Below, piece after piece: positions 1 through 53,284 of a stretch of DNA of 53,284 nucleotides; positions within the stretch are counted from its first letter, which is position 1; each line of letters opens with the position of its first letter. Made by a program: the position numbers and the translations under genes. The notes beneath the pieces are model-generated. The model was given only the letters and a program-made list of their open reading frames with translations, did not search any database and was not told where the DNA came from. The stretch is taken from NCBI GenBank assembly GCA_964362195.1, contig CAYICZ010000003.1, positions 1 through 53,284 of the forward strand, given 5' to 3'. The DNA is from an uncultured Gammaproteobacteria bacterium. GTDB lineage: Bacteria; Patescibacteriota; Microgenomatia; Daviesbacterales; UBA10151.

Positions 1-598
1 TCCACTCATCAACCTTATTCATTAACTCCTCAACTGCTTTTACAGCTTCCGGATCACCCTCCAAAGCTTTTTTAGCAGAACCGCGAATTATTGGAGATTG
101 CGGATCATATTCATATTTTTTAAGTAAATCCCTAACTTCTTCTTCCACCAGATCAAGCAGTTCCGGATCATCAACCATGTCACATTTATTAAGAAATACC
201 ACAATTGCCGGAACTCCCACCTGTCTGGCCAAAAGCAAATGTTCCCTTGTTTGCGGCATTGGTCCATCAGGAGCAGAAACCACTAAAATGGCGCCATCTG
301 TTTGGGCGGCGCCGGTAATCATGTTTTTAATATAATCTGCATGTCCAGGCATGTCGATATGAGCATAATGCCTTTTTTCTGTTTCGTATTCCTGATGGGA
401 AATATTAATGGTAATTCCGCGGGCTTTTTCCTCGGGAGCATTGTCAATTTGATCAACTGACCTTTTTTCTGCCAAACCTTTAGCAGCCAGGACATTAGTA
501 ATTGCTGCAGTTAGCGTGGTTTTGCCATGGTCAACATGACCCATGGTCCCAACATTTACGTGTGGTTTGCTTCTATCAAATTTTTTCTGTTCAGCCAT
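1..598 (-). CDS. tuf: Elongation factor Tu, 5' part; runs off the window edge
   Basis: Not in the ORF track. Manual translation from ATG 598: [28 protein letters not shown]...RGITI...[18 protein letters not shown]...NKCD (EF-Tu G-domain motifs). Confidence 0.98.
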
Positions 599-657
599 AA
601 TTTTAATATTTTACCCTATGTGGGCAATAAATACCAGCCCTTAAGCTGGTAGTTGTA

Positions 658-686
658 AATATACAATAAAAGTAGCAATTATGCAA
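658..686 (-). promoter_or_regulatory. Sigma70-type promoter for tuf
   Basis: TTGCAT (686-681), 17-nt spacer, TG-TATATT (663-658). A 7-bp hairpin TACCAGC/GCTGGTA follows at 632-651. Confidence 0.6.
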
Positions 687-1191
687 GAGGTGAATTACTA
701 TTAGAGAAACTATAAAATCCACAAGTTTCAATTGCTTTCCTATGTACAAATGTGAGAAATGTTTCAAGATTAAAAATATTGGTTGGAAAATCCGTGATAT
801 TACAAGTCATAAGCAACATCTTTTTATATCGCATAATCATTGCACCAAGGAAAAAATCAGTTACTGAAACTTTTTTACCATCTTCCTTGTAAATTTCTGC
901 TAATTTTGTTGCATCTTGTGTAACCTCGCTAGTTATCGGAAGAAAGGCATCTACTATATCTTCTACATACTGACGTTTTTCTGCCAACTTCTTTTCATCC
1001 GAACCACCCTTGATAAACTCCGTTAAAACACATTCCAAAGTAACTAATACGCACCCATTTCCCTTTAATTCATTAAAAATATTCGCAAATTTTGCTGGGG
1101 CACTACTTGCATCGATAAATACAGTAGTGTCTAGAAGAATATGCCGATCTTTAGTGGCTGAGAGAAAATCTGAGTTTTTGATTATGTTCAT
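679..1191 (-). CDS. PIN-domain (VapC-like) ribonuclease toxin
   Basis: PIN acidic motifs: ILLDTTVFID, VLTEF, SVTDFFLGA, TCNITDF. Confidence 0.85.
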   Translation of the reverse strand: MNIIKNSDFLSATKDRHILLDTTVFIDASSAPAKFANIFNELKGNGCVLVTLECVLTEFIKGGSDEKKLAEKRQYVEDIVDAFLPITSEVTQDATKLAEIYKEDGKKVSVTDFFLGAMIMRYKKMLLMTCNITDFPTNIFNLETFLTFVHRKAIETCGFYSFSNSNSPLA

Positions 1192-1342
1192 TTTCTTCCT
1201 CTTGTAATTTTTTCTCCTCTTCCTCTAAGTACCCTTTAACCTTTTTTGCTAAAATCTCAAATTTGTGAACATCTATCCTTTTAGTCTTTGGTTTTGATAG
1301 AGGATTCTCTAAAATTGGAGTAGTAGATTTCTTAGTAGACAT
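1151..1342 (-). CDS. Small charged protein (63 aa), putative antitoxin of the downstream PIN toxin
   Basis: ATG 1342 follows a strong SD (TAGGAGGT). Overlaps the PIN gene by 41 nt. Basic N-terminus, acidic C-terminal helix. The track start at 1375 is probably too long. Confidence 0.6.
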   Translation of the reverse strand: MSTKKSTTPILENPLSKPKTKRIDVHKFEILAKKVKGYLEEEEKKLQEEENEHNQKLRFSLSH

Positions 1343-1370
1343 AACATTACCTCCTAAAATAACTATACAT

Positions 1371-1399
1371 ATCATAATCTGTGAAAAAAATTATGACAA
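1371..1399 (-). promoter_or_regulatory. Sigma70-type promoter of the small-protein/PIN module
   Basis: TTGTCA (1399-1394), 17 nt, TATGAT (1376-1371). Confidence 0.6.
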
Positions 1400-1459
1400 G
1401 ATAGCAGATTAGAGGAGGACGAAGATGTTGCCGTCTAAATCTTACTTGTAGTAAAAGAT

Positions 1460-1711
1460 TTATTTGTAAATATCTCCTCTATGACCAACAGTTTTAATGG
1501 AAATAATTTCCCGTTCAAAATCAACGCTATAGATTATTCTAATTGGAGGAATTTTTACTCTGTAAGATCCTGCGTATTCGCCAGACATCTTCTCTCCCAA
1601 AAAAGGATTAGCAACTAAGACATCTATTGACACCGAAACCTTATCTAAAAATCTTTTGTCTAACCTTTTAAGATCTTTTTTTGCGCGATTTGATAGTTTT
1701 ATTTGAAACAT
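1460..1711 (-). CDS. RelE/ParE-family toxin
   Basis: 83 aa, basic: IKLSNRAKKDLKRL...YRVKIPPIRIIYSVD...IKTVGHRGDIYK. Lies downstream of a Phd/YefM antitoxin. Confidence 0.9.
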   Translation of the reverse strand: MFQIKLSNRAKKDLKRLDKRFLDKVSVSIDVLVANPFLGEKMSGEYAGSYRVKIPPIRIIYSVDFEREIISIKTVGHRGDIYK

Positions 1712-1976
1712 CCAGACCTAGTTCTTTTTTAACATCTTCCCAATCTACTACACGTCCGGCTTTTATGTCTGCTTCACCTTCTTTAATTCCTTCAACCAGT
1801 TCTGGATCAGACATAACATCTAGTGTTGCTTCCCAAGAAGCTAATTCTTCCGGAGAAACGAGAACTGCCTTTGTTTCACCTTTATTAGTAATTGCCACCG
1901 ATTTACCAGATAGAGCTACTTTATCAATGAGATCGTATAAATTGGCGCGAGCTTGGGTTGCAGAAACTGTAATCAT
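1668..1976 (-). CDS. Phd/YefM-family antitoxin
   Basis: MITVSATQARANLYDLIDKV...VAITNKGETKAVLVSPEE...WEATLDVMSDPEL; typical Phd/YefM fold. Confidence 0.92.
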   Translation of the reverse strand: MITVSATQARANLYDLIDKVALSGKSVAITNKGETKAVLVSPEELASWEATLDVMSDPELVEGIKEGEADIKAGRVVDWEDVKKELGLDVSNKTIKSRKKRS

Positions 1977-1984
1977 ATAAAGCT

Positions 1985-2013
1985 ATTGTACGCTTTTCCG
2001 TACGCTCTGTCAA
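1985..2013 (-). promoter_or_regulatory. Promoter plus paired GTAC-core operator of the yefM-relE module
   Basis: TTGACA (2013-2008), 17 nt, TACAAT (1990-1985). CGTACG (1999-2004) and TGTACG (1987-1992) lie 12 bp apart. Confidence 0.75.
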
Positions 2014-2023
2014 AATTATATTT

Positions 2024-2629
2024 CTATGGAGCAAGGCGGTTTAAGATTCTGCCAAGAAGAGAATCAGTGCTTTCAACAACTTCCCCATTTTCAGCAGAAA
2101 CAAAAGCTTCCACTCCGGTTTTGATCGGGATAAAACCTAGCAGTTTGTGAGTTTTATTCCCCTTAACTTTATAAACCAGCACCCCATTTTTAGTTTCCAA
2201 GTTTACCAAATCCGGAATACTTGCCAAATCATTATTTACTTTCTCACCCACCACATCAGTCATAACTTTTGAGGCCAGCATGTTATCAATTGCCTGCTGT
2301 GGTAAAACTGTTACCACCTTAGATCCTGCCGGAGTTGTGACAGTTAGTTGTCCTGTGGTTGAGTCAACAGAGATAGGGAAGTTTGACAAAGCCCCAACTC
2401 TTTTATTTACCAAGGCTGTCTGACCTCCAGATGTGGCTATATTAAAATCTTCCTTTTCCATCATCATTGCATTTTTGGAAACATCTGCTTTGGCTAGATA
2501 TACTCCAGCCACAGAAGATTTGCCGTTATTATAATTTCTGCTAACCGGTATCAAAGCAGAAACAAACAGACCGGCAATTGCGAGAATTCCCAATAAATGA
2601 ATAAAACCTGATTCTTTTTGAGAGGACAT
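2024..2629 (-). CDS. Membrane-anchored/exported protein with a pilin-like N-terminus and a PepSY-like C-terminus
   Basis: N-terminal KESG-FIHLL followed by a hydrophobic helix. C-terminal VNLETKNGVLVYKV...FVSAENGEVV resembles PepSY. Confidence 0.55.
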   Translation of the reverse strand: MSSQKESGFIHLLGILAIAGLFVSALIPVSRNYNNGKSSVAGVYLAKADVSKNAMMMEKEDFNIATSGGQTALVNKRVGALSNFPISVDSTTGQLTVTTPAGSKVVTVLPQQAIDNMLASKVMTDVVGEKVNNDLASIPDLVNLETKNGVLVYKVKGNKTHKLLGFIPIKTGVEAFVSAENGEVVESTDSLLGRILNRLAP

Positions 2630-2635
2630 AACTTA

Positions 2636-2664
2636 AGCTTAGAAGGTATGGTTTACTTTGTCAA
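2636..2664 (-). promoter_or_regulatory. Sigma70-type promoter, probably leaderless, for 2024..2629
   Basis: TTGACA (2664-2659), 17 nt, TAAGCT (2641-2636), then 6 nt to the ATG. Confidence 0.6.
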
Positions 2665-2666
2665 AT

Positions 2667-4805
2667 TTAATGCTCAACACGGCCGGTGAAGCCTGAAGAT
2701 TCAACTATTTTGGCAGTAATTTGGGCCGGCACCGGTTCATAATGATCTGCTTCCATGTAATAAGTGGCTCTGCCCTGAGACATAGATCTTATGGCTGTGG
2801 CATAGCCATGCATTTCAGCTAAAGGCACAAAGGCTAAAACAACTCTGGCTTTATTAACTGTTTCAGATGAAACAATCTGGGCTCTTTTGGAAGATAAATC
2901 TCCAATAATTTCTCCTAAAAACTCCTCCGGGGTGGTTACTTCCACCTTCATAATAGGCTCAAGCAGAATCATGGCAGCGCCCTTGGCTGCCTCAGATAGA
3001 CCCAAAGATGCAGCAATTTTAAAAGCTATTTCAGATGAGTCAACATCATGGAAAGACCCATCATAAACTGTAACTTTAATATCAGTGACCGGGTATCCTG
3101 CTAAAATTCCAGTGTCTTCTTTCTCAATAACACCTTTTTCAATTGGAGAAATAAACTCCCTGGGAATTGCTCCACCAACCACTGCTGATTCAAATTCCCT
3201 GCCTTGTCCTCTTGGTAGAGGTTCAATTCTAAGCAAGCAGTGCCCATATTGTCCCCTGCCTCCTGTTTGTCTAATATATTTACCCTCACCTTTTGCTTCT
3301 TTGGTAATGGTCTCTTTGTAAGCTACCTGTGGTTGACCAACATTTGCTTCAACCTTAAACTCACGTTTCATCCTATCAACCAAAATCTCAAGCTGCAACT
3401 CTCCCATTCCGGCAATAATTGTCTGCTCTGTTTCCGGATCTGACTTAACTCTAAAAGTGGGGTCTTCCTCAGCCAGTCTTTGCAAGGCATAACCCAGCTT
3501 TTCCTGATCTGATTTGGTTTTTGGCTCAATTGCCAAAGATATAACCGGCTCCGGAAAGGAAATAGATTCCAAAATTATGGGTGAGGTCTCATCACACAAA
3601 GTATTTCCGGTGATTGTATCTTTAAGCCCAACTGCTGCCACAATCTCTCCTGCATATGCTTCCTCAATTTCTTCCCGGTCATTGGCATGCATTAAAAGCA
3701 GTCTGCCAACCCGTTCTTTAATCTGCTTAGTAGCATTATAAATATAACTGCCGGATTTTAGAGTTCCTGAATAAATTCTGATAAAGGTTAATTTTCCAAC
3801 ATGAGGATCAACCTGAATTTTAAAAGCCAAAGCACCCAAGGGTGCAGAGGCTTCTGCTAATCTAGTTTCCTCTTCATTAGTTGTTGGATTAATCCCGGTA
3901 AACTCCGGAATATCCTGTGGGGAGGGTAAATATTCCACCACACAGTCAAGCATTGGCTGGACACCTTTATTTCGCAAACTGGATCCTGCCAAGACCGGAA
4001 CGATCTTATTGGCTATAACAGCTTTTCTAAGAGCAGCTTTTAACTCTTCAACTGAGATTTCCACACCTTCCAGATATTTCTCCATCAAAATATCATCTGA
4101 TCCGGCAATCTCTTCTACCAATTTTTCCCGGTATTTTTCTACATCCGAGACCATGTCCGATGGTATATCAATCTGATGGAATTTTGCTCCTGTATCATCA
4201 CCTTCCCAGATATAGGCTGTTTTGGTCAGTAGATCTACCACTCCTTTAAAGTCATTTTCTTTGCCTATTGGCAAATTGTAAGCCAGCGCATTTGCACCCA
4301 GTCTATCTCTGGCAGATTGGATTGTGCCATGAAAATCAGCTCCCACCACATCCATTTTGTTGGAAAAAGCAATTAAGGGAACTTTATATTTATTTGCCTG
4401 TCTCCAGACTGTCTCTGTTTGGGATTGCACTCCTGATGACGAATCCAAAACAATCACTCCGCCATCCAATACCCTAAGGGATCTTTCCACCTCAGCTGTA
4501 AAATCAACGTGCCCCGGGGTATCAATTAAATTAATTCTGGTTTCTATATCTTTAAAAGGTCCGCTCTTTGGAATCCAAAAAGTAGTAATGGCAGCTGAGA
4601 CAATGGTAATACCTCGCTCACGTTCCTGCTCCATCCAGTCTGTGGTGGTTGTTCCCTCATCAATATCACCTATCTTGTAGGTTTTACCTGTGTAAAAAAG
4701 GATCCTCTCTGTAGTGGTGGTTTTACCGGCATCAATATGGGCAATAATACCGATGTTTCTGATTCTATCAAGAGGAAAATCACGCTTGGTTTTTAAATCA
4801 GCCAT
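2667..4805 (-). CDS. fusA: Elongation factor G
   Basis: [38 protein letters not shown]; 712 aa. Confidence 0.99.
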
Positions 4806-5029
4806 TACTTGCCTGCCTCCAAGCCTTTAATTATCTTTTTAACTTCCTCAATCCTGACTCTGGTTGTCACAGCATCCTCAATAGCCATGGTATAAGCTGC
4901 ATTTTCAGATAAATCTCCTTCTTGGGCAGCAACACCTTTTTTAAGATAAATAGCTTCCAGATCTTTTTCCAGCTGAACCAAATTATCCTTCCACATCTTC
5001 AGTTTTTCCTGTCTTAATTTATTGTCCAT
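4805..5029 (-). CDS. Stand-alone GreA/GreB N-terminal coiled-coil protein (74 aa)
   Basis: [13 protein letters not shown] matches the Gre acidic tip, flanked by two amphipathic helices. No C-terminal globular domain. TAATG overlap with fusA. Confidence 0.75.
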
Positions 5030-5052
5030 ATTTATATATTACTGGAATTACT

Positions 5053-5529
5053 TTACCATCTGAAGTGGGCAAAGGCACGGTTAGCATTAGCCACTTTTTG
5101 CATATCTTCTTTTTTCTTAATTGCTGATCCTGCGTTATTAGCTGCATCCATTATCTCAGCTGCCAGTTTTTTACCAAATCCATGAAAAGTGGAATTTGAT
5201 CTTGATTTTGCTCCGGCAATTAACCACCTGATGGCCAAAGCTTCTTTTCTATCTCCTCTAACTTCAACCGGCACCTGATATGAAGCTCCACCAACTCTTC
5301 TTGGCCTAACTTCCATTTTTGGAGCCACATTAGTAATAGCTGTTTCAAAAACTGCAAGCGGATCTTGTTTTGTAGAAGCCTTGATTTCATCCAGCGCTTT
5401 ATAAACCACTGCCTGTGAGGTAGATTTTTTACCATCATGCATGACTTTATTAATAAAACGGGATAGCAATCTTGATCCATAAATTGGATCCAGCGGCAAT
5501 ATTCGATTTGGGGCTTTTTTGCTTCTCAT
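5053..5529 (-). CDS. rpsG: 30S ribosomal protein S7
   Basis: DPIYGS, GKKS, EVRPRRVGGASYQVPVEV, ANRAFAHFRW. Confidence 0.99.
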   Translation of the reverse strand: MRSKKAPNRILPLDPIYGSRLLSRFINKVMHDGKKSTSQAVVYKALDEIKASTKQDPLAVFETAITNVAPKMEVRPRRVGGASYQVPVEVRGDRKEALAIRWLIAGAKSRSNSTFHGFGKKLAAEIMDAANNAGSAIKKKEDMQKVANANRAFAHFRW

Positions 5530-5535
5530 ATATTT

Positions 5536-6006
5536 TTAAGCTGGCAGAGCTGATTCCACTGGAGCTGCAACTGGAGCAGCTTTGGCAATTGGTCCTCCTC
5601 CACCTGATTTTGTGCCATAGATTGATCTGGCTTGTTTTCTACCCTGCACTCCTGCTAAATCATATTTTCCTCTGACTAAATGATACTTAACTCCTGGTAA
5701 ATCCTTTACCCTTCCACCTCTAACTAACACAATTCCATGCTCAGCTAGCGAGTGTCCTTCGCCCTGAATATAGGCTGTAACTTCAGCTCTGTTGGAAAGT
5801 CTTACTCTGGCCACTTTACGCAAGGCTGAATTAGGTTTTTTTGGAGTCATTGTTTTAACCAGAATCACCACTCCCCGCTTTTGCGGATTATATTCCTGGG
5901 TGTATTTCCTGTCTTTAGCATTAAAGCTACGTCTTAGAGCAGTTGCTTTGATCTTTTTAACAATTACTTTTCTGCCATGTCTTACTAATTGATTAATGGT
6001 TGGCAT
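5536..6006 (-). CDS. rpsL: 30S ribosomal protein S12 with an Ala/Pro-rich C-terminal extension
   Basis: [39 protein letters not shown]. Confidence 0.99.
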
Positions 6007-6008
6007 AT

Positions 6009-9000
6009 TTAACCTTCTATTCTTGCTCTTTCCTCAGAAGTGGGAATCAGCCTGCCAATTATAACATTTTCTTTAAGCCCGATTAATTTATCTGATTTTC
6101 CCTGGATTGCAGCATCAGATAATATGGATGTAGTTTCCTGGAATGAAGCAGCTGACAGGAAGCTTTCTGTTTGAAGCGAAGCTCTGGTTATACCTAATAT
6201 GACCACCTCTGCTGTTGATGGCTCACCACCACCTGCTAAAACTCTTTTATTTTCATCTTCAAATCTTAACTGATCTACAATTTCACCCGGCAAAAGGTTG
6301 GTATCACCTTGAGATTCAATTCTTACCTTATCAGACATTTTTCTGACAATAACTTCAAAGTGTTTTTCATTAATAGGCACACCTTGTGATTCATAAACCC
6401 CTCTTACCTCATCAACAATATATCTTTGTGCAGCTTTTAGCCCCTGAATTCTAAGGATTTCTTTAACATCCATATGACCTGAGGCTAAAATAGATCCGGC
6501 ATCAATTAACTGTCCTTCCTCAACCAAAAGAGTTGAAGTTGCCGGAATAATATATTCTCTTTCTTCATGTGGCTTAGAAGTGGTTCTAACTCTGACTCTA
6601 ACTCCAAGTCCGCCTTCCACAATTGAAACCTTACCGGCAATTTCTGAAATAGGAGAAACTATTTTTGGCGTTCTGGCCTCGTATAACTCCTCCACCCTTG
6701 GCAAACCTTGAGTAATATCAAGTCCCACAATACCTCCGGTATGGAATGTTCTCATAGTTAGCTGAGTTCCAGGCTCACCAATAGCTTGTGCTGCCACCAC
6801 TCCAACAGGAGTTCCAATGCCAACTAATTCTCTTGTTGTTAAATCATAACCATAACAAAGTTTACAAATTCCATATTTTGCGCCGCAAGTTAGGGGAGAC
6901 CTTGCTATGACAATTTGTACTCCATTCTTTAGAATCTCCTGAATATTTTCTTCTATCATAATAATTCCAGCTTTAACTATTACTTTTCTAGTTTTTGGAT
7001 CTTTAATATCTTCCAAAACAACTCTTCCCAATAATTTTTCTCTGGCATTGTTAAAATTACTTTTTGAAATATCATAATCCAACCCTTTGGTAGTATGACA
7101 ATCATCCATTCTAATAATGACATCATGAGCTACATCAACCAATCTTCTGGTTAAATATCCGGCATCAGCAGTTTTCAAAGCTTTATCAGCCACACCTTTT
7201 CTAGCACCCCTAGCTGAGGTAAAGTATTCAAAAACAGACAAACCCTGTCTATAATTGGATTTGGTAGGTAACTCCACAATTTTTCCTGTTGGATCAGTTG
7301 ATAATCCTCTCATGGCTGAGAGTTGCTTTGCCTGATCTCTTGAACCACGAGCTCCTGCTTCTACCATCATTCTTATTGGATTCTCGGTTCCCAAAAAGTC
7401 CCAGGTAGCACTGGCTAAATCTTCGGTTATCTTAATCCAAACCATTTGACCAAGCTGAGATTTTTCTTGTGGAGTAATTAAACCTTTAGCTACGTTGGCT
7501 TCAATTTTCTCAATTTCTCTCTCTGCTTCATCTAGATATTTTTGCTTATCAGGCACCACTTTAGCATCAAAAAGAGAAATAGAAATGCCGGCAATTGTGG
7601 CGCCCCAAAAACCTATTCCTTTAATGTTATCTATAACATCAGATACAGCATCCCTGTCTAGAGTTTCCATGGCTTTAAGAATAATATCTCTGATAGTAAA
7701 TCCTTTAACAGCCTGATTCATAAATCTCATGTGAGGGGGCAGCACTTCATTAAACATGATTCTACCAACAGATGTTTCCAAATCTGCTTTTTCAATTCTA
7801 ACTTTAACTTTTTCCTGCAACTTAACCTTACCTAAACTGTAAGCTCTAATAGCATCTTCTTTTGAAGTAAAAAACTTCAACTTTCCATCTTTTGGCTCAT
7901 ACATTAAAGTGATGTAATAACAACCTAACGCCATTTCCCTGTTTGGCACAGTAATAGGTTGGGCATTAGCAGGTCCAAAGATATTTTCTTTAGCCATCAT
8001 TAAGGTTTTTGCTTCTTCCTGGGCTTTAGTTGAAAGAGGCACATGGACAGCCATTTGATCTCCGTCAAAATCAGCATTAAATCCTGCACAAACACAAGGA
8101 TGAACCTGAATTGCATTACCATCAACCAGCTTTGGGAAGAAAGCTTGAATACCCAGTCTATGAAGAGTTGGTGCACGGTTTATTAAAATCGGGTGGTCTT
8201 CGATAATCTCTTCTAAAATATCCCAAACCTCAGAGGGACGGGTTTCCAGAACATTCTTTGCCCCTTTAACATTTGAAGATAAACCGCGAGATATCATCTC
8301 CCGCAGGACAAACGGCTTAAACATTTCCAAAGCCATTTCTTTTGGTAATCCCACCTGATTTAACCTTAATTTTGGACCAACTACAATAACCGATCTTCCT
8401 GAATAATCAACCCTTTTACCTAGTAAGTTTTGCCTGAATCTTCCCTGTTTTCCGCGCAGCATGTCTGAGAGTGATCTTAAAATATGGGTTGTGACTGGCC
8501 CGCCACGTCTGGATGATCTGGAAGACGCATCAATCAGCGAATCAACAGCCTCCTGAAGCATTCTTTTTTCATTTCTTAAAATAATCTCAGGAGCACCAAG
8601 GTTAATAAGTCTGTTTAATCTATTATTTCTATTTATTACTCTTCTGTATAAATCATTTAAATCAGATGTAGCAAATCTTCCCCCGGGAAGTTGAACCATA
8701 GGACGAAGATCAGGAGGAAGTACCGGCAATACTCTTAAAATTAACCATTCTGATAAAATCCCTGCTCCTCTCATACCCTCAACGATTCTCAGTCTTTTGG
8801 TTGCTTTAATATGTTTTTGGCCTGTTGATTTTCTAACCTCATCCCGCAAATTTGCAGATAATTTATCTAAATCTATCTTTTGTAATACTTCCAAAAGAGC
8901 CTCTGCCCCCATACCAACTGTGGCAAATTCAGATACACCATATTCTGACAGCTTGTAATATTCTTCCTCGGATAAAAGTTTTAAGGGCATAACAGATTTA

Positions 9001-9698
9001 ACCAAATCAGAAACAGCTTTAAATATTCCTTCAATTTGACCGATTTCAACCATCAGATTATCTCTTAGCTTTTGAATTTCATGTCTATTTTTAAGTTCCA
9101 ACTCTTGTGATTCCAGCTCAAATTTCTCTTTTTCCACTTTTTTCTTAAGCTCTAAAACTTGCTTTTTAAGTAAGCTTTCTAAATCTTCAACATTTTTATC
9201 AAGAGCTTTTTTTGACTCCTCTATTTTTGCTGCCAAATCTTTTTCTAGCTTTTCCAAAGCAGCAGTTTTACCATCAGGATCAATCGAAGTAACCAGGTAT
9301 GAGGCAAAATAAACAACTGCTTCCAAATTCTTAGGAGATATATCCAAGATTAAGGATAATTTGCTTGGAGCGCCTTTAACAAACCAGGAATGTGCAACAG
9401 GGGAGGCTAAGCTAATATGACCCATTCTCTCACGTCTTACTTTAGATTGGGTAACTTCCACTCCACACTTATCACAAATTACACCGCGGTAGCGAATTCT
9501 TTTGTATTTTCCGCAATAACATTCATAATCTTTTGTGGGACCAAAAATATTCTCTGAGAAAAGCCCGTCTTTTTCAGCTTTTAGCGTTCTATAATTTATA
9601 GTTTCAGGCTTGGTAACTTCACCAAAGCTCCATGATCTAATCGCATCAGGAGATGCAACTGTTAACCTTAAACTTTCAAAATCCAACAGATCATTCAT
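6009..9698 (-). CDS. rpoC: RNA polymerase beta' subunit
   Basis: [12 protein letters not shown] catalytic motif, CYCGKYK...CDKC zinc site, [13 protein letters not shown]. Start placed at ATG 9698, just after the rpoB stop, rather than 9728. Confidence 0.99.
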
Positions 9699-9705
9699 AT
9701 TTTTA

Positions 9706-12700
9706 TTATGCAGCCTCCTTCTCGTCAACTATTTCAAACGGACTCTTTTCTGCTTTGATCTCTTCATCAGTAGCGGTTTCTGTCATACCAAGTGCCTGTT
9801 CCAGTTGGGCAACCTTCTGTATCATTTCCGGCTTTTCTTCTACCTCTGGAGCAGCCACGATTTTAGCACCCAATGTTTCAACTTGCAGACCCAGAGCTTG
9901 CAGTTCTTTAACCAAAACCTTGAAAGATTCCGGAATCAAAGCTTGTGGAATCTCAATACCTTTAACTATTGCCTCAAAAGCTTTAGCCCTTCCCACCACA
10001 TCATCGGATTTTATTGTCAACATCTCCTGCAAAATATGAGCTGCGCCATATGCCTCAAGCGCCCAAACTTCCATCTCTCCCAATCTTTGTCCGCCCATTT
10101 GTGCTTTACCCCCAAGAGGTTGTTGCGTAACAAGTGAGTAGGGACCGGTTGATCTGGCGTGAATTTTTTCCTCAACCATATGAATCAGTTTTAGAATATA
10201 GTTTCTTCCAACCACTATTGTATTTTCAAAAGCTTCACCGGATCTTCCGTCAATCAGCTTTACCTTACCATCTACTGGTAATCCTGCCTTTTTAAGTTCA
10301 GAAATTAATAAATCCTCAGAAATTCTCTCAAAAACTGGCGCAGCAATATTATAACCTAGCTTTTTAGCGGCAAATCCCCAGTGAGTTTCTAAAAGCTGTC
10401 CCAAATTCATACGGGATAGTACTGACAAAGGAGATATAATAATATCTATCGGTGTGCCATCTTCCAAATGAGGCATATCTGCAACCGGTAAAATCCTTGA
10501 AATTACTCCTTTATTTCCATGTCTTCCAGCCAGCTTATCACCCTCAGTGACTTTTCTCATTTGGGCCACCTTGACCTTAATCCTCATCAAAGTCCCTGTA
10601 TCCAGCTCATCCCCATCTTCACGGGATAAAATCTGAATTCCAATAACTGTTCCCCGCTCACCATGTGGAATTCGAAGAGATGTATCACGAACTTCTTTGG
10701 CTTTTTCTCCAAAAATGGCTCTAAGTAATCTCTCCTCTGCAGTTAGCTCTGTTTCACCTTTTGGCTGAACTTTGCCAACCAAAATATCATTTGGTCCAAC
10801 TTCAGCTCCAATTCTGATAATTCCCTTATCATCTAAATTTGCCAGTGCATCCTCAGATACATTTGGAATATCCCGGGTTAGCTCCTCTGGTCCCAGTTTT
10901 GTTTCAACAACATCCACCTCGTATTCTTCAATATGAATTGAAGTCAGTAAGTCTTCTTTGACTAATTTATCTGAAATAACTATCGCATCCTCATAACCTA
11001 ATCCCTCAAAACTCATATAAGCAATTAAAAGATTTTGTCCCAGCGCTAACTCTCCATTTTCAGTAGCTGCTCCATCAATCAAAAGATCACCTTTTTTCAC
11101 TTTTGTTCCAACTGATACAGCTGGTTTTTGAGAATAACAGGTTCCCTGAGGTGAATGAACAAACTTCTTAATCTCATATTTTATTTCTTCTTTCTTACCC
11201 TTGAGGGTAAGTTTTTTACCATCAACTTGAGTTATTAGCCCATCTTCGCTTGCACGAACTATCCTGCCCATATTATCTGCCACAATCCTTTCCATCCCTG
11301 TTCCCACAATCGGGGCATGTGGAATAAGTAACGGTACTGCCTGACATTGCATTTGAGTTCCCATTAAAGCCCGATTTGCATCATCATTTGCTAAAAAAGG
11401 AATAAGTGAGGCTGAAATTCCAAAAATTTGCTGAGGTGAAATATCAATTAATCTTACCATCTTTGCTTCACCTTCATAAAAGTTTCCCTGATACCTTAGC
11501 GGTACTCTTTCATCTTCAATAAATCCTTTGTCAGACACATTCACTGTTGCCTCTGTAACATGATAATCCTCTTCGTCGTCTGCTGAAATATACATAATAT
11601 CATCAGAAATCTTTGGTTTGCCTTTTTCCAAAGATACTCTTCTATATGGAGTTTCTAAAAATCCATATTCGTTAATACGGGCATAAAGCGCCAGGTAAGT
11701 CACCAGTCCAATATTTTGTCCCTCAGGAGACCGGATCGGATCAATTCTTCCGTATTGTGAATGATTAATATCCCGGACAGAAAAGCTGGCACGATCTCTT
11801 GTTATACCGCCTGCCCCCATAACAGAAAGCCGCCTTAAATGATCCAACTCAGAAAGTGGATTAACCTGATCTAAAATTGATGAGAGTTGAGATGAGCGGA
11901 AAAATTCATTGATAGCTGCAATTACAGGTTTTGCATTAATTAATCCTCCTGGTGATACTTCCTGATCAGCAGTTGTTAAACTCATCCTTTCTTTAATAAT
12001 TCGCTCAAGTCTTAAAACTCCAATCCTGAAAGCATTTTGCTGAACTAACTCTCCGGCACATCTGACACGTCTATTTGCCAAATGATCAATATCATCTACT
12101 TTGCCTTCCCTGTTTGTAAGCTTAATAAGATACTTAAGAGTTGCAATAATATCTGTTTTTTTTAAGATCCAATTTTCTTCCGTATTTGATACATCCAAAC
12201 CTAGCTTTTTATTTATCTTAAATCTGCCTACCTTTGTTAGATTATAGCGTCTGCTATTAAAAAACATTCCTTCTAAAAGAGCTTTTGCATTTTCTAACAC
12301 AACAGGATCTCCTGGCCTCATTTTTCTAAATATTTCCAAAAGAGCCTCATCAGTATTAGTTGTCGGGTCTTTAGCTAACGTTAAGTCAATCAATTTTTCC
12401 TCACCAGAATCTACATCACTAAATTGTTCTCTAATTTCTTCATTTTCCGAAAATCCAATAGCCCGAAGTAAAGTTGTCACAGCAAATTTTCTTCTTCGAT
12501 CAATTTTGGCAGTTAAAACACCAGTCCTGGAAACTGAAAACTCAAGCCATGAACCTCTATATGGCCTAACTTCAGCAGAATATAATCTTTTTCCTGTTAT
12601 CGGATCATCTGCTGCAGAAAAAAAGACCCCTGGGGATCTTACTAATTGGTTAATAATAACCCTTTCAACTCCATTAACAATAAAAGTTCCTTTTTCTGTC

Positions 12701-13056
12701 ATTTGAGGAATATCCCCCAAGAAAACCTCCTGTGTGCTCCTGTTGCCAGTCTGTTTATTTGTTAAAATTGCTTCAATTTTTAAAGGGGCGTCATATGTGA
12801 CGCCTTTTTCTCTTGCTATCTCAGCTGTATATTTAGATTTGCCAAAATGAAACTGGCCCAGTTCCAGGAGCCAGTTTTTCTGAGTAAAGTCCTCAACAGG
12901 TGTAATTTCAGTGAGAACTTCTTTAATGCCCTCTAATAAAAACCATTTATAAGAATCAAGTTGGATTTGGATCAAATTAAGTTCAGGAACTTGAGATGGA
13001 GTCTTGCTCCAAAATTTTCGGTTTGTATTTTGTTGTAAATTAAGGTTCGCTGGCAT
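9706..13056 (-). CDS. rpoB: RNA polymerase beta subunit
   Basis: GDKLAGRHGNKGV, HARSTGPYSLVTQQPLGGKAQMGGQRLGEMEVWAL. Confidence 0.99.
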   Translation of the reverse strand: MPANLNLQQNTNRKFWSKTPSQVPELNLIQIQLDSYKWFLLEGIKEVLTEITPVEDFTQKNWLLELGQFHFGKSKYTAEIAREKGVTYDAPLKIEAILTNKQTGNRSTQEVFLGDIPQMTEKGTFIVNGVERVIINQLVRSPGVFFSAADDPITGKRLYSAEVRPYRGSWLEFSVSRTGVLTAKIDRRRKFAVTTLLRAIGFSENEEIREQFSDVDSGEEKLIDLTLAKDPTTNTDEALLEIFRKMRPGDPVVLENAKALLEGMFFNSRRYNLTKVGRFKINKKLGLDVSNTEENWILKKTDIIATLKYLIKLTNREGKVDDIDHLANRRVRCAGELVQQNAFRIGVLRLERIIKERMSLTTADQEVSPGGLINAKPVIAAINEFFRSSQLSSILDQVNPLSELDHLRRLSVMGAGGITRDRASFSVRDINHSQYGRIDPIRSPEGQNIGLVTYLALYARINEYGFLETPYRRVSLEKGKPKISDDIMYISADDEEDYHVTEATVNVSDKGFIEDERVPLRYQGNFYEGEAKMVRLIDISPQQIFGISASLIPFLANDDANRALMGTQMQCQAVPLLIPHAPIVGTGMERIVADNMGRIVRASEDGLITQVDGKKLTLKGKKEEIKYEIKKFVHSPQGTCYSQKPAVSVGTKVKKGDLLIDGAATENGELALGQNLLIAYMSFEGLGYEDAIVISDKLVKEDLLTSIHIEEYEVDVVETKLGPEELTRDIPNVSEDALANLDDKGIIRIGAEVGPNDILVGKVQPKGETELTAEERLLRAIFGEKAKEVRDTSLRIPHGERGTVIGIQILSREDGDELDTGTLMRIKVKVAQMRKVTEGDKLAGRHGNKGVISRILPVADMPHLEDGTPIDIIISPLSVLSRMNLGQLLETHWGFAAKKLGYNIAAPVFERISEDLLISELKKAGLPVDGKVKLIDGRSGEAFENTIVVGRNYILKLIHMVEEKIHARSTGPYSLVTQQPLGGKAQMGGQRLGEMEVWALEAYGAAHILQEMLTIKSDDVVGRAKAFEAIVKGIEIPQALIPESFKVLVKELQALGLQVETLGAKIVAAPEVEEKPEMIQKVAQLEQALGMTETATDEEIKAEKSPFEIVDEKEAA

Positions 13057-13081
13057 TAGTAGATGGCCTCAGTCAACAAAA

Positions 13082-13160
13082 GGAAGCATACGTACCCGTA
13101 CGCCTCCAATTTATTTATTCGATTGACCTTAATTTACCACAATTTATATTGCCTTGTCAA
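13082..13160 (-). promoter_or_regulatory. rpoB promoter and leader hairpin
   Basis: TTGACA (13160-13155), 18 nt, TG-G-TAAATT (13136-13131). Hairpin GGAGGCGTACG-GGTA-CGTATGCTTCC at 13107-13082. Confidence 0.55.
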
Positions 13161-13493
13161 TACCTCGTCTTTTTTCATTTGCTCTACTAACTCCTCAGAA
13201 GAAACAAACTTTTTATTGCCTCTGATTTTCTTAATCAGCTCCACAGAAATCCATTTATCATAAATATTTTGATTAAAATCTAAAATATAGATTTCAGCTT
13301 TATAATTTTTTTCATTAAAAGTTTTGGCAACTCCTATAAAAGTTATTGATTTGAATTCTTTCCCCTCAAGTTTAGTTTTAGAAATATAAATCCCCTCGGG
13401 AATATTTTTATGCAAGTTTACATTAGCTGTTGGAAAACCTAAACTTTTTCCTCTTTTACTATGTGTTCTCACCTTCCCCCAGAATCTATACAT
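13134..13493 (-). CDS. Stand-alone riboflavin kinase (RibF C-terminal domain only)
   Basis: RGKSLGFPTANV, EGIY, AEIYILDFNQNIYDK, IRGNKKF; no FAD-synthetase domain. Confidence 0.88.
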   Translation of the reverse strand: MYRFWGKVRTHSKRGKSLGFPTANVNLHKNIPEGIYISKTKLEGKEFKSITFIGVAKTFNEKNYKAEIYILDFNQNIYDKWISVELIKKIRGNKKFVSSEELVEQMKKDEVLTRQYKLW

Positions 13494-13496
13494 GTA

Positions 13497-13760
13497 TTAT
13501 TTCTTTAAAGCTTCTAAGAATTGTTCTTCAGAAAAACCAAAACTTTTTACTTCTTTTAAAATTTTATTTCTTAGATCTTCATAAATTTCTTTGGTATGAG
13601 GAATGATTACAAAGTTTTTTTGACCTGGTTGTATTTTTATTCCAATCGGACTTTTTGCTTTGTAGTGTCCGCCTTTACCTTTAGATCTATCAATTGTAAA
13701 ACCTAGATTTTTAAGGGCTTTTTCTAAATCTTTAGAAGAGAATGCAGGAATATTAGGCAT
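13497..13760 (-). CDS. hicA: HicA-family mRNA interferase toxin
   Basis: SSKDLEKALKNLGF...KGGHY...VIIPHTKEI; dsRBD-like HicA pattern with the conserved His. Confidence 0.8.
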   Translation of the reverse strand: MPNIPAFSSKDLEKALKNLGFTIDRSKGKGGHYKAKSPIGIKIQPGQKNFVIIPHTKEIYEDLRNKILKEVKSFGFSEEQFLEALKK

Positions 13761-14044
13761 TATGCAGCAAAGAATAAATCAAAATTAGTAGGGGCTGCTG
13801 GTCTTAAATTTGTTATATGTTTAGTTTCTTGAATATAGACCACTTTGCTGGCATTTCTTCTGGGTACATCAAAATAGGTTAGTATTGCATCAGTTACATT
13901 TTCATGAAGCTTTGATAAATCCTCAATTTGAGTAAAACATCCAGGTAAATCAGGAAATTCCACGACATATCCTCCTTCTTTAACTTTACGGAGGCTAACT
14001 TCAACCTTTTTGGGAAGATGGTATTTTTGCGAAATATTTTTCAT
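13760..14044 (-). CDS. hicB: HicB-family antitoxin, short form
   Basis: KEGGYVVEFPDLPGCFTQIEDL...VTDAI. TAATG overlap with hicA; hicB precedes hicA. Confidence 0.85.
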   Translation of the reverse strand: MKNISQKYHLPKKVEVSLRKVKEGGYVVEFPDLPGCFTQIEDLSKLHENVTDAILTYFDVPRRNASKVVYIQETKHITNLRPAAPTNFDLFFAA

Positions 14045-14062
14045 AAAGAAATTATAACTCTA

Positions 14063-15031
14063 TTAAGGATAATTTGCCACATTTTGATTATGTTCTTCTA
14101 AGGTTTTTGCATAATAGGAATTTCCTTTGGAATCATGATAATAATATAAATATGGAGTTGAAGGATCTGCATTAGCAACAGCAGTTAAGGATGCTAGCCC
14201 TGGATTACAAATTGGGGCGGGTGGGAAACCCGAATGAATATAGGTATTATAAGGCGAATCTATTTTTAGATCTTCACGGGTGAGTTGTTTTTTCCACCAG
14301 GATTTCTCATTCGCCTGGTATCCCAGGGCATACTGAATTGTAGCATCGGCATTTAAGCCCATGCCAATTTTAAATCTTTTCAAAAGAATAGAGGCAACTT
14401 GTTTTCTCACATCATCAGATCTTGCTTCCCGCTCCACAATTGAGGCCAATATCACTCCCTGATCTTCTGTTAATCCTAAAGCTTTAATTTTACTTTTTAG
14501 CTCATCAGAATATTTAAGGTCAAAAGTACTTTTAAGTCTTTGTGCAACTTGCGAAGCTGTATAATCTTTGGGGAATAGATAAGTATCAGGAAACATATAA
14601 CCTTCTTTGGCATATTTTAAGAATTCATCACCCAGCTTTTGTGCCATTTCTTCTACTCTCCAACCCTCAATTAGTGTTACCCAATTATCCAGCGGCTCCG
14701 AAGTTAGCATATTTAAAATTTCCCTGGAAGTCATTGATGGAGAAAGCCTGAAAGTACCTGGCTGAATTTTACTACCCAACCCTGATTGTTTGGCAAAAAT
14801 AGTAAATGCAAAAGTATTTTTAATAAGTTTTGCTTCTTTTAAATCATCAGTGACTTGAGAAAACCCTTCACCCTTATCAACAACAAAAACTATGCTGGAT
14901 TTGTCATTTGAAACAGTAGAAAGCTCAGAATTAATCCAAAACTTAAATCCAAAAAATAAAATAATAACTAGAAATATTACCCAAATTATTCTTTTATTGC
15001 GAAGCAACAAGCTCGTCTTATATTTTTTCAT
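14063..15031 (-). CDS. mltG: Endolytic transglycosylase MltG
   Basis: N-terminal TM, VTLIEG, EGYMFPDTY, LASIVEREA (catalytic Glu), SPYNTYIHSGFPPAPICNPG. Confidence 0.95.
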   Translation of the reverse strand: MKKYKTSLLLRNKRIIWVIFLVIILFFGFKFWINSELSTVSNDKSSIVFVVDKGEGFSQVTDDLKEAKLIKNTFAFTIFAKQSGLGSKIQPGTFRLSPSMTSREILNMLTSEPLDNWVTLIEGWRVEEMAQKLGDEFLKYAKEGYMFPDTYLFPKDYTASQVAQRLKSTFDLKYSDELKSKIKALGLTEDQGVILASIVEREARSDDVRKQVASILLKRFKIGMGLNADATIQYALGYQANEKSWWKKQLTREDLKIDSPYNTYIHSGFPPAPICNPGLASLTAVANADPSTPYLYYYHDSKGNSYYAKTLEEHNQNVANYP

Positions 15032-15392
15032 CTAAATAATTCTGCAAAATAATGCCGGCAGAATATGCATCATTTATTCTCCTTTTCTTTTTTGGAATAT
15101 TTAATTCTAACATCTCTCTTTTGGCGTTTTGTGTAGATAATGTTTCATCTGCTTCAATTATATCTACACCGGATTCTCTTAATTTTTTAATTGCTTTTTT
15201 TACTATTTTTCCCATTTTACCTTCCGGTAAACCAATTACTAGTCTGTCAAAACCCTCTGCTTCTTTTTTAATTTTATCCAAAAGATTTAAAAAATTGGTC
15301 CCTTCAATTGTTTTTAATGGAGAAGCCAACTCACCTTCGGAAACAGCCAGTCCAACTCTTTTCATTCCAAAATCTATTCCTAAATATTTCAT
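15018..15392 (-). CDS. yqgF: YqgF/RuvX RNase H-fold nuclease (pre-16S maturation / Holliday-junction-resolvase-like)
   Basis: YLGIDFGMKRVGLAVSE, VIGLP, DETLST, DAYSAGIILQNYLD. Confidence 0.93.
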   Translation of the reverse strand: MKYLGIDFGMKRVGLAVSEGELASPLKTIEGTNFLNLLDKIKKEAEGFDRLVIGLPEGKMGKIVKKAIKKLRESGVDIIEADETLSTQNAKREMLELNIPKKKRRINDAYSAGIILQNYLDEKI

Positions 15393-16049
15393 TCACAGTA
15401 TTTTACCTAAAACAACCAGCCTTTTAAAGTTTAAGCCTGGTGGAACACAGGTCATTAAAGAAACATATCTGCCTTGCTCTTCCGGAGCATTAATAACAGA
15501 AAGATCATTTGGACTCACCACTTTAAACCCGGTAACTTCATAAACAAATTTAGAACCCGGGGTTTCCAGAATAATCTGATCACCTTTTTTTAAATCAGGC
15601 AGTTTAGAAAATACAGCTTCTTTTAAGGAAAAAACTTGGCTTAAGGCAGAATGTCCGGAAATAAACAGATTTCCTTTTTCACCAGGCAGAGCAGATCCGG
15701 GCAATTGAGCTAAACTTTTTGATATATCATTGCTGTCAACCAATACATCTACTTTTTCTATCTTAAGTCTGGGGATAGATAAACTAAACTTAGTATAGTT
15801 AGGTTGAGTCTCTCTTTTTAAACTGGATACAAACTCAGGAAAGTTATCTTTATTATTAACAGAAACCCCCAAGATAGAAGCTTCGTTGCTATTCTGTGGG
15901 GTGATTAAATTACTTTCTAAATTTTGCCCAATTTGCCAAATCTCAAAAGAAATAATTGGCGCAACAACCTGTATCAATAAAAACATCCCGATTGCTAAAA
16001 ACCCCAGAGCTAAAACTTTGGCCGGAGATTTTACTAAAACACTGATCAT
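15393..16049 (-). CDS. Sortase
   Basis: N-terminal TM, LSIPRLKI, NLFISGHS (His), LMTCVPPG (Cys), RLVV (Arg). Confidence 0.92.
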   Translation of the reverse strand: MISVLVKSPAKVLALGFLAIGMFLLIQVVAPIISFEIWQIGQNLESNLITPQNSNEASILGVSVNNKDNFPEFVSSLKRETQPNYTKFSLSIPRLKIEKVDVLVDSNDISKSLAQLPGSALPGEKGNLFISGHSALSQVFSLKEAVFSKLPDLKKGDQIILETPGSKFVYEVTGFKVVSPNDLSVINAPEEQGRYVSLMTCVPPGLNFKRLVVLGKIL

Positions 16050-18196
16050 TTTAGTCCCACCTCAACTGTAATATTTTTTGTTAAAAATGGAAGCCTTTGC
16101 AAAAATGCAGGTAATTTAGGGATAATGCTGATATCAGAACCTAAAACATTATCCATTCCCCTTATCTGATCCAGGGCTCCTGAAACTGACTTTCCTTTTA
16201 TATCATTTTTGACTTTTTCTGTATCAATTTTAGGTAATAGTTTGGCTTTAAACTTTGCAAGAAAAACTATTTTCCCGCTTTTGTCTACGCTGGACACATC
16301 AGCCTGTGTTTCAGTATTAGATAAATCAAGCATAAACTCATCAGGCACTTGAGTTGTCACCAGTTTTGAAACTATCAACCTTAGATCTGAATCATTATAG
16401 GCAGTACCTGTATATTTTGCGCTCATGTTCAGGGAAAATTCAGATGCCTGATCATTAATATTCTTACTATAACTTTTACTTATAATTTGCTCGGACAATG
16501 CTTCCTGTAAAATTTTCTTTCCGGCAAGTTTTTCTTGCAGTTTCTGTTGCGCTTGCAACCTTAAATCAGATGAGACTTTTGCCAATAATCTTTTTTGATC
16601 ATCAGATGAAACAACTGTTACCTGTTTGCTTGTTCCACCTGAGAAATTCCCTTCAGCTTTAGCAGACACTTGCGAAGAAGAATAGCCACTGACAGTTAAT
16701 TCTGAAGCGGATGCCAAATTGCCATCTGCACCAATTGAAGAAGCATTCACTTGAGCATTAGTTTTACCAAAAGTAATTCCAGAATCCAAAGCAGACTGAG
16801 AAGCTATAGATATAGATGTATCTAGGGTAAATTTTTGACTTCCAGAACTAAGTATTGTTCCTTTGCTGAAGGATACACTATCAGATGTTTTATTATAGAT
16901 CACAACTGTCCCTTTGGCAGCATCCCCAACTTCCCGCCTACCAGAAGCGCTATCTTTCCCGGAACCTGAAACTTGCGTTTCAACTATCTGGCCGGGGATT
17001 ATTTTGGCGTCTTCATCAACTTTCTTTTGGTTAGGATCAGCAATGACCTGAGCATCTTTTTCCAAGATTTTAGGCTCTACAAAAATCTTGACATCAGCTT
17101 TTGGTATAAAAACTAATGCTGCTAAAATGAATAAAATTATAGCTATTACTCCCAATAAAATTGGTGATTTAACTAATCTTTTCGGAAGAAACTTTTTCAA
17201 ATTAAATTTATCTTTAGAGACAACTTCATCTTCAAAATCCGGAGCTTCCAAAAGGTTTGACTCCTCATCAGCTAAAATAGGTTCTTTTTTATCTTCTTCC
17301 TCTGGTTGCTTTGAAACATCACCCACCATAAAGCCAAAATTACCTCCTACTTCTATCTCTTCTTTTTTCTCTTTCGGCTCCGATTCTTCCTCATCTATTA
17401 TTACAGGTTTCCCGGCTTGTTTTTCTAGAGGTTTATCTGTGTAGGAAACATCTGCATTTAATTCTGATGCACCTGCTAAACAAACGCTTTTTATTTCAAT
17501 CCCTTCCCCCAAAATATCTATTTTCGGAAAGTGTAAAAAAGATAACTTGCTCATCCAGTTGTAGGATAAAAGCTGGCTTTTTAATTTCTCTAAATTAGAC
17601 TTTGAATCATAAATTAAAATTTTAGAAGGAAGGGTTTCAACAGAACTAAATGTGAGCAATGCTTTTTCCAGATCCACCCCGGAATTTTCACCTTTTTGTA
17701 TAACCTTTACCCCATCTAACTTTCCGGCCCTTACAACAGTTGTTGTGATATGATTTTCCTCAAATCCTGCCAGAATTGCAGTTGTTGGGACACCTTCCAG
17801 TTTTTCCAGAAAATTAACCAGTGCATTAGCAACTGCAACATATGCCATTGGGGTAAGTTCTAAATTTTTAACCAAACTTCTTAAGATTTTTAAATATTCA
17901 TCTTTTAGACTGTCATCTGAAAGCCAATGGCTTGGTACACCAAAAAGGATTTTTTGAGGTTCAACTTCCCTAATGCCTAAAACTGCATCCAAAAGTTTAT
18001 CAGCAACAGGAGCTAGCTCCTCTAACGAGGAGTAAGAATCCGAAGCTGTATCCAGAATCTTAAGATTTTTTCCATCAATAGTCCAAAGAGCAGCTGTTAA
18101 CTTCTCGTTACCAATATTTAAAGCAAAATAATACTCTTGCTCCACATCCTTTTTTGCAAAAGGCAATCGGGCAGAGAGTTTGTCTATAAAACTCAT
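16046..18196 (-). CDS. Bitopic protein: FtsA/PilM-like N-domain, acidic linker, TM, baseplate-J-like extracellular domain
   Basis: YFALNIGNEKLTAALW resembles an actin-fold first strand. TM ILLGVIAIILFILAALVFIP. AKGTVVIYN...F-L-TS-SI...VNASSIGADGNL resembles the baseplate J/gp47 pattern. Confidence 0.55.
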   Translation of the reverse strand: MSFIDKLSARLPFAKKDVEQEYYFALNIGNEKLTAALWTIDGKNLKILDTASDSYSSLEELAPVADKLLDAVLGIREVEPQKILFGVPSHWLSDDSLKDEYLKILRSLVKNLELTPMAYVAVANALVNFLEKLEGVPTTAILAGFEENHITTTVVRAGKLDGVKVIQKGENSGVDLEKALLTFSSVETLPSKILIYDSKSNLEKLKSQLLSYNWMSKLSFLHFPKIDILGEGIEIKSVCLAGASELNADVSYTDKPLEKQAGKPVIIDEEESEPKEKKEEIEVGGNFGFMVGDVSKQPEEEDKKEPILADEESNLLEAPDFEDEVVSKDKFNLKKFLPKRLVKSPILLGVIAIILFILAALVFIPKADVKIFVEPKILEKDAQVIADPNQKKVDEDAKIIPGQIVETQVSGSGKDSASGRREVGDAAKGTVVIYNKTSDSVSFSKGTILSSGSQKFTLDTSISIASQSALDSGITFGKTNAQVNASSIGADGNLASASELTVSGYSSSQVSAKAEGNFSGGTSKQVTVVSSDDQKRLLAKVSSDLRLQAQQKLQEKLAGKKILQEALSEQIISKSYSKNINDQASEFSLNMSAKYTGTAYNDSDLRLIVSKLVTTQVPDEFMLDLSNTETQADVSSVDKSGKIVFLAKFKAKLLPKIDTEKVKNDIKGKSVSGALDQIRGMDNVLGSDISIIPKLPAFLQRLPFLTKNITVEVGLK

Positions 18197-18236
18197 AGAG
18201 AGATAAATTTATCTTAACATAACAAAGCTTATTCTG

Positions 18237-19961
18237 TCATGCAATCTGAGCGCGTATTCTTCTGATTCCTGAGGAAATTGCTTCTTCTTTGGTAATTTTA
18301 ATTTTGCCAATCACTCCGGTGTGTTCAACATGAGGACCGCCACAAAATTCTAGCGAGTAATAACCACCTCTATCAGGCCCTATACCATAAAGACTAACCT
18401 TGTCTGCATATTTTTCATTAAATAAACCAATCGCATTCATTCTTTTTGCCTCATCTAGACTAACAATCATATGATCCACCTTTAAATCTTCTTGTATTTT
18501 TTTATTTATTATTTCCTCAGTTTTTTTAATTTCTTCATCAGTCATTTTTTCATCATAAGAAAAATCAAACCTTAATCGCTCACTCGTTATGTTTGAACCT
18601 TTTTGAAAAACGCTTGGCCCTAAAACATCCCGCAAAGCCTGGTGTAAAAGATGTGTGGCAGTGTGGTATTTAGTGACTACTTCACTGTGATCTGCCAATC
18701 CCCCTTTAAACATCCCTGCAGATTGTGTTCTTGAAAGTTCCCTGTGTTTTTCAAATTCTGCCCTAAATTGCTCACGATCCACCTGCTGACCTTTTTCTTT
18801 AAACAGTTCTTCAGTTAACTCTACAGGGAATCCATAAGTTTGGTATAAATCAAAGGCAATTTTTCCATCTATTTTTTCTATTTTCTCAACTTCTTTTAAA
18901 CCATGGTCCAGTGTTTTAGAAAACCGGTCAATTTCTTCTTTAATGACTTCTTTATTCACCTTAGTTAACTCTGATAATTTATCTAAATCACTTCCAAGCT
19001 GTTTCATTTTTACAGCCGAACGTCTGAGCAATCTTCTTAAGATATAACCTTGTAATTTATTTGAAGGCCTTACTCCATCAGCTATTAAAGCCACAGCTGC
19101 TCTCATGTGATCAGCAATAATTCTCATTTCATGAGAATTATCCGAATACTGATTGCCTGTAAATTCCTGAAGCAACTGAATTGTATTTTGGTAAATATCA
19201 ATCTTAAAAATATCCGGATTATTATTTGAGGCAGCTGTTAGTCTTTCTAACCCTCCCCCAAAATCTACATTTTTTTGGGAAAGTTCCTTTAATTTTCCAT
19301 CCTTTTTTTGATATTGGATAAAAACAGAATTGCCAATTTCTAAAAACCTGCCGCAATTACAGTTTGGGTGACAATCTTTGCCGTATTTTTCATCATGAGA
19401 AATACCAAAATCATAAAATACTTCACTATCTGGTCCGCCAATTTCTCCCTCCGGCATTTTATCTGGAGGGCCACTTCTTGACCACCAGTTTTTTTCTACA
19501 CCATAAAAATAAATATGGTCATCATTTAATCCCAAACTTTTATATATTTCATATGACTCGTTATCTTTTGGAACTGAATCATTTCCTTCAAAAACAGATA
19601 CATATAATTTTTCTTTTGGTAGTCCTAATTCTTTAGTTAAAAATTCCCAGAACCATTTTAACTGGTCTGCTTTAAAATAATCACCAAGTGACCAGTTTCC
19701 CAACATCTCAAAAAAAGTAGTATGTCTGTTATCTCCCACCTCTTCTATATCTTCTGCCCGGAAACAGGGTTGGGAATTAACCAGTCTTTTCCCTTCAGGG
19801 TGCTCTTGGCCTAAAAGATAGGGAACAAGCGGCTGCATGCCGGATGAGGTAAAAAGTGTAGTGGGGTCATTCTCCGGCACTAACTTTGCCGGCGCAATTT
19901 CTTTATGTCCTCTCTCCACAAAAAATTTAATAAATTTGTCTCTGATGGTTTTCGAATCCAT
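18237..19961 (-). CDS. alaS: Alanine-tRNA ligase, compact form without C-Ala
   Basis: TTLFTSSGMQP, RHTTFFEMLGNWSLGDYFK, DFGGGLER, HTATHLLHQAL and FCGGPH editing motifs. Confidence 0.97.
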   Translation of the reverse strand: MDSKTIRDKFIKFFVERGHKEIAPAKLVPENDPTTLFTSSGMQPLVPYLLGQEHPEGKRLVNSQPCFRAEDIEEVGDNRHTTFFEMLGNWSLGDYFKADQLKWFWEFLTKELGLPKEKLYVSVFEGNDSVPKDNESYEIYKSLGLNDDHIYFYGVEKNWWSRSGPPDKMPEGEIGGPDSEVFYDFGISHDEKYGKDCHPNCNCGRFLEIGNSVFIQYQKKDGKLKELSQKNVDFGGGLERLTAASNNNPDIFKIDIYQNTIQLLQEFTGNQYSDNSHEMRIIADHMRAAVALIADGVRPSNKLQGYILRRLLRRSAVKMKQLGSDLDKLSELTKVNKEVIKEEIDRFSKTLDHGLKEVEKIEKIDGKIAFDLYQTYGFPVELTEELFKEKGQQVDREQFRAEFEKHRELSRTQSAGMFKGGLADHSEVVTKYHTATHLLHQALRDVLGPSVFQKGSNITSERLRFDFSYDEKMTDEEIKKTEEIINKKIQEDLKVDHMIVSLDEAKRMNAIGLFNEKYADKVSLYGIGPDRGGYYSLEFCGGPHVEHTGVIGKIKITKEEAISSGIRRIRAQIA

Positions 19962-19975
19962 GAAGGTATTATACC

Positions 19976-20233
19976 CTAGAGTACCTTTTTATAGAATCTT
20001 TTAGGTTTTAGTTTAGAACCTTTTTTAATAAGCCCTGTGACCAAAGATGAGGTTGTCCCAATTGGTTTTTCGATATCCTCTGCCAAATCTTCACCGGTTT
20101 TTAAAACTTTATTTAATTTATTTAAAGCTTTTTTTAAATCTCTTAAAATAAAAAATACCTGAATTCCTGTAATGCTTAAAAATATAGATAAAAGTAATAT
20201 TAAAAATACTAAGGCAATCTGCAGGAAATCCAT
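19976..20233 (-). CDS. Small membrane protein (TM plus coiled coil, DUF948-like)
   Basis: N-terminal hydrophobic helix, then LRDLKKALNKLNKVL coiled coil; a -10 hexamer lies 8 nt upstream. Confidence 0.6.
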   Translation of the reverse strand: MDFLQIALVFLILLLSIFLSITGIQVFFILRDLKKALNKLNKVLKTGEDLAEDIEKPIGTTSSLVTGLIKKGSKLKPKRFYKKVL

Positions 20234-20252
20234 AGGCTATCAATATACCATA

Positions 20253-20891
20253 CTAGCGTTTTAGAAAAACAGTTCTTTCTATCTTTGTTTCTTTCCCGCT
20301 TTTGGAAGTTGAGACAATAACAATACTATTTACATTATCAGATAATTTCATTTCCTGGGAAAATTTCCCGGATGAATCAACCTGGATTTCCTGATTGTTT
20401 ATTGTCACCTTTGCCTCTGTATCTGTTCTTCCTAAAACTGTCACTTCTGCCTCAGACACACTTTGTTGATCAAGCGGTGCTTGTACTTCCAAAAATGGTG
20501 CTCCTACTAAAAATCTATATTCAAACCAAAGGTAGGCAAAAAAAATTATGATTAGAACTAAAATAGTTGAACCTAAGGCTTTGGCCGGGGTTATTTTAAA
20601 TTTTCTTTTATCTAAAGGGTTGCTGAAAGACTCCAAAATTCTTGGTGGATTTTTCCCTTCAGAAAATTCCCTTCTATAAACTGCCAGGAGCTTTTCCGTA
20701 TTCAGCCCCAAGAATTTTCCGTAATTCTTGATAAATCCCTGGACAAATGTTTGAGGCGGGAGTTTTTGATATTGACCATCCTCCAAAGCAGATAAAAGTT
20801 CTTTTCTAATTTTGGTAGCTTTTTCTATTTCATCAAGAGTATAAAATTTTCTTTCTCTTTCTTCTTTTAAAACTTGTCCAACAGTTCTCAT
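20253..20891 (-). CDS. RodZ-like HTH membrane protein
   Basis: TVGQVLKEER...TLDEIEKATKIRKELLSALE...FVQGFIKNYGKFLGL, a TM, and a C-terminal Ig-like domain; near ftsK. Confidence 0.8.
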   Translation of the reverse strand: MRTVGQVLKEERERKFYTLDEIEKATKIRKELLSALEDGQYQKLPPQTFVQGFIKNYGKFLGLNTEKLLAVYRREFSEGKNPPRILESFSNPLDKRKFKITPAKALGSTILVLIIIFFAYLWFEYRFLVGAPFLEVQAPLDQQSVSEAEVTVLGRTDTEAKVTINNQEIQVDSSGKFSQEMKLSDNVNSIVIVSTSKSGKETKIERTVFLKR

Positions 20892-21418
20892 AGTTTAAAT
20901 TCTCCCTGTCTTAATATTTTTGTTGATCCGTCATTATTTAGTTTAATTAATGTTGAAGGCTTTGAGATAATTTTTCCTTTGTCAATATAACACAAAACAT
21001 TATTCCCAAAATATTTCTTGACTTCACCAATATCTTCAGCGGGTTTTTCTCCTTCAAAATTTGCAGAAGGTGCAACTAACGGTCCAACTTTTTTTAAAAG
21101 TTGCAAAAGCTTTTCATTTTTTGGCATTCTAAATGCCAAACTTTTTTTACCAGAGGGTAAAATTATACTTACAGGATTGGGCCAAATATTTTTTAAAAAA
21201 TCAATCTGCTTTTTAGTTAGCTCAATATTAAATTGATTCAAATCATTTAAAGAGGAGATTAAAATAATAAAAGGTTTTTTCTTTGATCTTTTTCTTAATT
21301 TATAAATTCTTTTAACTGTTTGGGGATTTAGAGCAGAGCCCACTATTCCATAAATAGTATCTGTTGGTATTACAGCTATTCCACCATTGTTTAATACACT
21401 TACCAATTTTTCATCCAT
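20888..21418 (-). CDS. tsaC: Threonylcarbamoyl-AMP synthase (YrdC/TsaC, short form)
   Basis: IPTDTIYG, KRSKKKP, WPNP, APSANFEG, PST. Confidence 0.92.
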   Translation of the reverse strand: MDEKLVSVLNNGGIAVIPTDTIYGIVGSALNPQTVKRIYKLRKRSKKKPFIILISSLNDLNQFNIELTKKQIDFLKNIWPNPVSIILPSGKKSLAFRMPKNEKLLQLLKKVGPLVAPSANFEGEKPAEDIGEVKKYFGNNVLCYIDKGKIISKPSTLIKLNNDGSTKILRQGEFKL

Positions 21419-21428
21419 GGAGAAGATT

Positions 21429-21794
21429 TTACCCCCTTGATTGTTTTCTTGCCAGAGGAAAATGAATTAAAAATAAAATAGATCCGACTAAAGTAAAAGT
21501 GATGGCATTTTTTAAATCATCAATTTTTTGCTGTTTGCTTAAGGCCATATCCTGTTTTAGACAATCCTGTTTTTGTTTTTCTAACTCGCTGGCAGAAGGG
21601 GAGGCAGGAGTTGGGGCACCAAATTTATAGGGATATCCCTCGCAACTTCCCTGTGGATAACGCAGAGGATATTTTTCATATTGGGTTATATTAATTCCAA
21701 AATTTACCGCATTAAAAATCCCAATCACAATTAAAGCCAACGATGCAGCCGAGATAATATAAAAATAAATAGTAGCAATTGTTTTCCCTGACAT
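21429..21794 (-). CDS. Two-TM membrane protein (DUF5671-like)
   Basis: IYFYIISAASLALIVIG...LVGSILFLIHF; the loop contains two Cys. Confidence 0.55.
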   Translation of the reverse strand: MSGKTIATIYFYIISAASLALIVIGIFNAVNFGINITQYEKYPLRYPQGSCEGYPYKFGAPTPASPSASELEKQKQDCLKQDMALSKQQKIDDLKNAITFTLVGSILFLIHFPLARKQSRG

Positions 21795-21796
21795 AA

Positions 21797-23899
21797 TTAG
21801 CTTTCAGTTCCTCCAGCTTGGGAAGCAAAATAGTCATCGGCATTTTTAACTAACACATCTCTGGGTTTTGATCCTTCACCCACTCCTACAATTCCTGCTT
21901 CTTCCAGCTCATCTAAAATCCTGGCAGCCCTGGCATAGCCAACTTTTAATCTTCTTTGAAGTAGCGAGGCCGAAGCCCGATCATATTGGCAAACAGTCCT
22001 GACAGCTTCTTCAAACAAATCATCCCTTTCTCCTGTATTTCCACCTCTTCCTCCAAACCTTCCCAAAGGCATTTCTGTCACCTCTGCTGTAAACTCAGGA
22101 GTAATTCCTGTTGATTTTAAGTATTTAATTAAATTATTAATCTCATCATCCTGCAGAAATACTCCCTGAATACGTATAGGCTTGCTGGCATCAGGAGGCA
22201 AAAATAACATATCACCCCTGCCCAGTAATTTTTCAGCACCCGGCCCATCCAAAATAACCCTGGAGTCAATCATAGATGAAACATTAAAAGCAATCCGACA
22301 GGGGATGTTTGCCTTAATAAGTCCGGTTATAACATCAACTGATGGCCGCTGGGTTGCTATTACTAAATGAATACCCGTAGCTCTGGCAAGTTGAGCAATC
22401 CTGGTGATTGAATCCTCAATTTCAACCGGTGCAAACATCATCAAATCCGCTAGTTCGTCAACAATAATCACAATATAAGGCAGGGCTTGAAATCCTGACA
22501 TCTCATTATACCCGGTGATATTTCTGACTCCAACTGACTGGAACAGCTTATACCTTCTATCCATTTCAGCCATTGACCACTTCAGAGCTGAGAGGATTTT
22601 TTCCGGCTCAGTAATAACAGGGGTCAACAGGTGGGGAATTCCGTTAAAGTTGGTTAGTTCTACTCTTTTCGGATCAATCAATATTAATTTTAACTCATCA
22701 GGGGAGTTTCTAAAAAGCAAAGAGGCAATGATTGAATTTAACATCACTGATTTTCCAGAACCCGTTGTTCCGGCAATTAATACATGGGGCATTTTATCCA
22801 AATCAACGACCATTGAACGGGATGAAGTATCACGCCCCAAAGCCACAGCCAGCTTTGACTTATGTTTTTGCATTTCATCTGAAGCTAAAACGCCTTTTAA
22901 GCCAACTACTTCCAAAGACCTGTTCGGTACCTCAATACCAACTAAGGATTTTCCCGGAATTGGTGCCTCAATCCTGACAGTTCCTGTTGGTGTTGCCAAA
23001 GACAGGGCAATATCATGCTGCAGATTGGCAATTTTGGAAATTTTAGTACCGGCTGAAATACGCAGGGCATATTGAGTCACTGCCGGCCCGCCATTCACCT
23101 CTGCCACATCTGCCTGTATTCCAAATGAATCCAGAGTTTTTTCTATAATATCTGCACTTTTTTTAATATCACCCCGATCAGCTTGAGAACCAACTTTCTC
23201 AGAGAGCAAATTCAAAGTCGGATATTTCCAGACTGCAGACTTTCCAGCCACATTTTGTACCAGCGTATCTGCTAAAATTACCCCTTTTTGAGGCGGGTTA
23301 AGTTTTGTAGAAACTGATGGTCTCTCATCAACTCCTGAGACTTTAATAGGAATATTTTTGGCTTCAAAAGTTCGCTTTCTATTAAATAAAGGTTTGATAA
23401 GTCCTGAAACAGCGCTAAAAATGACCACAAATATTTTAAATATTTGCTGCAATGAAGTATTAAATAACACCACCAGTCCCACTAAAAATACCAACACTAA
23501 GATGGCTCCTGCTCCTGGCGGAGTTACAAATGAGGAAAGCTGTATCCATAAATTTAAGCCAATACTGCCGGCTTGATCTGGTTTTAATCCTCCGGTGATT
23601 CCTACTAAAGATATTAAACTTAAAATAAATCCCAACAGAACATTAAGTTGAGCTAGTCTAAATCTGGCTCTGGTTAGGGTAAGGCCAACAAGCGTAAAAA
23701 GAATTGGTGACAAAATTTTTGCCCAACCCAAATTTTCAATTAAAAAATCCCTCCAGAAGTTAAGTGTTTGCAAATGAGTAGCAATAGTTACCAAAGACAA
23801 AATAGCCAATCCAAAGGCAACCAAAGTCCCGACAGCAGTAATTGTTTTTTGTTTTAATCTTAATTTAGGTAATTTATAAATGGATCTACGTCTTGCCAT
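21797..23899 (-). CDS. ftsK: FtsK/SpoIIIE DNA translocase
   Basis: N-terminal TMs, HVLIAGTTGSGKS, IVDELADLM, ATQRPS, gamma domain SASLLQRRLKVGYARAARI. Confidence 0.97.
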   Translation of the reverse strand: MARRRSIYKLPKLRLKQKTITAVGTLVAFGLAILSLVTIATHLQTLNFWRDFLIENLGWAKILSPILFTLVGLTLTRARFRLAQLNVLLGFILSLISLVGITGGLKPDQAGSIGLNLWIQLSSFVTPPGAGAILVLVFLVGLVVLFNTSLQQIFKIFVVIFSAVSGLIKPLFNRKRTFEAKNIPIKVSGVDERPSVSTKLNPPQKGVILADTLVQNVAGKSAVWKYPTLNLLSEKVGSQADRGDIKKSADIIEKTLDSFGIQADVAEVNGGPAVTQYALRISAGTKISKIANLQHDIALSLATPTGTVRIEAPIPGKSLVGIEVPNRSLEVVGLKGVLASDEMQKHKSKLAVALGRDTSSRSMVVDLDKMPHVLIAGTTGSGKSVMLNSIIASLLFRNSPDELKLILIDPKRVELTNFNGIPHLLTPVITEPEKILSALKWSMAEMDRRYKLFQSVGVRNITGYNEMSGFQALPYIVIIVDELADLMMFAPVEIEDSITRIAQLARATGIHLVIATQRPSVDVITGLIKANIPCRIAFNVSSMIDSRVILDGPGAEKLLGRGDMLFLPPDASKPIRIQGVFLQDDEINNLIKYLKSTGITPEFTAEVTEMPLGRFGGRGGNTGERDDLFEEAVRTVCQYDRASASLLQRRLKVGYARAARILDELEEAGIVGVGEGSKPRDVLVKNADDYFASQAGGTES

Positions 23900-23929
23900 A
23901 AAATTAATTATACCACACTTACTATGGGG

Positions 23930-25633
23930 TTATACTTCTACTACAACCGGTAAAATAAGCGGTCTCCTTTCTGTTGCTTCATATAAAAATTGCCCCAGCG
24001 ATTCCTCAATCATTTTTCTTAAAAAATGCCAGTCCACGCTTTTGCGGCTGTGGGTTTCCAAAGTTGTCCTGACAAGTTGCTTTGCCTCATCCAGCAGCTT
24101 TGCCGCCATTTCTTCAAAAACAAATCCCCTGGATAATATATCCGGGTCGGCATTTAGCTTTCCGGTGTGCTGATCAACAGACACCACAACTACCACCACT
24201 CCCTCCTCACTCATCTTTTGCCTGTCCCGCAAAATCACATGTCCAATGTCCCCAATACCTAATCCATCAACGTAGATATTTTGTACATCGATTGAATCAG
24301 CAAGAAGCTTAACTTCATCTTTTTTCATCTCTATGATGCTGCCATCTTCCGCATCAATAATTTGTTTTTTATCATAACCCATATCTTGGACCATTTTAGA
24401 AAAAATACTCATATGCCTGAATGTTCCGCCAATAGGCAGGATAAATTTAGGTTTTATTAAATTAATCATAAGTTTTAACTCATCCTGAGCTGCATGCCCG
24501 GAAACATGTAAATCCGAAGTAATTGATGAAGCAATCACATCCACTCCAAGACGGGTTAGCGAATCTATCAGCGAATTTTGAGCAGATTCTGTAGAAGGAA
24601 TCGGGTCTGCAGAAAACATCACACAATCACCCGTCTCTAACTTAACTTGTTTATGTTCTTCATTGGCAGCTCTGGAAAGGGATGACTCAGGCTGACCTTG
24701 TGAACCGGCAATCAAAATCATCACTTTATTTGCAGCATAAGAGTTTATGGCATCAGGAGCAATAATAATTCCTGGCGGAACTTTTAAGTATCCTAAATCC
24801 CGGGAAACCTGAAAATTCTTTTCAAAAGATCTTCCCACAACCGCCACTTTCCGTCCTAATTTTGCTGCCACATTCATTGCCTGCTGCATGCGGGACACAT
24901 TAGATGAAGTCATGGTAATTAACAGTTTTCCTGAAGTATCCAGGACTGCTTTTTCAAATGTCCCTTCGATTGATTTTTCTGATTTATTAAATCCGGGTTT
25001 ATCTGATCTTAAACAATCAATTAATAGTAAATTAACTCCTTCTTCTCCCAATATTGCCGCAGCTCCCACATCTGTCACCTGTCCTGAAACCGGAGTCCAG
25101 TCTATTTTAAAATCAGCCTGATGAATTATTGTCCCCACTGGAGTTTTTAAAACAATACCAGTGGAATCCGGCACAGAATGGGACACTTGATAAAAAGATA
25201 CTTTAAAGTTACCAAATTCCAGTTTTTGATCAACTTTAACCTCGAAGATCTTATTTGTTGGTAGACTTGCTTCCTGAAATTTGTTTCGGATAAAACCGGC
25301 TGTTAAACGTTGGGTATAAATTGGCACTTGCAACTCCGGCCAAATAAAGGGGAGTCCGCCAATATGGTCTTCATGTCCATGAGTTATTAAAATGGCTCTA
25401 ATATTGTTTATTTTTGAGCGAAGATAAGAAATATCAGGGATCACCAAATCAACTCCCGGCATGCCTTCATCCGGAAATCCCACTCCGCAATCAATAATTA
25501 TAATGTCGTTTCCATATTCATAAACATACATATTTTTAGTTACATCTCCAACACCACCAAGCGGGATTAATTTCAAAGACTGGTTGCCGGTATTAAATTG
25601 CGGTATGTTAAATTTTGGTTTAAATGTTTTCAC
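23930..25633 (-). CDS. rnj: Ribonuclease J
   Basis: GTG start; LIPLGGVGDVTKNM, ITHGHEDHIGG, SHSVPD, DFKID, HVSGHA. Confidence 0.96.
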   Translation of the reverse strand: MKTFKPKFNIPQFNTGNQSLKLIPLGGVGDVTKNMYVYEYGNDIIIIDCGVGFPDEGMPGVDLVIPDISYLRSKINNIRAILITHGHEDHIGGLPFIWPELQVPIYTQRLTAGFIRNKFQEASLPTNKIFEVKVDQKLEFGNFKVSFYQVSHSVPDSTGIVLKTPVGTIIHQADFKIDWTPVSGQVTDVGAAAILGEEGVNLLLIDCLRSDKPGFNKSEKSIEGTFEKAVLDTSGKLLITMTSSNVSRMQQAMNVAAKLGRKVAVVGRSFEKNFQVSRDLGYLKVPPGIIIAPDAINSYAANKVMILIAGSQGQPESSLSRAANEEHKQVKLETGDCVMFSADPIPSTESAQNSLIDSLTRLGVDVIASSITSDLHVSGHAAQDELKLMINLIKPKFILPIGGTFRHMSIFSKMVQDMGYDKKQIIDAEDGSIIEMKKDEVKLLADSIDVQNIYVDGLGIGDIGHVILRDRQKMSEEGVVVVVVSVDQHTGKLNADPDILSRGFVFEEMAAKLLDEAKQLVRTTLETHSRKSVDWHFLRKMIEESLGQFLYEATERRPLILPVVVEV

Positions 25634-26649
25634 GATAAGTATTCTCCAAGGTTTTCCTTAGAAATTTTAAATGGTCCTTTTTCTCCTTCTACTAACTTTC
25701 TGGCAACTTTGCGGCAAATTCCCTGAAGGCTTCTTTGCAGCGATCTAATTCCACCGTCAAAGCCCAAGGGTCTGATAATCTGAGGCCAGATTATATCATC
25801 TATTACCAGAACTGCTCTGTCCAGGCCTGATTCATCTATGGCTTTAGGCAGTAAATATGCCCTGCCTATAGTCAGCTTTTCCTCATCTGAGTATGAAGGC
25901 ATCGCAATTGGCTCCAGTCTATCCAAAACAGCTGTTGCTATATTTGCTGTGTTATTGGCAGTTGCTATAAATAACACCTGAGATAAATCATAAGGAAAAT
26001 CCAGGAAGTGGTCAACAAAACTCTTGTTTTGAGCCGGATCCAAAAGCTCAACCAAAACCCCCATTAAATCAGTCCTACTTTCAACTGCTACCCTGTCTAT
26101 TTCATCAAGTAAAATTACAGGATTTGAAACTTTAGCAACTTTTATTGCCTTTGTAATTTGTCCTGCCTCCCCTCCGTCTTGTCCTCTTACCTGTCCTCTT
26201 AAAGTAGCCGGATCTCCTAAACCTCCAAAAGGAATTCTCACTATTGGTCTTCCCAAAGTCTCAGCAATAGACTCTGCCAAAGATGTCTTACCAGTTCCAA
26301 CTAAACCAACCAACAATAAAATGGGAGCATGGAAACTTACGCTTGCATTCTTTTGTTTATGTAAAATTAAAACTGATAAATATTCCAAAACTCTATCTTT
26401 AACAGATTGTAAACCATAGTGATTTTTATCCAAAATCTGCTTAGCCCTTTGTATATCCAAAATATCTTGAGAATATTTATCAAATGGCAAACTCAAGACA
26501 AAATTAACATATGCCATTAATTTTTCCAACTCCACACCAACTCCTGGAAATTTTAAAAGATTAAGTAATTTTTCAGATATATCAAGAGGTAACTTTGTTT
26601 GAGTAATTTTAACTCTTAACTCTTCAATTATATTTAGGGCAGAATCCAT
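25630..26649 (-). CDS. Lon-family AAA+ ATPase module without protease domain
   Basis: LDKNHYGLQSVKDRVLEYL, Walker A GLVGTGKTS, Walker B LLDEID, FVDHFLDFPYDLSQVLFIATAN, LDRLE. Ends before the Ser-Lys domain. Start placed at ATG 26649, with a -10 hexamer 7 nt upstream. Confidence 0.88.
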   Translation of the reverse strand: MDSALNIIEELRVKITQTKLPLDISEKLLNLLKFPGVGVELEKLMAYVNFVLSLPFDKYSQDILDIQRAKQILDKNHYGLQSVKDRVLEYLSVLILHKQKNASVSFHAPILLLVGLVGTGKTSLAESIAETLGRPIVRIPFGGLGDPATLRGQVRGQDGGEAGQITKAIKVAKVSNPVILLDEIDRVAVESRTDLMGVLVELLDPAQNKSFVDHFLDFPYDLSQVLFIATANNTANIATAVLDRLEPIAMPSYSDEEKLTIGRAYLLPKAIDESGLDRAVLVIDDIIWPQIIRPLGFDGGIRSLQRSLQGICRKVARKLVEGEKGPFKISKENLGEYLS

Positions 26650-26746
26650 GCTTCCTATTCTACCCTTTGCAAAGCAAACGGGCAAGGTTCTTGAGCAAAG
26701 CGAAAGGTTCTTACCTCAAACCCTCTAGTTTCCCAAGAGGAGAGTT

Positions 26747-27280
26747 TTATCTGTATTGCATTAAATTTTCACTTAAAATAGCCAAGATTTCGGGCTCAGT
26801 CTCTGCGGGCAATCTATCTTCATGAGTCTGTACAACAAATTTCGCCAATGGGACACTTAAATCTAAATGCGATGCAACATGTATTGATCCTTCGCTATCC
26901 TTCCCCTCAAGATCCATCATGATATCTCCATAAGAGGTATTCATTCTTAAATATACCGCTGAAATTTTTCCAATTCTTGCTGAAAATTTTTGTTCATCCA
27001 TGAAATCTTCCAAAGTTTCCACCTCACCCTTTCCTTCAGAATCTAATATCATTATTGATGGCGGAAAAGCCTTACCGCTTTCAACTGTTGCTGGTTCATC
27101 TCCTAATGTATCTTTCAAAGTTGCCAAAAATTCCCTGGTTCTTTGAAAAAGTTCCCCATTCGGCAAGGAGGTTGACCATTGAAGTTTAAAATAGTCTGGT
27201 TTGGTTTCTAAAGAGCCTAATTGACGGCCTGCTATTATAACCTGTGCAACTGCTTCTACCATAATCGGGGATACTACCAT
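26747..27280 (-). CDS. Hypothetical protein (about 177 aa)
   Basis: Open frame with globular composition. Start placed at MVVSP (27280) because the longer ORF overlaps the divergent TA promoter and gene. Confidence 0.55.
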   Translation of the reverse strand: MVVSPIMVEAVAQVIIAGRQLGSLETKPDYFKLQWSTSLPNGELFQRTREFLATLKDTLGDEPATVESGKAFPPSIMILDSEGKGEVETLEDFMDEQKFSARIGKISAVYLRMNTSYGDIMMDLEGKDSEGSIHVASHLDLSVPLAKFVVQTHEDRLPAETEPEILAILSENLMQYR

Positions 27281-27333
27281 GAAGTTTTTTAAAAAGCAAG
27301 TTTGACGGTTAAAGCTGCCGCCTTTTTGATTAA

Positions 27334-27370
27334 TTGACAAGGAAAATCTTTTGTAATACAATATGTTACA
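27334..27370 (+). promoter_or_regulatory. Promoter and inverted-repeat operator of the RHH-PIN module
   Basis: TTGACA (27334-39), 17 nt, TACAAT (27357-62). TGTAA-N9-TTACA (27352-27370) overlaps the -10. Confidence 0.7.
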
Positions 27371-27371
27371 T

Positions 27372-27602
27372 ATGCAAACACAGCAAAGGGCAATTATGAA
27401 CATTTCCATGCCTCCTGCTATGGCAAAAAGGGTAACTAAAATGGCCAAAGAAGAAAATAAAACTAAAAGTGAATTTATAAGAAAAGCTATCAGAATTTAT
27501 GAGTTTAAAAGGGATTGGGCAAAGATTAGAGCTTGGGGAAGGGAAACAGCTCGTAAGATGAATATTAGGACATATGATGATGTTGAGCGGATTGCTGGAT
27601 GA
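27372..27602 (+). CDS. CopG/RHH antitoxin
   Basis: IMNISMPPAMAKRVTKMAKEENKTKSEFIRKAI is a ribbon-helix-helix. Start placed at 27372, downstream of the -10. Confidence 0.85.
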   Translation: MQTQQRAIMNISMPPAMAKRVTKMAKEENKTKSEFIRKAIRIYEFKRDWAKIRAWGRETARKMNIRTYDDVERIAG

Positions 27603-28027
27603 GGATAGTTTTAGATACTAATGTTTATATTGGGGCAGCTCTTCAAGGAGAGTTAACAGAGGATATTCTAGAGTGGATAACTGAAAATCCAGATGTTTAT
27701 CTAATAATTTCAGAAGAAATACTACTTGAGATAGAACGAAAACTCCAGGAAAAATTTCACTGGTCAGCAGAAAGAATCGTGCTTTTTCTAAACAGAATTA
27801 GAAAACTAGCTGAGATAGTAACACCAATTGAAAAATTAGATATTATTAAAAGAGACCCTAAAGATAACAAGATTTTGGAATGTAGCTTAGCAGGAAATGC
27901 TGATTTAATTGTAACTGCAGATCAAGACCTGATTAAGCTGAAAAGTTTTAAAGGAATTGGAATTATTCATCCAAAAACCTTTTCCTGGACATTTCCAGAA
28001 TATTTTAAGAAGATTAAAGAAAATTAG
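27599..28027 (+). CDS. PIN-family toxin (VapC-like)
   Basis: MRIVLDTNVYIGA, ILLEI, RDPKDNKILECSLAGNADLIVTADQDL. Confidence 0.92.
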   Translation: MRIVLDTNVYIGAALQGELTEDILEWITENPDVYLIISEEILLEIERKLQEKFHWSAERIVLFLNRIRKLAEIVTPIEKLDIIKRDPKDNKILECSLAGNADLIVTADQDLIKLKSFKGIGIIHPKTFSWTFPEYFKKIKEN

Positions 28028-30333
28028 CGGTCAAAGCCGCTGCGGCCACCTCTGGATCCGCCTCTATCTCTACTGCCAGCATATCCACTAGATCTTCCAC
28101 CTGATGATCTACCAAATCCCCCGCCTGATGGTCTAAATCCTCCACTACTTCTATAACCTCCACTTGAAGGCCTTGGCCTGTCTGAAAAAGACGGTCTGGG
28201 CCTAAAGCCAGCACTAGAACGGGGCCTACTTTCTGATTCTGGTTTTATATCTGCTCCAAAAAGCATTGATAAACCAACCTTCCCATCAGGTGAAACATCT
28301 GTAACTCTTACCTTAACTTCCTGTCCCTCAGAAACAACATCTTCTGGTTTTTCAACCCTACCTGGAGCCATTTGCGAAATATGGACCAGTCCATCTTTGC
28401 CGGGAGAAATCTCCACAAATGCTCCAAAGGCTGCCAGTCTAACAACTTTTCCGACAAACTCATCCCCCACCTGAACCTTTTTAAACATGCCCTCAATTTC
28501 GCTCATTGCATTCTTTACGCTATCAACACCAACAGCTGAAATTGTGACAGTTCCATCATCTTCAATATCTATTTGGGCTCCGGTTTTGGCAATAATTCCA
28601 TTAATTGTTTTTCCACCTGTGCCAATTAAAAGTCCTATTTCTGATGGATCAATATGCATTGTTTCAATTCTTGGAGCATAAGCAGACAAAGGTCCAACAG
28701 ACGGGATAACTTTATTCATCTGTTCCAATATATTCATTCTGGCTTGTTTACCCTGTTTCAGCGCTTCCTCAATTATTTCAAAAGATAGTCCATCCAGCTT
28801 TGTATCCATTTGAATGGCGGTAATGCCATTTTTGGTTCCGGCAATTTTAAAATCCATCTCTCCATAAAAATCTTCCACCGCCCTCATGTCTGTAATAACC
28901 TGGAATTTTTTTTCATCTGAAAATAGTCCCATGGCAATTCCGGCCACCGGTGTAATTAAAGGCACACCGGCATTCAAAAGTGCCAGCGAGGTAGCACAAA
29001 CATCAGCTTGGGAGGTGGAAGCATTTGCCGCTAAAACTTCAGATACTACTCTGATAGCATAAGGAAATTGAGCAGGGGCGGGGATAACCGGCAGGATAGC
29101 TTTTTCTGCTAAACCTCCGTGTCCCACATCACGTCTGTTAGGAGAGCCTATCCTTTTGACCTCACCCACTGAAAAAGGATTAATGCTCATATTGTAATAG
29201 TGCATAAACCTCTTTTTCCTCTCCCCTTCCATACCGTCCAGAGTTTGCTCTAAAGATGGGGCTCCCAGTGTAGCTACAGCTAAGACTTGAGTATCTCCTC
29301 TTTTAAACAAAGCGCTGCCGTGTGTTCTGGGCAGAAGCCCTACTTCCATACTCAAAGGCCTGATTTCCTCCATGGCCCTGCCGTCTACTCTTTTTTGTTT
29401 TTCCAAAACTGTTTCGTGAACTATCTCTTTGGCCACTTTATCAAATATTCCGGAAATTATTTGGGGAGTTAACTTGTCAACATATTGAACTGCCAATTGT
29501 TTTTTGATTAAATCGCCTGTGGCTTCATGCCAGGGATGTTCATTATCAAATAAAGCTGCTTCAATCCTGTCTTTGGTAAGTTTGGTAACCTCTTTTAGCA
29601 GTGCTTCCTCTATTGCTTCCTCAATGTGCGATATTTCCAGCTTTTTCTTGCCTGCCTCTTTACTAAATTCTTCTATTAAAGTAATTATTGCCTGAGACTG
29701 CTCATGTGCTTTTTTAATTCCTTCAAATACTTTATTTTCATCAATTTGCTTAGCTCCTGTTTCTATCATCACTACTTTCTCCTTACCAGATGCCACTAAC
29801 AGCTCCATATTTAGAGATTCGTACTTGTCCATTGTCGGATTTACAACCAGTTCTCCATCTTTTTCTCCAACTCTAACCATTGCAATTGGACCTTTCCAAG
29901 GAACAGAGGAAATAGACAAAGCAGCAGATGCTGCAATTAGCCCTAATACATCCGGATCAGATATGGCATCATAAGATAAAACAGATATAATAACCTGAAC
30001 TTCATTCATCTTAAATTCTTTGGGAAAAAGGGGTCTGATTGATCTATCAATTAATCTAGCTGTTAAAACCGATTCATCCGTAGGTCTGGCCTCTCTTTTT
30101 ATAAATTTAGAAGAGGAAATTCTTCCTCCGGCATAGTGTTTTTCCACATATTCAACAGACAATGGGAAATAGCCAATATCCTCTTTTAGTTTTTGGGTTG
30201 CAACTGTTGCTAAAACAACTGTTTCACCCCAGGTAGCCACCACAGATGCATCTGACTGCAACGCCAGTTTACCTGTTTCTAATTTAAGTTTTCGACCATT
30301 AAGGTCAATTTCTTTAGTTATTATTTTGTTCAT
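28024..30333 (-). CDS. pnp: Polyribonucleotide nucleotidyltransferase with an Arg/Gly/Ser-rich tail
   Basis: FPLSVEY, ARLIDRSIRPLFP, RTHGSALFKRGDTQ, GEMDFKIAGT, KH and S1 domains. Confidence 0.98.
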   Translation of the reverse strand: MNKIITKEIDLNGRKLKLETGKLALQSDASVVATWGETVVLATVATQKLKEDIGYFPLSVEYVEKHYAGGRISSSKFIKREARPTDESVLTARLIDRSIRPLFPKEFKMNEVQVIISVLSYDAISDPDVLGLIAASAALSISSVPWKGPIAMVRVGEKDGELVVNPTMDKYESLNMELLVASGKEKVVMIETGAKQIDENKVFEGIKKAHEQSQAIITLIEEFSKEAGKKKLEISHIEEAIEEALLKEVTKLTKDRIEAALFDNEHPWHEATGDLIKKQLAVQYVDKLTPQIISGIFDKVAKEIVHETVLEKQKRVDGRAMEEIRPLSMEVGLLPRTHGSALFKRGDTQVLAVATLGAPSLEQTLDGMEGERKKRFMHYYNMSINPFSVGEVKRIGSPNRRDVGHGGLAEKAILPVIPAPAQFPYAIRVVSEVLAANASTSQADVCATSLALLNAGVPLITPVAGIAMGLFSDEKKFQVITDMRAVEDFYGEMDFKIAGTKNGITAIQMDTKLDGLSFEIIEEALKQGKQARMNILEQMNKVIPSVGPLSAYAPRIETMHIDPSEIGLLIGTGGKTINGIIAKTGAQIDIEDDGTVTISAVGVDSVKNAMSEIEGMFKKVQVGDEFVGKVVRLAAFGAFVEISPGKDGLVHISQMAPGRVEKPEDVVSEGQEVKVRVTDVSPDGKVGLSMLFGADIKPESESRPRSSAGFRPRPSFSDRPRPSSGGYRSSGGFRPSGGGFGRSSGGRSSGYAGSRDRGGSRGGRSGFDR

Positions 30334-30355
30334 TAAAATCTAATAAAATTAAATT

Positions 30356-30455
30356 GAAGAGTTTGGAAACTGTGGAAGAAATAATTATCCGCCGGCTGGC
30401 GGATTGTTATCTCTTTGCAATCCCCAAATCTTTCTTCTACTCATCCATTATAGCA
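30356..30455 (-). promoter_or_regulatory. Extended -10 promoter and long stem-loop in the pnp leader
   Basis: TG-C-TATAAT (30455-30447). Imperfect stem of about 82 nt at 30437-30356, with core ATCCGCC-AGCC-GGCGGAT and outer GAAGA/TCTTC and TTTGG/CCAAA pairs. Confidence 0.6.
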
Positions 30456-30458
30456 CAA

Positions 30459-30728
30459 TTACTTTGATAAACCTAATTTGTCTATAACAATCTTGTATCT
30501 TTCCGTATCTTTTTTAAATAAATACTGCAAGAGTCTCCTTCTTTTGTTAACCATTGATAAGAGCCCTCTTCTTGAATGAATATCGTGAGTGTGTTCTTTT
30601 AAATGAGAAGCTAAATTCTTAATCTGTTCTGTTAAAAGGGCAACTTGTACTTCAGGAGAACCTGTGTCCCCGCTCTTGGTTGCAAACTCTTTAATTATTT
30701 TCTGCTTTATCTTTGGATCTAATGGCAT
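30459..30728 (-). CDS. rpsO: 30S ribosomal protein S15
   Basis: [30 protein letters not shown]. Confidence 0.99.
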
Positions 30729-30838
30729 CTTGCTCCTTTCTGGGAAAACATTGGTGCCATAAAAGTAATCCCAAAATTAATTTGTGGCAATTCTAACAGA
30801 AACTTTTAAAATATGCAAGTTTATGCTATCATGATGTC

Positions 30839-31090
30839 ATGAAAAAGTATAAAAAATACATTACTTCCAAGTCTGATGTTATGGGTGGAACACCCTGTAT
30901 TGTTGGAACCAGAATACCTATTGCAGTCATTGTAGCACGTCTGAAAGAAGGCAATACCATTGAATCAATTCAACAAGGATATCCTTGGGTACCCTTAAAA
31001 AATATAAAAGGTGCTGTTAATGAATTGGTTGAAAAACTAAGCTCTACCAGGGATGCCTCGGAAATTTTACAAACACAAGCTGTTGCTTGA
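30839..31090 (+). CDS. DUF433-family antitoxin
   Basis: ITSKSDVMGGTPCIVGTRIPIAVIV...EGNTIESIQQGYP. Confidence 0.9.
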   Translation: MKKYKKYITSKSDVMGGTPCIVGTRIPIAVIVARLKEGNTIESIQQGYPWVPLKNIKGAVNELVEKLSSTRDASEILQTQAVA

Positions 31091-31409
31091 TGAAGGATTT
31101 TATTACAAAAAAGATCTGCCCATTACTAACAGCAGATTTGATGTCAAACATGTTGCTGGAGATTATAAACAAGGCGCATCTTCTGATTTCAAAGTATATG
31201 AACTTGCGAAAGTTGAAGGTCGGATTCTTATCACTCTCAATATAAAACATTTCAAACCACTGGCTTCCACAAGCAAATCAACAGGAGTAATTGGAATATC
31301 TCCAAATCTATCGCTTGATCAAATTGATAAAAAGCTAACAGCTCTTTTAAATAAATCCACCAAAAAATCCCTGCTTGGAAAACTGACAACAATTAGTGGG
31401 GAAGGCTAG
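31053..31409 (+). CDS. DUF5615-type PIN-like toxin
   Basis: KLLLDEG, SDFKVYELAKVEGRILITLNIKHF; paired with DUF433. Confidence 0.82.
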   Translation: MPRKFYKHKLLLDEGFYYKKDLPITNSRFDVKHVAGDYKQGASSDFKVYELAKVEGRILITLNIKHFKPLASTSKSTGVIGISPNLSLDQIDKKLTALLNKSTKKSLLGKLTTISGEG

Positions 31410-31436
31410 AATTTATTTCGTCATAGGAGGGAAAAG

Positions 31437-31727
31437 TTAAGCTTTTCTACTATATGGTAATCTTTTTTCTCTTTCTCTAACACAAAGATTGTTGTAGGTA
31501 ATACATGCCACGCTTGAAGAGTAACCTAAAACATCTAGTCTATTTAATCTTCTAAACACAAGGTCACTACTTAAATCTCCTCTTCGTTCTTTTACAAACA
31601 AACGTCTTCCAAGTTCTTGTGAGCCATATACAACCCTACATCGCCTTCGCTCTTCCTGCCATAAAATTTGAAGAGAATGAAACTCTCTTGAAATCCAACC
31701 TGGTTTATTTTTCGATTCTATAGTCAT
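31437..31727 (-). CDS. Hypothetical basic protein (96 aa)
   Basis: ATG lies 5 nt after the upstream stop, with an AGGA upstream. No recognisable family. Confidence 0.35.
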   Translation of the reverse strand: MTIESKNKPGWISREFHSLQILWQEERRRCRVVYGSQELGRRLFVKERRGDLSSDLVFRRLNRLDVLGYSSSVACITYNNLCVREREKRLPYSRKA

Positions 31728-31732
31728 ATATT

Positions 31733-32683
31733 TTATCCTAGCGATGAACCTTTGAAGATTTTGGGGGTGAGCCATTCCGGCTCAACTGTTTCAGAAACAA
31801 CTGCCTCGCCTACCGGCAATTCTTCAGGTGAGGGTTGGTTTTGTGGAGGAGTCATAATAGCTGACCAGTCATATGATGGCTGATTGGGTTGTTGGGGCTG
31901 AACAACTTGAGATACTTGAGCTAAAGAGGCTGGTTTTTTCCCACCAACCCGCAGACAATTAGCAACAGCCATATACGTCTCTGCTGTTGATTTTTGATCA
32001 GTTAAATTGCCTGTTACCTCAAAAATCCCGGCAAGTAAATTGCTTGCGCTGTCTTGATCTAACATATAACCTAAATCAGAAATCAAATTAACCATTACTT
32101 CAGAAAAGCAAGAAGCCTGATTATCTAGAACATTAGTTTGTCCAAAGCTGGTATTTCCAGCCTGGTTGTCTATATTTACAACATGAGTTCCGGAAAAAAT
32201 CTGAGCATTTGAAGAATAAATATTTCCCAAAGCATTTAAATTCAAAGCACCTATTACAAAAATTAAGTTAAATCCGGATCCCTGATAATGTGGGACAATT
32301 CTGGTGGGCTGGAAAGTTTGTCCGGGTAAAACATGAAACACTAAATTTAAATTATTCCCCTCTGCAGACCAGTCCAGCTTTTCCAATGCAGGAACGCTGT
32401 TATCAGAAGCAGCCACACCTTCTAAGGTCAGTGTTAAATTTCCTCCATCAGTTGAGGAAACAGTTTTTTGGATATGATCCACCCCAAAAAGATGCGCCTG
32501 ACCAACCTTTATATCAGCATCAGATACAATAGAAACTTCTTTACCTTTAGCTTGCAGTGTTAAAAACAATGATAATCCGGCAGCCAGTTGATCAATTGAG
32601 GCATTAGAAGGCAAAGCAATCAAAATATTTTTAGCAGTAGGCAAAAGATTTTTAAGTTCTGTAATTTGAGAATCATATTTCAT
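31733..32683 (-). CDS. DHH/NrnA-like fold protein with degenerate catalytic motifs
   Basis: NILIAL...SIDQLAA, VVNIDNQ (in place of DHH), ASCFSEVM, LLAGI. Follows infB as nrnA often does. Start placed at ATG 32683. Confidence 0.7.
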   Translation of the reverse strand: MKYDSQITELKNLLPTAKNILIALPSNASIDQLAAGLSLFLTLQAKGKEVSIVSDADIKVGQAHLFGVDHIQKTVSSTDGGNLTLTLEGVAASDNSVPALEKLDWSAEGNNLNLVFHVLPGQTFQPTRIVPHYQGSGFNLIFVIGALNLNALGNIYSSNAQIFSGTHVVNIDNQAGNTSFGQTNVLDNQASCFSEVMVNLISDLGYMLDQDSASNLLAGIFEVTGNLTDQKSTAETYMAVANCLRVGGKKPASLAQVSQVVQPQQPNQPSYDWSAIMTPPQNQPSPEELPVGEAVVSETVEPEWLTPKIFKGSSLG

Positions 32684-32720
32684 TAGCCAAATTCTACCTC
32701 TTAATCCTATAATAGTCAAG

Positions 32721-34172
32721 TCAGATCACTCTGAAGGATTCAACCACATCTCCAATTGCAAAATCAATTGGCGGATCAAAGATCATTCCGCAATCCGAAC
32801 CTTTTTCCACTTTATTAACTTCTTCTTTAACCTTTTTCAAAGATTTTAATTTAGTTTCTCCTATTAAAACTCCTTCTCTAACAACTCTTATTTTTTGCCC
32901 TTTGGCAATAACTCCTTCAATCATTCTGCAACCGGCAATCCGCTCCCCTTTCCCAAATGGAAATTCAGCAATAATACTCGCTTTTCCTAATATTTCCTCA
33001 AGTTGTCCTACTTCAAGCAATGTTTTAACAACTTCTTCAATCTCATCCAAAAGCTCATATATAATATTGTAGGTTCTGACTAAAACATGTTCATTCTCTG
33101 CCATTTTGGCAGCAGTTGGAGCAACTTTAACATTAAAACCAACCACAATTGCCCCAACAGACAGCGCATGTTGCACATTATCTTCGGTTATATCCCCTGT
33201 TCCGGAAGCTATAAAATCAACCACCTCTCCATCAATGTTAAACTTTTCTAAAGAAGCTTGGATTGCTTCAAGTGAACCTTGCTTATCAGCCTTAATAATT
33301 ACTTTAAGGGTTTTTGAAGTTCCTTGTTTTAATTTATCTACCAAAGAGCGAACAACTTCTTTCTTCTCAGAAAGTTCTGCTTCATTACCTAATACTGCTC
33401 CCACTGCTGGGACTTCTTCTAAACCCAAAACCTCAACAGGAGTTGAAGGACCTGCCTGATCAAGCGGCTTATTATTCCAGTCAAAAATCCCTCTGATCTT
33501 TCCCTTAACTCCACCCACTATTATTTGATCACCTTTTTTCAAAGTCCCGTTTCTTACTAAAATTGTGGCAATCGGGCCTTTAAATTTATCTAGCGTTGCC
33601 TCAATCACCACACCTGATGAAGCTAAATCAGGGTTTCCTTTTAGCTCATGAATTTCAGCAACCAAAAGAATCATCTCTAAAAGTTTATCTACACCTTCAC
33701 CTGTTTTTGCAGAAAGGGCAACCATAGGTACATCTCCTCCGTATTCTTCAACCATAATTTTTTTATCAGACAACTGTTTTTTGATTTTTTCCAAGGATAC
33801 TTTTATATCAATTCCAGGAAGGTCTATTTTGTTAACAGCCACAATTAAAGGAACTTTTGCTCCCTGAATATGATTTATTGCCTCAGTTGTTTGCGGCATA
33901 ATCCCATCATCAACTGCCACCACCAAAACAGCAATATCAGCAACCTTAGCTCCCCTGGATCTCATTTTCTCAAAAGCTGCATGACCTGGAGTATCTATAA
34001 AGGTAATTTGCTTGCCACCATGCTCTACCTGATATGCACCAATATGCTGGGTTATTCCGCCGTGCTCTTTTGTGGCAACTGAGGATTTGCGGATAAAATC
34101 AAGTAAAGTAGTCTTACCATGATCAACATGGCCTAAAATTGTAATTATTGGTGCCCGTGTTTCTTCTGCCAT
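32721..34172 (-). CDS. infB: Translation initiation factor IF-2, short form lacking the N-domain
   Basis: [42 protein letters not shown]. Confidence 0.97.
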   Translation of the reverse strand: MAEETRAPIITILGHVDHGKTTLLDFIRKSSVATKEHGGITQHIGAYQVEHGGKQITFIDTPGHAAFEKMRSRGAKVADIAVLVVAVDDGIMPQTTEAINHIQGAKVPLIVAVNKIDLPGIDIKVSLEKIKKQLSDKKIMVEEYGGDVPMVALSAKTGEGVDKLLEMILLVAEIHELKGNPDLASSGVVIEATLDKFKGPIATILVRNGTLKKGDQIIVGGVKGKIRGIFDWNNKPLDQAGPSTPVEVLGLEEVPAVGAVLGNEAELSEKKEVVRSLVDKLKQGTSKTLKVIIKADKQGSLEAIQASLEKFNIDGEVVDFIASGTGDITEDNVQHALSVGAIVVGFNVKVAPTAAKMAENEHVLVRTYNIIYELLDEIEEVVKTLLEVGQLEEILGKASIIAEFPFGKGERIAGCRMIEGVIAKGQKIRVVREGVLIGETKLKSLKKVKEEVNKVEKGSDCGMIFDPPIDFAIGDVVESFRVI

Positions 34173-34198
34173 AAATTTTAAGACAAAGAGCTTTCATA

Positions 34199-35287
34199 TT
34201 ACTTAGACTCTTCATCAGTTTTCACTTCAACTTCACCTATTGCTTCTTCTAATTTCTGCTCTTCTTCTGCTGGTTTTTCTTCTTGTACTGCTTTTTCAAT
34301 AACTTCTTCAGCTTGTTTGATTTCTTCAGGTGCTCCTTCAATATCAATCTTCCAGCCTGTTAGCTTTGCAGCCAGACGCACATTTTGGCCTTTTTTACCA
34401 ATAGCTAGCGATAATTGAGACTCCGACACAGTAACTGTGGCTATTTTATTCTCTTCATCTAACTTTACTTGAATGTCTTTAGCAGGAGAAAGTGAAGCAG
34501 CGATAAATCTGGCCGGATCGCTGGAATAGGTAATAATATCAATCTTTTCTTCCCCAAGCTCACCCATTACAGCCTGTACCCTGACTCCTTTTTGTCCCAC
34601 CATGGATCCAACAGGATCAATTCCATCTTGGCTGGATTGAGCAGCAATTTTGGTTCTTGAACCAGCCTCCCTGGCAATTGCTTTAACTTCAACTGCCCCT
34701 GATTGAATTTCCGGAACTTCCAAGCTAAAAAGCGCTTTAACCAAATCAGGATCAGACCTTGAAACAACCACCTCAGAACCTCTTCCACCTTCTCTGATTT
34801 CCTTAATTAAAAACTTCAATCTAATATTTTGATGATAAACTTCAGTATGAATCTGCTCAGATGGAGGCAACACTCCCTCAGCCCTACCTAGATCAATAAA
34901 ATAAGTATTTCCTTCCTGTCTTTGAATTGCTCCGGATATAACAGTTCCGACTTTACCTTCATATTCAGATAAAATTGCTCCTCGCTCTGCTTCATTTAGC
35001 TTTTGCATGATCACTTGTTTGGCAATTGAGGCAGCAATCCTGGCAAAACCAGGAGGAGTGACATTTTTAGTCCCATCTAAAATTTTGATCTCACCGGTAA
35101 TTGGATCTACTTCAGAGGTAAATTCTTCAAAATCTTCCGGAATTTCTTCATTCCTAAGTGTTAAATCTTTTTTATAAGCAGCCAATGCAGCCTGGCGGAT
35201 GGCATCTAAAACCACAGATACATCCACCCCTTTTTCAGAGGCTATCTGGTTTAGAGCAGCTGCAAATTCTGTCCGTGCTTGACTCAT
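34199..35287 (-). CDS. nusA: Transcription termination/antitermination factor NusA
   Basis: FARIAA...[49 protein letters not shown]. Confidence 0.98.
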
Positions 35288-35293
35288 ATGCTT

Positions 35294-35319
35294 AAAAAAA
35301 GGTGGGACTAGCCCACCTT
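35294..35319 (-). terminator. Terminator/attenuator hairpin in the nusA leader (rimP-leader-like)
   Basis: AAGGTGGG-CTAGT-CCCACC-TTTTTTT ends 6 nt before the nusA ATG. Upstream promoter: TTGACT (35376-71), 17 nt, TAATAT (35353-48). Confidence 0.75.
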
Positions 35320-35382
35320 CCGATTAATCGGATTATTAACCACGAATATATTACTCTTTTGGAAATTTGAAGTCAACCCCGG

Positions 35383-36300
35383 TTAAAACCAGCCTTTTTT
35401 CTTACTACTTAAGTTGTATAACTCCTCATATAATTGTTTTTCCTGTTTTGAGGGATTTTTGGGAACTTCTAAATTAACTCTTACATAATGATCCCCGTGG
35501 CCATCATTTAACTTTGGGGCACCTTTACCTTTTAATTTCACTAGACTACCAGGTTGGGTGCCTGGCGGAACTTTTACTTTCATCTTACCTTGGACTGTAT
35601 TTACCTCAAATACATCCCCTAATACCAGTTGGGGAATATTTATAGTTATTTCAGAAAATATATCTGCCCCTTCTCTTAAAAATTCCAGATTTCTTCCTAC
35701 ATTAAAAGCTATATCCAAATCACCAAATCTCATTTTCGTTCCATTATCAACCCCTGGGGGAACTTTAATCCTTAATCTTTTTCTGCTTAATCTTCCCTGG
35801 GAATTTCTTTCTTCCACCTCAACTTCTTTAGTGATCCCATGGATTGCTTCATCAAAAGTTAAATTTAGCTGATAGGTAGGCCTTCTTCTCATTTGGGCAC
35901 CAAACCCACCGCCAAAAATTTGTTCAAAAAGTTCAAACGGATCTTCAAATCCTCCAAAATCAAACTGGACATTAGGGTTTCCACCACCTGAGGACCAACT
36001 ATATGACTGGGAACCTCCTCCGAATGGATTAAACCCACCTCCAAATGGTCCGCCTGCTCCAGCACCTGCACCTCTATCAAATGCAGCGTGACCAAATTGG
36101 TCATAGGCTTGTTTTTTTTGTGGATCAGATAAAACCTGGTAAGCCTCCCCAAGTTCTTTAAATCTCACATCTGCCCCCACAGATTTATCTATATCCGGAT
36201 GGTGTTTCCTGGCCAGTTTTCTATAAGCACTCTTTATCTCATCACTAGATGCGGATTTATTAACTCCTAATATTTCATAGTAATCTCTCTTTGTGGCCAT
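35383..36300 (-). CDS. dnaJ: DnaJ-family co-chaperone without zinc finger (class B)
   Basis: DYYEILG, HPD, G/F-rich region, C-terminal domain; no CxxCxGxG repeats. Confidence 0.93.
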
Positions 36301-36303
36301 TCA

Positions 36304-38223
36304 TTACTCTTCTTTTTTGTCTTCCTCAACCACTTCACCTTCAACAGCTTCCTCCTTTGGCTCGCCGGAGCTTTCAGCGGAGGCGGCTTCACCAACTGGC
36401 TGTTCTGCTCCAGGTTGGCCATCTTTTCCGGGCTGAGAATACATAGCTGCACCTACTTTTTGTAACACCTCACCTAAGCCGTCACCTTTTTTCTTAATAT
36501 CATCAACATCCTCACCTTTAAGTGCTTCTTTAAGCTCATTTAGCTTTTGTTCAACTTCTGTTCTTACCTCAGCTGAAACTTTATCCCCCTGCTCTTTTAG
36601 AGTTTTTTCTGTCTGATACACCAGCCCGTCTGCAATATTTTTAGTCTCAATTCCCTCTTTTTTCTTTTTATCCTCTTCTGCATTCGCCTCTGCCTCTTTA
36701 GTCATTTTCTCCACTTCTTCTTTGGAAAGACCGGTTGAACCGGTGATGGTTATTTTCTGCTCTTTTGAAGTGGCTTTATCTTTAGCAGAGACATTTAAAA
36801 TGCCATTGGCATCAATATCAAAAGTGACCTCCACTTGCGGCACACCTCTGGGGGCCGGTGGGATTCCATCAAGCACAAATCTTCCAAGTGATTTGTTATC
36901 TGCTGACATTTCCCTCTCTCCCTGCAAAACATTTATCTCCACAGCCGGCTGATTATCTGCCGCAGTTGAGAATACTTCTGATTTAGATGATGGAATAGTG
37001 GTGTTTCGATTTATAAGCGGTGTTCTTACTCCACCCAATGTTTCTATACCTAAGGTTAAGGGAGTCACATCCAATAAAAGCACATCTTTAACTTCCCCGC
37101 CCAAAACTCCTCCCTGAATAGCAGCTCCAACAGCCACCACCTCATCCGGGTTAATGCCTTTATGCGGTTCTTTGCCAAAATACTCCTGAACTGCTTTTTG
37201 AACTGCCGGCATCCTGGTCATTCCTCCCACCAAAATCACTTCATCCACTTTAGAAACCTCAATTTTGGCATCTTTAAGACAACTCTTTACAGCATCAAAG
37301 CTCTTTTCAATTAAAGGCTTAACCATACTCTCCAGCTTGGCCCTGGATAGTTTCATTTCCAAATGCTTCGGGCCGGAGGCATCTGCTGTGACAAATGGAA
37401 TAGAGATTTCTGCTTCCATTGAGGAAGAAAGCTCAATTTTAGCTTTCTCTGCTGCATCTCGAAGTCTCTGCAAAGCCTGCCTGTCACCTTTAAGATCAAT
37501 TCCCTCACTCTTTTTAAACTCATCAGCCAAAAAGTCTAAAATAACCTGATCAAAATCATCCCCACCTAAATGGGTATCACCATTTGTACTTTTAACCTCA
37601 AATACTCCTTCACCCAAATCCAAAACCGAGATATCAAAAGTTCCTCCCCCAAGATCATAAACAGCAATTGTATGAGCATTTGCCTTATCCAAACCATAAG
37701 CCAAAGCTGCAGCTGTTGGTTCATTGATAATTCGCTGAACATTTAATCCGGCAATTTCTCCGGCCTGTTTGGTGGCTTGTCTTTGGGCATCATCAAAATA
37801 AGCCGGCACAGTAATAACAGCATCTGTGACTTTTTCACCCAAATAACTCTCGGCATCAGCTTTGATTTTTCCCAAAATCTGGGCGGAAATTTCCTGGGGA
37901 GTATATTCATGACCATCAACCTCCACCACAGCCATATTGTTTTTGCCGGACTTGATGGTATAGGGAAGCCATTCTTTATCCCGCTTTACTTCCGGATCAT
38001 CAAATTTTCTACCCATCAGTCTTTTAATAGAAAAAATGGTTTCCTTGGGATTAACAATAGCCTGGCGTTTGGCCACACGGCCTACTATGTTTTTTATTGG
38101 GTTGACAACAGAGGGAATAGTATTTTCCCCTTCAGCGCTGTGAATAACCTTGGGCTTCCCACCCTCCATTACAGCCACACATGAATTTGTTGTTCCTAAA
38201 TCAATTCCAATAATTTTGCTCAT
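36304..38223 (-). CDS. dnaK: Chaperone DnaK
   Basis: [32 protein letters not shown]. Confidence 0.99.
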
Positions 38224-38483
38224 ATTCTTCTTCTTCGTATCCTTTCCTCTATGGTATAGCCTGTTGTAGCAATCCAGGTTGCAACTGGTCTCGTAAGTCT
38301 TGCCACAATTTTTGCCATAGCTCTTTCTATAGGATTACTATAATCACCTTCTTCTACTCTAAGAGCGTTCTCGAAAAAAACCTGATAAAAAGGTCCAACA
38401 TCACCAGATTCTACAAATTCACGATATGCGTCTTCCACTTTCTTTCTCCCGTCCTCTCGATCAGGTTGACTTTCTGTATTCAT
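38220..38483 (-). CDS. Hypothetical protein (87 aa) between grpE and dnaK
   Basis: ATGA overlaps with both grpE and dnaK; predicted helical. Confidence 0.6.
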
Positions 38484-38965
38484 AGTTTACTTGTCATTCT
38501 GGCTTGTCCAGAATCTTCCGACTTTCGCCCGACCACCACCTGGGCAGGCCTCAGAACTTTTCCATTTAAATTATACCCTTTTCTGACAACTTCTAATATT
38601 TTATTATCTTCACCATCCCTGGTGTCAACTGCCTCATGAAGGGCCGGATCAAATTGGACGCCTGTCACAATTTCCTCCAAACCTTCAGACTGTAAAACCT
38701 GTTCAAACTCTTTAACAGCCAGTTCCACTCCCTTAACCCAACCTGACTGTTTTTCTGCCTCACTTACTCCAGAAAGTGCCTGTTCCAAATGATCTAAAAC
38801 CGGGAGTAACTTTCTTAAAAGTTCTGCTCCCATATAATTTGTCAGCTCTGACCTACCTTCAGACACTCTTTTTTCCAGATTATGATAATCAGCTACTGCT
38901 CTTTTTAGCTGATTTTCTAAATCTAATACTCTTTGTTCTAATTGGTTATCTTTTTTCTTATGCAT
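38480..38965 (-). CDS. grpE: Nucleotide exchange factor GrpE
   Basis: KRAVADYHNLEKR, LLPVLDHLE, FDPALHEAV, KGYNLNGKVLRPAQVVV. Confidence 0.97.
   Translation of the reverse strand: MHKKKDNQLEQRVLDLENQLKRAVADYHNLEKRVSEGRSELTNYMGAELLRKLLPVLDHLEQALSGVSEAEKQSGWVKGVELAVKEFEQVLQSEGLEEIVTGVQFDPALHEAVDTRDGEDNKILEVVRKGYNLNGKVLRPAQVVVGRKSEDSGQARMTSKL
38493..38515 (-). repeat. REP-like palindromic element within the grpE 3' end
   Basis: GATTCTGG-ACAAG-CCAGAAT-GAC; encodes DSGQARMT after the conserved GrpE end. Confidence 0.55.
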
Positions 38966-38967
38966 AT

Positions 38968-39696
38968 TTAAATCCTGATTGCTTCATTAAGCAAATTCCT
39001 AACATATTTAACATAAGGCAGAACTAATGAAAAATTCATCCTGGCAGGTCCTATTACTCCTATGACACCGGTTTTATTTGTGCTCACATCATATTTTGTA
39101 AACACAAAACTGGTTGGACGCAAATACTCAAACTCCATATCCTCACCAAATAAAATATGTATCGGGTCTGCTCCCACTGCCCTGCCTATAATCTCTGCTA
39201 ACCTTGGGTTTTCATCAAAAAGCCCTAAAACAAAGCGGGTGACATCAATATCATAAAACTCCGGCCAATCCAAAATATTTGCCGCTCCTGCATAATACAA
39301 CTGTCCTTCATCATCTATAGCCAGTCCCAGCATATCACAACGGTTTGCCAAAGCTGCTACGGCTTCCTTAATCAATCGTTCCTGCTTATACCGCTGCTGC
39401 CACATCTTCTCTTTTATAGAAACCTCAGCAGTGATAGGCAAAGTCTTTTCCTTCATCAGTTCCTGAATATAAAATCTCATGCCCAAAGATGTTGGTGCTC
39501 TTCCTGCAGATGTATGAGGCTGTCTTAAATAGCCCATATCAGTTAACTTACTCATCTCAATCCGAATAGTTGCAGGGGAAACCCCAAGGGTGTGTTTGCG
39601 CTCAATCACCTCAGAACCCACAGGTTCTGCATTTTCTATATACTCTTCAATAATTGCTTTTAAAAGTGCTTTTTGCCGATCAGTTAAATCTGCCAT
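38968..39696 (-). CDS. hrcA: Heat-inducible repressor HrcA, compact form
   Basis: LTDRQKALLKAIIEEYI...PVGS...SPATIR, QPHTSAGRAPT, GVIGPARMNF. Start placed at ATG 39696. Confidence 0.95.
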   Translation of the reverse strand: MADLTDRQKALLKAIIEEYIENAEPVGSEVIERKHTLGVSPATIRIEMSKLTDMGYLRQPHTSAGRAPTSLGMRFYIQELMKEKTLPITAEVSIKEKMWQQRYKQERLIKEAVAALANRCDMLGLAIDDEGQLYYAGAANILDWPEFYDIDVTRFVLGLFDENPRLAEIIGRAVGADPIHILFGEDMEFEYLRPTSFVFTKYDVSTNKTGVIGVIGPARMNFSLVLPYVKYVRNLLNEAIRI

Positions 39697-39700
39697 TTTA

Positions 39701-39737
39701 CTAGCAGTAATATACAACGAGTGCTAACTGTTGTCAA
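39701..39737 (-). promoter_or_regulatory. CIRCE operator overlapping the hrcA-operon sigma70 promoter
   Basis: TTAGCACTC-N9-TACTGCTAG (39727-39701): one arm perfect, the other 6/9. TTGACA (39737-32), 17 nt, TATATT (39714-09). Confidence 0.9.
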
Positions 39738-39764
39738 GGCCTAAATTGTAGTAGAATTAGCTAC

Positions 39765-40460
39765 ATGAGAGTCCTTATTGTTGGCAAAGATGCAAAAGAT
39801 TTAGAAGAATTGGTTAAAAATTCTGGATTTGAAATAGTAGATAAAAATCCTGATCTGATTTTAAGTTTTGGAGGGGATGGGACGCTACTATCCTGTGAAA
39901 GACAATATCCGGGAATTCCTAAACTCCCTATCAGAAATAGCCAGTTCTGCAAAAAATGTCCTAAACATAAAGATGAAGTTATTTTAAAAAAGCTTAATCT
40001 GGATGAATTAAAACTCACAGAGTGCAAAAAATTAGAAACAGAAGTACTGTTTAAAAAAAATTTTTGCTTAAATGATTTTGTTATCAGAAATTCCTCTCCA
40101 ACCCACGCCATAAGATTTAAAATTTCAGACAAGTTATTAATCGGTGACGGGATTGTCATCTCAACTCCTTTAGGTTCCACCGGTTACTTTAAGTCTATTA
40201 CTCAACAAAGCTTTAGGAAAGGTTTTGGGGTGGCCTTTAATAATACTACGGAAAAAGCTGATCCTTTGTTTTTAAAAGATAAAGATTCAGTTAGATTTAA
40301 TTTAGTAAGAGGCAAGGCCACTTTATCTTTTGATAACAGCCCGGATATTTTTACCATAGATGAAGGCTCAGAGTTAATTTTTAAATTATCAGACCAGGTG
40401 ACCAGAATTTATTCAGACACCTCTCTCCGCTGCCCTAACTGTAAAGTAATCAGAGGTTAG
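39765..40460 (+). CDS. NAD kinase-like protein
   Basis: LSFGGDGTLL, LNDFVI, GDGIVISTPLGSTGY; carries two extra CxxC motifs. Confidence 0.85.
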   Translation: MRVLIVGKDAKDLEELVKNSGFEIVDKNPDLILSFGGDGTLLSCERQYPGIPKLPIRNSQFCKKCPKHKDEVILKKLNLDELKLTECKKLETEVLFKKNFCLNDFVIRNSSPTHAIRFKISDKLLIGDGIVISTPLGSTGYFKSITQQSFRKGFGVAFNNTTEKADPLFLKDKDSVRFNLVRGKATLSFDNSPDIFTIDEGSELIFKLSDQVTRIYSDTSLRCPNCKVIRG

Positions 40461-41103
40461 GTAATACTTCATTTAAACTATTTAATAATTTATCTGCATG
40501 ACTAAAATCTTGTCCCTTTGTATATTGGCTGGGGATTGCAAAGACTTTCATACCAGCAGCCTTCCCTGCCTCAACACCCTTTGGTGCATCTTCCAATACT
40601 AAACATGCATCCGGACTAACTCCCAATTTTTCAGCTGCCAGCAAATATACATCAGGAGCAGGTTTACCATGTTCCACCTCTTCAGCTGAGGCAATAGCAT
40701 CAATTAATGAACCTATTTTAAGTCCGTCTATTATTATTTTGATGGTTTCTAATTGAGAGCTTGAGGCAATGGCAATTTTATATCCATCTTTTTTAAGATT
40801 TACTAATAACTCCCTTAAACCTGGTTGTGCAACTACATTGTTTTTTAGCAGCTGTTTTATCTTTTCTTGTTTTGCTTGAACCAACTCTTCAGCAGAAATT
40901 GGCAGATTAAATCTAACCACCATATCTTTGGCCCCATCAATATCAGGAATACTTATATATCTTTTGGCATTTTCCTCTTCTGTTAGATATTTGCTGTATG
41001 TTTTAAATACAAGATTAAAAGCCTTGAGATGCACTGGCTCTGTATCAACCATCAACCCATCCATATCAAAAAGCACTGCTTTAATTTTTTTCATATTAGA
41101 CAA
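40450..41103 (-). CDS. HAD-family phosphatase
   Basis: LFDMDGLMVDT, IASSS, GKPAPD, VLEDAPKG. Confidence 0.93.
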   Translation of the reverse strand: MSNMKKIKAVLFDMDGLMVDTEPVHLKAFNLVFKTYSKYLTEEENAKRYISIPDIDGAKDMVVRFNLPISAEELVQAKQEKIKQLLKNNVVAQPGLRELLVNLKKDGYKIAIASSSQLETIKIIIDGLKIGSLIDAIASAEEVEHGKPAPDVYLLAAEKLGVSPDACLVLEDAPKGVEAGKAAGMKVFAIPSQYTKGQDFSHADKLLNSLNEVLPNL

Positions 41104-42070
41104 CCGCTGATTCTAGGAAGTTTAATTCCTTTTTGGAAGTATCAAAAGAGACTTTGATCCCAATTGGCATTGGGATATTGACAGTAAAATGCCCAAAATC
41201 CAAATTTGCCATTATTGGAAAATCATAATCTTTTAAAATATCTAAAACCATCTCTTTTGCAGTTGGTTCAACAACATCTTTCTCCCTGGCTGGTTTTATG
41301 TATTTTATTTTTCCGATTAACATTCCGGAAATTTTATCCAAAATTCCCAAATATTTTAGCTGAGTTAAGTATCTCGCAGTATTGTGTAATGGTTCTCCAA
41401 CTTCCTCCCAAAATAATATAGCCCCTGCAAAATCCTCCTTAGGTGAAATATATTCTGTGCCGGCTAAATTAACAATTAAATGTGCATTCCCCCCAATCAA
41501 ATGTCCTTCTGCTTTTCCTTTCTTCCACTCTTCCCAATCTGATAATGGTCTTATTATCCCGGGAGCTTCTGCTTTTGTTAAAAACTTTAAGAAAAATTCT
41601 TTATCTAAAGCCACAGAATTATCTTGATCTTTTCCAGAAGCTCCGCCAAAACCAAAAGTCACATCATCCATATGAAATCCAACTATACCTGTTTTTGTAA
41701 AAATTGCCAGATGATATGCAGTCATATCAGACATACCAATAAATGGTTTGGGGTTATGAGTTATTAGTTCGTAGTTAAGATGCTCAAGAACTGAGATTGC
41801 GGAATATCCGCCTGTTTGAGCCATAATAGCTTTAATATTTTTATCAGCAAACATAGAGTTAATATCCTCTGCTACCTCCTTTGGAGTTCCAGCCATCCAC
41901 CATCTTGTCTTACCTATTGTTTTCCCCTCTTTAATTTTAAAACCCATATCTTCTATAAGTTTTTTCCCACGTTCATAGTTTTCTCTAAAAGACGGTAAAA
42001 CAGGTAAAGAAGAGGCAACAATTCCAATTGTGTCTCCTTTATTTAATCTTTGAGGCTTGATAATTTTCAC
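41096..42070 (-). CDS. S66-family LD-carboxypeptidase (LdcA/MccF-like)
   Basis: IKPQRLNKGDTIGIVASS, TGGY, GMSD (Ser), WEEV (Glu), FGH (His). Start placed at GTG 42070, with TATAAT 6 nt upstream. Confidence 0.9.
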   Translation of the reverse strand: MKIIKPQRLNKGDTIGIVASSLPVLPSFRENYERGKKLIEDMGFKIKEGKTIGKTRWWMAGTPKEVAEDINSMFADKNIKAIMAQTGGYSAISVLEHLNYELITHNPKPFIGMSDMTAYHLAIFTKTGIVGFHMDDVTFGFGGASGKDQDNSVALDKEFFLKFLTKAEAPGIIRPLSDWEEWKKGKAEGHLIGGNAHLIVNLAGTEYISPKEDFAGAILFWEEVGEPLHNTARYLTQLKYLGILDKISGMLIGKIKYIKPAREKDVVEPTAKEMVLDILKDYDFPIMANLDFGHFTVNIPMPIGIKVSFDTSKKELNFLESAVV

Positions 42071-42089
42071 TGCTCCATTATACAAAAAC

Positions 42090-42299
42090 TCATGATTTAC
42101 TGCAGGTCTTGCAGTCTGATATGTGTGTGGCTGCGATATAGACGGCTGATACCCCAACCAAAATATAGACAATCTTCTCAACCATTGGCCAGGAACCTAA
42201 GACAGTATTAACCAGGTTTAAATTAAATAAAGCCCAAAGACCCCAGTTTAAACCACCAACTACCAACAGGGCAAATGCAACATAATGAAGTGCTTTCAA
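42090..42299 (-). CDS. DUF378-family small membrane protein
   Basis: LLVVGGLNWGL...NLV...IVYILVGVSAVY. TTG start follows SD AAGGAGGTGA. Confidence 0.88.
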   Translation of the reverse strand: MKALHYVAFALLVVGGLNWGLWALFNLNLVNTVLGSWPMVEKIVYILVGVSAVYIAATHISDCKTCSKS

Positions 42300-42314
42300 A
42301 AAAATCACCTCCTT

Positions 42315-42346
42315 CTTCGGTCGCCGAAGTTTCTAACGAAGGCGAC
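42315..42346. repeat. REP-like palindromic element
   Basis: GTCGCC-GAAGTTTCTAACGAA-GGCGAC, with an alternative stem CTTCGG-TCG-CCGAAG. Confidence 0.45.
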
Positions 42347-42377
42347 TCTTCTTCCAGTGTACTCACAAAAAGAGATT

Positions 42378-42908
42378 TTAATCAAGACGGTAAGTCCATC
42401 CTGGTTGCCAGTTCCACGGAGTAGAAATAATTTCTTCTAAAGAAAGTTCCTTAACCCAATGTTCCAGTCCATATTGGGTAGCCCTGTGTCCAATAATCAT
42501 TACTTTTTTACCTTGATAATTTTTCTTTAAATCGTCCAAAAAACTTTTCATTCTTTGAGAAGTTTGCTCATAACTTTCTCCGTTTGGAAAAGGAGTCGAG
42601 ATATGTTTTATTTTTAGTGGATCAACTTCGGAAGACGGATATTTGGTTAAATCTCCATAATCACATTCTCTTAATCTTTTATCTTTAATAATAGAAAATC
42701 TTTCCCCAAAAGCAATTTCTGCGCTTTTATATGATCTTTGCAAATCAGAACAAAAAATTGCATCAAAATTTTGATCTTTATATCTTTCGCCTAACTCTTT
42801 GGCCTGCATTTTGCCAAGTTCTGATAATGCCACATCGTTATGCCCGGATGCCAAATAAGCTTCATTATCTAAACTTGTGGAATGTGCTTCAAAAATTATA
42901 GTTACCAT
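42378..42908 (-). CDS. Histidine phosphatase (phosphoglycerate-mutase-like) family protein
   Basis: IFEAHSTS (variant of RHG), CSDLQRS, LRECDYG, GES, IGH. Confidence 0.85.
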   Translation of the reverse strand: MVTIIFEAHSTSLDNEAYLASGHNDVALSELGKMQAKELGERYKDQNFDAIFCSDLQRSYKSAEIAFGERFSIIKDKRLRECDYGDLTKYPSSEVDPLKIKHISTPFPNGESYEQTSQRMKSFLDDLKKNYQGKKVMIIGHRATQYGLEHWVKELSLEEIISTPWNWQPGWTYRLD

Positions 42909-42917
42909 TAGAATATG

Positions 42918-43107
42918 TCATTCTTTAAAACATTTATCACATTCCCAATATTCAATTTTTTTCTTTTTCCTCACCAATTCTTCCAAAATAATTACCGCCC
43001 TTATATCTTCTATTTGGTAAACGATGCACTATAATTTCTGCACTGCATATTGCGCAAGACCTCATCATGATTTCGTCTTGCGAAGGGTTTTTACTATTTT
43101 TATCCAT
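42918..43107 (-). pseudogene. Small C4 zinc-finger gene with a one-base frameshift at an A7 run
   Basis: Not in the ORF track. Frame 1: MDKNSK...SCAICSAEII...YKGGNYFGRIGEEKEKN*. The +1 frame continues IEYWECDKCFKE*. Removing one A gives a 62-aa protein with two CxxC motifs. Confidence 0.65.
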
Positions 43108-43149
43108 AAAGTAATTATCTGTCTCATTGAACCTAAAAGCAAGCTAATG

Positions 43150-44901
43150 CTAACTCTTGAGGATAGAAAGGAATGCTTCTTGGGGGATTTCGACGCGCCC
43201 AATCATTTTCATTTTTTTCTTACCTTTTTTCTGTTTTTCTAAAAGTTTATTTTTTCTGGTCACGTCCCCGCCATATAATTTAGCTGTAACATCTTTTCTA
43301 AAAGCAGATACTGTTTCTCTGGCTATAATTTTTCCCCCCATAGTTGCCTGCACTGCCACTTCAAAATTATGCCTTGGCAAAACATCTTTTAATTTTATCA
43401 CCATATTTCTGCCAAAACTTTCGGCTTTTTCTCTTACCACAATAGTAGACAGCGCATCTACTTTTTCACCTGAAACCATAATATCCACCCTGACGCCGTC
43501 CACTTCCCTAAATTTCAAAAATTCCCAGTCAAGTGAAGCAAAACCTGAGGAAACAGATTTTAACCGGTCATAAAAATTAGTCACCATATCAGATAACGGC
43601 ATTTCATAACTCATCTCCACCTGAGATCCGAAATGTTCCATGTTTAAAAACTTGCCTCTTTTATCCTGCACTAATTCCATCACCGGACCAATAAAGGTTT
43701 GCGGTACAAAAATCCGCAATTTTACCCAGGGCTCAGAAATAGAGTGAAAAGTGTTGAGTTCTGAGGGATTAGTCAGGATTTGACCATCTACCAAATACTC
43801 AACTGATGGAGCTGTGGCTAACAAATCCACATTAAACTCTGTCAATAATCTCTCCTGCACCACTTCTGCATGCAGCAATCCTAAAAAACCGCATCTAAAT
43901 CCTGCCCCCAAAGCCTGGGACTTTTCAGGCAAATAGGAAAAAGCCGGATCGCTTAAGCGAAATTTAGCTAATGCTTCTTTCAGCTCAAAATATTCGCCTG
44001 AATCAATGGGGAAAAGCCCAACATATACCATCGGCTTAACTTGTTTGTATCCAGGCAAAGCCTCTGTTGCAAAATCAACAGCAATAGTATCCCCAACTCT
44101 CACTAAATCAGGCTGTTTGATGCCTGTTGCAATATAGCCAATCTCCCCACCTTTTAATCCATTATTTAAAATTAACTGCGGAGCAAAAAAACCTGTTTCT
44201 AAAATATGACCCTCTGCTTTAGTTTGTAAAAAACAAATTTTGCTGTTAACCGAAGGAGTAGCACCTTCCATGATTCGAACTTGGGCAATAACTCCTTTGA
44301 AAGAATCAAAAAAGCTGTCAAATATTAAAGCTTTTAAAGGCTTCTCAATTTCCTGTTTAGGAGCTGGAATTCTAGTAATTATTGCTTCCAAAAGCTCGGT
44401 TACTCCTTCTCCTGTTTTTCCGGAAACTAAAAGTATTTCTTCCTTATTAAATCCAAATGTTTCCACCAGCTGTTTTTTACAGCTCTCTATATCAGCATTT
44501 GGCAGATCAATTTTGTTAACAACAGGAATTAAGGTCAGGTTTTGCTCCATGGCAGCTAAACCATGAGCCAATGTTTGCGCCTGAATTCCCTGTGTTGCAT
44601 CTACCAAAAGTATTACTCCCTCAACAGCAGCCAAAGCCCGGGATACTTCATAAGAAAAATCAACATGGCCTGGAGTGTCTATTAAATTTAGTACATAGTT
44701 CATAGAACCTAGTTCATAGTTCAATCGCACAGGGGCAAGTTTAATGGTAATGCCACGCTCGCGCTCCAGCGCTAGAGAATCCAACAGCTGTGGCTGCATT
44801 TTATCTTTAGCAACAGTTCCGGTAATTTCCAAAAACCGATCAGCCAAAGTTGATTTACCATGATCAACATGGGCAATAATGGAGAAGTTCCTAATATTCA
44901 T
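43150..44901 (-). CDS. lepA: Elongation factor 4
   Basis: IRNFSIIAHVDHGKSTLADR, RERGITIK, GFRCGFLGLLH, AKLYGGDVTRKNKLLEKQKKGK. Confidence 0.99.
   Translation of the reverse strand: MNIRNFSIIAHVDHGKSTLADRFLEITGTVAKDKMQPQLLDSLALERERGITIKLAPVRLNYELGSMNYVLNLIDTPGHVDFSYEVSRALAAVEGVILLVDATQGIQAQTLAHGLAAMEQNLTLIPVVNKIDLPNADIESCKKQLVETFGFNKEEILLVSGKTGEGVTELLEAIITRIPAPKQEIEKPLKALIFDSFFDSFKGVIAQVRIMEGATPSVNSKICFLQTKAEGHILETGFFAPQLILNNGLKGGEIGYIATGIKQPDLVRVGDTIAVDFATEALPGYKQVKPMVYVGLFPIDSGEYFELKEALAKFRLSDPAFSYLPEKSQALGAGFRCGFLGLLHAEVVQERLLTEFNVDLLATAPSVEYLVDGQILTNPSELNTFHSISEPWVKLRIFVPQTFIGPVMELVQDKRGKFLNMEHFGSQVEMSYEMPLSDMVTNFYDRLKSVSSGFASLDWEFLKFREVDGVRVDIMVSGEKVDALSTIVVREKAESFGRNMVIKLKDVLPRHNFEVAVQATMGGKIIARETVSAFRKDVTAKLYGGDVTRKNKLLEKQKKGKKKMKMIGRVEIPQEAFLSILKS
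44692..44726. repeat. Degenerate 7-bp tandem repeat inside lepA
   Basis: TACATAG TTCATAG AACCTAG TTCATAG TTCAATC; encodes the loop LNYELGSMNYV. Confidence 0.55.
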
Positions 44902-46535
44902 TAGACTGTATCTGAAAGTATCTCTTTGGATTTAAGTTTAGTCTGAAAATTACCGATTCTTTTGAAAAGCTCAACATAAGTATCCAATTCTCTAACTTGA
45001 AGTGACCAAACAACTACCACATAAACAGATAAGGCAAATATGGAAGACGCTCCGGTCAGAACCAAAAGGTTTATTGTCCTTGTTGTATCAAATATAACCT
45101 GATCCAAAAGTTTAATAGGAATGTATAAAGCTACACCCATAATTATTGCTGCCATCAGCATTTTTATAAACGGAATCAGTACATGGCTTAAATTAAATTT
45201 CCCAACTTTAAAATGAAGCGATGTAAAAAGTAATGTAGCTGAGACAATTGCAGAGATCGAATTAGCCAGTCCAATTCCCCATACACCAAGTTTTAAATTC
45301 AAAATAAAATACACGCTTAAGACAATATTCAATGTCACCACAACAAAAGATATCATCACCGGTGTTTTAGTATCTTTAAGTGCATAAAAACCCCTAACCA
45401 ACAAAAGAGAAATCGCTTGAGCAGCAAGCCCTATAGCTAGAAACGCCAAGGTTGCACCGGTTAAAACAGTTGCTTTCCAGTCAAACTGACTGGCTCCAAA
45501 AACAAGCCTGACAATTGGTATTCTTATCACAATCAAAATGGCTGTTGCCGGAAGAGTTAAAAATAAAATCTGATGCAGAGTTGTTAAAATAGTTATCTTA
45601 AACTCGTCTATTTTACCTCTGGATCTCTCTGATGATAAAACCGGCAAGGCAGCTTGTGCTAACGTTGCGCCAAAAAGTCCTATTGGTACAACTTGCAAGT
45701 GCTGCGCAAAAGTTAAAGCTGTAACTGAGCCAATTGAAGCCAAAGATGCCAAAGCCACTCCCACAGTTTCATTAATCTGCTCAGCAGCCAGGCCAAAGGT
45801 GCGAACACTCATCAGTTTTAAGATCTCCTTTACACCTGAGTTAAAAAACTTGAAAGGAAATTTAAATCTAAATCCCAAAGACCAGATTAAAGGAAGCTGA
45901 ACCAAGCCGTGCAGCAACGCGCCTAAAATTACACCATATGCTGCACCGGCAATTCCAAAGTATCTGGATAAAAAAACAATTCCTATAATAATCCCAAGGT
46001 TATAAAAAACCGGAGCAAGAGATGGAATAATAAACCGCTGGAATGATTGTAAAATACCAATGAAAAAAGATCCTAAGATTAGTATCACCTGGCCAAAAAG
46101 AATTATCCTGGTCAAAGATACAACCTGCATTTGTTTCTCGTAGGTAAATCCCGGGGCAATAAAATTTGTAATTATTGGCTGGGCAAGGATATAAATTAAA
46201 ATTGTTACCAGGATAAAAATCATCAGGAAAACATTTAGGACTGCCCTTGCCATATCATATGCGTCCTCTTTGCCGTACTTTTCAAAATGTTCTGTAAAAA
46301 CAGGGATAAACGCCACGGACAGCGCACCCAGGATTACTATTTGAAATATCAGATCCGGCAATCTAAATGCTGCCCAAAAAATATCTATTTTATCCGGCGC
46401 AAATACATGGGCTAGTAGACGGTCACGGATTAAACCTAACACTTTGGAAAACATTAGTGTCGTTGCAATTATGAAGGCCCCTGAAAGAATTGAAGTTTGT
46501 CTGGAATAAAGAAGAGAGAAAATATTTTTAACCAT
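44901..46535 (-). CDS. murJ: Lipid II flippase MurJ
   Basis: SKVLGLIRDRL, AAFRLPD, PIGLFG...ALP, RGFYALKDTKTP; many TMs. Confidence 0.96.
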   Translation of the reverse strand: MVKNIFSLLYSRQTSILSGAFIIATTLMFSKVLGLIRDRLLAHVFAPDKIDIFWAAFRLPDLIFQIVILGALSVAFIPVFTEHFEKYGKEDAYDMARAVLNVFLMIFILVTILIYILAQPIITNFIAPGFTYEKQMQVVSLTRIILFGQVILILGSFFIGILQSFQRFIIPSLAPVFYNLGIIIGIVFLSRYFGIAGAAYGVILGALLHGLVQLPLIWSLGFRFKFPFKFFNSGVKEILKLMSVRTFGLAAEQINETVGVALASLASIGSVTALTFAQHLQVVPIGLFGATLAQAALPVLSSERSRGKIDEFKITILTTLHQILFLTLPATAILIVIRIPIVRLVFGASQFDWKATVLTGATLAFLAIGLAAQAISLLLVRGFYALKDTKTPVMISFVVVTLNIVLSVYFILNLKLGVWGIGLANSISAIVSATLLFTSLHFKVGKFNLSHVLIPFIKMLMAAIIMGVALYIPIKLLDQVIFDTTRTINLLVLTGASSIFALSVYVVVVWSLQVRELDTYVELFKRIGNFQTKLKSKEILSDTV

Positions 46536-46543
46536 TTATTTTT

Positions 46544-46564
46544 AGTGTATCATTATGATACTAT
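46544..46564. promoter_or_regulatory. Back-to-back extended -10 elements for murJ and rpsT
   Basis: Palindrome GTATCA-TTA-TGATAC. TG-A-TACACT lies 8 nt before the murJ ATG (minus); TG-A-TACTAT lies 7 nt before the rpsT ATG (plus). Confidence 0.6.
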
Positions 46565-46571
46565 ACACGCC

Positions 46572-46847
46572 ATGCCTATCATTAAATCGGCCATAAAAAA
46601 AGTCAGAAAAGATAAAACTAGAACTGCCAGGAATCAAAAGCGTCAAGCTACACTAAAAGCTTTGCTTAAAAAAGCCAAAACTACTAAAGGCGCAAACGAT
46701 ATCCAGGCAGCTTTTTCAGCCTTGGATAAAGCTGCAAAGATTAAATTAATCCACCCAAACAAAGCAGCTAGACTTAAATCAAGATTAACAAAAGGTAATT
46801 CTACAGCTTCTGCAAAACCATCTAATAAATCCACAAAGAAAAGCTAA
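46572..46847 (+). CDS. rpsT: 30S ribosomal protein S20
   Basis: MPIIKSAIKKVR...LDKAAKIKLIHPNKAARLKSRL. Start placed at 46572. Confidence 0.97.
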   Translation: MPIIKSAIKKVRKDKTRTARNQKRQATLKALLKKAKTTKGANDIQAAFSALDKAAKIKLIHPNKAARLKSRLTKGNSTASAKPSNKSTKKS

Positions 46848-46911
46848 ATTTCGGATCAGTTGTAAATATTTTTAAAATCTATATAATCATGGTAGTTACT
46901 ACCCAATAACT

Positions 46912-48288
46912 ATGGTGGAAAGAGAACTTACTCTTATAAAACGCCCAGAGAGACCCTTAGAGAGGGAAGCAGATCTAGCTTTACACGCTAGTGCAGAAAG
47001 AGACTTCCTGCGAGCAATAGGTTTAGCACAAAGTAATTTAAGGGACTTACGAGAAACTACAGGAAGTTTGATACACATTTTACGATTCCAAGGTCAAACT
47101 GATATTGATGCGACACCTCTAAGGAAAACAATACAAGATTACATATTAAGAATGCATCCTTATGATCAACAAAGTTACGGAACACATGCTCTGGCGAGGG
47201 TTGAAATAGAGCTAGGTAATATTCCTGCAGCAAATGTAGCTTTAGAAGCTACTGGTGAAAATGACATAATCTCCCATTTGCGCCTAGATTTTGCTAGAGG
47301 ATATGCAAAGGCTGGGATTGATCCACAACCAATGTTAAATGTAGTGAAAGAAACAGCCGGTCGAGTACGCATCAAGAGAAATCCTGATGTGTTTGAAATT
47401 AGCACTGGTAAACAAATAGGTGATGTAACAGCACTTGCAGTGACTCATTTTCAACTTGGTCTAGATCCAACACCTTTCCTTACTCAAACAAGAGAATTGT
47501 TAGGATCTTCCCAATCATCTGAAAAAGATTATCATGTTGGTCAGTTAGCTAAAGCTTATGCTCTGTGTGGCGATTTTACTAATGCTTTAGCCTTGGTTGA
47601 CACAATTATCGCGAGGGATCCCAAAGCAACTAAAAAAAGAAGAATGGAAACTCGTTATGCTATTGCAAAAGAACAACTTAAACTCGGTGATATTGAAGGA
47701 GCATTAAATACTGCAGTACGTAGCAAAGATAATACACTTATGGGCGAGATCAATGCACGAGTTGCAATTTATAAGGCAGAAGGAGGGGAAGATCCAACAG
47801 AAGAAATAGACAGGACTTTATCTCGTATGGTAAATATAAAGAGTGCTTGGTCTCAAGGTCTACTTTATTCAATGTTAGGAAGGGCGAAAGCACTAGCCAA
47901 GGAGGATCCCAAAGGCATGTTTGTAATGGCAATGGAAAAAGCATTAAGTCTTGAAGTATCTGAAGACCCAATGGCAGACCTTTTTGAAAGATTTACAGAA
48001 GATGTGGATGCAAGTGGATTTGACGCAACGCCAGTGTTTAAAATAGCTTTAGAATGGGCAGACAGAGCCTTAGAAGAAAAGTTGCCCTCTTATGATATAG
48101 GAACCCCTGATATGTACCAAGGTATGGCTACAGAAGCTATTATTCACCAGCAGATTAAACTTGGATATCTTGAGATGGCAGAGCAAACACTCTCAAGGAT
48201 GGAAAATGATCCGTCAGTAGATATATTTTATATAGACTTATTAGCAGAACTTGCTCATGCAAAAGCAATAAAAGCTGCAGCTGCCTAA
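46912..48288 (+). CDS. Alpha-helical repeat (TPR-like) protein
   Basis: Ala/Leu-rich helices; LAKAYALCGDFTNAL and GDIEGAL TPR-like segments; recurring G-x-D-P/A-x-P turns. Confidence 0.6.
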   Translation: MVERELTLIKRPERPLEREADLALHASAERDFLRAIGLAQSNLRDLRETTGSLIHILRFQGQTDIDATPLRKTIQDYILRMHPYDQQSYGTHALARVEIELGNIPAANVALEATGENDIISHLRLDFARGYAKAGIDPQPMLNVVKETAGRVRIKRNPDVFEISTGKQIGDVTALAVTHFQLGLDPTPFLTQTRELLGSSQSSEKDYHVGQLAKAYALCGDFTNALALVDTIIARDPKATKKRRMETRYAIAKEQLKLGDIEGALNTAVRSKDNTLMGEINARVAIYKAEGGEDPTEEIDRTLSRMVNIKSAWSQGLLYSMLGRAKALAKEDPKGMFVMAMEKALSLEVSEDPMADLFERFTEDVDASGFDATPVFKIALEWADRALEEKLPSYDIGTPDMYQGMATEAIIHQQIKLGYLEMAEQTLSRMENDPSVDIFYIDLLAELAHAKAIKAAAA

Positions 48289-48290
48289 CT

Positions 48291-48318
48291 AACCCCTACA
48301 CCCTGTACCCTAAACCCT
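48291..48318. repeat. Degenerate 7-bp tandem repeat (NNACCCT-type, 4 units)
   Basis: AACCCCT ACACCCT GTACCCT AAACCCT, immediately before TATAAT (48321-26). Confidence 0.65.
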
Positions 48319-48332
48319 AGTATAATGTATCC

Positions 48333-48917
48333 ATGGCCAAAAAATTGCCCAAACTTGGTATCCATCTAAATCTATTAAAACCGCAGAGTAATCCGGAGAA
48401 AATCTTTGTCAAACTAGTCAAATGGCTTCTTTCAACCGGCCGTTATATTTTTATATTCGTTGAAGGAGTGGTACTTATAGCGTTTATTTCCAGGTTCAAA
48501 CTGGATGCTGATATAGCCTCAAAAAAAGAAGCAATAGACCAACAAATTCCATATATTGAAAGTCTGAAATCGTACGAAGTTTTAATAAGACAAACCCAGC
48601 TTAAACTTTCAACAATTGATTCCACAAAAATTAGCTCGCTAAATTATGCAGATATATTAAAAAAAATTGCCAACCAAACTCCAGGTGGCGTAAAAATTAT
48701 TAGTATAAATTTACAAAAAAAAGATGTTAGTCAAGTAACAATTCAGCTAAGCGGACAATCTCAAAATAACAATGATTTGTCTATTTTTACATCTGGTTTA
48801 AAACAAGATCAAAATTTTTCTGATGTGAATATTTCCAGTATTGGACTTGAAAAAGGATTGATAAATTTTTCAATAAATGCTTCATTTAAACAAACTGCAG
48901 GGGAGGTAAGTTCATGA
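48333..48917 (+). CDS. pilN: Type IV pilus assembly protein PilN-like
   Basis: HLNLLKP motif, a TM, a coiled coil, then a ferredoxin-like domain (QTPGGVKIISI...LSG). Confidence 0.75.
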   Translation: MAKKLPKLGIHLNLLKPQSNPEKIFVKLVKWLLSTGRYIFIFVEGVVLIAFISRFKLDADIASKKEAIDQQIPYIESLKSYEVLIRQTQLKLSTIDSTKISSLNYADILKKIANQTPGGVKIISINLQKKDVSQVTIQLSGQSQNNNDLSIFTSGLKQDQNFSDVNISSIGLEKGLINFSINASFKQTAGEVSS

Positions 48918-49519
48918 AACCAAACTCCTCAATTTATTCAAGATATTTCACCTATATTAAACCTGTTACCAGACTGCCTATTGTTAAAACCTACGGTTCA
49001 ACAATATTTACACTAATAATTATTATTATTTTTATATTCTTTGCAATAAAACCCACTGTTGAAACTATCCTGGTATTACAAAAAAAGTTAACTGAAACAT
49101 CAGATGTTTTGGATAAGGTTAATAAAAAAGCAAATGATCTATCTTTAGGTAAACAAAATTTTGACAATCTGGATCCTACTATCAAGAGTAAACTCACTCA
49201 GGCTATTCCTGACACTGTAACGCTTAAATCAATTACTCAAGCCTTAGAACAAACAGCCAAATTACATGAGGCATCTGTTTCAGCATTGCAAATCCAACCA
49301 ATTGTAATAAATACTAAATCAGAAAATTCTGCGGGGACACTTGCTGAAATTGATTTTACTTTTAACATAGAAGGCGAATATGAAAATTTAATTGCACTCT
49401 TGCAAGATTTAAAGTCAAGTAGTAGGTTAATCTCAATAGATAGTCTATCCTTATCAAAACTAACAGAAGGATCAGGGTTAATTATGTCTATAACAGGAAA
49501 GGGATATTATATTAAATGA
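48914..49519 (+). CDS. pilO: Type IV pilus assembly protein PilO-like
   Basis: TM FTLIIIIIFIFFAIKP, a coiled coil, IEGEYENLIALLQDLKSSSRLISIDSL. Confidence 0.8.
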   Translation: MKPNSSIYSRYFTYIKPVTRLPIVKTYGSTIFTLIIIIIFIFFAIKPTVETILVLQKKLTETSDVLDKVNKKANDLSLGKQNFDNLDPTIKSKLTQAIPDTVTLKSITQALEQTAKLHEASVSALQIQPIVINTKSENSAGTLAEIDFTFNIEGEYENLIALLQDLKSSSRLISIDSLSLSKLTEGSGLIMSITGKGYYIK

Positions 49520-49686
49520 CCAGAAAGGAATGGTTGATTGCCGCAATTTTAACTTTTGTTACTATTTGTGCTTGGGTAATATTTGACATATTACATACCA
49601 GAGCACAAGTGGAAATATCACCCAAACTACAAGAAATCATAGAACCCATCAACCCTGATTTCAACACTAAAAGTCTATCTCAATGA
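49516..49686 (+). CDS. Small single-TM protein (56 aa) in the pilNO operon
   Basis: Below the track cut-off. MTRKEWLIAAILTFVTICAWVIFDILH...EPINPDFNTKSLSQ*; ATGA overlaps at both ends. Confidence 0.75.
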   Translation: MTRKEWLIAAILTFVTICAWVIFDILHTRAQVEISPKLQEIIEPINPDFNTKSLSQ

Positions 49687-50567
49687 AAACATTAACTAAA
49701 TTCAAAATACCTACCCTTTTAGGATTAGGTATTATTTTTATAGGTATAGGTGTGGGTGTATTTTTAGTTTTAAGAGAGCAGACTTTTTTTACATCTGCTG
49801 CTCAGAGTACAAAACCGGAGATTATCTATGATACCTCAAACGTTGAGGATTTATCTGTTGTGATTTCCTGGAAAACTTCAGTACCAGCCTTAGGATTTGT
49901 AACTTTTGGAATAAATGATGCTGGAGAACAAACAGCTCTTGATGATAGGGATTCTGTTCCTAAATCACATTTAATGCATTATGTCACAATTAAAAATCTG
50001 CTGCCTAAAACTGAATACCAGTATAGAATCGTTTCAGGCAATATTAAATCTGAAATCCGAAAATTTACTACTGCTTCCCAGACCACAAATCATAGTCAAT
50101 TTAGTCCGGTAATTGGTTCTGTTAGTCAAGACAATAAACCCATAGATGAGGGTATTGCATATGTAGCTATTCCGGGAGCAAACCTGCAATCTGCCCTGGT
50201 TAAAAATTTAGGAAACTTTTTAATCCCCCTCTCAAAACTAAAAGATATTAATGACAATACTGAAGCTAAAGTTACAATCATATCCGCAAAAGGTGAAGCC
50301 AGTGCAATATTCAATCTCAAATCAGATGGTGTTACTCTGCCTGTCTTAAAAATTGGCCAAAGCTTAGATTTAACTACACCTGTTTCCACTCCTACACCTT
50401 CTACTACTGCTGATTTAAAACTTTATGATTTAAATAATGACGGAAAAGTCAATACTGCTGATTATTCAATAGCTCAAAAAAATAAAGATAAAAAGATTAA
50501 TGGAGTTTTGATTGACGATAAATATTTAAAAGAATTAACCGGTATGATTAGTAACCAAAATCAATGA
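49683..50567 (+). CDS. Membrane-anchored fibronectin-type-III protein with a C-terminal dockerin/EF-hand-like loop
   Basis: TM, then SNVEDLSVVISWKT...HYVTIKNLLPKTEYQYRI (Fn3), then YDLNNDGKVNTADY. Confidence 0.75.
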   Translation: MKTLTKFKIPTLLGLGIIFIGIGVGVFLVLREQTFFTSAAQSTKPEIIYDTSNVEDLSVVISWKTSVPALGFVTFGINDAGEQTALDDRDSVPKSHLMHYVTIKNLLPKTEYQYRIVSGNIKSEIRKFTTASQTTNHSQFSPVIGSVSQDNKPIDEGIAYVAIPGANLQSALVKNLGNFLIPLSKLKDINDNTEAKVTIISAKGEASAIFNLKSDGVTLPVLKIGQSLDLTTPVSTPTPSTTADLKLYDLNNDGKVNTADYSIAQKNKDKKINGVLIDDKYLKELTGMISNQNQ

Positions 50568-51216
50568 ATTTGTTCACCAGCAAAAATTCTGCCTGTTCTT
50601 TTTCCAGTAACCCGCTTTTTAGCTTAAAATCTAAATCTAATATTTCCTGATAAAGTTTTGTAATTTTTTGAAGATCAAAATTTTTCCTCTGCCTTTCCAA
50701 TTTTTGTCTCACAAATTGAGGGGCAGTTTTTGGGGTAACAACTAAATTTCTAAGTAAATAAAAAATCATGGATAAAAAGTAAAAAATATCAAAATTGCCA
50801 TTCTTTAATTTTTTTATTTCTAAAAAAGCTTTTTCATCTCTACTTGCCAAATAATCTAAAAATGGAAAAACAGATACTTCTTTTGATTCCGGGAAAAATA
50901 AGATTTCTCCTTTTGTTTTTTTGACCCATTCCATGATAGGTTTTTTCTCGCCTACTGTATGATCGAACCAGAAGATAACTGAAGACTGAAGACTGAAGAC
51001 TGAAGACTCAAAAATAAAATCTTCAGAGGGATTTTCCAGAATAAATAATTTCTCCTCTGGGAGTAAAGAAGTAGTCATCAAAGAACCTAAAACTTCAGAG
51101 ATTGGCGAATTGCTTTCAAAAACCACCACATTATTAGTGTCAAATTTTTGCTTGAAAGCAGACAATTTGGATCTTGAATTATTTATTGCCGGGCCGTGCA
51201 GAAGAGCTAGATTCAT
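50548..51216 (-). CDS. DNA polymerase III delta-like (HolA-like), short
   Basis: N-terminal LLHG strand; C-terminal collar-like LYQEILDLDFKLKSG. Confidence 0.55.
   Translation of the reverse strand: MNLALLHGPAINNSRSKLSAFKQKFDTNNVVVFESNSPISEVLGSLMTTSLLPEEKLFILENPSEDFIFESSVFSLQSSVIFWFDHTVGEKKPIMEWVKKTKGEILFFPESKEVSVFPFLDYLASRDEKAFLEIKKLKNGNFDIFYFLSMIFYLLRNLVVTPKTAPQFVRQKLERQRKNFDLQKITKLYQEILDLDFKLKSGLLEKEQAEFLLVNKFIDFGY
50979..51006. repeat. Perfect tandem repeat (CTGAAGA)x4 inside the HolA-like gene
   Basis: Four exact 7-bp copies; translated as SSVFSLQSSV on the minus strand. Confidence 0.9.
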
Positions 51217-52369
51217 CTTTCAAAAATACATCTTTTACATAATTTTGTATAGTAGAGAAATCATCATCCTGGGATATTAAAACATATGCTCCTCCATAAT
51301 CAGTTGCAGGTGGATGATATAAAAGTAATTCATCCAAAACTAAGGACTTTGTTTCAGTTAATTTTTTAGATAATTTATAAAATTCAATTGCATCTTTTAC
51401 AGAAATATCCGTATCTATGCTTTTACCTAAAGCTTTAACTAAATCCGAAATTTTTTGCGGATTTGTTAAAGTCTCAAAGGAAAGTACTCTTTCTCTGATG
51501 GCTTTTATAACTGTTTCCTGCCTTTTTGATCTGGCAAAATCTGATGCTTCGCCTTTGGTTCCATGTCTGGACCTGACAAACTTTAATGCCGTTTCCCCAT
51601 CCATATGCACAACACCCTTATCAAAATGAATATGCTCATACCTGCAGGAAAAATATTTTGCTCCCATATCTTCCTGAGCTGAATCTGTGGCAATTTTACC
51701 ATCAGGGGATATAAACACTTTCATTTTTCCAGCAGGAATGTTTAATTTAGCAGCTTCCTCTTCACTAAAATCTTTTTCTTCTTCTGTATATCCACATAAA
51801 TCATTTTCTTTGCCGTCAATTGGGTAATTATAGTCATCAAATGTATTTGCAACTACTACATCAACTCCTCCTATTGCATCAAGTGCATTAATAAATCCTT
51901 GAAAATCAATTCTTAAGGCATATCTTAGCGGCAGTCCCACAATATTTCCCATTACAGTTTTTGTAAAGTTTAATCCATTGCCCCCATTTAGTCCTAATTG
52001 ATAAACAGTGTTCGTTTTTGATTTAAACTCAGGTATCCATAAATCCCTGGGGATTGAAATAAGATAAAGTTTATTTGTTTTTAGATTATACGAGGCAACC
52101 ATGATTGTATCAGTTAAGTTTGAACCATCATGTCCTCCTCCTGCTGTTCCTAAAAGCAGAACATTTACCATTCCATTGTTTGATCTAAGTCCGGTGCCGG
52201 AAAAAATGTAGCTTACAACTGAATCAGAGGATGATTTAGCGCTTAAAAACAAAGCAACAGAAAGTAAAATTCCAATTATTATTCCAACCGGCAGAAATTT
52301 TCTGATGATTTTTCTAACCCTTTTAAGTTTCGTGGGGTTTTGTTGGGAATTAAATTTTATTAGCTTCAC
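51179..52369 (-). CDS. LCP (LytR-CpsA-Psr) family protein
   Basis: TM, NVLLLG, TDTIMV, SIPRDL, ALKFVRSRH, SDFARSKRQ. Confidence 0.93.
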   Translation of the reverse strand: MKLIKFNSQQNPTKLKRVRKIIRKFLPVGIIIGILLSVALFLSAKSSSDSVVSYIFSGTGLRSNNGMVNVLLLGTAGGGHDGSNLTDTIMVASYNLKTNKLYLISIPRDLWIPEFKSKTNTVYQLGLNGGNGLNFTKTVMGNIVGLPLRYALRIDFQGFINALDAIGGVDVVVANTFDDYNYPIDGKENDLCGYTEEEKDFSEEEAAKLNIPAGKMKVFISPDGKIATDSAQEDMGAKYFSCRYEHIHFDKGVVHMDGETALKFVRSRHGTKGEASDFARSKRQETVIKAIRERVLSFETLTNPQKISDLVKALGKSIDTDISVKDAIEFYKLSKKLTETKSLVLDELLLYHPPATDYGGAYVLISQDDDFSTIQNYVKDVFLKDESSSSARPGNK

Positions 52370-53031
52370 AAAGTAGACTCCTTAACAATTTTGACAAATT
52401 CCTCCGCATTTAAAGAAGCTCCACCAATTAAAACTCCACTGATATTTTCCTGATTTATAAAGGATTTAATATTTTCTGAGGTAACACTTCCTCCATATAA
52501 AACCTCTAAGTCTTGATGTAATCCTTTTAAGACTTTGGCAACCTGATTTGCATTTTCCGGAGTATCAGGATTACCTGTTCCGATTGCAAAAACCGGCTCA
52601 TATGCAGCTAGTTTAACGCCTTCCGGCACAGGCGTATCAACACCTTGAACACAAACCAAAGGAGTTATGTTGTTTCTTAAGGCTTGTTCAACTTTTGCTG
52701 CAACCATCTCATCTGTTTCAGAAAAATTTTGTCTTCTTTCAGAATGACCAATAATAGAAAGTCCCACCAATTCTTTAATTAAACTGGCAGATTCTTCCCC
52801 GGTGTATGCCTCAACTCCAAAAGCAGATATATCCTGAGAGCCTACTAAAATAGGAAAACCTCCCACAGTCACTGCCTTTTTAACTTCAGACAAACAGCTA
52901 AATGTTGGACAAACAACCACCTTGAGGTTTTCTCTTTTTGGTATCTCAGGTCCAACCCGAGAAACCCATTCTAGGGCTTCAGTAATGGTCTTATTAGATT
53001 TCCAGTTAGCTATAATCCAGATTTTTTTCAT
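52366..53031 (-). CDS. tpiA: Triosephosphate isomerase
   Basis: IANWK, YTGE, GHSERR, AYEPVFAIGTG, YGGSV, IGGASL. Confidence 0.97.
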   Translation of the reverse strand: MKKIWIIANWKSNKTITEALEWVSRVGPEIPKRENLKVVVCPTFSCLSEVKKAVTVGGFPILVGSQDISAFGVEAYTGEESASLIKELVGLSIIGHSERRQNFSETDEMVAAKVEQALRNNITPLVCVQGVDTPVPEGVKLAAYEPVFAIGTGNPDTPENANQVAKVLKGLHQDLEVLYGGSVTSENIKSFINQENISGVLIGGASLNAEEFVKIVKESTL

Positions 53032-53282
53032 TTAAGAAGAGAAACTAAATCTGATTTGCTTGTAACACCGATTTTTCTGCCAACTTCTTTTCCGTCTTTT
53101 TCAATAACATATGTAGGAATGCTCATTACCCCATATTTGGAAGCTTTTTCCTGATTCTCATCCACATTAATTTTCTCAACTTCAATTTTACCAGCCAGTT
53201 CTGTTTATATTTATTATAAAACCGTGTTCATGATCCTGCAAGGTCCAAACCAAGGAGCCCAAAAATCCAGAAGTTTAACCAT
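53028..53282 (-). pseudogene. Thioredoxin with in-frame stops; probably sequence errors at the window or contig end
   Basis: [54 protein letters not shown]...; the frame is intact and the stop couples to tpiA (ATGA). Confidence 0.7.
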
Positions 53283-53284
53283 AG

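Follow-up and report, generated by a model that had tools for sequence, protein, structure and literature searches.

To our knowledge, every characterised bacterial secondary-channel factor (GreA, GreB, Gfh1, DksA, Rnk and TraR) joins the element that is inserted into the channel to a globular part by which that element is kept on RNA polymerase. For E. coli GreA, in vitro studies have assigned binding largely to the globular part. TraR, a plasmid-encoded short DksA relative of ~73 aa that acts in the secondary channel, provides a precedent for a protein of ~70 aa working by this route. In GreA and GreB (PF03449 plus PF01272) the globular C-domain docks on the beta' rim helices; the N-terminal domain (NTD) holds the nucleolytic and anti-arrest activities of Gre factors, and the C-terminal domain (CTD) contacts the beta' coiled-coil (PMC3132773). 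Both the NTD and the CTD of E. coli GreA have been reported as necessary for specific RNA polymerase binding (PMC7527559), and the described bacterial secondary-channel factors all possess a globular domain (PMC4598747), two observations that count against a bare hairpin as such a factor. In a laboratory GreA-NTD construct from E. coli, codon 75 is the last one ahead of the stop (Koulich et al. 1997/1998, cited in PMC7527559 and PMC3132773). The GreA family is present in 2,035 CPR genomes (Meheust 2019), and GreA is near-universal in the CPR.

The locus described here departs from this two-part architecture. On the minus strand of the window (the whole stretch of 53,284 nucleotides that was analysed) the gene order is rpoB, rpoC, rpsL, rpsG, a 23-nt spacer, a short gene that we call mini-Gre, and fusA. 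The features are as follows, all on the minus strand.

2667..4805 (-): fusA (EF-G, 712 aa), the downstream coupled cistron, from its ORF and from EF-G Pfam domains in orthologues at four related loci (L001-L004)
4803..4807 (-): TAATG, the overlap of the mini-Gre stop and the fusA start, from the sequence
4805..5029 (-): mini-Gre CDS, 74 aa, ATG start, TAA stop; Gre N-terminal coiled-coil hairpin only
4816..4820 (-): GGAGG, Shine-Dalgarno (SD)-like, for fusA, within mini-Gre codons L70-E71-A72 and 10 nt 5' of the fusA ATG
4892..4918 (-): mini-Gre tip codons G38-D-L-S-E-N-A-A-Y46, in which D39/E42 correspond to GreA D41/E44
4991..5005 (-): mini-Gre codons K9-L-K-M-W13, a signature of the family at the hairpin's open end
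5030..5052 (-): rpsG-mini-Gre spacer, 23 nt, lacking the promoter and leader hairpin usual in relatives
5053..5529 (-): rpsG (ribosomal protein S7), the upstream neighbour, from its ORF and from the S7 Pfam domain in orthologous loci
5536..13056 (-): upstream context, including the RNA polymerase beta and beta' subunit genes, made up of rpsL (5536-6006), rpoC (6009-9728) and rpoB (9706-13056)

The sequence bears out the original prediction of a 74-aa ORF between rpsG and fusA whose stop codon shares one base with the fusA start. The public gene call for the contig begins the protein at Met12 (63 aa); residues 1-11 are kept at the protein level in ~110 of 121 homologues, so that the 74-aa start is the better one.

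The assignment of this protein to the Gre family, as a helical hairpin with an intact acidic tip, is well founded. Pfam GreA_GreB_N (PF03449) matches it at 31.2 bits (gathering threshold 24.5, E 2.5e-7), with residues 5-68 spanning model positions 3-67 of 71, while NCBIfam greA models (e.g. TIGR01462) match in their N-terminal ~70 positions only and score 19-35 bits against cut-offs of 139-180. When the mini-Gre family was compared with full-length GreAs by profile-profile alignment (hhalign), residues 8-71 paired with GreA 7-71 at a probability of 98.9% (E 3e-17), and the pairing ended at the domain boundary. The similarity to the Gre N-domain is beyond chance, and mini-Gre is equivalent to residues ~3-76 of E. 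coli GreA. The tip GDLSENAAY (residues 38-46) is identical to that of full-length CPR GreAs, and an alignment of the family profile to PDB sequences sets D39/E42 on D41/E44 of E. coli GreA (PDB 1grj). The protein thus shares with GreA and GreB a homologous N-terminal antiparallel coiled-coil of equal length, with the same tip and the acidic pair in register, and differs from them in a family-specific K-x-x-M-W motif in helix 1. Searches of PDB sequences with the single protein matched no Gre chain, and those with the family profile matched GreA/Gfh1, GreA and GreB at marginal E-values only. DksA and TraR, which are not Gre homologues and carry a zinc-finger globular part, gave no Pfam match to mini-Gre at E up to 10; mini-Gre, in contrast, is a bare hairpin with no cysteine among its 74 aa, and hence no zinc finger.

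The predicted structure agrees with this assignment. An AF2 model (pLDDT 86.7) is a two-helix hairpin with helices at residues 3-36 and 44-71, and among PDB folds it matches E. coli GreA best (1grj; 60 columns at an rmsd of 1.3 A), so that both the model and the match display the antiparallel two-helix coiled-coil of the Gre N-domain. Further fold matches were to GreA/Gfh1-RNAP, GreB and DksA (1tjl); the Foldseek E-values fell short of significance, which is the usual outcome to expect of a plain hairpin. K9 is invariant and W13 nearly invariant across the wider mini-Gre family. W13 aligns, in full-length GreAs, with a Leu from the core of helix 1 and falls in the a/d core register of the coiled-coil; its role may therefore be no more than to stabilise a hairpin that stands alone, with no part in docking on the polymerase. 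On the polymerase side, the beta' rim-helix region of the host aligns gap-free with solved beta' chains of ~1,160-1,210 residues (e.g. 8x6f_D, 6wvj_D); with no indels there is no visible adaptation there, and nothing can be inferred from the region.

The globular C-terminal domain (PF01272) of the full Gre family is absent from mini-Gre, and none is encoded nearby, as had been claimed. When the whole 53-kb window was translated in six frames, a Gre C-domain HMM found nothing in it, and tblastn against the window was equally negative; Pfam scans that took in 40 of its larger ORFs returned no GreA_GreB C-domain, and HMM and tblastn searches found none in the flanks of 61 related loci. A split gene or a C-domain partner close by is thereby ruled out for the window and these 61 loci. 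The genes that lie between rpsG and mini-Gre in relatives are variable cargo, and for this reason fusA is the only conserved neighbour that could be considered for a docking partner. The HMM check put forward with the original prediction, an N-domain match and no C-domain, came out as anticipated.

A protein of half the length of GreA, matched by the Pfam N-domain only, might be taken for an annotation artefact, or for what is left of a full-length greA after a recent truncation or decay to a pseudogene. The conservation data refute a recent truncation or pseudogene, and we give this whole explanation next to no credence. A mini-Gre orthologue of 72-84 aa lies directly upstream of fusA in ~57 related loci (Candidatus Daviesbacteria, CPR), with the same length and end point even though synonymous sites among the relatives are saturated, and the position just before fusA is kept in 52 species-level genomes as well as in metagenome contigs. 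No relative has a full-length greA at the equivalent site, a possibility that we considered and rejected and that would have marked mini-Gre as recently truncated, nor does any carry a C-domain remnant there. Short proteins, of <=130 aa, made up ~30 clusters at 50% identity in an exhaustive profile search. Mini-Gre is a real gene under strong purifying selection, given a dN/dS of ~0.17 and median pN and pS among relatives of 0.20 and 0.78. The laboratory GreA-NTD, as described in the papers that cite it, covers the segment represented by mini-Gre, a segment to which nucleolytic and anti-arrest activity has been ascribed; that construct, however, is an artificial fragment, whereas mini-Gre is a natural gene held by purifying selection across a whole lineage.

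Conservation is most telling at the tip. GDLSENAAY is invariant in 121 of 121 aligned homologues save for one S41K, and D39 and E42, the Asp/Glu pair whose conservation the original prediction had singled out for checking, are invariant throughout; much of both helices is invariant as well. These results point to a functional one-domain Gre protein, specific to this lineage, that is most likely a secondary-channel transcript-cleavage factor, a reading to which we assign a probability of roughly 0.6. The hairpin would enter RNA polymerase's secondary channel, present D39/E42 to the active site and stimulate, in the manner of GreA, the endonucleolytic cleavage of backtracked transcripts. Two things could make up for the affinity that was lost along with the docking domain: abundance, and residues at the hairpin's open end. 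With regard to abundance, mini-Gre would be translated at least as often as EF-G, since fusA translation is predicted to be coupled to its own, and EF-G is among the most abundant proteins. With regard to the open end, the family-specific residues K9, M12, W13, N16, R57-V-R-I, K64 and I66-I67 would lie at the rim of the channel.

A conserved acidic tip is no guarantee of cleavage activity, as M. tuberculosis Rv3788 keeps the acidic tip residues and does not cleave (PMC3132773). Mini-Gre might then occupy the channel without cleavage, either as a minimal inhibitor of the Gfh1/Rv3788 kind or as a competitor by which a full-length GreA, with its gene elsewhere in the genome, is modulated. Gfh1 and Rv3788 inhibit despite their acidic tips and displace Gre factors (PMC4598747, PMC3132773), and because GreA is so widespread in the CPR a full-length copy may well exist; a Collierbacteria contig (L089) carries a remote 70-aa hairpin relative together with a full-length GreA. 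However, Gfh1 (Thermus) and Rv3788 are two-domain, non-cleaving proteins, whereas the mini-Gre of the window has no C-domain and its tip is the canonical GDLSENAAY of cleavage factors rather than a divergent one. Divergent tips belong instead to second paralogues, which look more regulatory: some genomes have tandem mini-Gre paralogues beside the canonical copy, with the tips GDW[HQ]ENAE[FY] and VGYLSEN-AY. By analogy, this split resembles GreA/Gfh1-type specialisation, in which Gre-fold proteins with acidic tips coexist with canonical Gre. The closest full-length GreAs (Shapirobacteria) are encoded elsewhere in their own genomes, and the positions of full-length CPR greA genes are scattered (L062-L086), unlike that of mini-Gre directly before fusA. 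A search with these GreAs gave none attributable to Daviesbacteria in the best 120 of 609 matches, where the named matches were to Shapirobacteria or unassigned Patescibacteria, which is a weak argument against a competitor. Taken with the canonical tip, we regard an inhibitor or competitor as unlikely.

The junction with fusA allows two further explanations. The TAATG overlap is predicted from sequence to couple mini-Gre and fusA translationally, and such an arrangement is usual among relatives: of the 59 loci listed, 44 have a gap of -8 to +5 nt between the two genes, and in 27 of the 42 loci with tight coupling there is an SD-like tetramer 5-20 nt upstream of fusA. It is conceivable that mini-Gre is chiefly a leader cistron, with its translation rather than its product controlling fusA through coupling and the embedded Shine-Dalgarno, in which case the GGAGG in the last codons would be the functional element and the invariance of L70-E71 could partly reflect it. 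This is highly improbable, since amino-acid conservation extends over all 74 residues at the low dN/dS given above, about a quarter of the loci have 30-140 nt between the genes and still keep the protein, and copies that do not adjoin fusA exist.

The coiled-coil could alternatively serve translation or EF-G itself (in assembly, chaperoning, or ribosome or EF-G binding), with Gre ancestry retained and RNA polymerase no longer the target. The stop-start overlap and the fact that fusA is the only invariant genomic partner would suit such a role, as would the loose link to the RNA polymerase genes, given the separate promoter and the inserted genes that occur in most relatives. Against it stands the invariant nine-residue loop, identical to the Gre active-site loop and hard to explain for any other target, and in a sister group (L057-L061) the mini-Gre genes lie away from fusA; a role in translation is accordingly judged improbable.

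There is reason to think that a transcript-cleavage role for mini-Gre would matter beyond this locus. A natural and long-kept N-domain-only Gre with an invariant tip raises the question of how channel occupancy is achieved, and of whether the C-domain is needed for function or just for affinity and regulation. More tentatively, and with rather less than even confidence, we propose that the whole lineage (Daviesbacteria and close relatives) replaced two-domain GreA by docking-domain-free hairpins, namely a copy of the canonical cleavage type, joined in some genomes by Gfh1-like altered-tip paralogues. Governed by a promoter and attenuator of its own, the canonical copy would have become a fusA leader cistron, and transcript-rescue capacity would thereby be set together with EF-G supply. 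Were this replacement true, the Gre C-domain would be dispensable in vivo and a 74-residue hairpin would be the minimal natural secondary-channel factor. Mini-Gre would offer a minimal system for the structure and mechanism of factor-assisted RNA cleavage and would be a further case of the extreme economy with domains seen in CPR bacteria, and regulation might link transcription quality control with translation capacity through the coupling of mini-Gre to fusA. No description of such an N-domain-only protein was found in the open-access literature on GreA in Patescibacteria, CPR, Microgenomates or Parcubacteria.

The side of the gene that faces rpsG is far less constrained than the fusA side. 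The rpsG-mini-Gre interval is a variable insertion site, from 23 nt to 5.1 kb across loci, so of the proposed arrangement with mini-Gre between rpsG and fusA the fusA half held (gap <=5 nt in about three-quarters of loci) and the rpsG half did not. The suggestion that mini-Gre belongs to an rpoBC-str superoperon fares similarly: it may suit the window, where the spacer is 23 nt and where neither a match to the promoter motif of relatives (0 matches) nor a leader hairpin was found, and it is too simple for the ~80% of relatives in which mini-Gre is preceded by a separate regulatory element, made up of a dedicated promoter that is conserved and, after it, a leader hairpin of terminator-like form. 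The promoter motif is present in 44 of 55 related loci and the hairpin with its U-run in 42 of 56 (dG -9 to -16 kcal/mol). A strong promoter followed by an intrinsic-terminator-like hairpin 5' of a gre gene is likewise a feature of the E. coli greA leader terminator/GraL (PMC2836576, PMC6829880), at which two-thirds of transcripts terminate (PMC2836576). The predicted leader of the relatives, however, has no sequence similarity to it, is missing from the window, and belongs to a unit that also carries fusA. As in the E. coli greA leader, the terminator of the relatives could tie expression of the unit to the elongation and termination behaviour of RNA polymerase. The leaders of 10 related loci gave no gathering-level match in Rfam, with chance-level matches only (E >=0.4), and RNAalifold returned no consensus on the MAFFT leader alignment, in which the hairpins are out of register. 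Folded one by one, the leaders formed a hairpin in 16 of 16 cases, and for one locus (L022) ViennaRNA gave a leader hairpin of -12.9 kcal/mol that a simple terminator scan had left uncalled.

The original prediction had described a stand-alone Gre hairpin encoded between rpsG and fusA, and its account of the reading frame and of the gene order is accurate, with only the minus strand left out. The features in the window are as follows:

13056-9706, minus strand: rpoB, upstream in gene order
9728-6009, minus strand: rpoC, between rpoB and rpsL
6006-5536, minus strand: rpsL, between rpoC and rpsG
5529-5053, minus strand: rpsG, with a 23-nt spacer to the mini-Gre reading frame
4805-5029, minus strand: mini-Gre reading frame, ATG start, 74 codons
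4816-4820, minus strand: GGAGG inside mini-Gre codons L70-E71-A72, the fusA ATG 10 nt further on
4807-4803, minus strand: TAATG, the mini-Gre TAA overlapping the fusA ATG
4805-2667, minus strand: fusA, directly 3' of mini-Gre

The public gene call at 4805-5029 starts at Met12 and gives 63 aa (P0017); the 74-aa start is favored because residues 1-11 are conserved across homologues. Downstream of fusA come an unknown 201-aa protein (2024-2629) and, on the minus strand, the genes of a Phd/YefM antitoxin and its ParE toxin (1668-1976 and 1460-1711, respectively) and of a PIN-domain protein (679-1191). The tuf gene and S10 operon follow fusA within about 1.6 kb in three related loci (L001, L003, and L004), directly in the latter two.

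That the protein is a Gre-type hairpin is borne out by both sequence profiles and predicted structure. Pfam GreA_GreB_N matches nearly the whole protein and model at 31.2 bits (curated threshold 24.5, E 2.5e-7), and the NCBIfam greA models match over their first ∼70 positions only, with scores far under their cut-offs. Alignment by hhalign of the family profile to a profile of fifteen full-length GreAs (probability 98.9 per cent, E 3e-17) pairs residues 8-71 with GreA 7-71, and the protein therefore ends at the boundary between the N- and C-domains; a PDB profile alignment matches E. coli GreA 29-66 to residues 27-64 of mini-Gre, which sets D39 and E42 against the catalytic D41 and E44. The AlphaFold2 model (pLDDT 86.7) is a two-helix hairpin (helices 3-36 and 44-71). 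In the PDB its fold comes closest to E. coli GreA (1grj, rmsd 1.3 Å over 60 columns); a GreA/Gfh1 chimera on RNA polymerase, GreB, Gfh1, and DksA are also among the matches, and the weakness of the E-values is to be expected of a plain hairpin. The laboratory E. coli GreA-NTD construct, cut short by a stop placed after codon 75 (PMC7527559), is the same piece as this natural protein. Neither Pfam nor NCBIfam has a model dedicated to the family, and no description of such a protein was found in the open-access literature. Mini-Gre is a naturally occurring Gre factor of one domain, in a conserved genomic setting of its own.

The claim that no Gre C-domain is encoded nearby also held: when all 53 kb of the window and the flanks of 61 related loci were translated in six frames, an HMM made from 24 Gre C-domains found no match; tblastn over the same sequences returned noise only; and 40 of the larger ORFs in the window, scanned with Pfam, gave ordinary housekeeping genes with no GreA_GreB domain among them. 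Nearly all CPR bacteria have GreA, whose family is present in 2,035 CPR genomes (Meheust et al. 2019). Among the best 120 of 609 matches in a search for full-length GreA, every named one came from lineages other than Daviesbacteria. The full-length GreAs closest in the N-domain, among the matches listed, come from Shapirobacteria, also a Microgenomates lineage; they are 149 aa long and have in common with mini-Gre an R/K-G-x-A-A stretch before the tip. Their genes (L085, L086) stand in neighborhoods unrelated to the mini-Gre locus, as do those of other CPR groups (L062-L084), and in a rough neighbor-joining tree of N-domains the mini forms cluster together, apart from the full-length GreAs. 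A full-length greA at the mini-Gre site was ruled out, being present in no relative.

The predicted rpsG-X-fusA arrangement is conserved in its second half. Mini-Gre lies directly upstream of fusA in all of L001-L056 and in the window, with a gap of -8 to +5 nt in 44 of the 59 loci listed (most commonly a 1-nt overlap or 1-nt gap) and of 31-141 nt in most of the remainder. The interval from rpsG, however, runs from 23 nt in the window up to 5.1 kb with variable cargo, and the conserved unit is therefore X-fusA, with rpsG usually somewhere upstream. The stretch between rpsG and mini-Gre is a hotspot for insertions (L006, L017-L019, L025, L028-L031, L034, L042, L047, L052, L054, L055), and its recurrent cargo includes a ∼175-aa histidine-phosphatase-like gene, whose family is also represented at window 42378-42908; a gene of no known function, ∼148 aa long and beginning MTQVSKYPISK; and toxin-antitoxin-like pairs.

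Mini-Gre is a real, old gene. A first homology search gave 356 proteins, the best 120 of which are all 63-91 aa and, where named, all from Candidatus Daviesbacteria or 'Patescibacteria group' (Microgenomates group, CPR), and when each species was represented by one genome, 52 genomes (L005-L056) had a 72-84-aa orthologue. Across 121 sequences, residues K30-46, which hold the tip and the acidic pair whose conservation was in question, and many positions in the two helices are essentially invariant; other hallmarks are an invariant K9 and a nearly invariant W13 (opposite a helix 1 core leucine in the alignment with GreA), both within the motif K-L-K-M-W. Pairwise codon analysis gave a median pN of 0.20 against a saturated pS of 0.78, and dN/dS was ∼0.17 over the 135 unsaturated pairs; a pseudogene fits these data less well and is scarcely credible. 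The family is also small and distinct, since no more than 43 matches came from 1.84 billion cluster representatives searched exhaustively with a profile, ∼30 of them short proteins (≤130 aa) and the rest full-length GreAs, whose E-values are 4e-6 at best. About half of the 52 genomes are labeled 'uncultured Gammaproteobacteria', evidently wrongly; the 'binchicken' TPA MAGs so labeled (L005, L006, L009, L010, L014, and ∼20 more) have Daviesbacteria-type rpoBC-str regions and mini-Gre proteins 70-86 per cent identical.

In Gre factors the N-domain carries the nucleolytic and anti-arrest activities and the C-domain docks on RNA polymerase (PMC3132773; PMC4598747). The invariant loop is identical to the GreA loop that reaches the active site, which speaks for RNA polymerase having remained the target and thereby favors a docking-domain-free cleavage factor, a reading to which we give a probability of roughly 0.6. 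Specific binding of E. coli GreA is reported to need both domains (PMC7527559), and the β' rim-helix region of the window's organism is unremarkable. Mini-Gre might occupy the channel through high abundance, proposed because its translation would be no less frequent than that of EF-G, and perhaps also through conserved residues at the hairpin's open end. The main rival is a channel occupant or competitor that does not cleave; Rv3788 demonstrates that acidic tips alone are no proof of cleavage (PMC3132773), and the loop's identity to that of GreA leaves this rival unlikely beside a cleavage factor. Given its place before fusA, mini-Gre might instead serve a translation-related role, which fits the data less well and seems improbable, or be a mere leader cistron, which also fits less well and is more doubtful still.

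Paralogues and remote relatives vary both the tip and the setting:

L087:7790-8246 and L088:7754-8231: tandem mini-Gre paralogues before fusA
L059:1835-2394, L060:5926-6480, and L061:1797-2373: pairs of a canonical-tip and a degenerate-tip gene

In the tandem loci the canonical-tip GDLRENAA[FY] copy comes first and the GDW[QH]ENAE[YF] copy second. The pairs, whose degenerate tip reads VGYLSEN-AY, belong to a sister group (L057-L061, 46-51 per cent identical) in which mini-Gre lies away from fusA. Some family members have lost the tip wholly (P0133, P0135, P0136, P0140). A remote 70-aa hairpin in Collierbacteria (L089:8001-8213) has a cysteine-flanked tip, EACGxxCDWHDNNAY, and no Pfam match; with a full-length GreA 7 kb away on the same contig (L089:1036-1482), it may represent another mini secondary-channel-type family coexisting with GreA.

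Relatives also carry a sigma-70-type promoter 67-115 nt upstream of the mini-Gre ATG (44 of 55 loci), exemplified by:

L022:5931-6003: promoter TTGACTTTT…TAATAT, GC-rich hairpin, and U-run, immediately 5' of mini-Gre

The -35 region TTGACTTT is invariant, the spacer TTTAGGATCAAA unusually conserved, and the -10 element TAnnAT (mostly TAATAT) spaced 17 ± 1 nt. Each 12-20-kb locus that has the motif has it once, except L019 and L042, which have it twice, and a generic promoter scan called the L022 copy independently. In 42 of 56 loci there follow a GC-rich hairpin of 7-9 bp and then 5-8 consecutive U, the last of them 3-33 nt before the ATG. All 16 of 16 leaders, each folded alone, form the hairpin (dG -9.3 to -15.7 kcal/mol, z mostly about -2 to -3), and the usual CCUCCC/GGGAGG stem is altered with pairing kept in L013 (CCCCGC/GCGGGG), L055 (CCUCGCC/GGCGGGG), and L087 (GACCC/GGGUC). 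Among 10 loci compared with Rfam, none matches a family at gathering level. The simplest reading of these sequences is a dedicated promoter and putative leader terminator (attenuator) of the mini-Gre-fusA unit; alternatively, the GGGAGG arm may be a sequestered Shine-Dalgarno sequence. In form, the promoter and terminator would resemble the E. coli greA leader, in which termination of two thirds of the transcripts yields GraL RNAs (PMC2836576; PMC6829880). Both elements are absent from the window (spacer 5030-5052), and mini-Gre and fusA must there be transcribed from upstream.

The same genome has further shortened proteins: IF-2 (32721-34172) is 483 aa and lacks its usual N-terminal region, and alanyl-tRNA synthetase (18237-19961, minus strand) is only 574 aa.

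Follow-up and report, generated by a model that had tools for sequence, protein, structure and literature searches.

The 716-aa protein encoded on the minus strand of the window (the whole 53,284-nucleotide stretch of DNA analyzed here) is a bitopic membrane protein, with a catalytically dead, FtsA-derived actin fold inside the cell and a module of baseplate-wedge-like (gp6/gp47/J) fold outside. Sequence comparisons indicate that, elsewhere in the Patescibacteria, the same module is encoded by two genes, which are fused here. By analogy, we propose with a probability of about 0.45 that it serves as a trans-envelope coupler, following the logic of FtsA-FtsN, PilM-PilN/GspL, and MreB-RodZ, in wall growth or division. 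An earlier note, made from the sequence alone, had described a 716-aa product with an acidic linker, one transmembrane (TM) helix, and an extracellular region, and open reading frame (ORF) calling, hydropathy, and charge all agreed with that layout (Table 1).

Architecture of the 716-aa protein

Table 1. Positions of the 716-aa gene, its parts, and its neighbors in the window
Feature	Position	Strand	Basis
Complete 716-aa gene, from the actin fold through linker and TM helix to the baseplate-J-like ectodomain	16046..18196	-	ORF call
Actin-like (ASKHA) domain on the cytoplasmic side, reduced and lacking nucleotide-binding motifs, residues ~15-250	17447..18154	-	AF2, Foldseek, hhalign
Acidic variable cytoplasmic linker, residues 251-345	17162..17446	-	Net charge -11
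Short linear motif G-F-[VMI]-x-G-D-[IV] within linker, residues 288-294	17315..17335	-	Homologue alignment
Single TM helix, residues 346-364, N terminus inside	17105..17161	-	Hydropathy
Extracellular baseplate-J-like ectodomain, residues 365-716	16049..17104	-	AF2, Foldseek
Beta-barrel sub-domain of ectodomain, residues 421-522	16631..16936	-	Pfam Baseplate_J profile
Membrane-anchored sortase, 218 aa	15393..16049	-	PF04203
ruvX/yqgF (pre-16S rRNA nuclease/Holliday junction resolvase-like)	15018..15392	-	PF03652, TIGR00250
mltG/yceG endolytic transglycosylase, N-terminal TM	14063..15031	-	PF02618, TIGR00247
alaS, at the upstream edge of the conserved cluster (alaS ... ruvX-mltG) that holds the inserted module	18237..19961	-	PF01411, 379 bits

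Both domain assignments of the earlier note, an actin-like N terminus and a baseplate-J-like extracellular region, were borne out at the level of fold, the former by AF2 and Foldseek and the latter, domain by domain, by AF2, Foldseek searches of PDB and BFVD, and Pfam matches in relatives. The AF2 model of the N-terminal domain (pLDDT 93.3) has an actin-like (ASKHA) fold, with the two RNase-H-like sub-domains that form it predicted to be present. Its best Foldseek match was PilM (5eq6; E 3e-9, TMq 0.61), followed by EutJ (TMq 0.57), ROK kinases, PPX, and FtsA, and the best 50 of 729 PDB matches at E <= 0.001 were all ASKHA proteins. The nucleotide motifs of the superfamily (phosphate-1 DxG, phosphate-2 DxGGG, and adenosine GGG) are missing: the phosphate-1 Asp was kept in only 2 of 78 fused-family sequences, being otherwise N, E, or Q, and no GGG motif was found among the same 78. 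With its ATP-binding motifs gone, the domain is a scaffold rather than an ATPase.

Two named candidates for the domain were rejected. Against FtsA itself, residues 1-260 had no Pfam FtsA match, the 1C/SHS2 insert regions of the FtsA-like partner described below appear as gaps in the hhalign alignment, and the gene sits between alaS and the sortase gene, not beside ftsZ. Against PilM, the PilM_2 profile (PF11104) was unmatched, leaving a generic likeness of fold, and the pilN-pilO genes of the window (48333-49519) are 30 kb from this gene and on the opposite strand.

Within the linker, G288, F289, G292, and D293 were each retained in 19 to 24 of 25 aligned homologues, and the motif also occurs in an unfused 514-aa relative, P0042, as 'GFVEGQDV'. 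Many public homologues are broken by contig ends around the linker region. The TM helix has a hydropathy peak of 3.4 and is preceded by a K/R-rich segment.

The AF2 model of the ectodomain (pLDDT 96.2) matched the wedge proteins of six baseplate structures in PDB (phi812, XM1, diffocin, Mu gp47, A-1(L), and phiCD508) with Foldseek probability 1.0 and E values of 1e-6 to 1e-3 over ~340 columns. All PDB matches at E <= 0.001 were baseplate-J wedge proteins except for a local GlxA beta-barrel match; in BFVD, the top matches were Baseplate J-like, and those that carried names were nearly all baseplate J or wedge proteins. Rigid-body superposition on baseplate-J proteins gave a TM-score of only about 0.2 to 0.25 with an rmsd above 20 Å, so the domains match but their arrangement does not. 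Against Pfam Baseplate_J (PF04865), the window protein reached 17.5 bits (E 0.0026), short of the 21.1-bit cut-off; positions 17-110 of 255 covered the beta-barrel sub-domain, the sole part of the ectodomain matched, to which the local GlxA match also belongs. Three relatives (P0005, P0033, and P0043) exceeded the cut-off at 25 to 30 bits, 12 of 25 family members matched at E <= 0.01 (best E 1.7e-7), and no other Pfam family recurred among these 25. The PHROG profile phrog_6, 'baseplate wedge subunit', matched relatives at E 2e-8.

The description of this region as "domesticated" was not supported, as there was no sequence-level match to phage records and the likeness exists at the profile and fold levels only; searches of phage genomes and viral contigs likewise yielded no relatives. 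The same note's remark that no other phage genes are nearby was correct, all annotated ORFs of the window being housekeeping or toxin-antitoxin genes, and the contractile-tail/T6SS set (gp25/W, gpI, tube, sheath, and spike) was absent from the window and from 86 related loci.

A fused module in an older gene cluster

Searches of representatives clustered at 50% identity matched 5,398 clusters when the threshold was E <= 1e-3; 1,339 remained at E <= 1e-30. The top 150 of the 5,398 were full-length homologues of 700 to 800 aa, and the architecture is constant across the family, which belongs to the Microgenomatia and Saccharimonadia (Patescibacteria). The motifs GGTSK and TGKKxxGxxAKG are conserved in the family and evolve slowly. 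In Saccharimonadia-type loci, a 424- to 432-aa FtsA-like gene lies directly upstream of a gene for a ~550-aa ectodomain protein; the first product is an FtsA paralogue with intact ATP motifs, the second carries a STAS-like domain, a TM helix, and the ectodomain, and the pair likewise lies between alaS and ruvX-mltG. Because two genes occupy the same alaS/ruvX-mltG site, the window protein is a fusion of such a pair. The window's N-terminal profile aligned with the FtsA-like protein (hhalign probability 97.1, E 5.9e-11), pairing the partner's 'DVGGGTTD' with 'AGFEENHI' in the fused form and its 'CGGGA' with 'IYDSKS'. The nearest solved relative of the unfused partner is FtsA (7q6f, E 1.7e-16), which it resembles in sequence more than it does PilM. 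These comparisons argue that the actin-like domain descends from an FtsA paralogue without being FtsA itself. Locus L086 is intermediate: a degenerate actin-fold gene of 319 aa (probability 91.8) stands apart there and is followed by an ectodomain gene and then by an mltG that overlaps the latter.

At the DNA level, the sortase start codon lies inside the stop codon of the 716-aa gene ('aaATGAtc'), ruvX abuts the sortase gene, and mltG overlaps ruvX by 14 nt, in keeping with the tight coupling first reported. A 4-nt overlap of the gene with the sortase gene was present in 35 of 60 related loci. The supposition that the 716-aa gene heads an operon was not supported, since alaS is on the same strand and ends 40 nt upstream; across related loci with enough upstream DNA, alaS is directly upstream in 66 of 68 (50 on the same strand and 16 on the opposite one). 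No terminator-like sites were found between ftsK and ribF on the minus strand, promoter-like matches did not exceed chance expectation, and the gene is probably cotranscribed with alaS upstream and sortase-ruvX-mltG downstream. A RodZ-like gene and ftsK also lie upstream within the window.

The sortase scored 76.6 bits on its Pfam profile and has His133, Cys201 (LMTC), and Arg210 in place; all NCBIfam class models fell below their cut-offs, and no protein with an LPXTG-type sorting signal was found within the 53-kb window. RuvX belongs to its family by score (82 bits for Pfam; 47.3 bits for TIGR00250 against a cut-off of 43.25), as does MltG (260.6 bits for Pfam; 200 bits for TIGR00247 against 103.4).

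The proposed linkage with wall enzymes stood for MltG but proved lineage specific for the sortase. Downstream sequence was sufficient at 74 related loci; the order sortase-ruvX-mltG followed in 57 of these and ruvX-mltG followed directly in 9, so that mltG linkage was conserved in 66 of 74. It also persists in distant Saccharimonadia-type loci, where a LysM/CHAP wall hydrolase comes after mltG. The sortase was missing from Saccharimonadia-type loci and from about nine Microgenomates loci; it is a Microgenomates-only insertion, and the mltG linkage is deeper. In 5 of 74 loci, ruvX-mltG was lost downstream; the one inspected, L056, has instead a different gene, perhaps for an SGNH-type hydrolase to judge by eye from its AAFGDS motif. 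The alaS-ruvX-mltG cluster is older than the module inserted in it. In B. subtilis, yrrK/ruvX and yrrL/mltG adjoin each other without a gene of the 716-aa type; we take alaS to lie beside them there as well, and the cluster is presumably also found in Actinobacteria. Since the module was inserted in this older cluster, adjacency says less about function than might be supposed, and the module's position next to ruvX-mltG may be historical.

Functional clues to the family come from "Southlakia epibionticum," in which SEML1_0655 ('baseplate J/gp47 family protein') and SEML1_0656 ('PilM', KEGG K03590, the FtsA orthology group) are putative counterparts of the window family by annotation, gene length, and synteny identical to that of the equivalent Saccharimonadia-type loci L081 and L084, through which the link was made. 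Both were flagged as core and Patescibacteria enriched (Wang et al. 2023, PMC10633639 Tables S1/S2), although the pair is not discussed in the main text of that paper. Tn-seq calls were NE/ES/ES for SEML1_0655, with normalized reads falling from 373 to 34 to 24, and NE/NE/GD for SEML1_0656 (PMC10633639 Table S1); MltG was NE/NE/NE and ruvX NE/ES/ES (PMC10633639). With MltG nonessential and the ectodomain gene required, they do not behave as a single obligate unit, and polar effects on ruvX could add to the SEML1_0655 phenotype. These data come from coculture and do not distinguish wall growth from host interaction. ECOD places a segment like gp6 C-terminal domain III in the Southlakia ectodomain protein, and the genome has a true ftsA beside ftsZ and a true pilM beside pilN, both separate from the module (PMC10633639), which is therefore a third actin-fold system.

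A possible trans-envelope coupler and competing readings

In the coupler that we tentatively favor, the actin-fold part would make cytoplasmic protein-protein contacts, and the linker motif might dock onto that part or onto a paralogue. Outside the membrane, the ectodomain would serve as a scaffold, using a fold that makes baseplate wedges through oligomerization, and could position or regulate the glycan-strand terminase MltG everywhere and, in Microgenomates, the sortase as well; such action would be timed to wall growth or division. Given the low rigid-body similarity (TM about 0.23), wedge-like oligomerization is an extrapolation.

Alternatively, the ectodomain might form a ring or adhesive platform at an epibiont-host interface, held by the actin-fold anchor, with the sortase attaching accessory surface proteins. 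The baseplate-J fold does serve contractile-injection and adsorption machines elsewhere, and the family is flagged as Patescibacteria enriched, with an annotated counterpart required in coculture Tn-seq (PMC10633639). We nevertheless consider this unlikely, as the tube, sheath, spike, gp25, and gpI partners were absent near all loci examined, the gene belongs to the conserved core, occurs in single copy, and lies among housekeeping genes with wall and division neighbors, and its slowly evolving motifs contrast with the hypervariability usual in host-recognition proteins. The host attachment raised in the earlier note was not specifically favored by any result of the analysis.

An equally unlikely reading is that the neighborhood is uninformative and that the protein has an envelope or signaling role unrelated to peptidoglycan or host, for example as a membrane scaffold, having hitchhiked in the ancient alaS-ruvX-mltG cluster. 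The flanking genes do differ widely in function, coding for a tRNA synthetase, an rRNA nuclease, and a glycan lyase, the ruvX-mltG neighbors have been lost at the five loci noted above, and MltG and the ectodomain gene differ in Tn-seq phenotype (PMC10633639); against this, the position has been kept in two classes of Patescibacteria and with three gene architectures, among them that of L086 with its direct mltG overlap.

A bolder version of the coupler, less probable than either of these, would be a Patescibacteria-specific trans-envelope organelle in which an FtsA-derived cytoskeletal element inside the cell connects to wedge-fold ectodomains arranged outside as a ring or array. Sharing ancestry with phage and T6SS baseplates, this structure would organize a wall-remodeling zone or a host-contact or feeding site and would put the wedge fold to a cellular use independent of contractile machines.

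GspL combines a cytoplasmic actin-like domain, a TM helix, and an outer domain, a layout that counts toward the least probable reading, an accessory platform for type IV pili, competence, or secretion made of PilM fused to a PilN/GspL-like partner. Although structural comparison ranks PilM first for the N-terminal domain, the Southlakia partner is annotated 'PilM' (PMC10633639), and type IV pili figure prominently in CPR bacteria (PMC6744442), this is improbable because no pilin, PilB/T/C, or PilN/O gene was adjacent at any locus examined, the pilN-pilO of the window is remote, Southlakia has a separate canonical pilM-pilN (PMC10633639), the unfused partner is closer to FtsA, and the ectodomain did not match PilN, PilO, or GspL folds in Foldseek PDB searches.

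Significance and comparison with known systems

A large part of bacterial diversity belongs to the Patescibacteria. The module spans thousands of sequence clusters, and its annotated Southlakia counterparts are flagged as core and Patescibacteria enriched, with the ectodomain counterpart required in coculture (PMC10633639); we found no paper that discusses it. The existence of fused and split forms predicts joint action of the FtsA paralogue with the baseplate-like membrane protein. The module would also represent a rare noninjection, cellular use of the baseplate wedge fold.

With T4 gp6, Mu gp47, P2 gpJ, and TssF (PF04865), the ectodomain agrees in local fold and domain order in Foldseek alignments over ~340 columns, but the window protein is membrane anchored, cellular, and single copy, in a housekeeping context free of other tail or baseplate genes. 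FtsA-FtsN, PilM-PilN, and MreB-RodZ resemble it in joining a cytoplasmic actin-superfamily domain, one TM helix, and an extracytoplasmic domain, and GspL does so in a form that is also fused; the likeness in coupling is one of analogy. In contrast to these systems, the window ectodomain is baseplate-J-like and not SPOR, PilN/O ferredoxin-like, or RodZ_C, and its actin-fold domain lacks the 1C/SHS2 insert and the nucleotide motifs. Also close is the Southlakia pair, which has the same ectodomain annotation, the gene size class of the aligned relatives, the alaS/ruvX-mltG position, and an actin-fold partner. There, however, the module consists of two genes, for an FtsA-like protein with ATP motifs and an SHS2 insert and for a membrane protein with a STAS-like N-terminal domain; in the window protein, a reduced, motif-less actin fold replaces the STAS-like domain, and a sortase gene has been inserted downstream.

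Architecture of the 716-aa protein

AlphaFold2, run on an alignment of 78 sequences, modeled residues 1-260 with a pLDDT of 93.3, and Foldseek returned 729 PDB matches to this domain at E <= 0.001, with all 50 of those listed being ASKHA (actin-like) proteins. The top match among those listed was PilM (5eq6; E 3e-9, TMq 0.61), followed by BT_3980, EutJ, ROK kinases, PPX/GppA, and FtsA. The actin-like N terminus proposed in the earlier note therefore holds at the level of the fold, with the domain predicted to be a minimal core of two RNase-H-like units. The Pfam models for FtsA, PilM, and MreB did not match it. The phosphate-1 Asp is replaced by N, E, or Q (D in 2 of the 78 homologues), and the phosphate-2 DxGGG and adenosine GGG motifs are absent across all 78. 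Family-specific invariant residues lie elsewhere (P190, W214, F220, H222, P224, and K225, within 'W..KL.FLHFPKIE'). The domain is probably a non-catalytic scaffold, a dead derivative of FtsA that is predicted not to bind ATP.

A linker (residues 251-345) follows that is acidic (net charge -11), varies in length among homologues, and carries the motif G288-F289-x-x-G292-D293-[IV], each position being kept in 19 to 24 of 25 sequences. Since a K/R-rich stretch lies just before the single transmembrane helix (346-364), the actin-fold domain is placed in the cytoplasm, with the baseplate-like domain on the exterior. Among public homologues (P0001-P0044 and P0202-P0221), a large share are partial, stopping at contig edges to one side or the other of the acidic linker, apparently because assemblies break within it; annotation pipelines then seem to report each half as a protein of its own.

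The ectodomain (residues 365-716; pLDDT 96.2) matched J/gp6/gp47-type baseplate wedge proteins in the PDB at E <= 0.001 (phi812, XM1, diffocin, Mu, A-1(L), phiCD508, and Pa193; E 1.3e-6 to 9e-4 over about 340 columns), together with a local match to the GlxA beta-barrel, and the named top matches in BFVD were nearly all annotated as Baseplate J or baseplate wedge. Global TM-scores against the wedge proteins were 0.20-0.25, with an rmsd above 20 A; in the model, the sub-domains and their order appear to match but their mutual arrangement does not. Pfam PF04865 sees only the barrel (residues 421-522) and scores the window protein at 17.5 bits, below its cut-off of 21.1; relatives exceed the cut-off. 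Of 25 members, 12 match this Pfam family, and no other family recurs. PHROG 6, 'baseplate wedge subunit,' likewise matches relatives (E about 1e-8), and the window's own ectodomain gave no match in PHROGs. No relatives were found by tblastn against 50,697 phage genomes or by scans of IMG/VR viral contigs, searches whose sensitivity extends to fairly close sequences. PDB sequence searches with the protein and the family profile returned nothing meaningful, and no NCBIfam model matched the protein. Because fold and profile matches exist and phage sequence searches came back empty, the baseplate resemblance is real but remote. The extracellular region had been named correctly at fold level, and the resemblance does not in itself demonstrate a recent domestication from phage.

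The gene cluster in the window and in other Microgenomates

The DNA comes from a groundwater metagenome, and its closest relatives are Daviesbacteria within the Microgenomates; a search for expression data located the sequence in groundwater DNA metagenomes only. The 716-aa gene and the sortase gene share an ATGA, reading 'ctaaaATGAtcagt', the sortase-ruvX junction has no gap, and ruvX runs 14 nt into mltG, confirming from ORF coordinates the tight packing described earlier. The same description placed the gene at the head of an operon. However, alaS ends 40 nt upstream, the only promoter-like match in the gap was 9/12 in a scan that performed at chance level overall, and the stretch between ftsK and ribF showed no terminator-like sites on its minus strand; the gene is probably a member of a long transcription unit and not its head.

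Positions of the genes discussed in the window
Feature	Position	Strand	Length
PIN-domain/DUF5615 gene	679-1191	minus	
HicB/HicA pair	13497-14044	minus	
mltG/yceG	14063-15031	minus	322 aa
ruvX/yqgF	15018-15392	minus	124 aa
Sortase	15393-16049	minus	218 aa
716-aa ORF	16046-18196	minus	716 aa
TM protein	19976-20233	minus	85 aa
RodZ-like protein	20253-20891	minus	
PIN-domain/DUF5615 gene	27599-28027	plus	
PIN-domain/DUF5615 gene	31053-31409	plus	
LD-carboxypeptidase	41096-42181	minus	
MurJ	44901-46535	minus	
458-aa protein gene, pilN, and pilO	46912-49519	plus	
pilN	48333-48917	plus	
pilO	48914-49519	plus	
LytR-CpsA-Psr ligase	51179-52369	minus	

Sortase, RuvX, and MltG were identified well above Pfam and NCBIfam domain or family cut-offs. 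In the sortase, His133 (its single His), Cys201 in LMTC, and Arg210 are present; no NCBIfam class model reached its cut-off, and the sole substrate-motif match in the window was a spurious antisense ORF inside pnp, leaving no sortase substrates there. The remaining annotated ORFs are housekeeping genes (including EF-G, rpoB/C, alaS, ftsK, RNase J, PNPase, IF-2, nusA, dnaK/J/grpE/hrcA, lepA, murJ, and tpiA) or toxin-antitoxin genes, and the remark that no phage genes lie nearby is therefore correct.

The HicB/HicA pair, flanked by mltG and the gene for riboflavin kinase, is missing from that position in most related loci (in L032 and L074, a hicB-like ORF runs on the opposite strand) and looks like a mobile insertion into the conserved cluster. 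Dispersed between housekeeping operons are several PIN-domain and DUF5615 genes that probably belong to toxin-antitoxin modules. Just upstream of alaS are an 85-aa TM protein gene and a gene for a RodZ-like protein (HTH_25, TM, and a Glucodextran_B-like C-terminal domain), both in conserved synteny with the module at most loci from Microgenomates; mreB was not found in the window. Further wall genes encode an LD-carboxypeptidase (Peptidase_S66), the lipid II flippase MurJ, and a LytR-CpsA-Psr ligase. Ahead of pilN and pilO lies not pilM but a gene for a 458-aa protein; it is unusual for a type IV pilus platform to have no pilM beside it. The 458-aa protein was rejected as a missing PilM or a relative of the N-terminal domain (hhalign probability 0.2; only weak TPR matches).

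An exhaustive HMMER search yielded 5,398 clusters (50% identity) at E <= 1e-3 and 1,339 at E <= 1e-30; among the 150 best of the 5,398, most were 700-800 aa long and matched over nearly the whole length. Across 80 species-representative loci, mostly from Daviesbacteria, with Chisholmbacteria and other Microgenomates in addition, gene order is highly conserved: ftsK, sua5, rodZ-like, small TM protein, alaS, the 716-aa-type gene, sortase, ruvX, mltG, (ribF), and rpoB. Many of the GTDB representatives (L001, L006, L008, and about 35 other loci) are titled 'uncultured Gammaproteobacteria bacterium' (TPA_asm, binchicken/SRP co-assemblies); their loci are collinear with and 40-62% identical to Daviesbacteria, and the organism name seems to be a placeholder or a mistake.

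In the 74 loci with at least 900 nt downstream, sortase was the next recognized gene in 60, overlapping the 716-aa-type gene by 4 nt in 35 and followed by ruvX and then mltG in 57 of these 60. Nine of the 74 had ruvX-mltG directly, without sortase, and five had neither. Of the partners proposed earlier, mltG and ruvX are the more deeply conserved ones, and sortase would fit a lineage-specific addition. The downstream sortase-ruvX-mltG block has been lost in a sub-lineage comprising L056, L049, L053, and L055. In L056, the locus inspected, the gene's 3' end is overlapped by the gene for a 287-aa membrane-anchored protein (10201-11064), whose AAFGDS motif, as judged by eye, points to an SGNH/GDSL-type hydrolase. 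The Microgenomates locus L085 (34% identical) keeps the order alaS, gene, sortase, ruvX, mltG, and rpoB; a thymidine/pyrimidine-nucleoside phosphorylase gene (8920-10212) is inserted between ruvX and mltG, showing that this junction itself is not inviolable.

A split form of the module and its Southlakia counterpart

Distant ectodomain relatives of about 550 aa (E 1e-6 to 1e-13), mostly Saccharibacteria or Saccharimonadia where organism names are given, have the actin fold replaced by an N-terminal domain of about 95 aa that is highly conserved. Gene order at their loci is alaS ... FtsA-like gene (424-432 aa), ectodomain gene, ruvX, mltG, LysM/CHAP, and obg. The FtsA-like protein retains all nucleotide motifs (GLDIGTS, DVGGGTTD, and CGGGA), and among solved structures FtsA (7q6f; E 1.7e-16) comes closest to it, then PilM. 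The window's N-terminal domain profile aligned with it by hhalign over 228 columns (probability 97.1, E 5.9e-11), with FtsA-specific inserts appearing as gaps and an 'LPSRILL...W..L.F..P' segment common to both. In a third arrangement (locus L086), a degenerate actin-fold protein of 319 aa is encoded separately (probability 91.8), followed by a 514-aa ectodomain protein that has a short version of the N-terminal domain and the linker motif in the form 'GFVEGQDV'; mltG directly overlaps the ectodomain gene, with no ruvX between. Split loci and the L086 intermediate together indicate that the 716-aa protein is a fusion of the two-gene module. Fusion, intermediate, and constant position argue that the actin-fold and baseplate-like parts act together.

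Southlakia epibionticum (Wang et al. 2023, PMC10633639, Tables S1/S2) carries a counterpart, SEML1_0656 and SEML1_0655, which we assigned to the family by annotation, gene length, and synteny identical to that of the Saccharimonadia-type loci L081 and L084, not by sequence alignment. Tn-seq calls at P0/P1/P2 were ES/ES/ES for alaS (SEML1_0657), NE/NE/GD for 'PilM' (SEML1_0656; K03590, FtsA Pfam; normalized reads 2427, 660, 221), NE/ES/ES for the 1671-nt 'baseplate J/gp47 family protein' (SEML1_0655; reads 373, 34, 24), NE/ES/ES for RuvX (SEML1_0654), NE/NE/NE for MltG (SEML1_0653), and GD/ES/ES for the LysM protein (SEML1_0652) (PMC10633639). Both module genes are flagged as core and Patescibacteria-enriched, and SEML1_0655 is assigned by ECOD a SpoIIAA-like (STAS) N-terminal domain, a beta-barrel, a G3P-like domain, and 'gp6 C-terminal domain III' (PMC10633639). 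According to this literature, the split-module counterpart is needed for fitness in one Saccharibacterium (PMC10633639). Since canonical ftsA adjoins ftsZ (SEML1_0174/0175) and canonical pilM adjoins a pilN-like gene (SEML1_0104/0105) elsewhere in that genome (PMC10633639), the module represents a third actin-fold system. The pair goes unmentioned in the main text of PMC10633639, whose supplementary tables were all that we found on the family in the published literature.

Possible functions

Firm ground for considering function is provided by the architecture, both folds, the loss of ATP motifs, the family size, the relation between fused and split forms, and the position next to ruvX-mltG. 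The earlier interpretation was sound in its fold calls and needs revision elsewhere: mltG and ruvX take the place of sortase as conserved partners, the actin-like part appears to be a dead FtsA derivative, and domestication from phage and attachment to a host stay candidate readings. Our leading, still tentative, reading (probability roughly 0.45) is that the module may organize wall growth or division. It draws on the FtsA-paralogue partner and on the neighbors, namely mltG everywhere, LysM/CHAP in Saccharimonadia-type loci, sortase in Microgenomates, and the RodZ-like gene and ftsK upstream in the window. A caveat is that the genes of alaS-ruvX-mltG are unrelated and have long been clustered: yrrK and yrrL adjoin each other in Bacillus subtilis, where alaS presumably lies beside them, and we take the same cluster to be present in Actinobacteria. 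Furthermore, MltG and the ectodomain gene have different Tn-seq phenotypes in Southlakia (PMC10633639).

Because that Tn-seq was done in co-culture (PMC10633639), the same fitness data could reflect a role in host contact, which we consider less likely than one in the wall. A role in a pilus or in secretion is unlikely. The Pam pilus system of CPR bacteria (bioRxiv 10.64898/2026.03.03.709456) is unrelated, having different proteins, donor-strand exchange, and neither an actin-fold nor a baseplate-J component.

The module is widespread and uncharacterized, and its annotated Southlakia counterpart is fitness-critical. For a role in wall growth or division, the actin-fold part on the inner face would be coupled via a bitopic partner to the outer baseplate-like domain, an ectodomain type not earlier linked to such a design. 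FtsA-FtsN, PilM-PilN/GspL, and MreB-RodZ follow the same design, each linking an actin-superfamily protein at the inner face, by way of its bitopic partner, with an extracytoplasmic domain.

Follow-up and report, generated by a model that had tools for sequence, protein, structure and literature searches.

Among described proteins, the closest relatives of the protein reported here, the product of a gene that we call lonAAA, are the LonA enzymes (TIGR00763/PRK10787), for example those of B. subtilis (3m6a), Meiothermus (7fd4) and E. coli (6u5z/6n2i), with which it is ca. 40-44% identical over the AAA+ module. It shares with them the helical bundle, the Lon lid, Walker A and B, the sensor-1 Asn, the arginine finger and the sensor-2 Arg, whereas the N-domain, the S16 domain and the Y-[IV] pair of pore loop 1 are missing and Walker A has GLxG instead of GPPG. 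Stand-alone AAA+ rings without a fused protease, as predicted for lonAAA, are known from ClpX, HslU and RuvB, which belong to the HCLR clade of Lon, but lonAAA is only marginally similar to them in sequence (E 1e-3 to 1e-2). ClpX and HslU differ from lonAAA by their aromatic pore loops and adjacent protease genes, and RuvB by having DNA-binding elements of its own and RuvA as a partner; RuvB is evidence that members of the clade can act on non-polypeptide substrates.

Precedents for relatives of Lon that keep one module while losing or inactivating another are LonC of Meiothermus and the RadA and ComM proteins, which carry a Lon_C-like domain. In LonC the protease is kept and the ATPase is inactive, whereas lonAAA has, to judge from its motifs, an intact ATPase and no protease. 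Tandem-AAA Lons (AAA-AAA-Lon_C and AAA-AAA-AAA-Lon_C; P0121-P0137), which were the top scorers in an exhaustive protein search, also possess LonA-type AAA+ modules with Lon lids, but they carry Lon_C, most of them have one or more modules with a pore-loop aromatic, and they fall outside the lonAAA clade. A functional parallel for a partnership between an AAA+ protein and RNase J is found in Haloferax volcanii, where Cdc48a associates in an ATP-dependent manner with the aRNase J/RecJ3/4 nuclease complex (PMC10470531). This archaeal, Ubl-linked double ring of the Cdc48 clade was found biochemically, whereas for lonAAA a partnership is suggested by the operon.

The host of lonAAA is a groundwater CPR bacterium; the window, that is the whole stretch of DNA analysed, is 53,284 nt long, and its relevant features are listed in Table 1. 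With respect to the extent of the gene in the original prediction (25630-26662), the stop end was correct, whereas position 26662 lies 13 nt upstream of the ATG. A longer ORF starting with TTG and reaching to 26685 finds no support in the homologues, all of which begin with MDSA.

Table 1. Features of the lonAAA locus (window coordinates)
Feature	Position	Strand	Size	Basis and remarks
ftsK	21797..23899	minus	700 aa	gene after rnj; named from homologues with products matching FtsK Pfam families
rnj (RNase J)	23930..25633	minus	567 aa	RNase_J_b_CASP, RNase_J_C; TIGR00649, 537.7 bits (above cutoff of 400)
GTGA overlap	25630..25633	minus		sequence TCGTGAAAAC; TGA of lonAAA overlaps GTG start of rnj
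lonAAA, stand-alone LonA-type AAA+ module	25630..26649 including TGA stop	minus	339 aa	translation, Pfam, PDB matches
lonAAA, coding part	25633..26649	minus		ATG at 26649; TGA at 25632-25630
Lon lid, alpha sub-domain	25678..25833	minus		Pfam PF22667; includes sensor-2
Sensor-2 GGIRSL	25738-25755	minus		translation; R302 invariant
Trans-acting Arg finger LDRLE	25912..25926	minus		translation; R244 invariant (253/253)
Sensor-1 TANN	25951..25962	minus		translation; N232 invariant (253/253)
Walker B and pore loop 2 (RVAVESRTD)	26068..26115	minus		translation
Walker B ILLDEID	26095-26115	minus		translation; D182, E183 invariant
Pore loop 1 LRGQVRGQDGGEAG	26161..26202	minus		translation; aligns to canonical [IL]RGHRRTY[IV]GAMPG
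Walker A GLVGTGKTS	26281..26307	minus		translation; K121, T122 invariant (253/253)
pnp (polynucleotide phosphorylase)	28024..30333	minus	769 aa	upstream of lonAAA
rpsO (ribosomal protein S15)	30459..30728	minus		head of rpsO-pnp unit

The lonAAA product corresponds to residues ca. 244-579 of E. coli Lon, the LonA AAA+ module alone, with an alpha/beta ATPase domain, the Lon lid and, in front of them, the helical bundle of the Lon entry portal. Pfam analysis gave matches to AAA (68.6 bits) and Lon_lid (33.6 bits), both above the gathering scores, and to nothing else. The match to TIGR00763 (lon) covers model positions 253-568 of 795 with 303.8 bits, half of the cutoff of 608.05, and that to PRK10787 covers positions 244-579 of 784 with 236.1 bits (cutoff 891), which places lonAAA below the curated NCBIfam equivalog cutoff for Lon. 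The best sequence matches in the PDB are the Lon AAA+ modules 3m6a, 8k3y and 6n2i (E 1e-67 to 1e-69), and they span the whole length of the protein (residues 5-338, E 1e-69). The fold is that of a Lon AAA+ module, as assigned from these matches to solved Lon structures. An AlphaFold2 model of the monomer, built with a family alignment of 49 sequences, had a mean pLDDT of 58.6 and an ATPase core without beta-strands; such a shallow alignment (73-84% identity) did not yield a usable model. The end of the protein, marked by the stop codon, coincides exactly with the linker that leads into the protease domain in Lon. Both the S16 Ser-Lys protease domain (Lon_C), as examined with Pfam, and the N-terminal LON substrate-binding domain, as examined with a Lon-N HMM, are absent from the product, in agreement with the original prediction, and the product is therefore itself unable to degrade protein.

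The ATPase motifs that had been read in the sequence (Walker A and B, sensor-1 and the Arg finger) were confirmed by translation, and from these motifs lonAAA is predicted to be a catalytically competent AAA+ ATPase. The seven catalytic residues K121, T122, D182, E183, N232, R244 and R302 are invariant in all 253 lonAAA family members, and residues equivalent to R396 and E458 of Lon are also retained. R244 is located in the arginine finger, and in Lon the trans-acting arginine finger is R484 (PMC7239648). The Walker A signature of the family is GLxGxGKT versus GPPGVGKT in canonical Lon, and pore loop 2 of the window copy is devoid of the Met, Trp or Phe present in canonical Lon.

In canonical Lon, pore loop 1 reads GHRRTYIGAMPG, and Y398 and I399 (E. 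coli/Y. pestis numbering) form the substrate-gripping Tyr-Ile 'pincer' (PMC7239648). In a HMMER alignment with B. subtilis Lon, RGQVRGQDGGEAG of lonAAA stands opposite RGHRRTYVGAMPG; as had been noticed before, the loop of the window copy contains no aromatic residue, and Q157-D158 stand in place of the aromatic-hydrophobic pair. Whereas the Tyr column holds Tyr in 72 of 72 canonical Lons, it is occupied in the lonAAA family (n = 253) by a basic residue in 171 members (68%; R 111, K 48, H 12) and by an aromatic one in 21 (8%). At least one aromatic residue anywhere in the five-residue tip is found in 30/253 family members, as compared to 72/72 canonical Lons. The loop has conserved flanks (RGxSR and D/E-A-E-P-G) around a hydrophilic, mostly basic tip that varies, indels included, even between sequences that are at least 75% identical. 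The tip of the window copy deviates even from those of other family members, and this copy and its closest relatives have Q, E, K, N or M in the Tyr column, with indels. The loop, which had been called 'degenerate', is more than that, being a family-wide distinct motif with conserved flanks. The ca. 8% of members that keep an aromatic in the Tyr column count against the explanation favored below.

Proteins with the same architecture, an AAA+ module of ca. 340 amino acids, recur in 121 CPR loci (80 Microgenomates and 41 further loci, all AAA-only) of Microgenomatia, WWE3 and Dojkabacteria. The occurrence of the same form in 121 independent loci argues that it is not due to chance. Gene length is 330-371 aa in all 80 Microgenomates loci, and none of the relatives carries a full-length lon at this position; the stop-to-stop frames reach at most 483 aa and in 79/80 cases not more than 404 aa. 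Five longer representatives (P0141 with 669 aa, P0134, P0143, P0158 and P0166) were inspected for fused domains, but the extra segments are low-complexity tails rich in Q, P, S and T, without Pfam matches or likeness to neighbouring genes. A second ORF of the family adjoining lonAAA in locus L118 encodes 100 aa and is not a full paralogue. UGA is read as Gly in some CPR bacteria; recoding of the stop codon was rejected, as the family uses TAA (69), TGA (27) and TAG (24), and read-through of the TGA in the window would end after 18 codons.

The same-length homologues are monophyletic against canonical Lon (NJ bootstrap 99/100). Divergence inside the family (0.81) reaches the level seen among all canonical LonA sampled (0.72), which indicates that the family is old. 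For three unsaturated pairs, dN/dS (omega) of lonAAA was 0.030, 0.095 and 0.044, indistinguishable from the values of 0.04-0.12 for the neighbours rnj, pnp and ftsK, and the median dN of lonAAA (0.37) is below that of rnj (0.52), with pnp at 0.40 and ftsK at 0.38. Purifying selection on the gene thus matches in strength that on RNase J, PNPase and FtsK, with no sign of relaxation. The earlier proposal of a repurposed ATPase rather than a recently broken gene is borne out by this selection and by the 121 same-length relatives. We found no description of the family in the literature, and it appears to be undescribed.

At the junction with rnj the overlapping stop and start codons read as predicted, so that no protease half follows and rnj begins within the overlap. 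A GGAG sequence 10-13 nt upstream of the rnj GTG lies inside lonAAA. The same 4-nt overlap of the two genes occurs in 12 relatives and in locus L161. The order rpsO-pnp-lonAAA-rnj-ftsK, with lonAAA and rnj adjacent and co-oriented, was found in 74/80 Microgenomates loci. In most Microgenomates loci rnj starts within 100 nt after lonAAA; the gap is 30 nt or less in 46/86 loci, and the genes overlap in 17. With a median of 20 nt, versus 130 and 54 nt, this is the tightest of the three junctions. The spacer between pnp and lonAAA takes insertions while the lonAAA/rnj overlap is kept, and in the window pnp and lonAAA are set apart by lineage-specific insertions. Promoter and terminator scans, which performed no better than on shuffled controls, gave no terminator-like site between lonAAA and rnj. 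In one relative the junction is bridged by a contig of an RNA-labelled run, which lends weak support to the link with RNase J. For Microgenomatia, the window included, we infer co-transcription of lonAAA with the RNase J gene and, in many cases, translational coupling of the two. WWE3-type loci have genes for a NUDIX protein and a UDG between lonAAA and rnj. The predicted coupling to RNase J stands, as synteny, for Microgenomatia and WWE3-type genomes, but fails for Dojkabacteria, where the genes are unlinked.

The explanation that we favor, with a probability of about 50% that is a compromise across its layers, is that lonAAA encodes an intact stand-alone ATPase derived from Lon which has lost threading and acts as an accessory of RNase J or RNA decay. 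That the family consists of functional, non-proteolytic, Lon-derived ATPases is close to certain. The protein is predicted to assemble as an ATP-hydrolysing ring, because the invariant trans-acting Arg finger makes sense only in an oligomer. Such a ring would no longer thread polypeptides hand over hand as Lon does, and we consider this loss of Lon-type threading reasonably probable. Rather than being a protease subunit, lonAAA would be an ATP-dependent accessory of the RNase J/RNA-decay machinery, involved in its assembly, remodelling or regulation; in view of the presumed co-transcription and frequent translational coupling with RNase J this is the most likely role. A specific action with RNase J or in RNA decay, to which the gene order points, is proposed tentatively. 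It is a more speculative and rather doubtful extension that the ring is a dedicated ATP-driven part of a CPR-specific RNA-decay machine which binds RNase J and perhaps PNPase. In such a machine, the nuclease might be remodelled or activated by the ring, or the ring might act on RNA or RNPs via its re-specified charged central loops.

The adjacency of lonAAA and rnj may also be historical, because the whole cluster, nusA-infB-rpsO-pnp...rnj-ftsK with lonAAA inside it, is an inherited housekeeping arrangement. On this basis lonAAA could be an ATPase that generally remodels proteins without degrading them, similar to a chaperone ('Lon chaperone'), and that remained after the loss of proteolysis, with the position next to rnj reflecting inherited order only. 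The housekeeping block is widely conserved, and in Dojkabacteria the lonAAA genes are found in unrelated contexts away from rnj, pnp and ftsK, which we take to be glyA-thyX-dcd-sufS-lonAAA or yidC-jag-L25-lonAAA (neighbours named by reading translations). The strong constraint on the family persists there, so the function of lonAAA cannot depend on adjacency to rnj. The retained helical bundle of the Lon entry portal would also suit a remodeller. However, AAA+ remodellers grip polypeptides with an aromatic and hydrophobic pair in the pore loop; this pair is gone from lonAAA, the tip is poorly conserved and the N-terminal substrate-recognition domain is absent. Moreover, lonAAA and rnj are closer together than the neighbouring gene pairs, and their junction is kept where insertions accumulate upstream. 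We therefore regard a general remodeller as possible but not probable.

A split Lon is clearly less likely. In this case the ATPase ring would dock on a separate S16 (Lon_C) protease, or join or modulate a full-length Lon encoded at another site of the genome. ClpXP and HslUV are two-component AAA+ proteases of the same HCLR clade, the end of lonAAA at the pre-protease linker would fit such an arrangement, and the natural multi-AAA Lons (AAA-AAA-Lon_C) indicate that stacking of Lon ATPase rings is feasible. The partners in two-component proteases are as a rule encoded by adjacent genes, but profile HMMs of Lon_C and of the Lon N-domain gave no match in the 53-kb window or within 10 kb on either side of any of the 121 CPR loci, while the same HMMs detected 38-39 canonical Lon loci as positive controls. 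A tblastn match in locus L053 (E 0.04), obtained with an approximate E. coli Lon_C query, falls within the RNase J reading frame; the likeness is limited to an LPIGG-type stretch and was attributed to chance. Since no full Lon was seen in these regions, the suggestion in the original prediction that lonAAA is a modulator of a full Lon hexamer is without support. No Lon_C was found among lonAAA family representatives in an exhaustive search of 1.84 billion proteins, and the nearest full-length Lons in that search are from Clostridiales and Ktedonobacterales, not from CPR bacteria. A protease partner would furthermore need a threading motor, yet the gripping Tyr-Ile pair is lost. The tandem-AAA Lons were rejected as a 'Rosetta stone' for stacked rings, as they keep aromatic pore loops and are outside the family clade; they also score lower with the family HMM than single-AAA Lons.

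Still more improbable is a nucleic-acid motor, a helicase-like degradosome component whose basic pore loops bind or translocate RNA, feeding it to or unwinding it for RNase J and PNPase. The basic residue at the Tyr position in 171/253 members and the location of lonAAA between pnp and rnj in Microgenomatia are in line with this idea, and one of the Dojkabacteria contexts adjoins genes for the RNA-binding Jag/KhpB protein and L25 (recognised by eye). There is also precedent, as RuvB, also of the HCLR clade, translocates nucleic acid and Lon binds DNA; the PDB title of 6n2i is 'DNA-binding ATP-dependent protease La'. A translocating contact residue is expected to be invariant, but the basic residue is not conserved, as illustrated by the window copy and its closest relatives, and the two conserved acidic residues (D/E and E) at the base of the loop would repel phosphate. 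Finally, a decaying remnant of lon heading for loss, which would match the absence of two of the three LonA domains and of the pore-loop aromatic as well as the unusually divergent loop of the window copy, is refuted by the conserved length in 121 loci, the omega values of 0.03-0.10, the seven invariant catalytic residues, the monophyly and age of the family, and the use of all three stop codons at the same position with no read-through frame.

Automatic annotation labels members of the family 'ATP-dependent Lon protease' (JGI name, P0083) or 'AAA family ATPase'. When lonAAA is counted as Lon, reconstructions of metabolism and proteostasis in Microgenomates, WWE3 and Dojkabacteria would credit these organisms with a protease that the gene cannot supply. 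The family can be viewed as a natural experiment, a Lon ATPase ring without the protease, the N-domain and the gripping tyrosine, conserved over evolutionary distances that match those among all sampled LonA. Minimal CPR genomes leave little space for non-essential genes. If the partnership with RNase J is physical, lonAAA would represent an ATP-dependent component new to bacterial RNA decay; if the RNA-decay machine exists, a protease motor would have been recruited to RNA metabolism in minimal-genome bacteria. The lonAAA gene is small and easy to express, and its product is soluble-looking.

lonAAA, the gene adjoining rnj (RNase J) in the window, encodes a Lon ATPase module that is unable to proteolyse, lacks the substrate-recognition domain of Lon and is under strong selection. 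A groundwater metagenome run contains the window (37% GC) at 100% identity, and among named organisms Candidatus Daviesbacteria (Microgenomates, CPR/Patescibacteria) come closest to it. Pfam matches in the domain search were confined to the AAA domain and the Lon-specific lid. The NCBIfam Lon equivalogs matched over positions 253-568 of a 795-position model and 244-579 of a 784-position one, with scores roughly half of their cutoffs. Over its full length the protein aligned with AAA+ modules from solved Lon structures (E ~1e-69), with RGQVRGQDGGEAG opposite RGHRRTYVGAMPG of the B. subtilis enzyme in the HMMER alignment. The TGA stop of lonAAA and the GTG start of the next gene, which encodes a bona fide RNase J, overlap as GTGA, and a GGAG lies upstream. 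These results confirm the original prediction of a protease-less Lon module, every named motif of which was found in its place; the proposed extent of 25630-26662 is essentially right, since all homologues start at the methionine of MDSA... A TTG start at 26685 from a mechanical ORF list was rejected on the same evidence. A promoter-like site matching at 9 of 12 positions ends 8 nt before the ATG and, if used, would give a nearly leaderless transcript, such sites being no commoner than in shuffled sequence.

Features of the window around lonAAA
Feature	Position	Strand	Remarks
lonAAA	ATG 26649 to TGA 25632-25630	minus	339 aa; ORF and homologue starts
A206 codon of lonAAA	26032-26034		bridging-glutamate position
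Promoter-like site	26657-26685	minus	TTGCCC-17-TAGAAT
233-aa ORF	26747-27448	minus	directly upstream of lonAAA
RHH antitoxin (79 aa) and PIN-domain toxin (142 aa)	27363-28027	plus	4-nt overlap; between pnp and lonAAA
PNPase C-terminal tail	28024-28240	minus	~70 residues, Arg/Gly/Ser-rich low complexity, ...RPRSSAGFRPRPS...GGRSGFDR

The protein works like the LonA ATPase and descends from it, but four of the five features by which LonA membership was judged are missing, namely the protease, the N-domain, the pore-loop aromatic residue and a score above the equivalog cutoff. It should not carry the Lon protease annotation given by JGI; NCBI lists it as 'AAA family ATPase'. No model specific for the family exists in NCBIfam or Pfam, and full-text searches turned up no published description.

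When 5.8 billion proteins were searched with lonAAA through a word index, there were thousands of matches, and the best 120 were all 338-367 amino acids long and 73-84% identical. On GTDB contigs from one genome per species, a gene for 330-371 amino acids was present in 80 of 80 Microgenomates loci down to 50% identity, spanning Daviesbacteria, Levy-, Gottesman-, Roizman-, Woese- and Amesbacteria. Another 41 loci, all AAA-only, came from Dojkabacteria/WS6, WWE3, Woyke- and Shapirobacteria when a profile built on distant members was used. Profile HMMs of Lon_C (the S16 protease) and the Lon N-domain, made from 69 canonical Lons, had no match in the window or within 10 kb in any CPR locus; the same scan detected 38-39 canonical Lon loci as a positive control. 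An exhaustive HMMER search through 1.84 billion cluster representatives set the family apart as a discrete group without Lon_C, its members scoring at least 370 bits with the family HMM and canonical Lons at most 357; extra length, where present, was a low-complexity tail. The nearest full-length Lons, from Clostridiales and Ktedonobacterales, are 40-44% identical to lonAAA. Neighbour-joining with 45 canonical Lons and 34 tandem-AAA Lon modules recovered the family as monophyletic in 99 of 100 bootstraps, with an internal divergence (0.81) that matches or surpasses the one among the sampled LonA (0.72). Family genes end in any of the three stop codons, so no recoding is involved. In line with the original prediction, the gene is thus not a recent break, none of these CPR loci carries a full-length lon at this place, and a decaying remnant of lon is refuted.

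The cluster-representative search also returned proteins of 889-1675 amino acids (P0121-P0137) in which a single Lon_C comes after two or three LonA-type AAA+ modules in tandem; some (P0124) have canonical pore loops in both modules and others degenerate ones. They may represent an undescribed 'multi-ring Lon' architecture. Among the relative loci L001-L118, many 'binchicken' TPA MAG records titled 'uncultured Gammaproteobacteria/Pseudomonadales/Saccharibacteria bacterium' clearly carry CPR clusters; these titles are unreliable for taxonomy.

Relaxed selection was not seen. For three genome pairs with unsaturated dS, Nei-Gojobori omega was 0.030, 0.095 and 0.044 for lonAAA, near the values for rnj (0.042, 0.079, 0.042), pnp (0.042, 0.123, 0.047) and ftsK (0.034, 0.062, 0.071); the median dN over all pairs (0.37) is below that of rnj (0.52) and about equal to those of pnp and ftsK. 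All 253 family sequences have K121, T122, D182, E183, N232, R244 and R302. Lon uses R484 in trans at the subunit interface, N473 as sensor-1 and R542 as sensor-2 (PMC7239648). The invariant trans finger argues for an oligomeric, ATP-hydrolysing ring. Further family signatures are GLxGxGKT, where canonical Lons have GPPGVGKT, and G296/D298, where they have T/E ahead of sensor-2. At the position of the 'bridging glutamate' (E447 of Lon, PMC7239648) the window protein has Ala, as do 144 of the 253 family sequences, and 85 have Glu, compared with Glu in 51 of 72 canonical Lons; the change to Ala may alter inter-subunit coupling.

Canonical LonA representatives have a nearly invariant pore loop 1, [IL]RGHRRTY[IV]GAMPG[RK]I, with Tyr in 72 of 72; Y398 and I399 of Lon form a pincer that grips the substrate backbone (PMC7239648). 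The family loop is L-R-G-x-S-R-x-[RK]-P-D-A-E-P-G-Q-I, its flanks conserved among the 253 sequences (R 248, G 253, S 205, R/K 250, D/E 233, E 245, P 204, G 247), while the Tyr column holds R (111), K (48), H (12), E (18), F (17) and others, aromatic in 21. Pore loop 2 is without the Met/Trp/Phe of canonical Lons. Among the closest relatives of the window protein (at least 75% identical overall) the tip changes freely with one-residue indels (GQSRQK-DGESG, GQARGKNEGEPG), and the window's own GQVRGQDGGEAG is an outlier even there. The loop has thus been re-specified and has not decayed at random, and the constraint on its tip is unlike that expected for a residue gripping a translocating polymer. 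The noted absence of an aromatic residue stands for the window; across the family the loop is a different motif and not simply degenerate.

The window order is nusA, infB, an ORF, rpsO, pnp, the RHH/PIN pair on the other strand, the orphan ORF, lonAAA, rnj, ftsK and, further on, a tsaC-like gene, an HTH_25 protein gene and alaS. A relative with independent gene calls has a matching order and shares the 4-nt lonAAA/rnj overlap, but the insertions that separate pnp from lonAAA differ. In 74 of the 80 Microgenomates loci the next gene after lonAAA, in the same orientation, is rnj, and most loci have pnp upstream of lonAAA and ftsK downstream of rnj. The lonAAA-rnj junction is the tightest of the cluster (median ~20 nt versus ~130 for pnp-lonAAA and ~54 for rnj-ftsK), with a gap of at most 30 nt in 46 of 86 loci, overlap in 17 and a 4-nt overlap in 12. 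No terminator-like site was found between the two genes in the window, consensus scans being no better than shuffles. Contigs of relatives in an RNA-labelled aquatic run, where contaminating DNA is possible, cover both genes, one spanning the junction. The linkage does not extend to all groups: in WWE3-type loci genes for a NUDIX hydrolase and a family-4 uracil-DNA glycosylase (UDG) are interposed, and in Dojkabacteria lonAAA follows glyA-thyX-dcd-sufS or yidC-jag-L25 (all names read from the sequences), and rnj, pnp and ftsK are absent from the 10 kb on either side.

The lonAAA product would assemble into a ring that hydrolyses ATP, its central loops having given up the threading of polypeptides, and in Microgenomatia it would be made together with RNase J. 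In these bacteria its most plausible target or partner is the RNA-decay machinery, a functional assignment drawn from gene order. A precedent for an AAA ATPase associating with an RNase J complex is Cdc48a of Haloferax, which associates with RecJ3/4-aRNase J in an ATP-dependent manner (PMC10470531). A general chaperone-like ATPase whose synteny is merely inherited is a rival explanation, as is an RNA motor. A split Lon, whose protease partner would be encoded at a distance, is less probable but still a candidate, since the gripping residues are lost and no S16 gene lies within 10 kb of the CPR loci.

A second gene that recurs beside family members is that of UDG. It lies between lonAAA and rnj in L091, L092, L094, L107, L116 and L123, the first four with NUDIX too, and overlaps the lonAAA stop in L108 and L109, a context without rnj. 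In relatives, insertions concentrate in the pnp-lonAAA spacer, which holds a Bro-N protein gene and orphan ORFs in L161 and reaches up to 5 kb elsewhere. The window's 233-aa ORF in this spacer has no Pfam or NCBIfam match and is not conserved in the 80 related loci (a 39-residue match in L035 only), so it is specific to this lineage, if it is a gene at all. In many relatives tblastn matches to the window PNPase stop before its C-terminal tail (~query residue 690-770), so the tail aligns variably. In four Microgenomates-type loci (L053, L060, L061 and L065; rnj at ~11070-12340) the RNase J match ends at query residue 436 with ftsK within ~100 nt, and their RNase J thus appears to lack the C-terminal domain.
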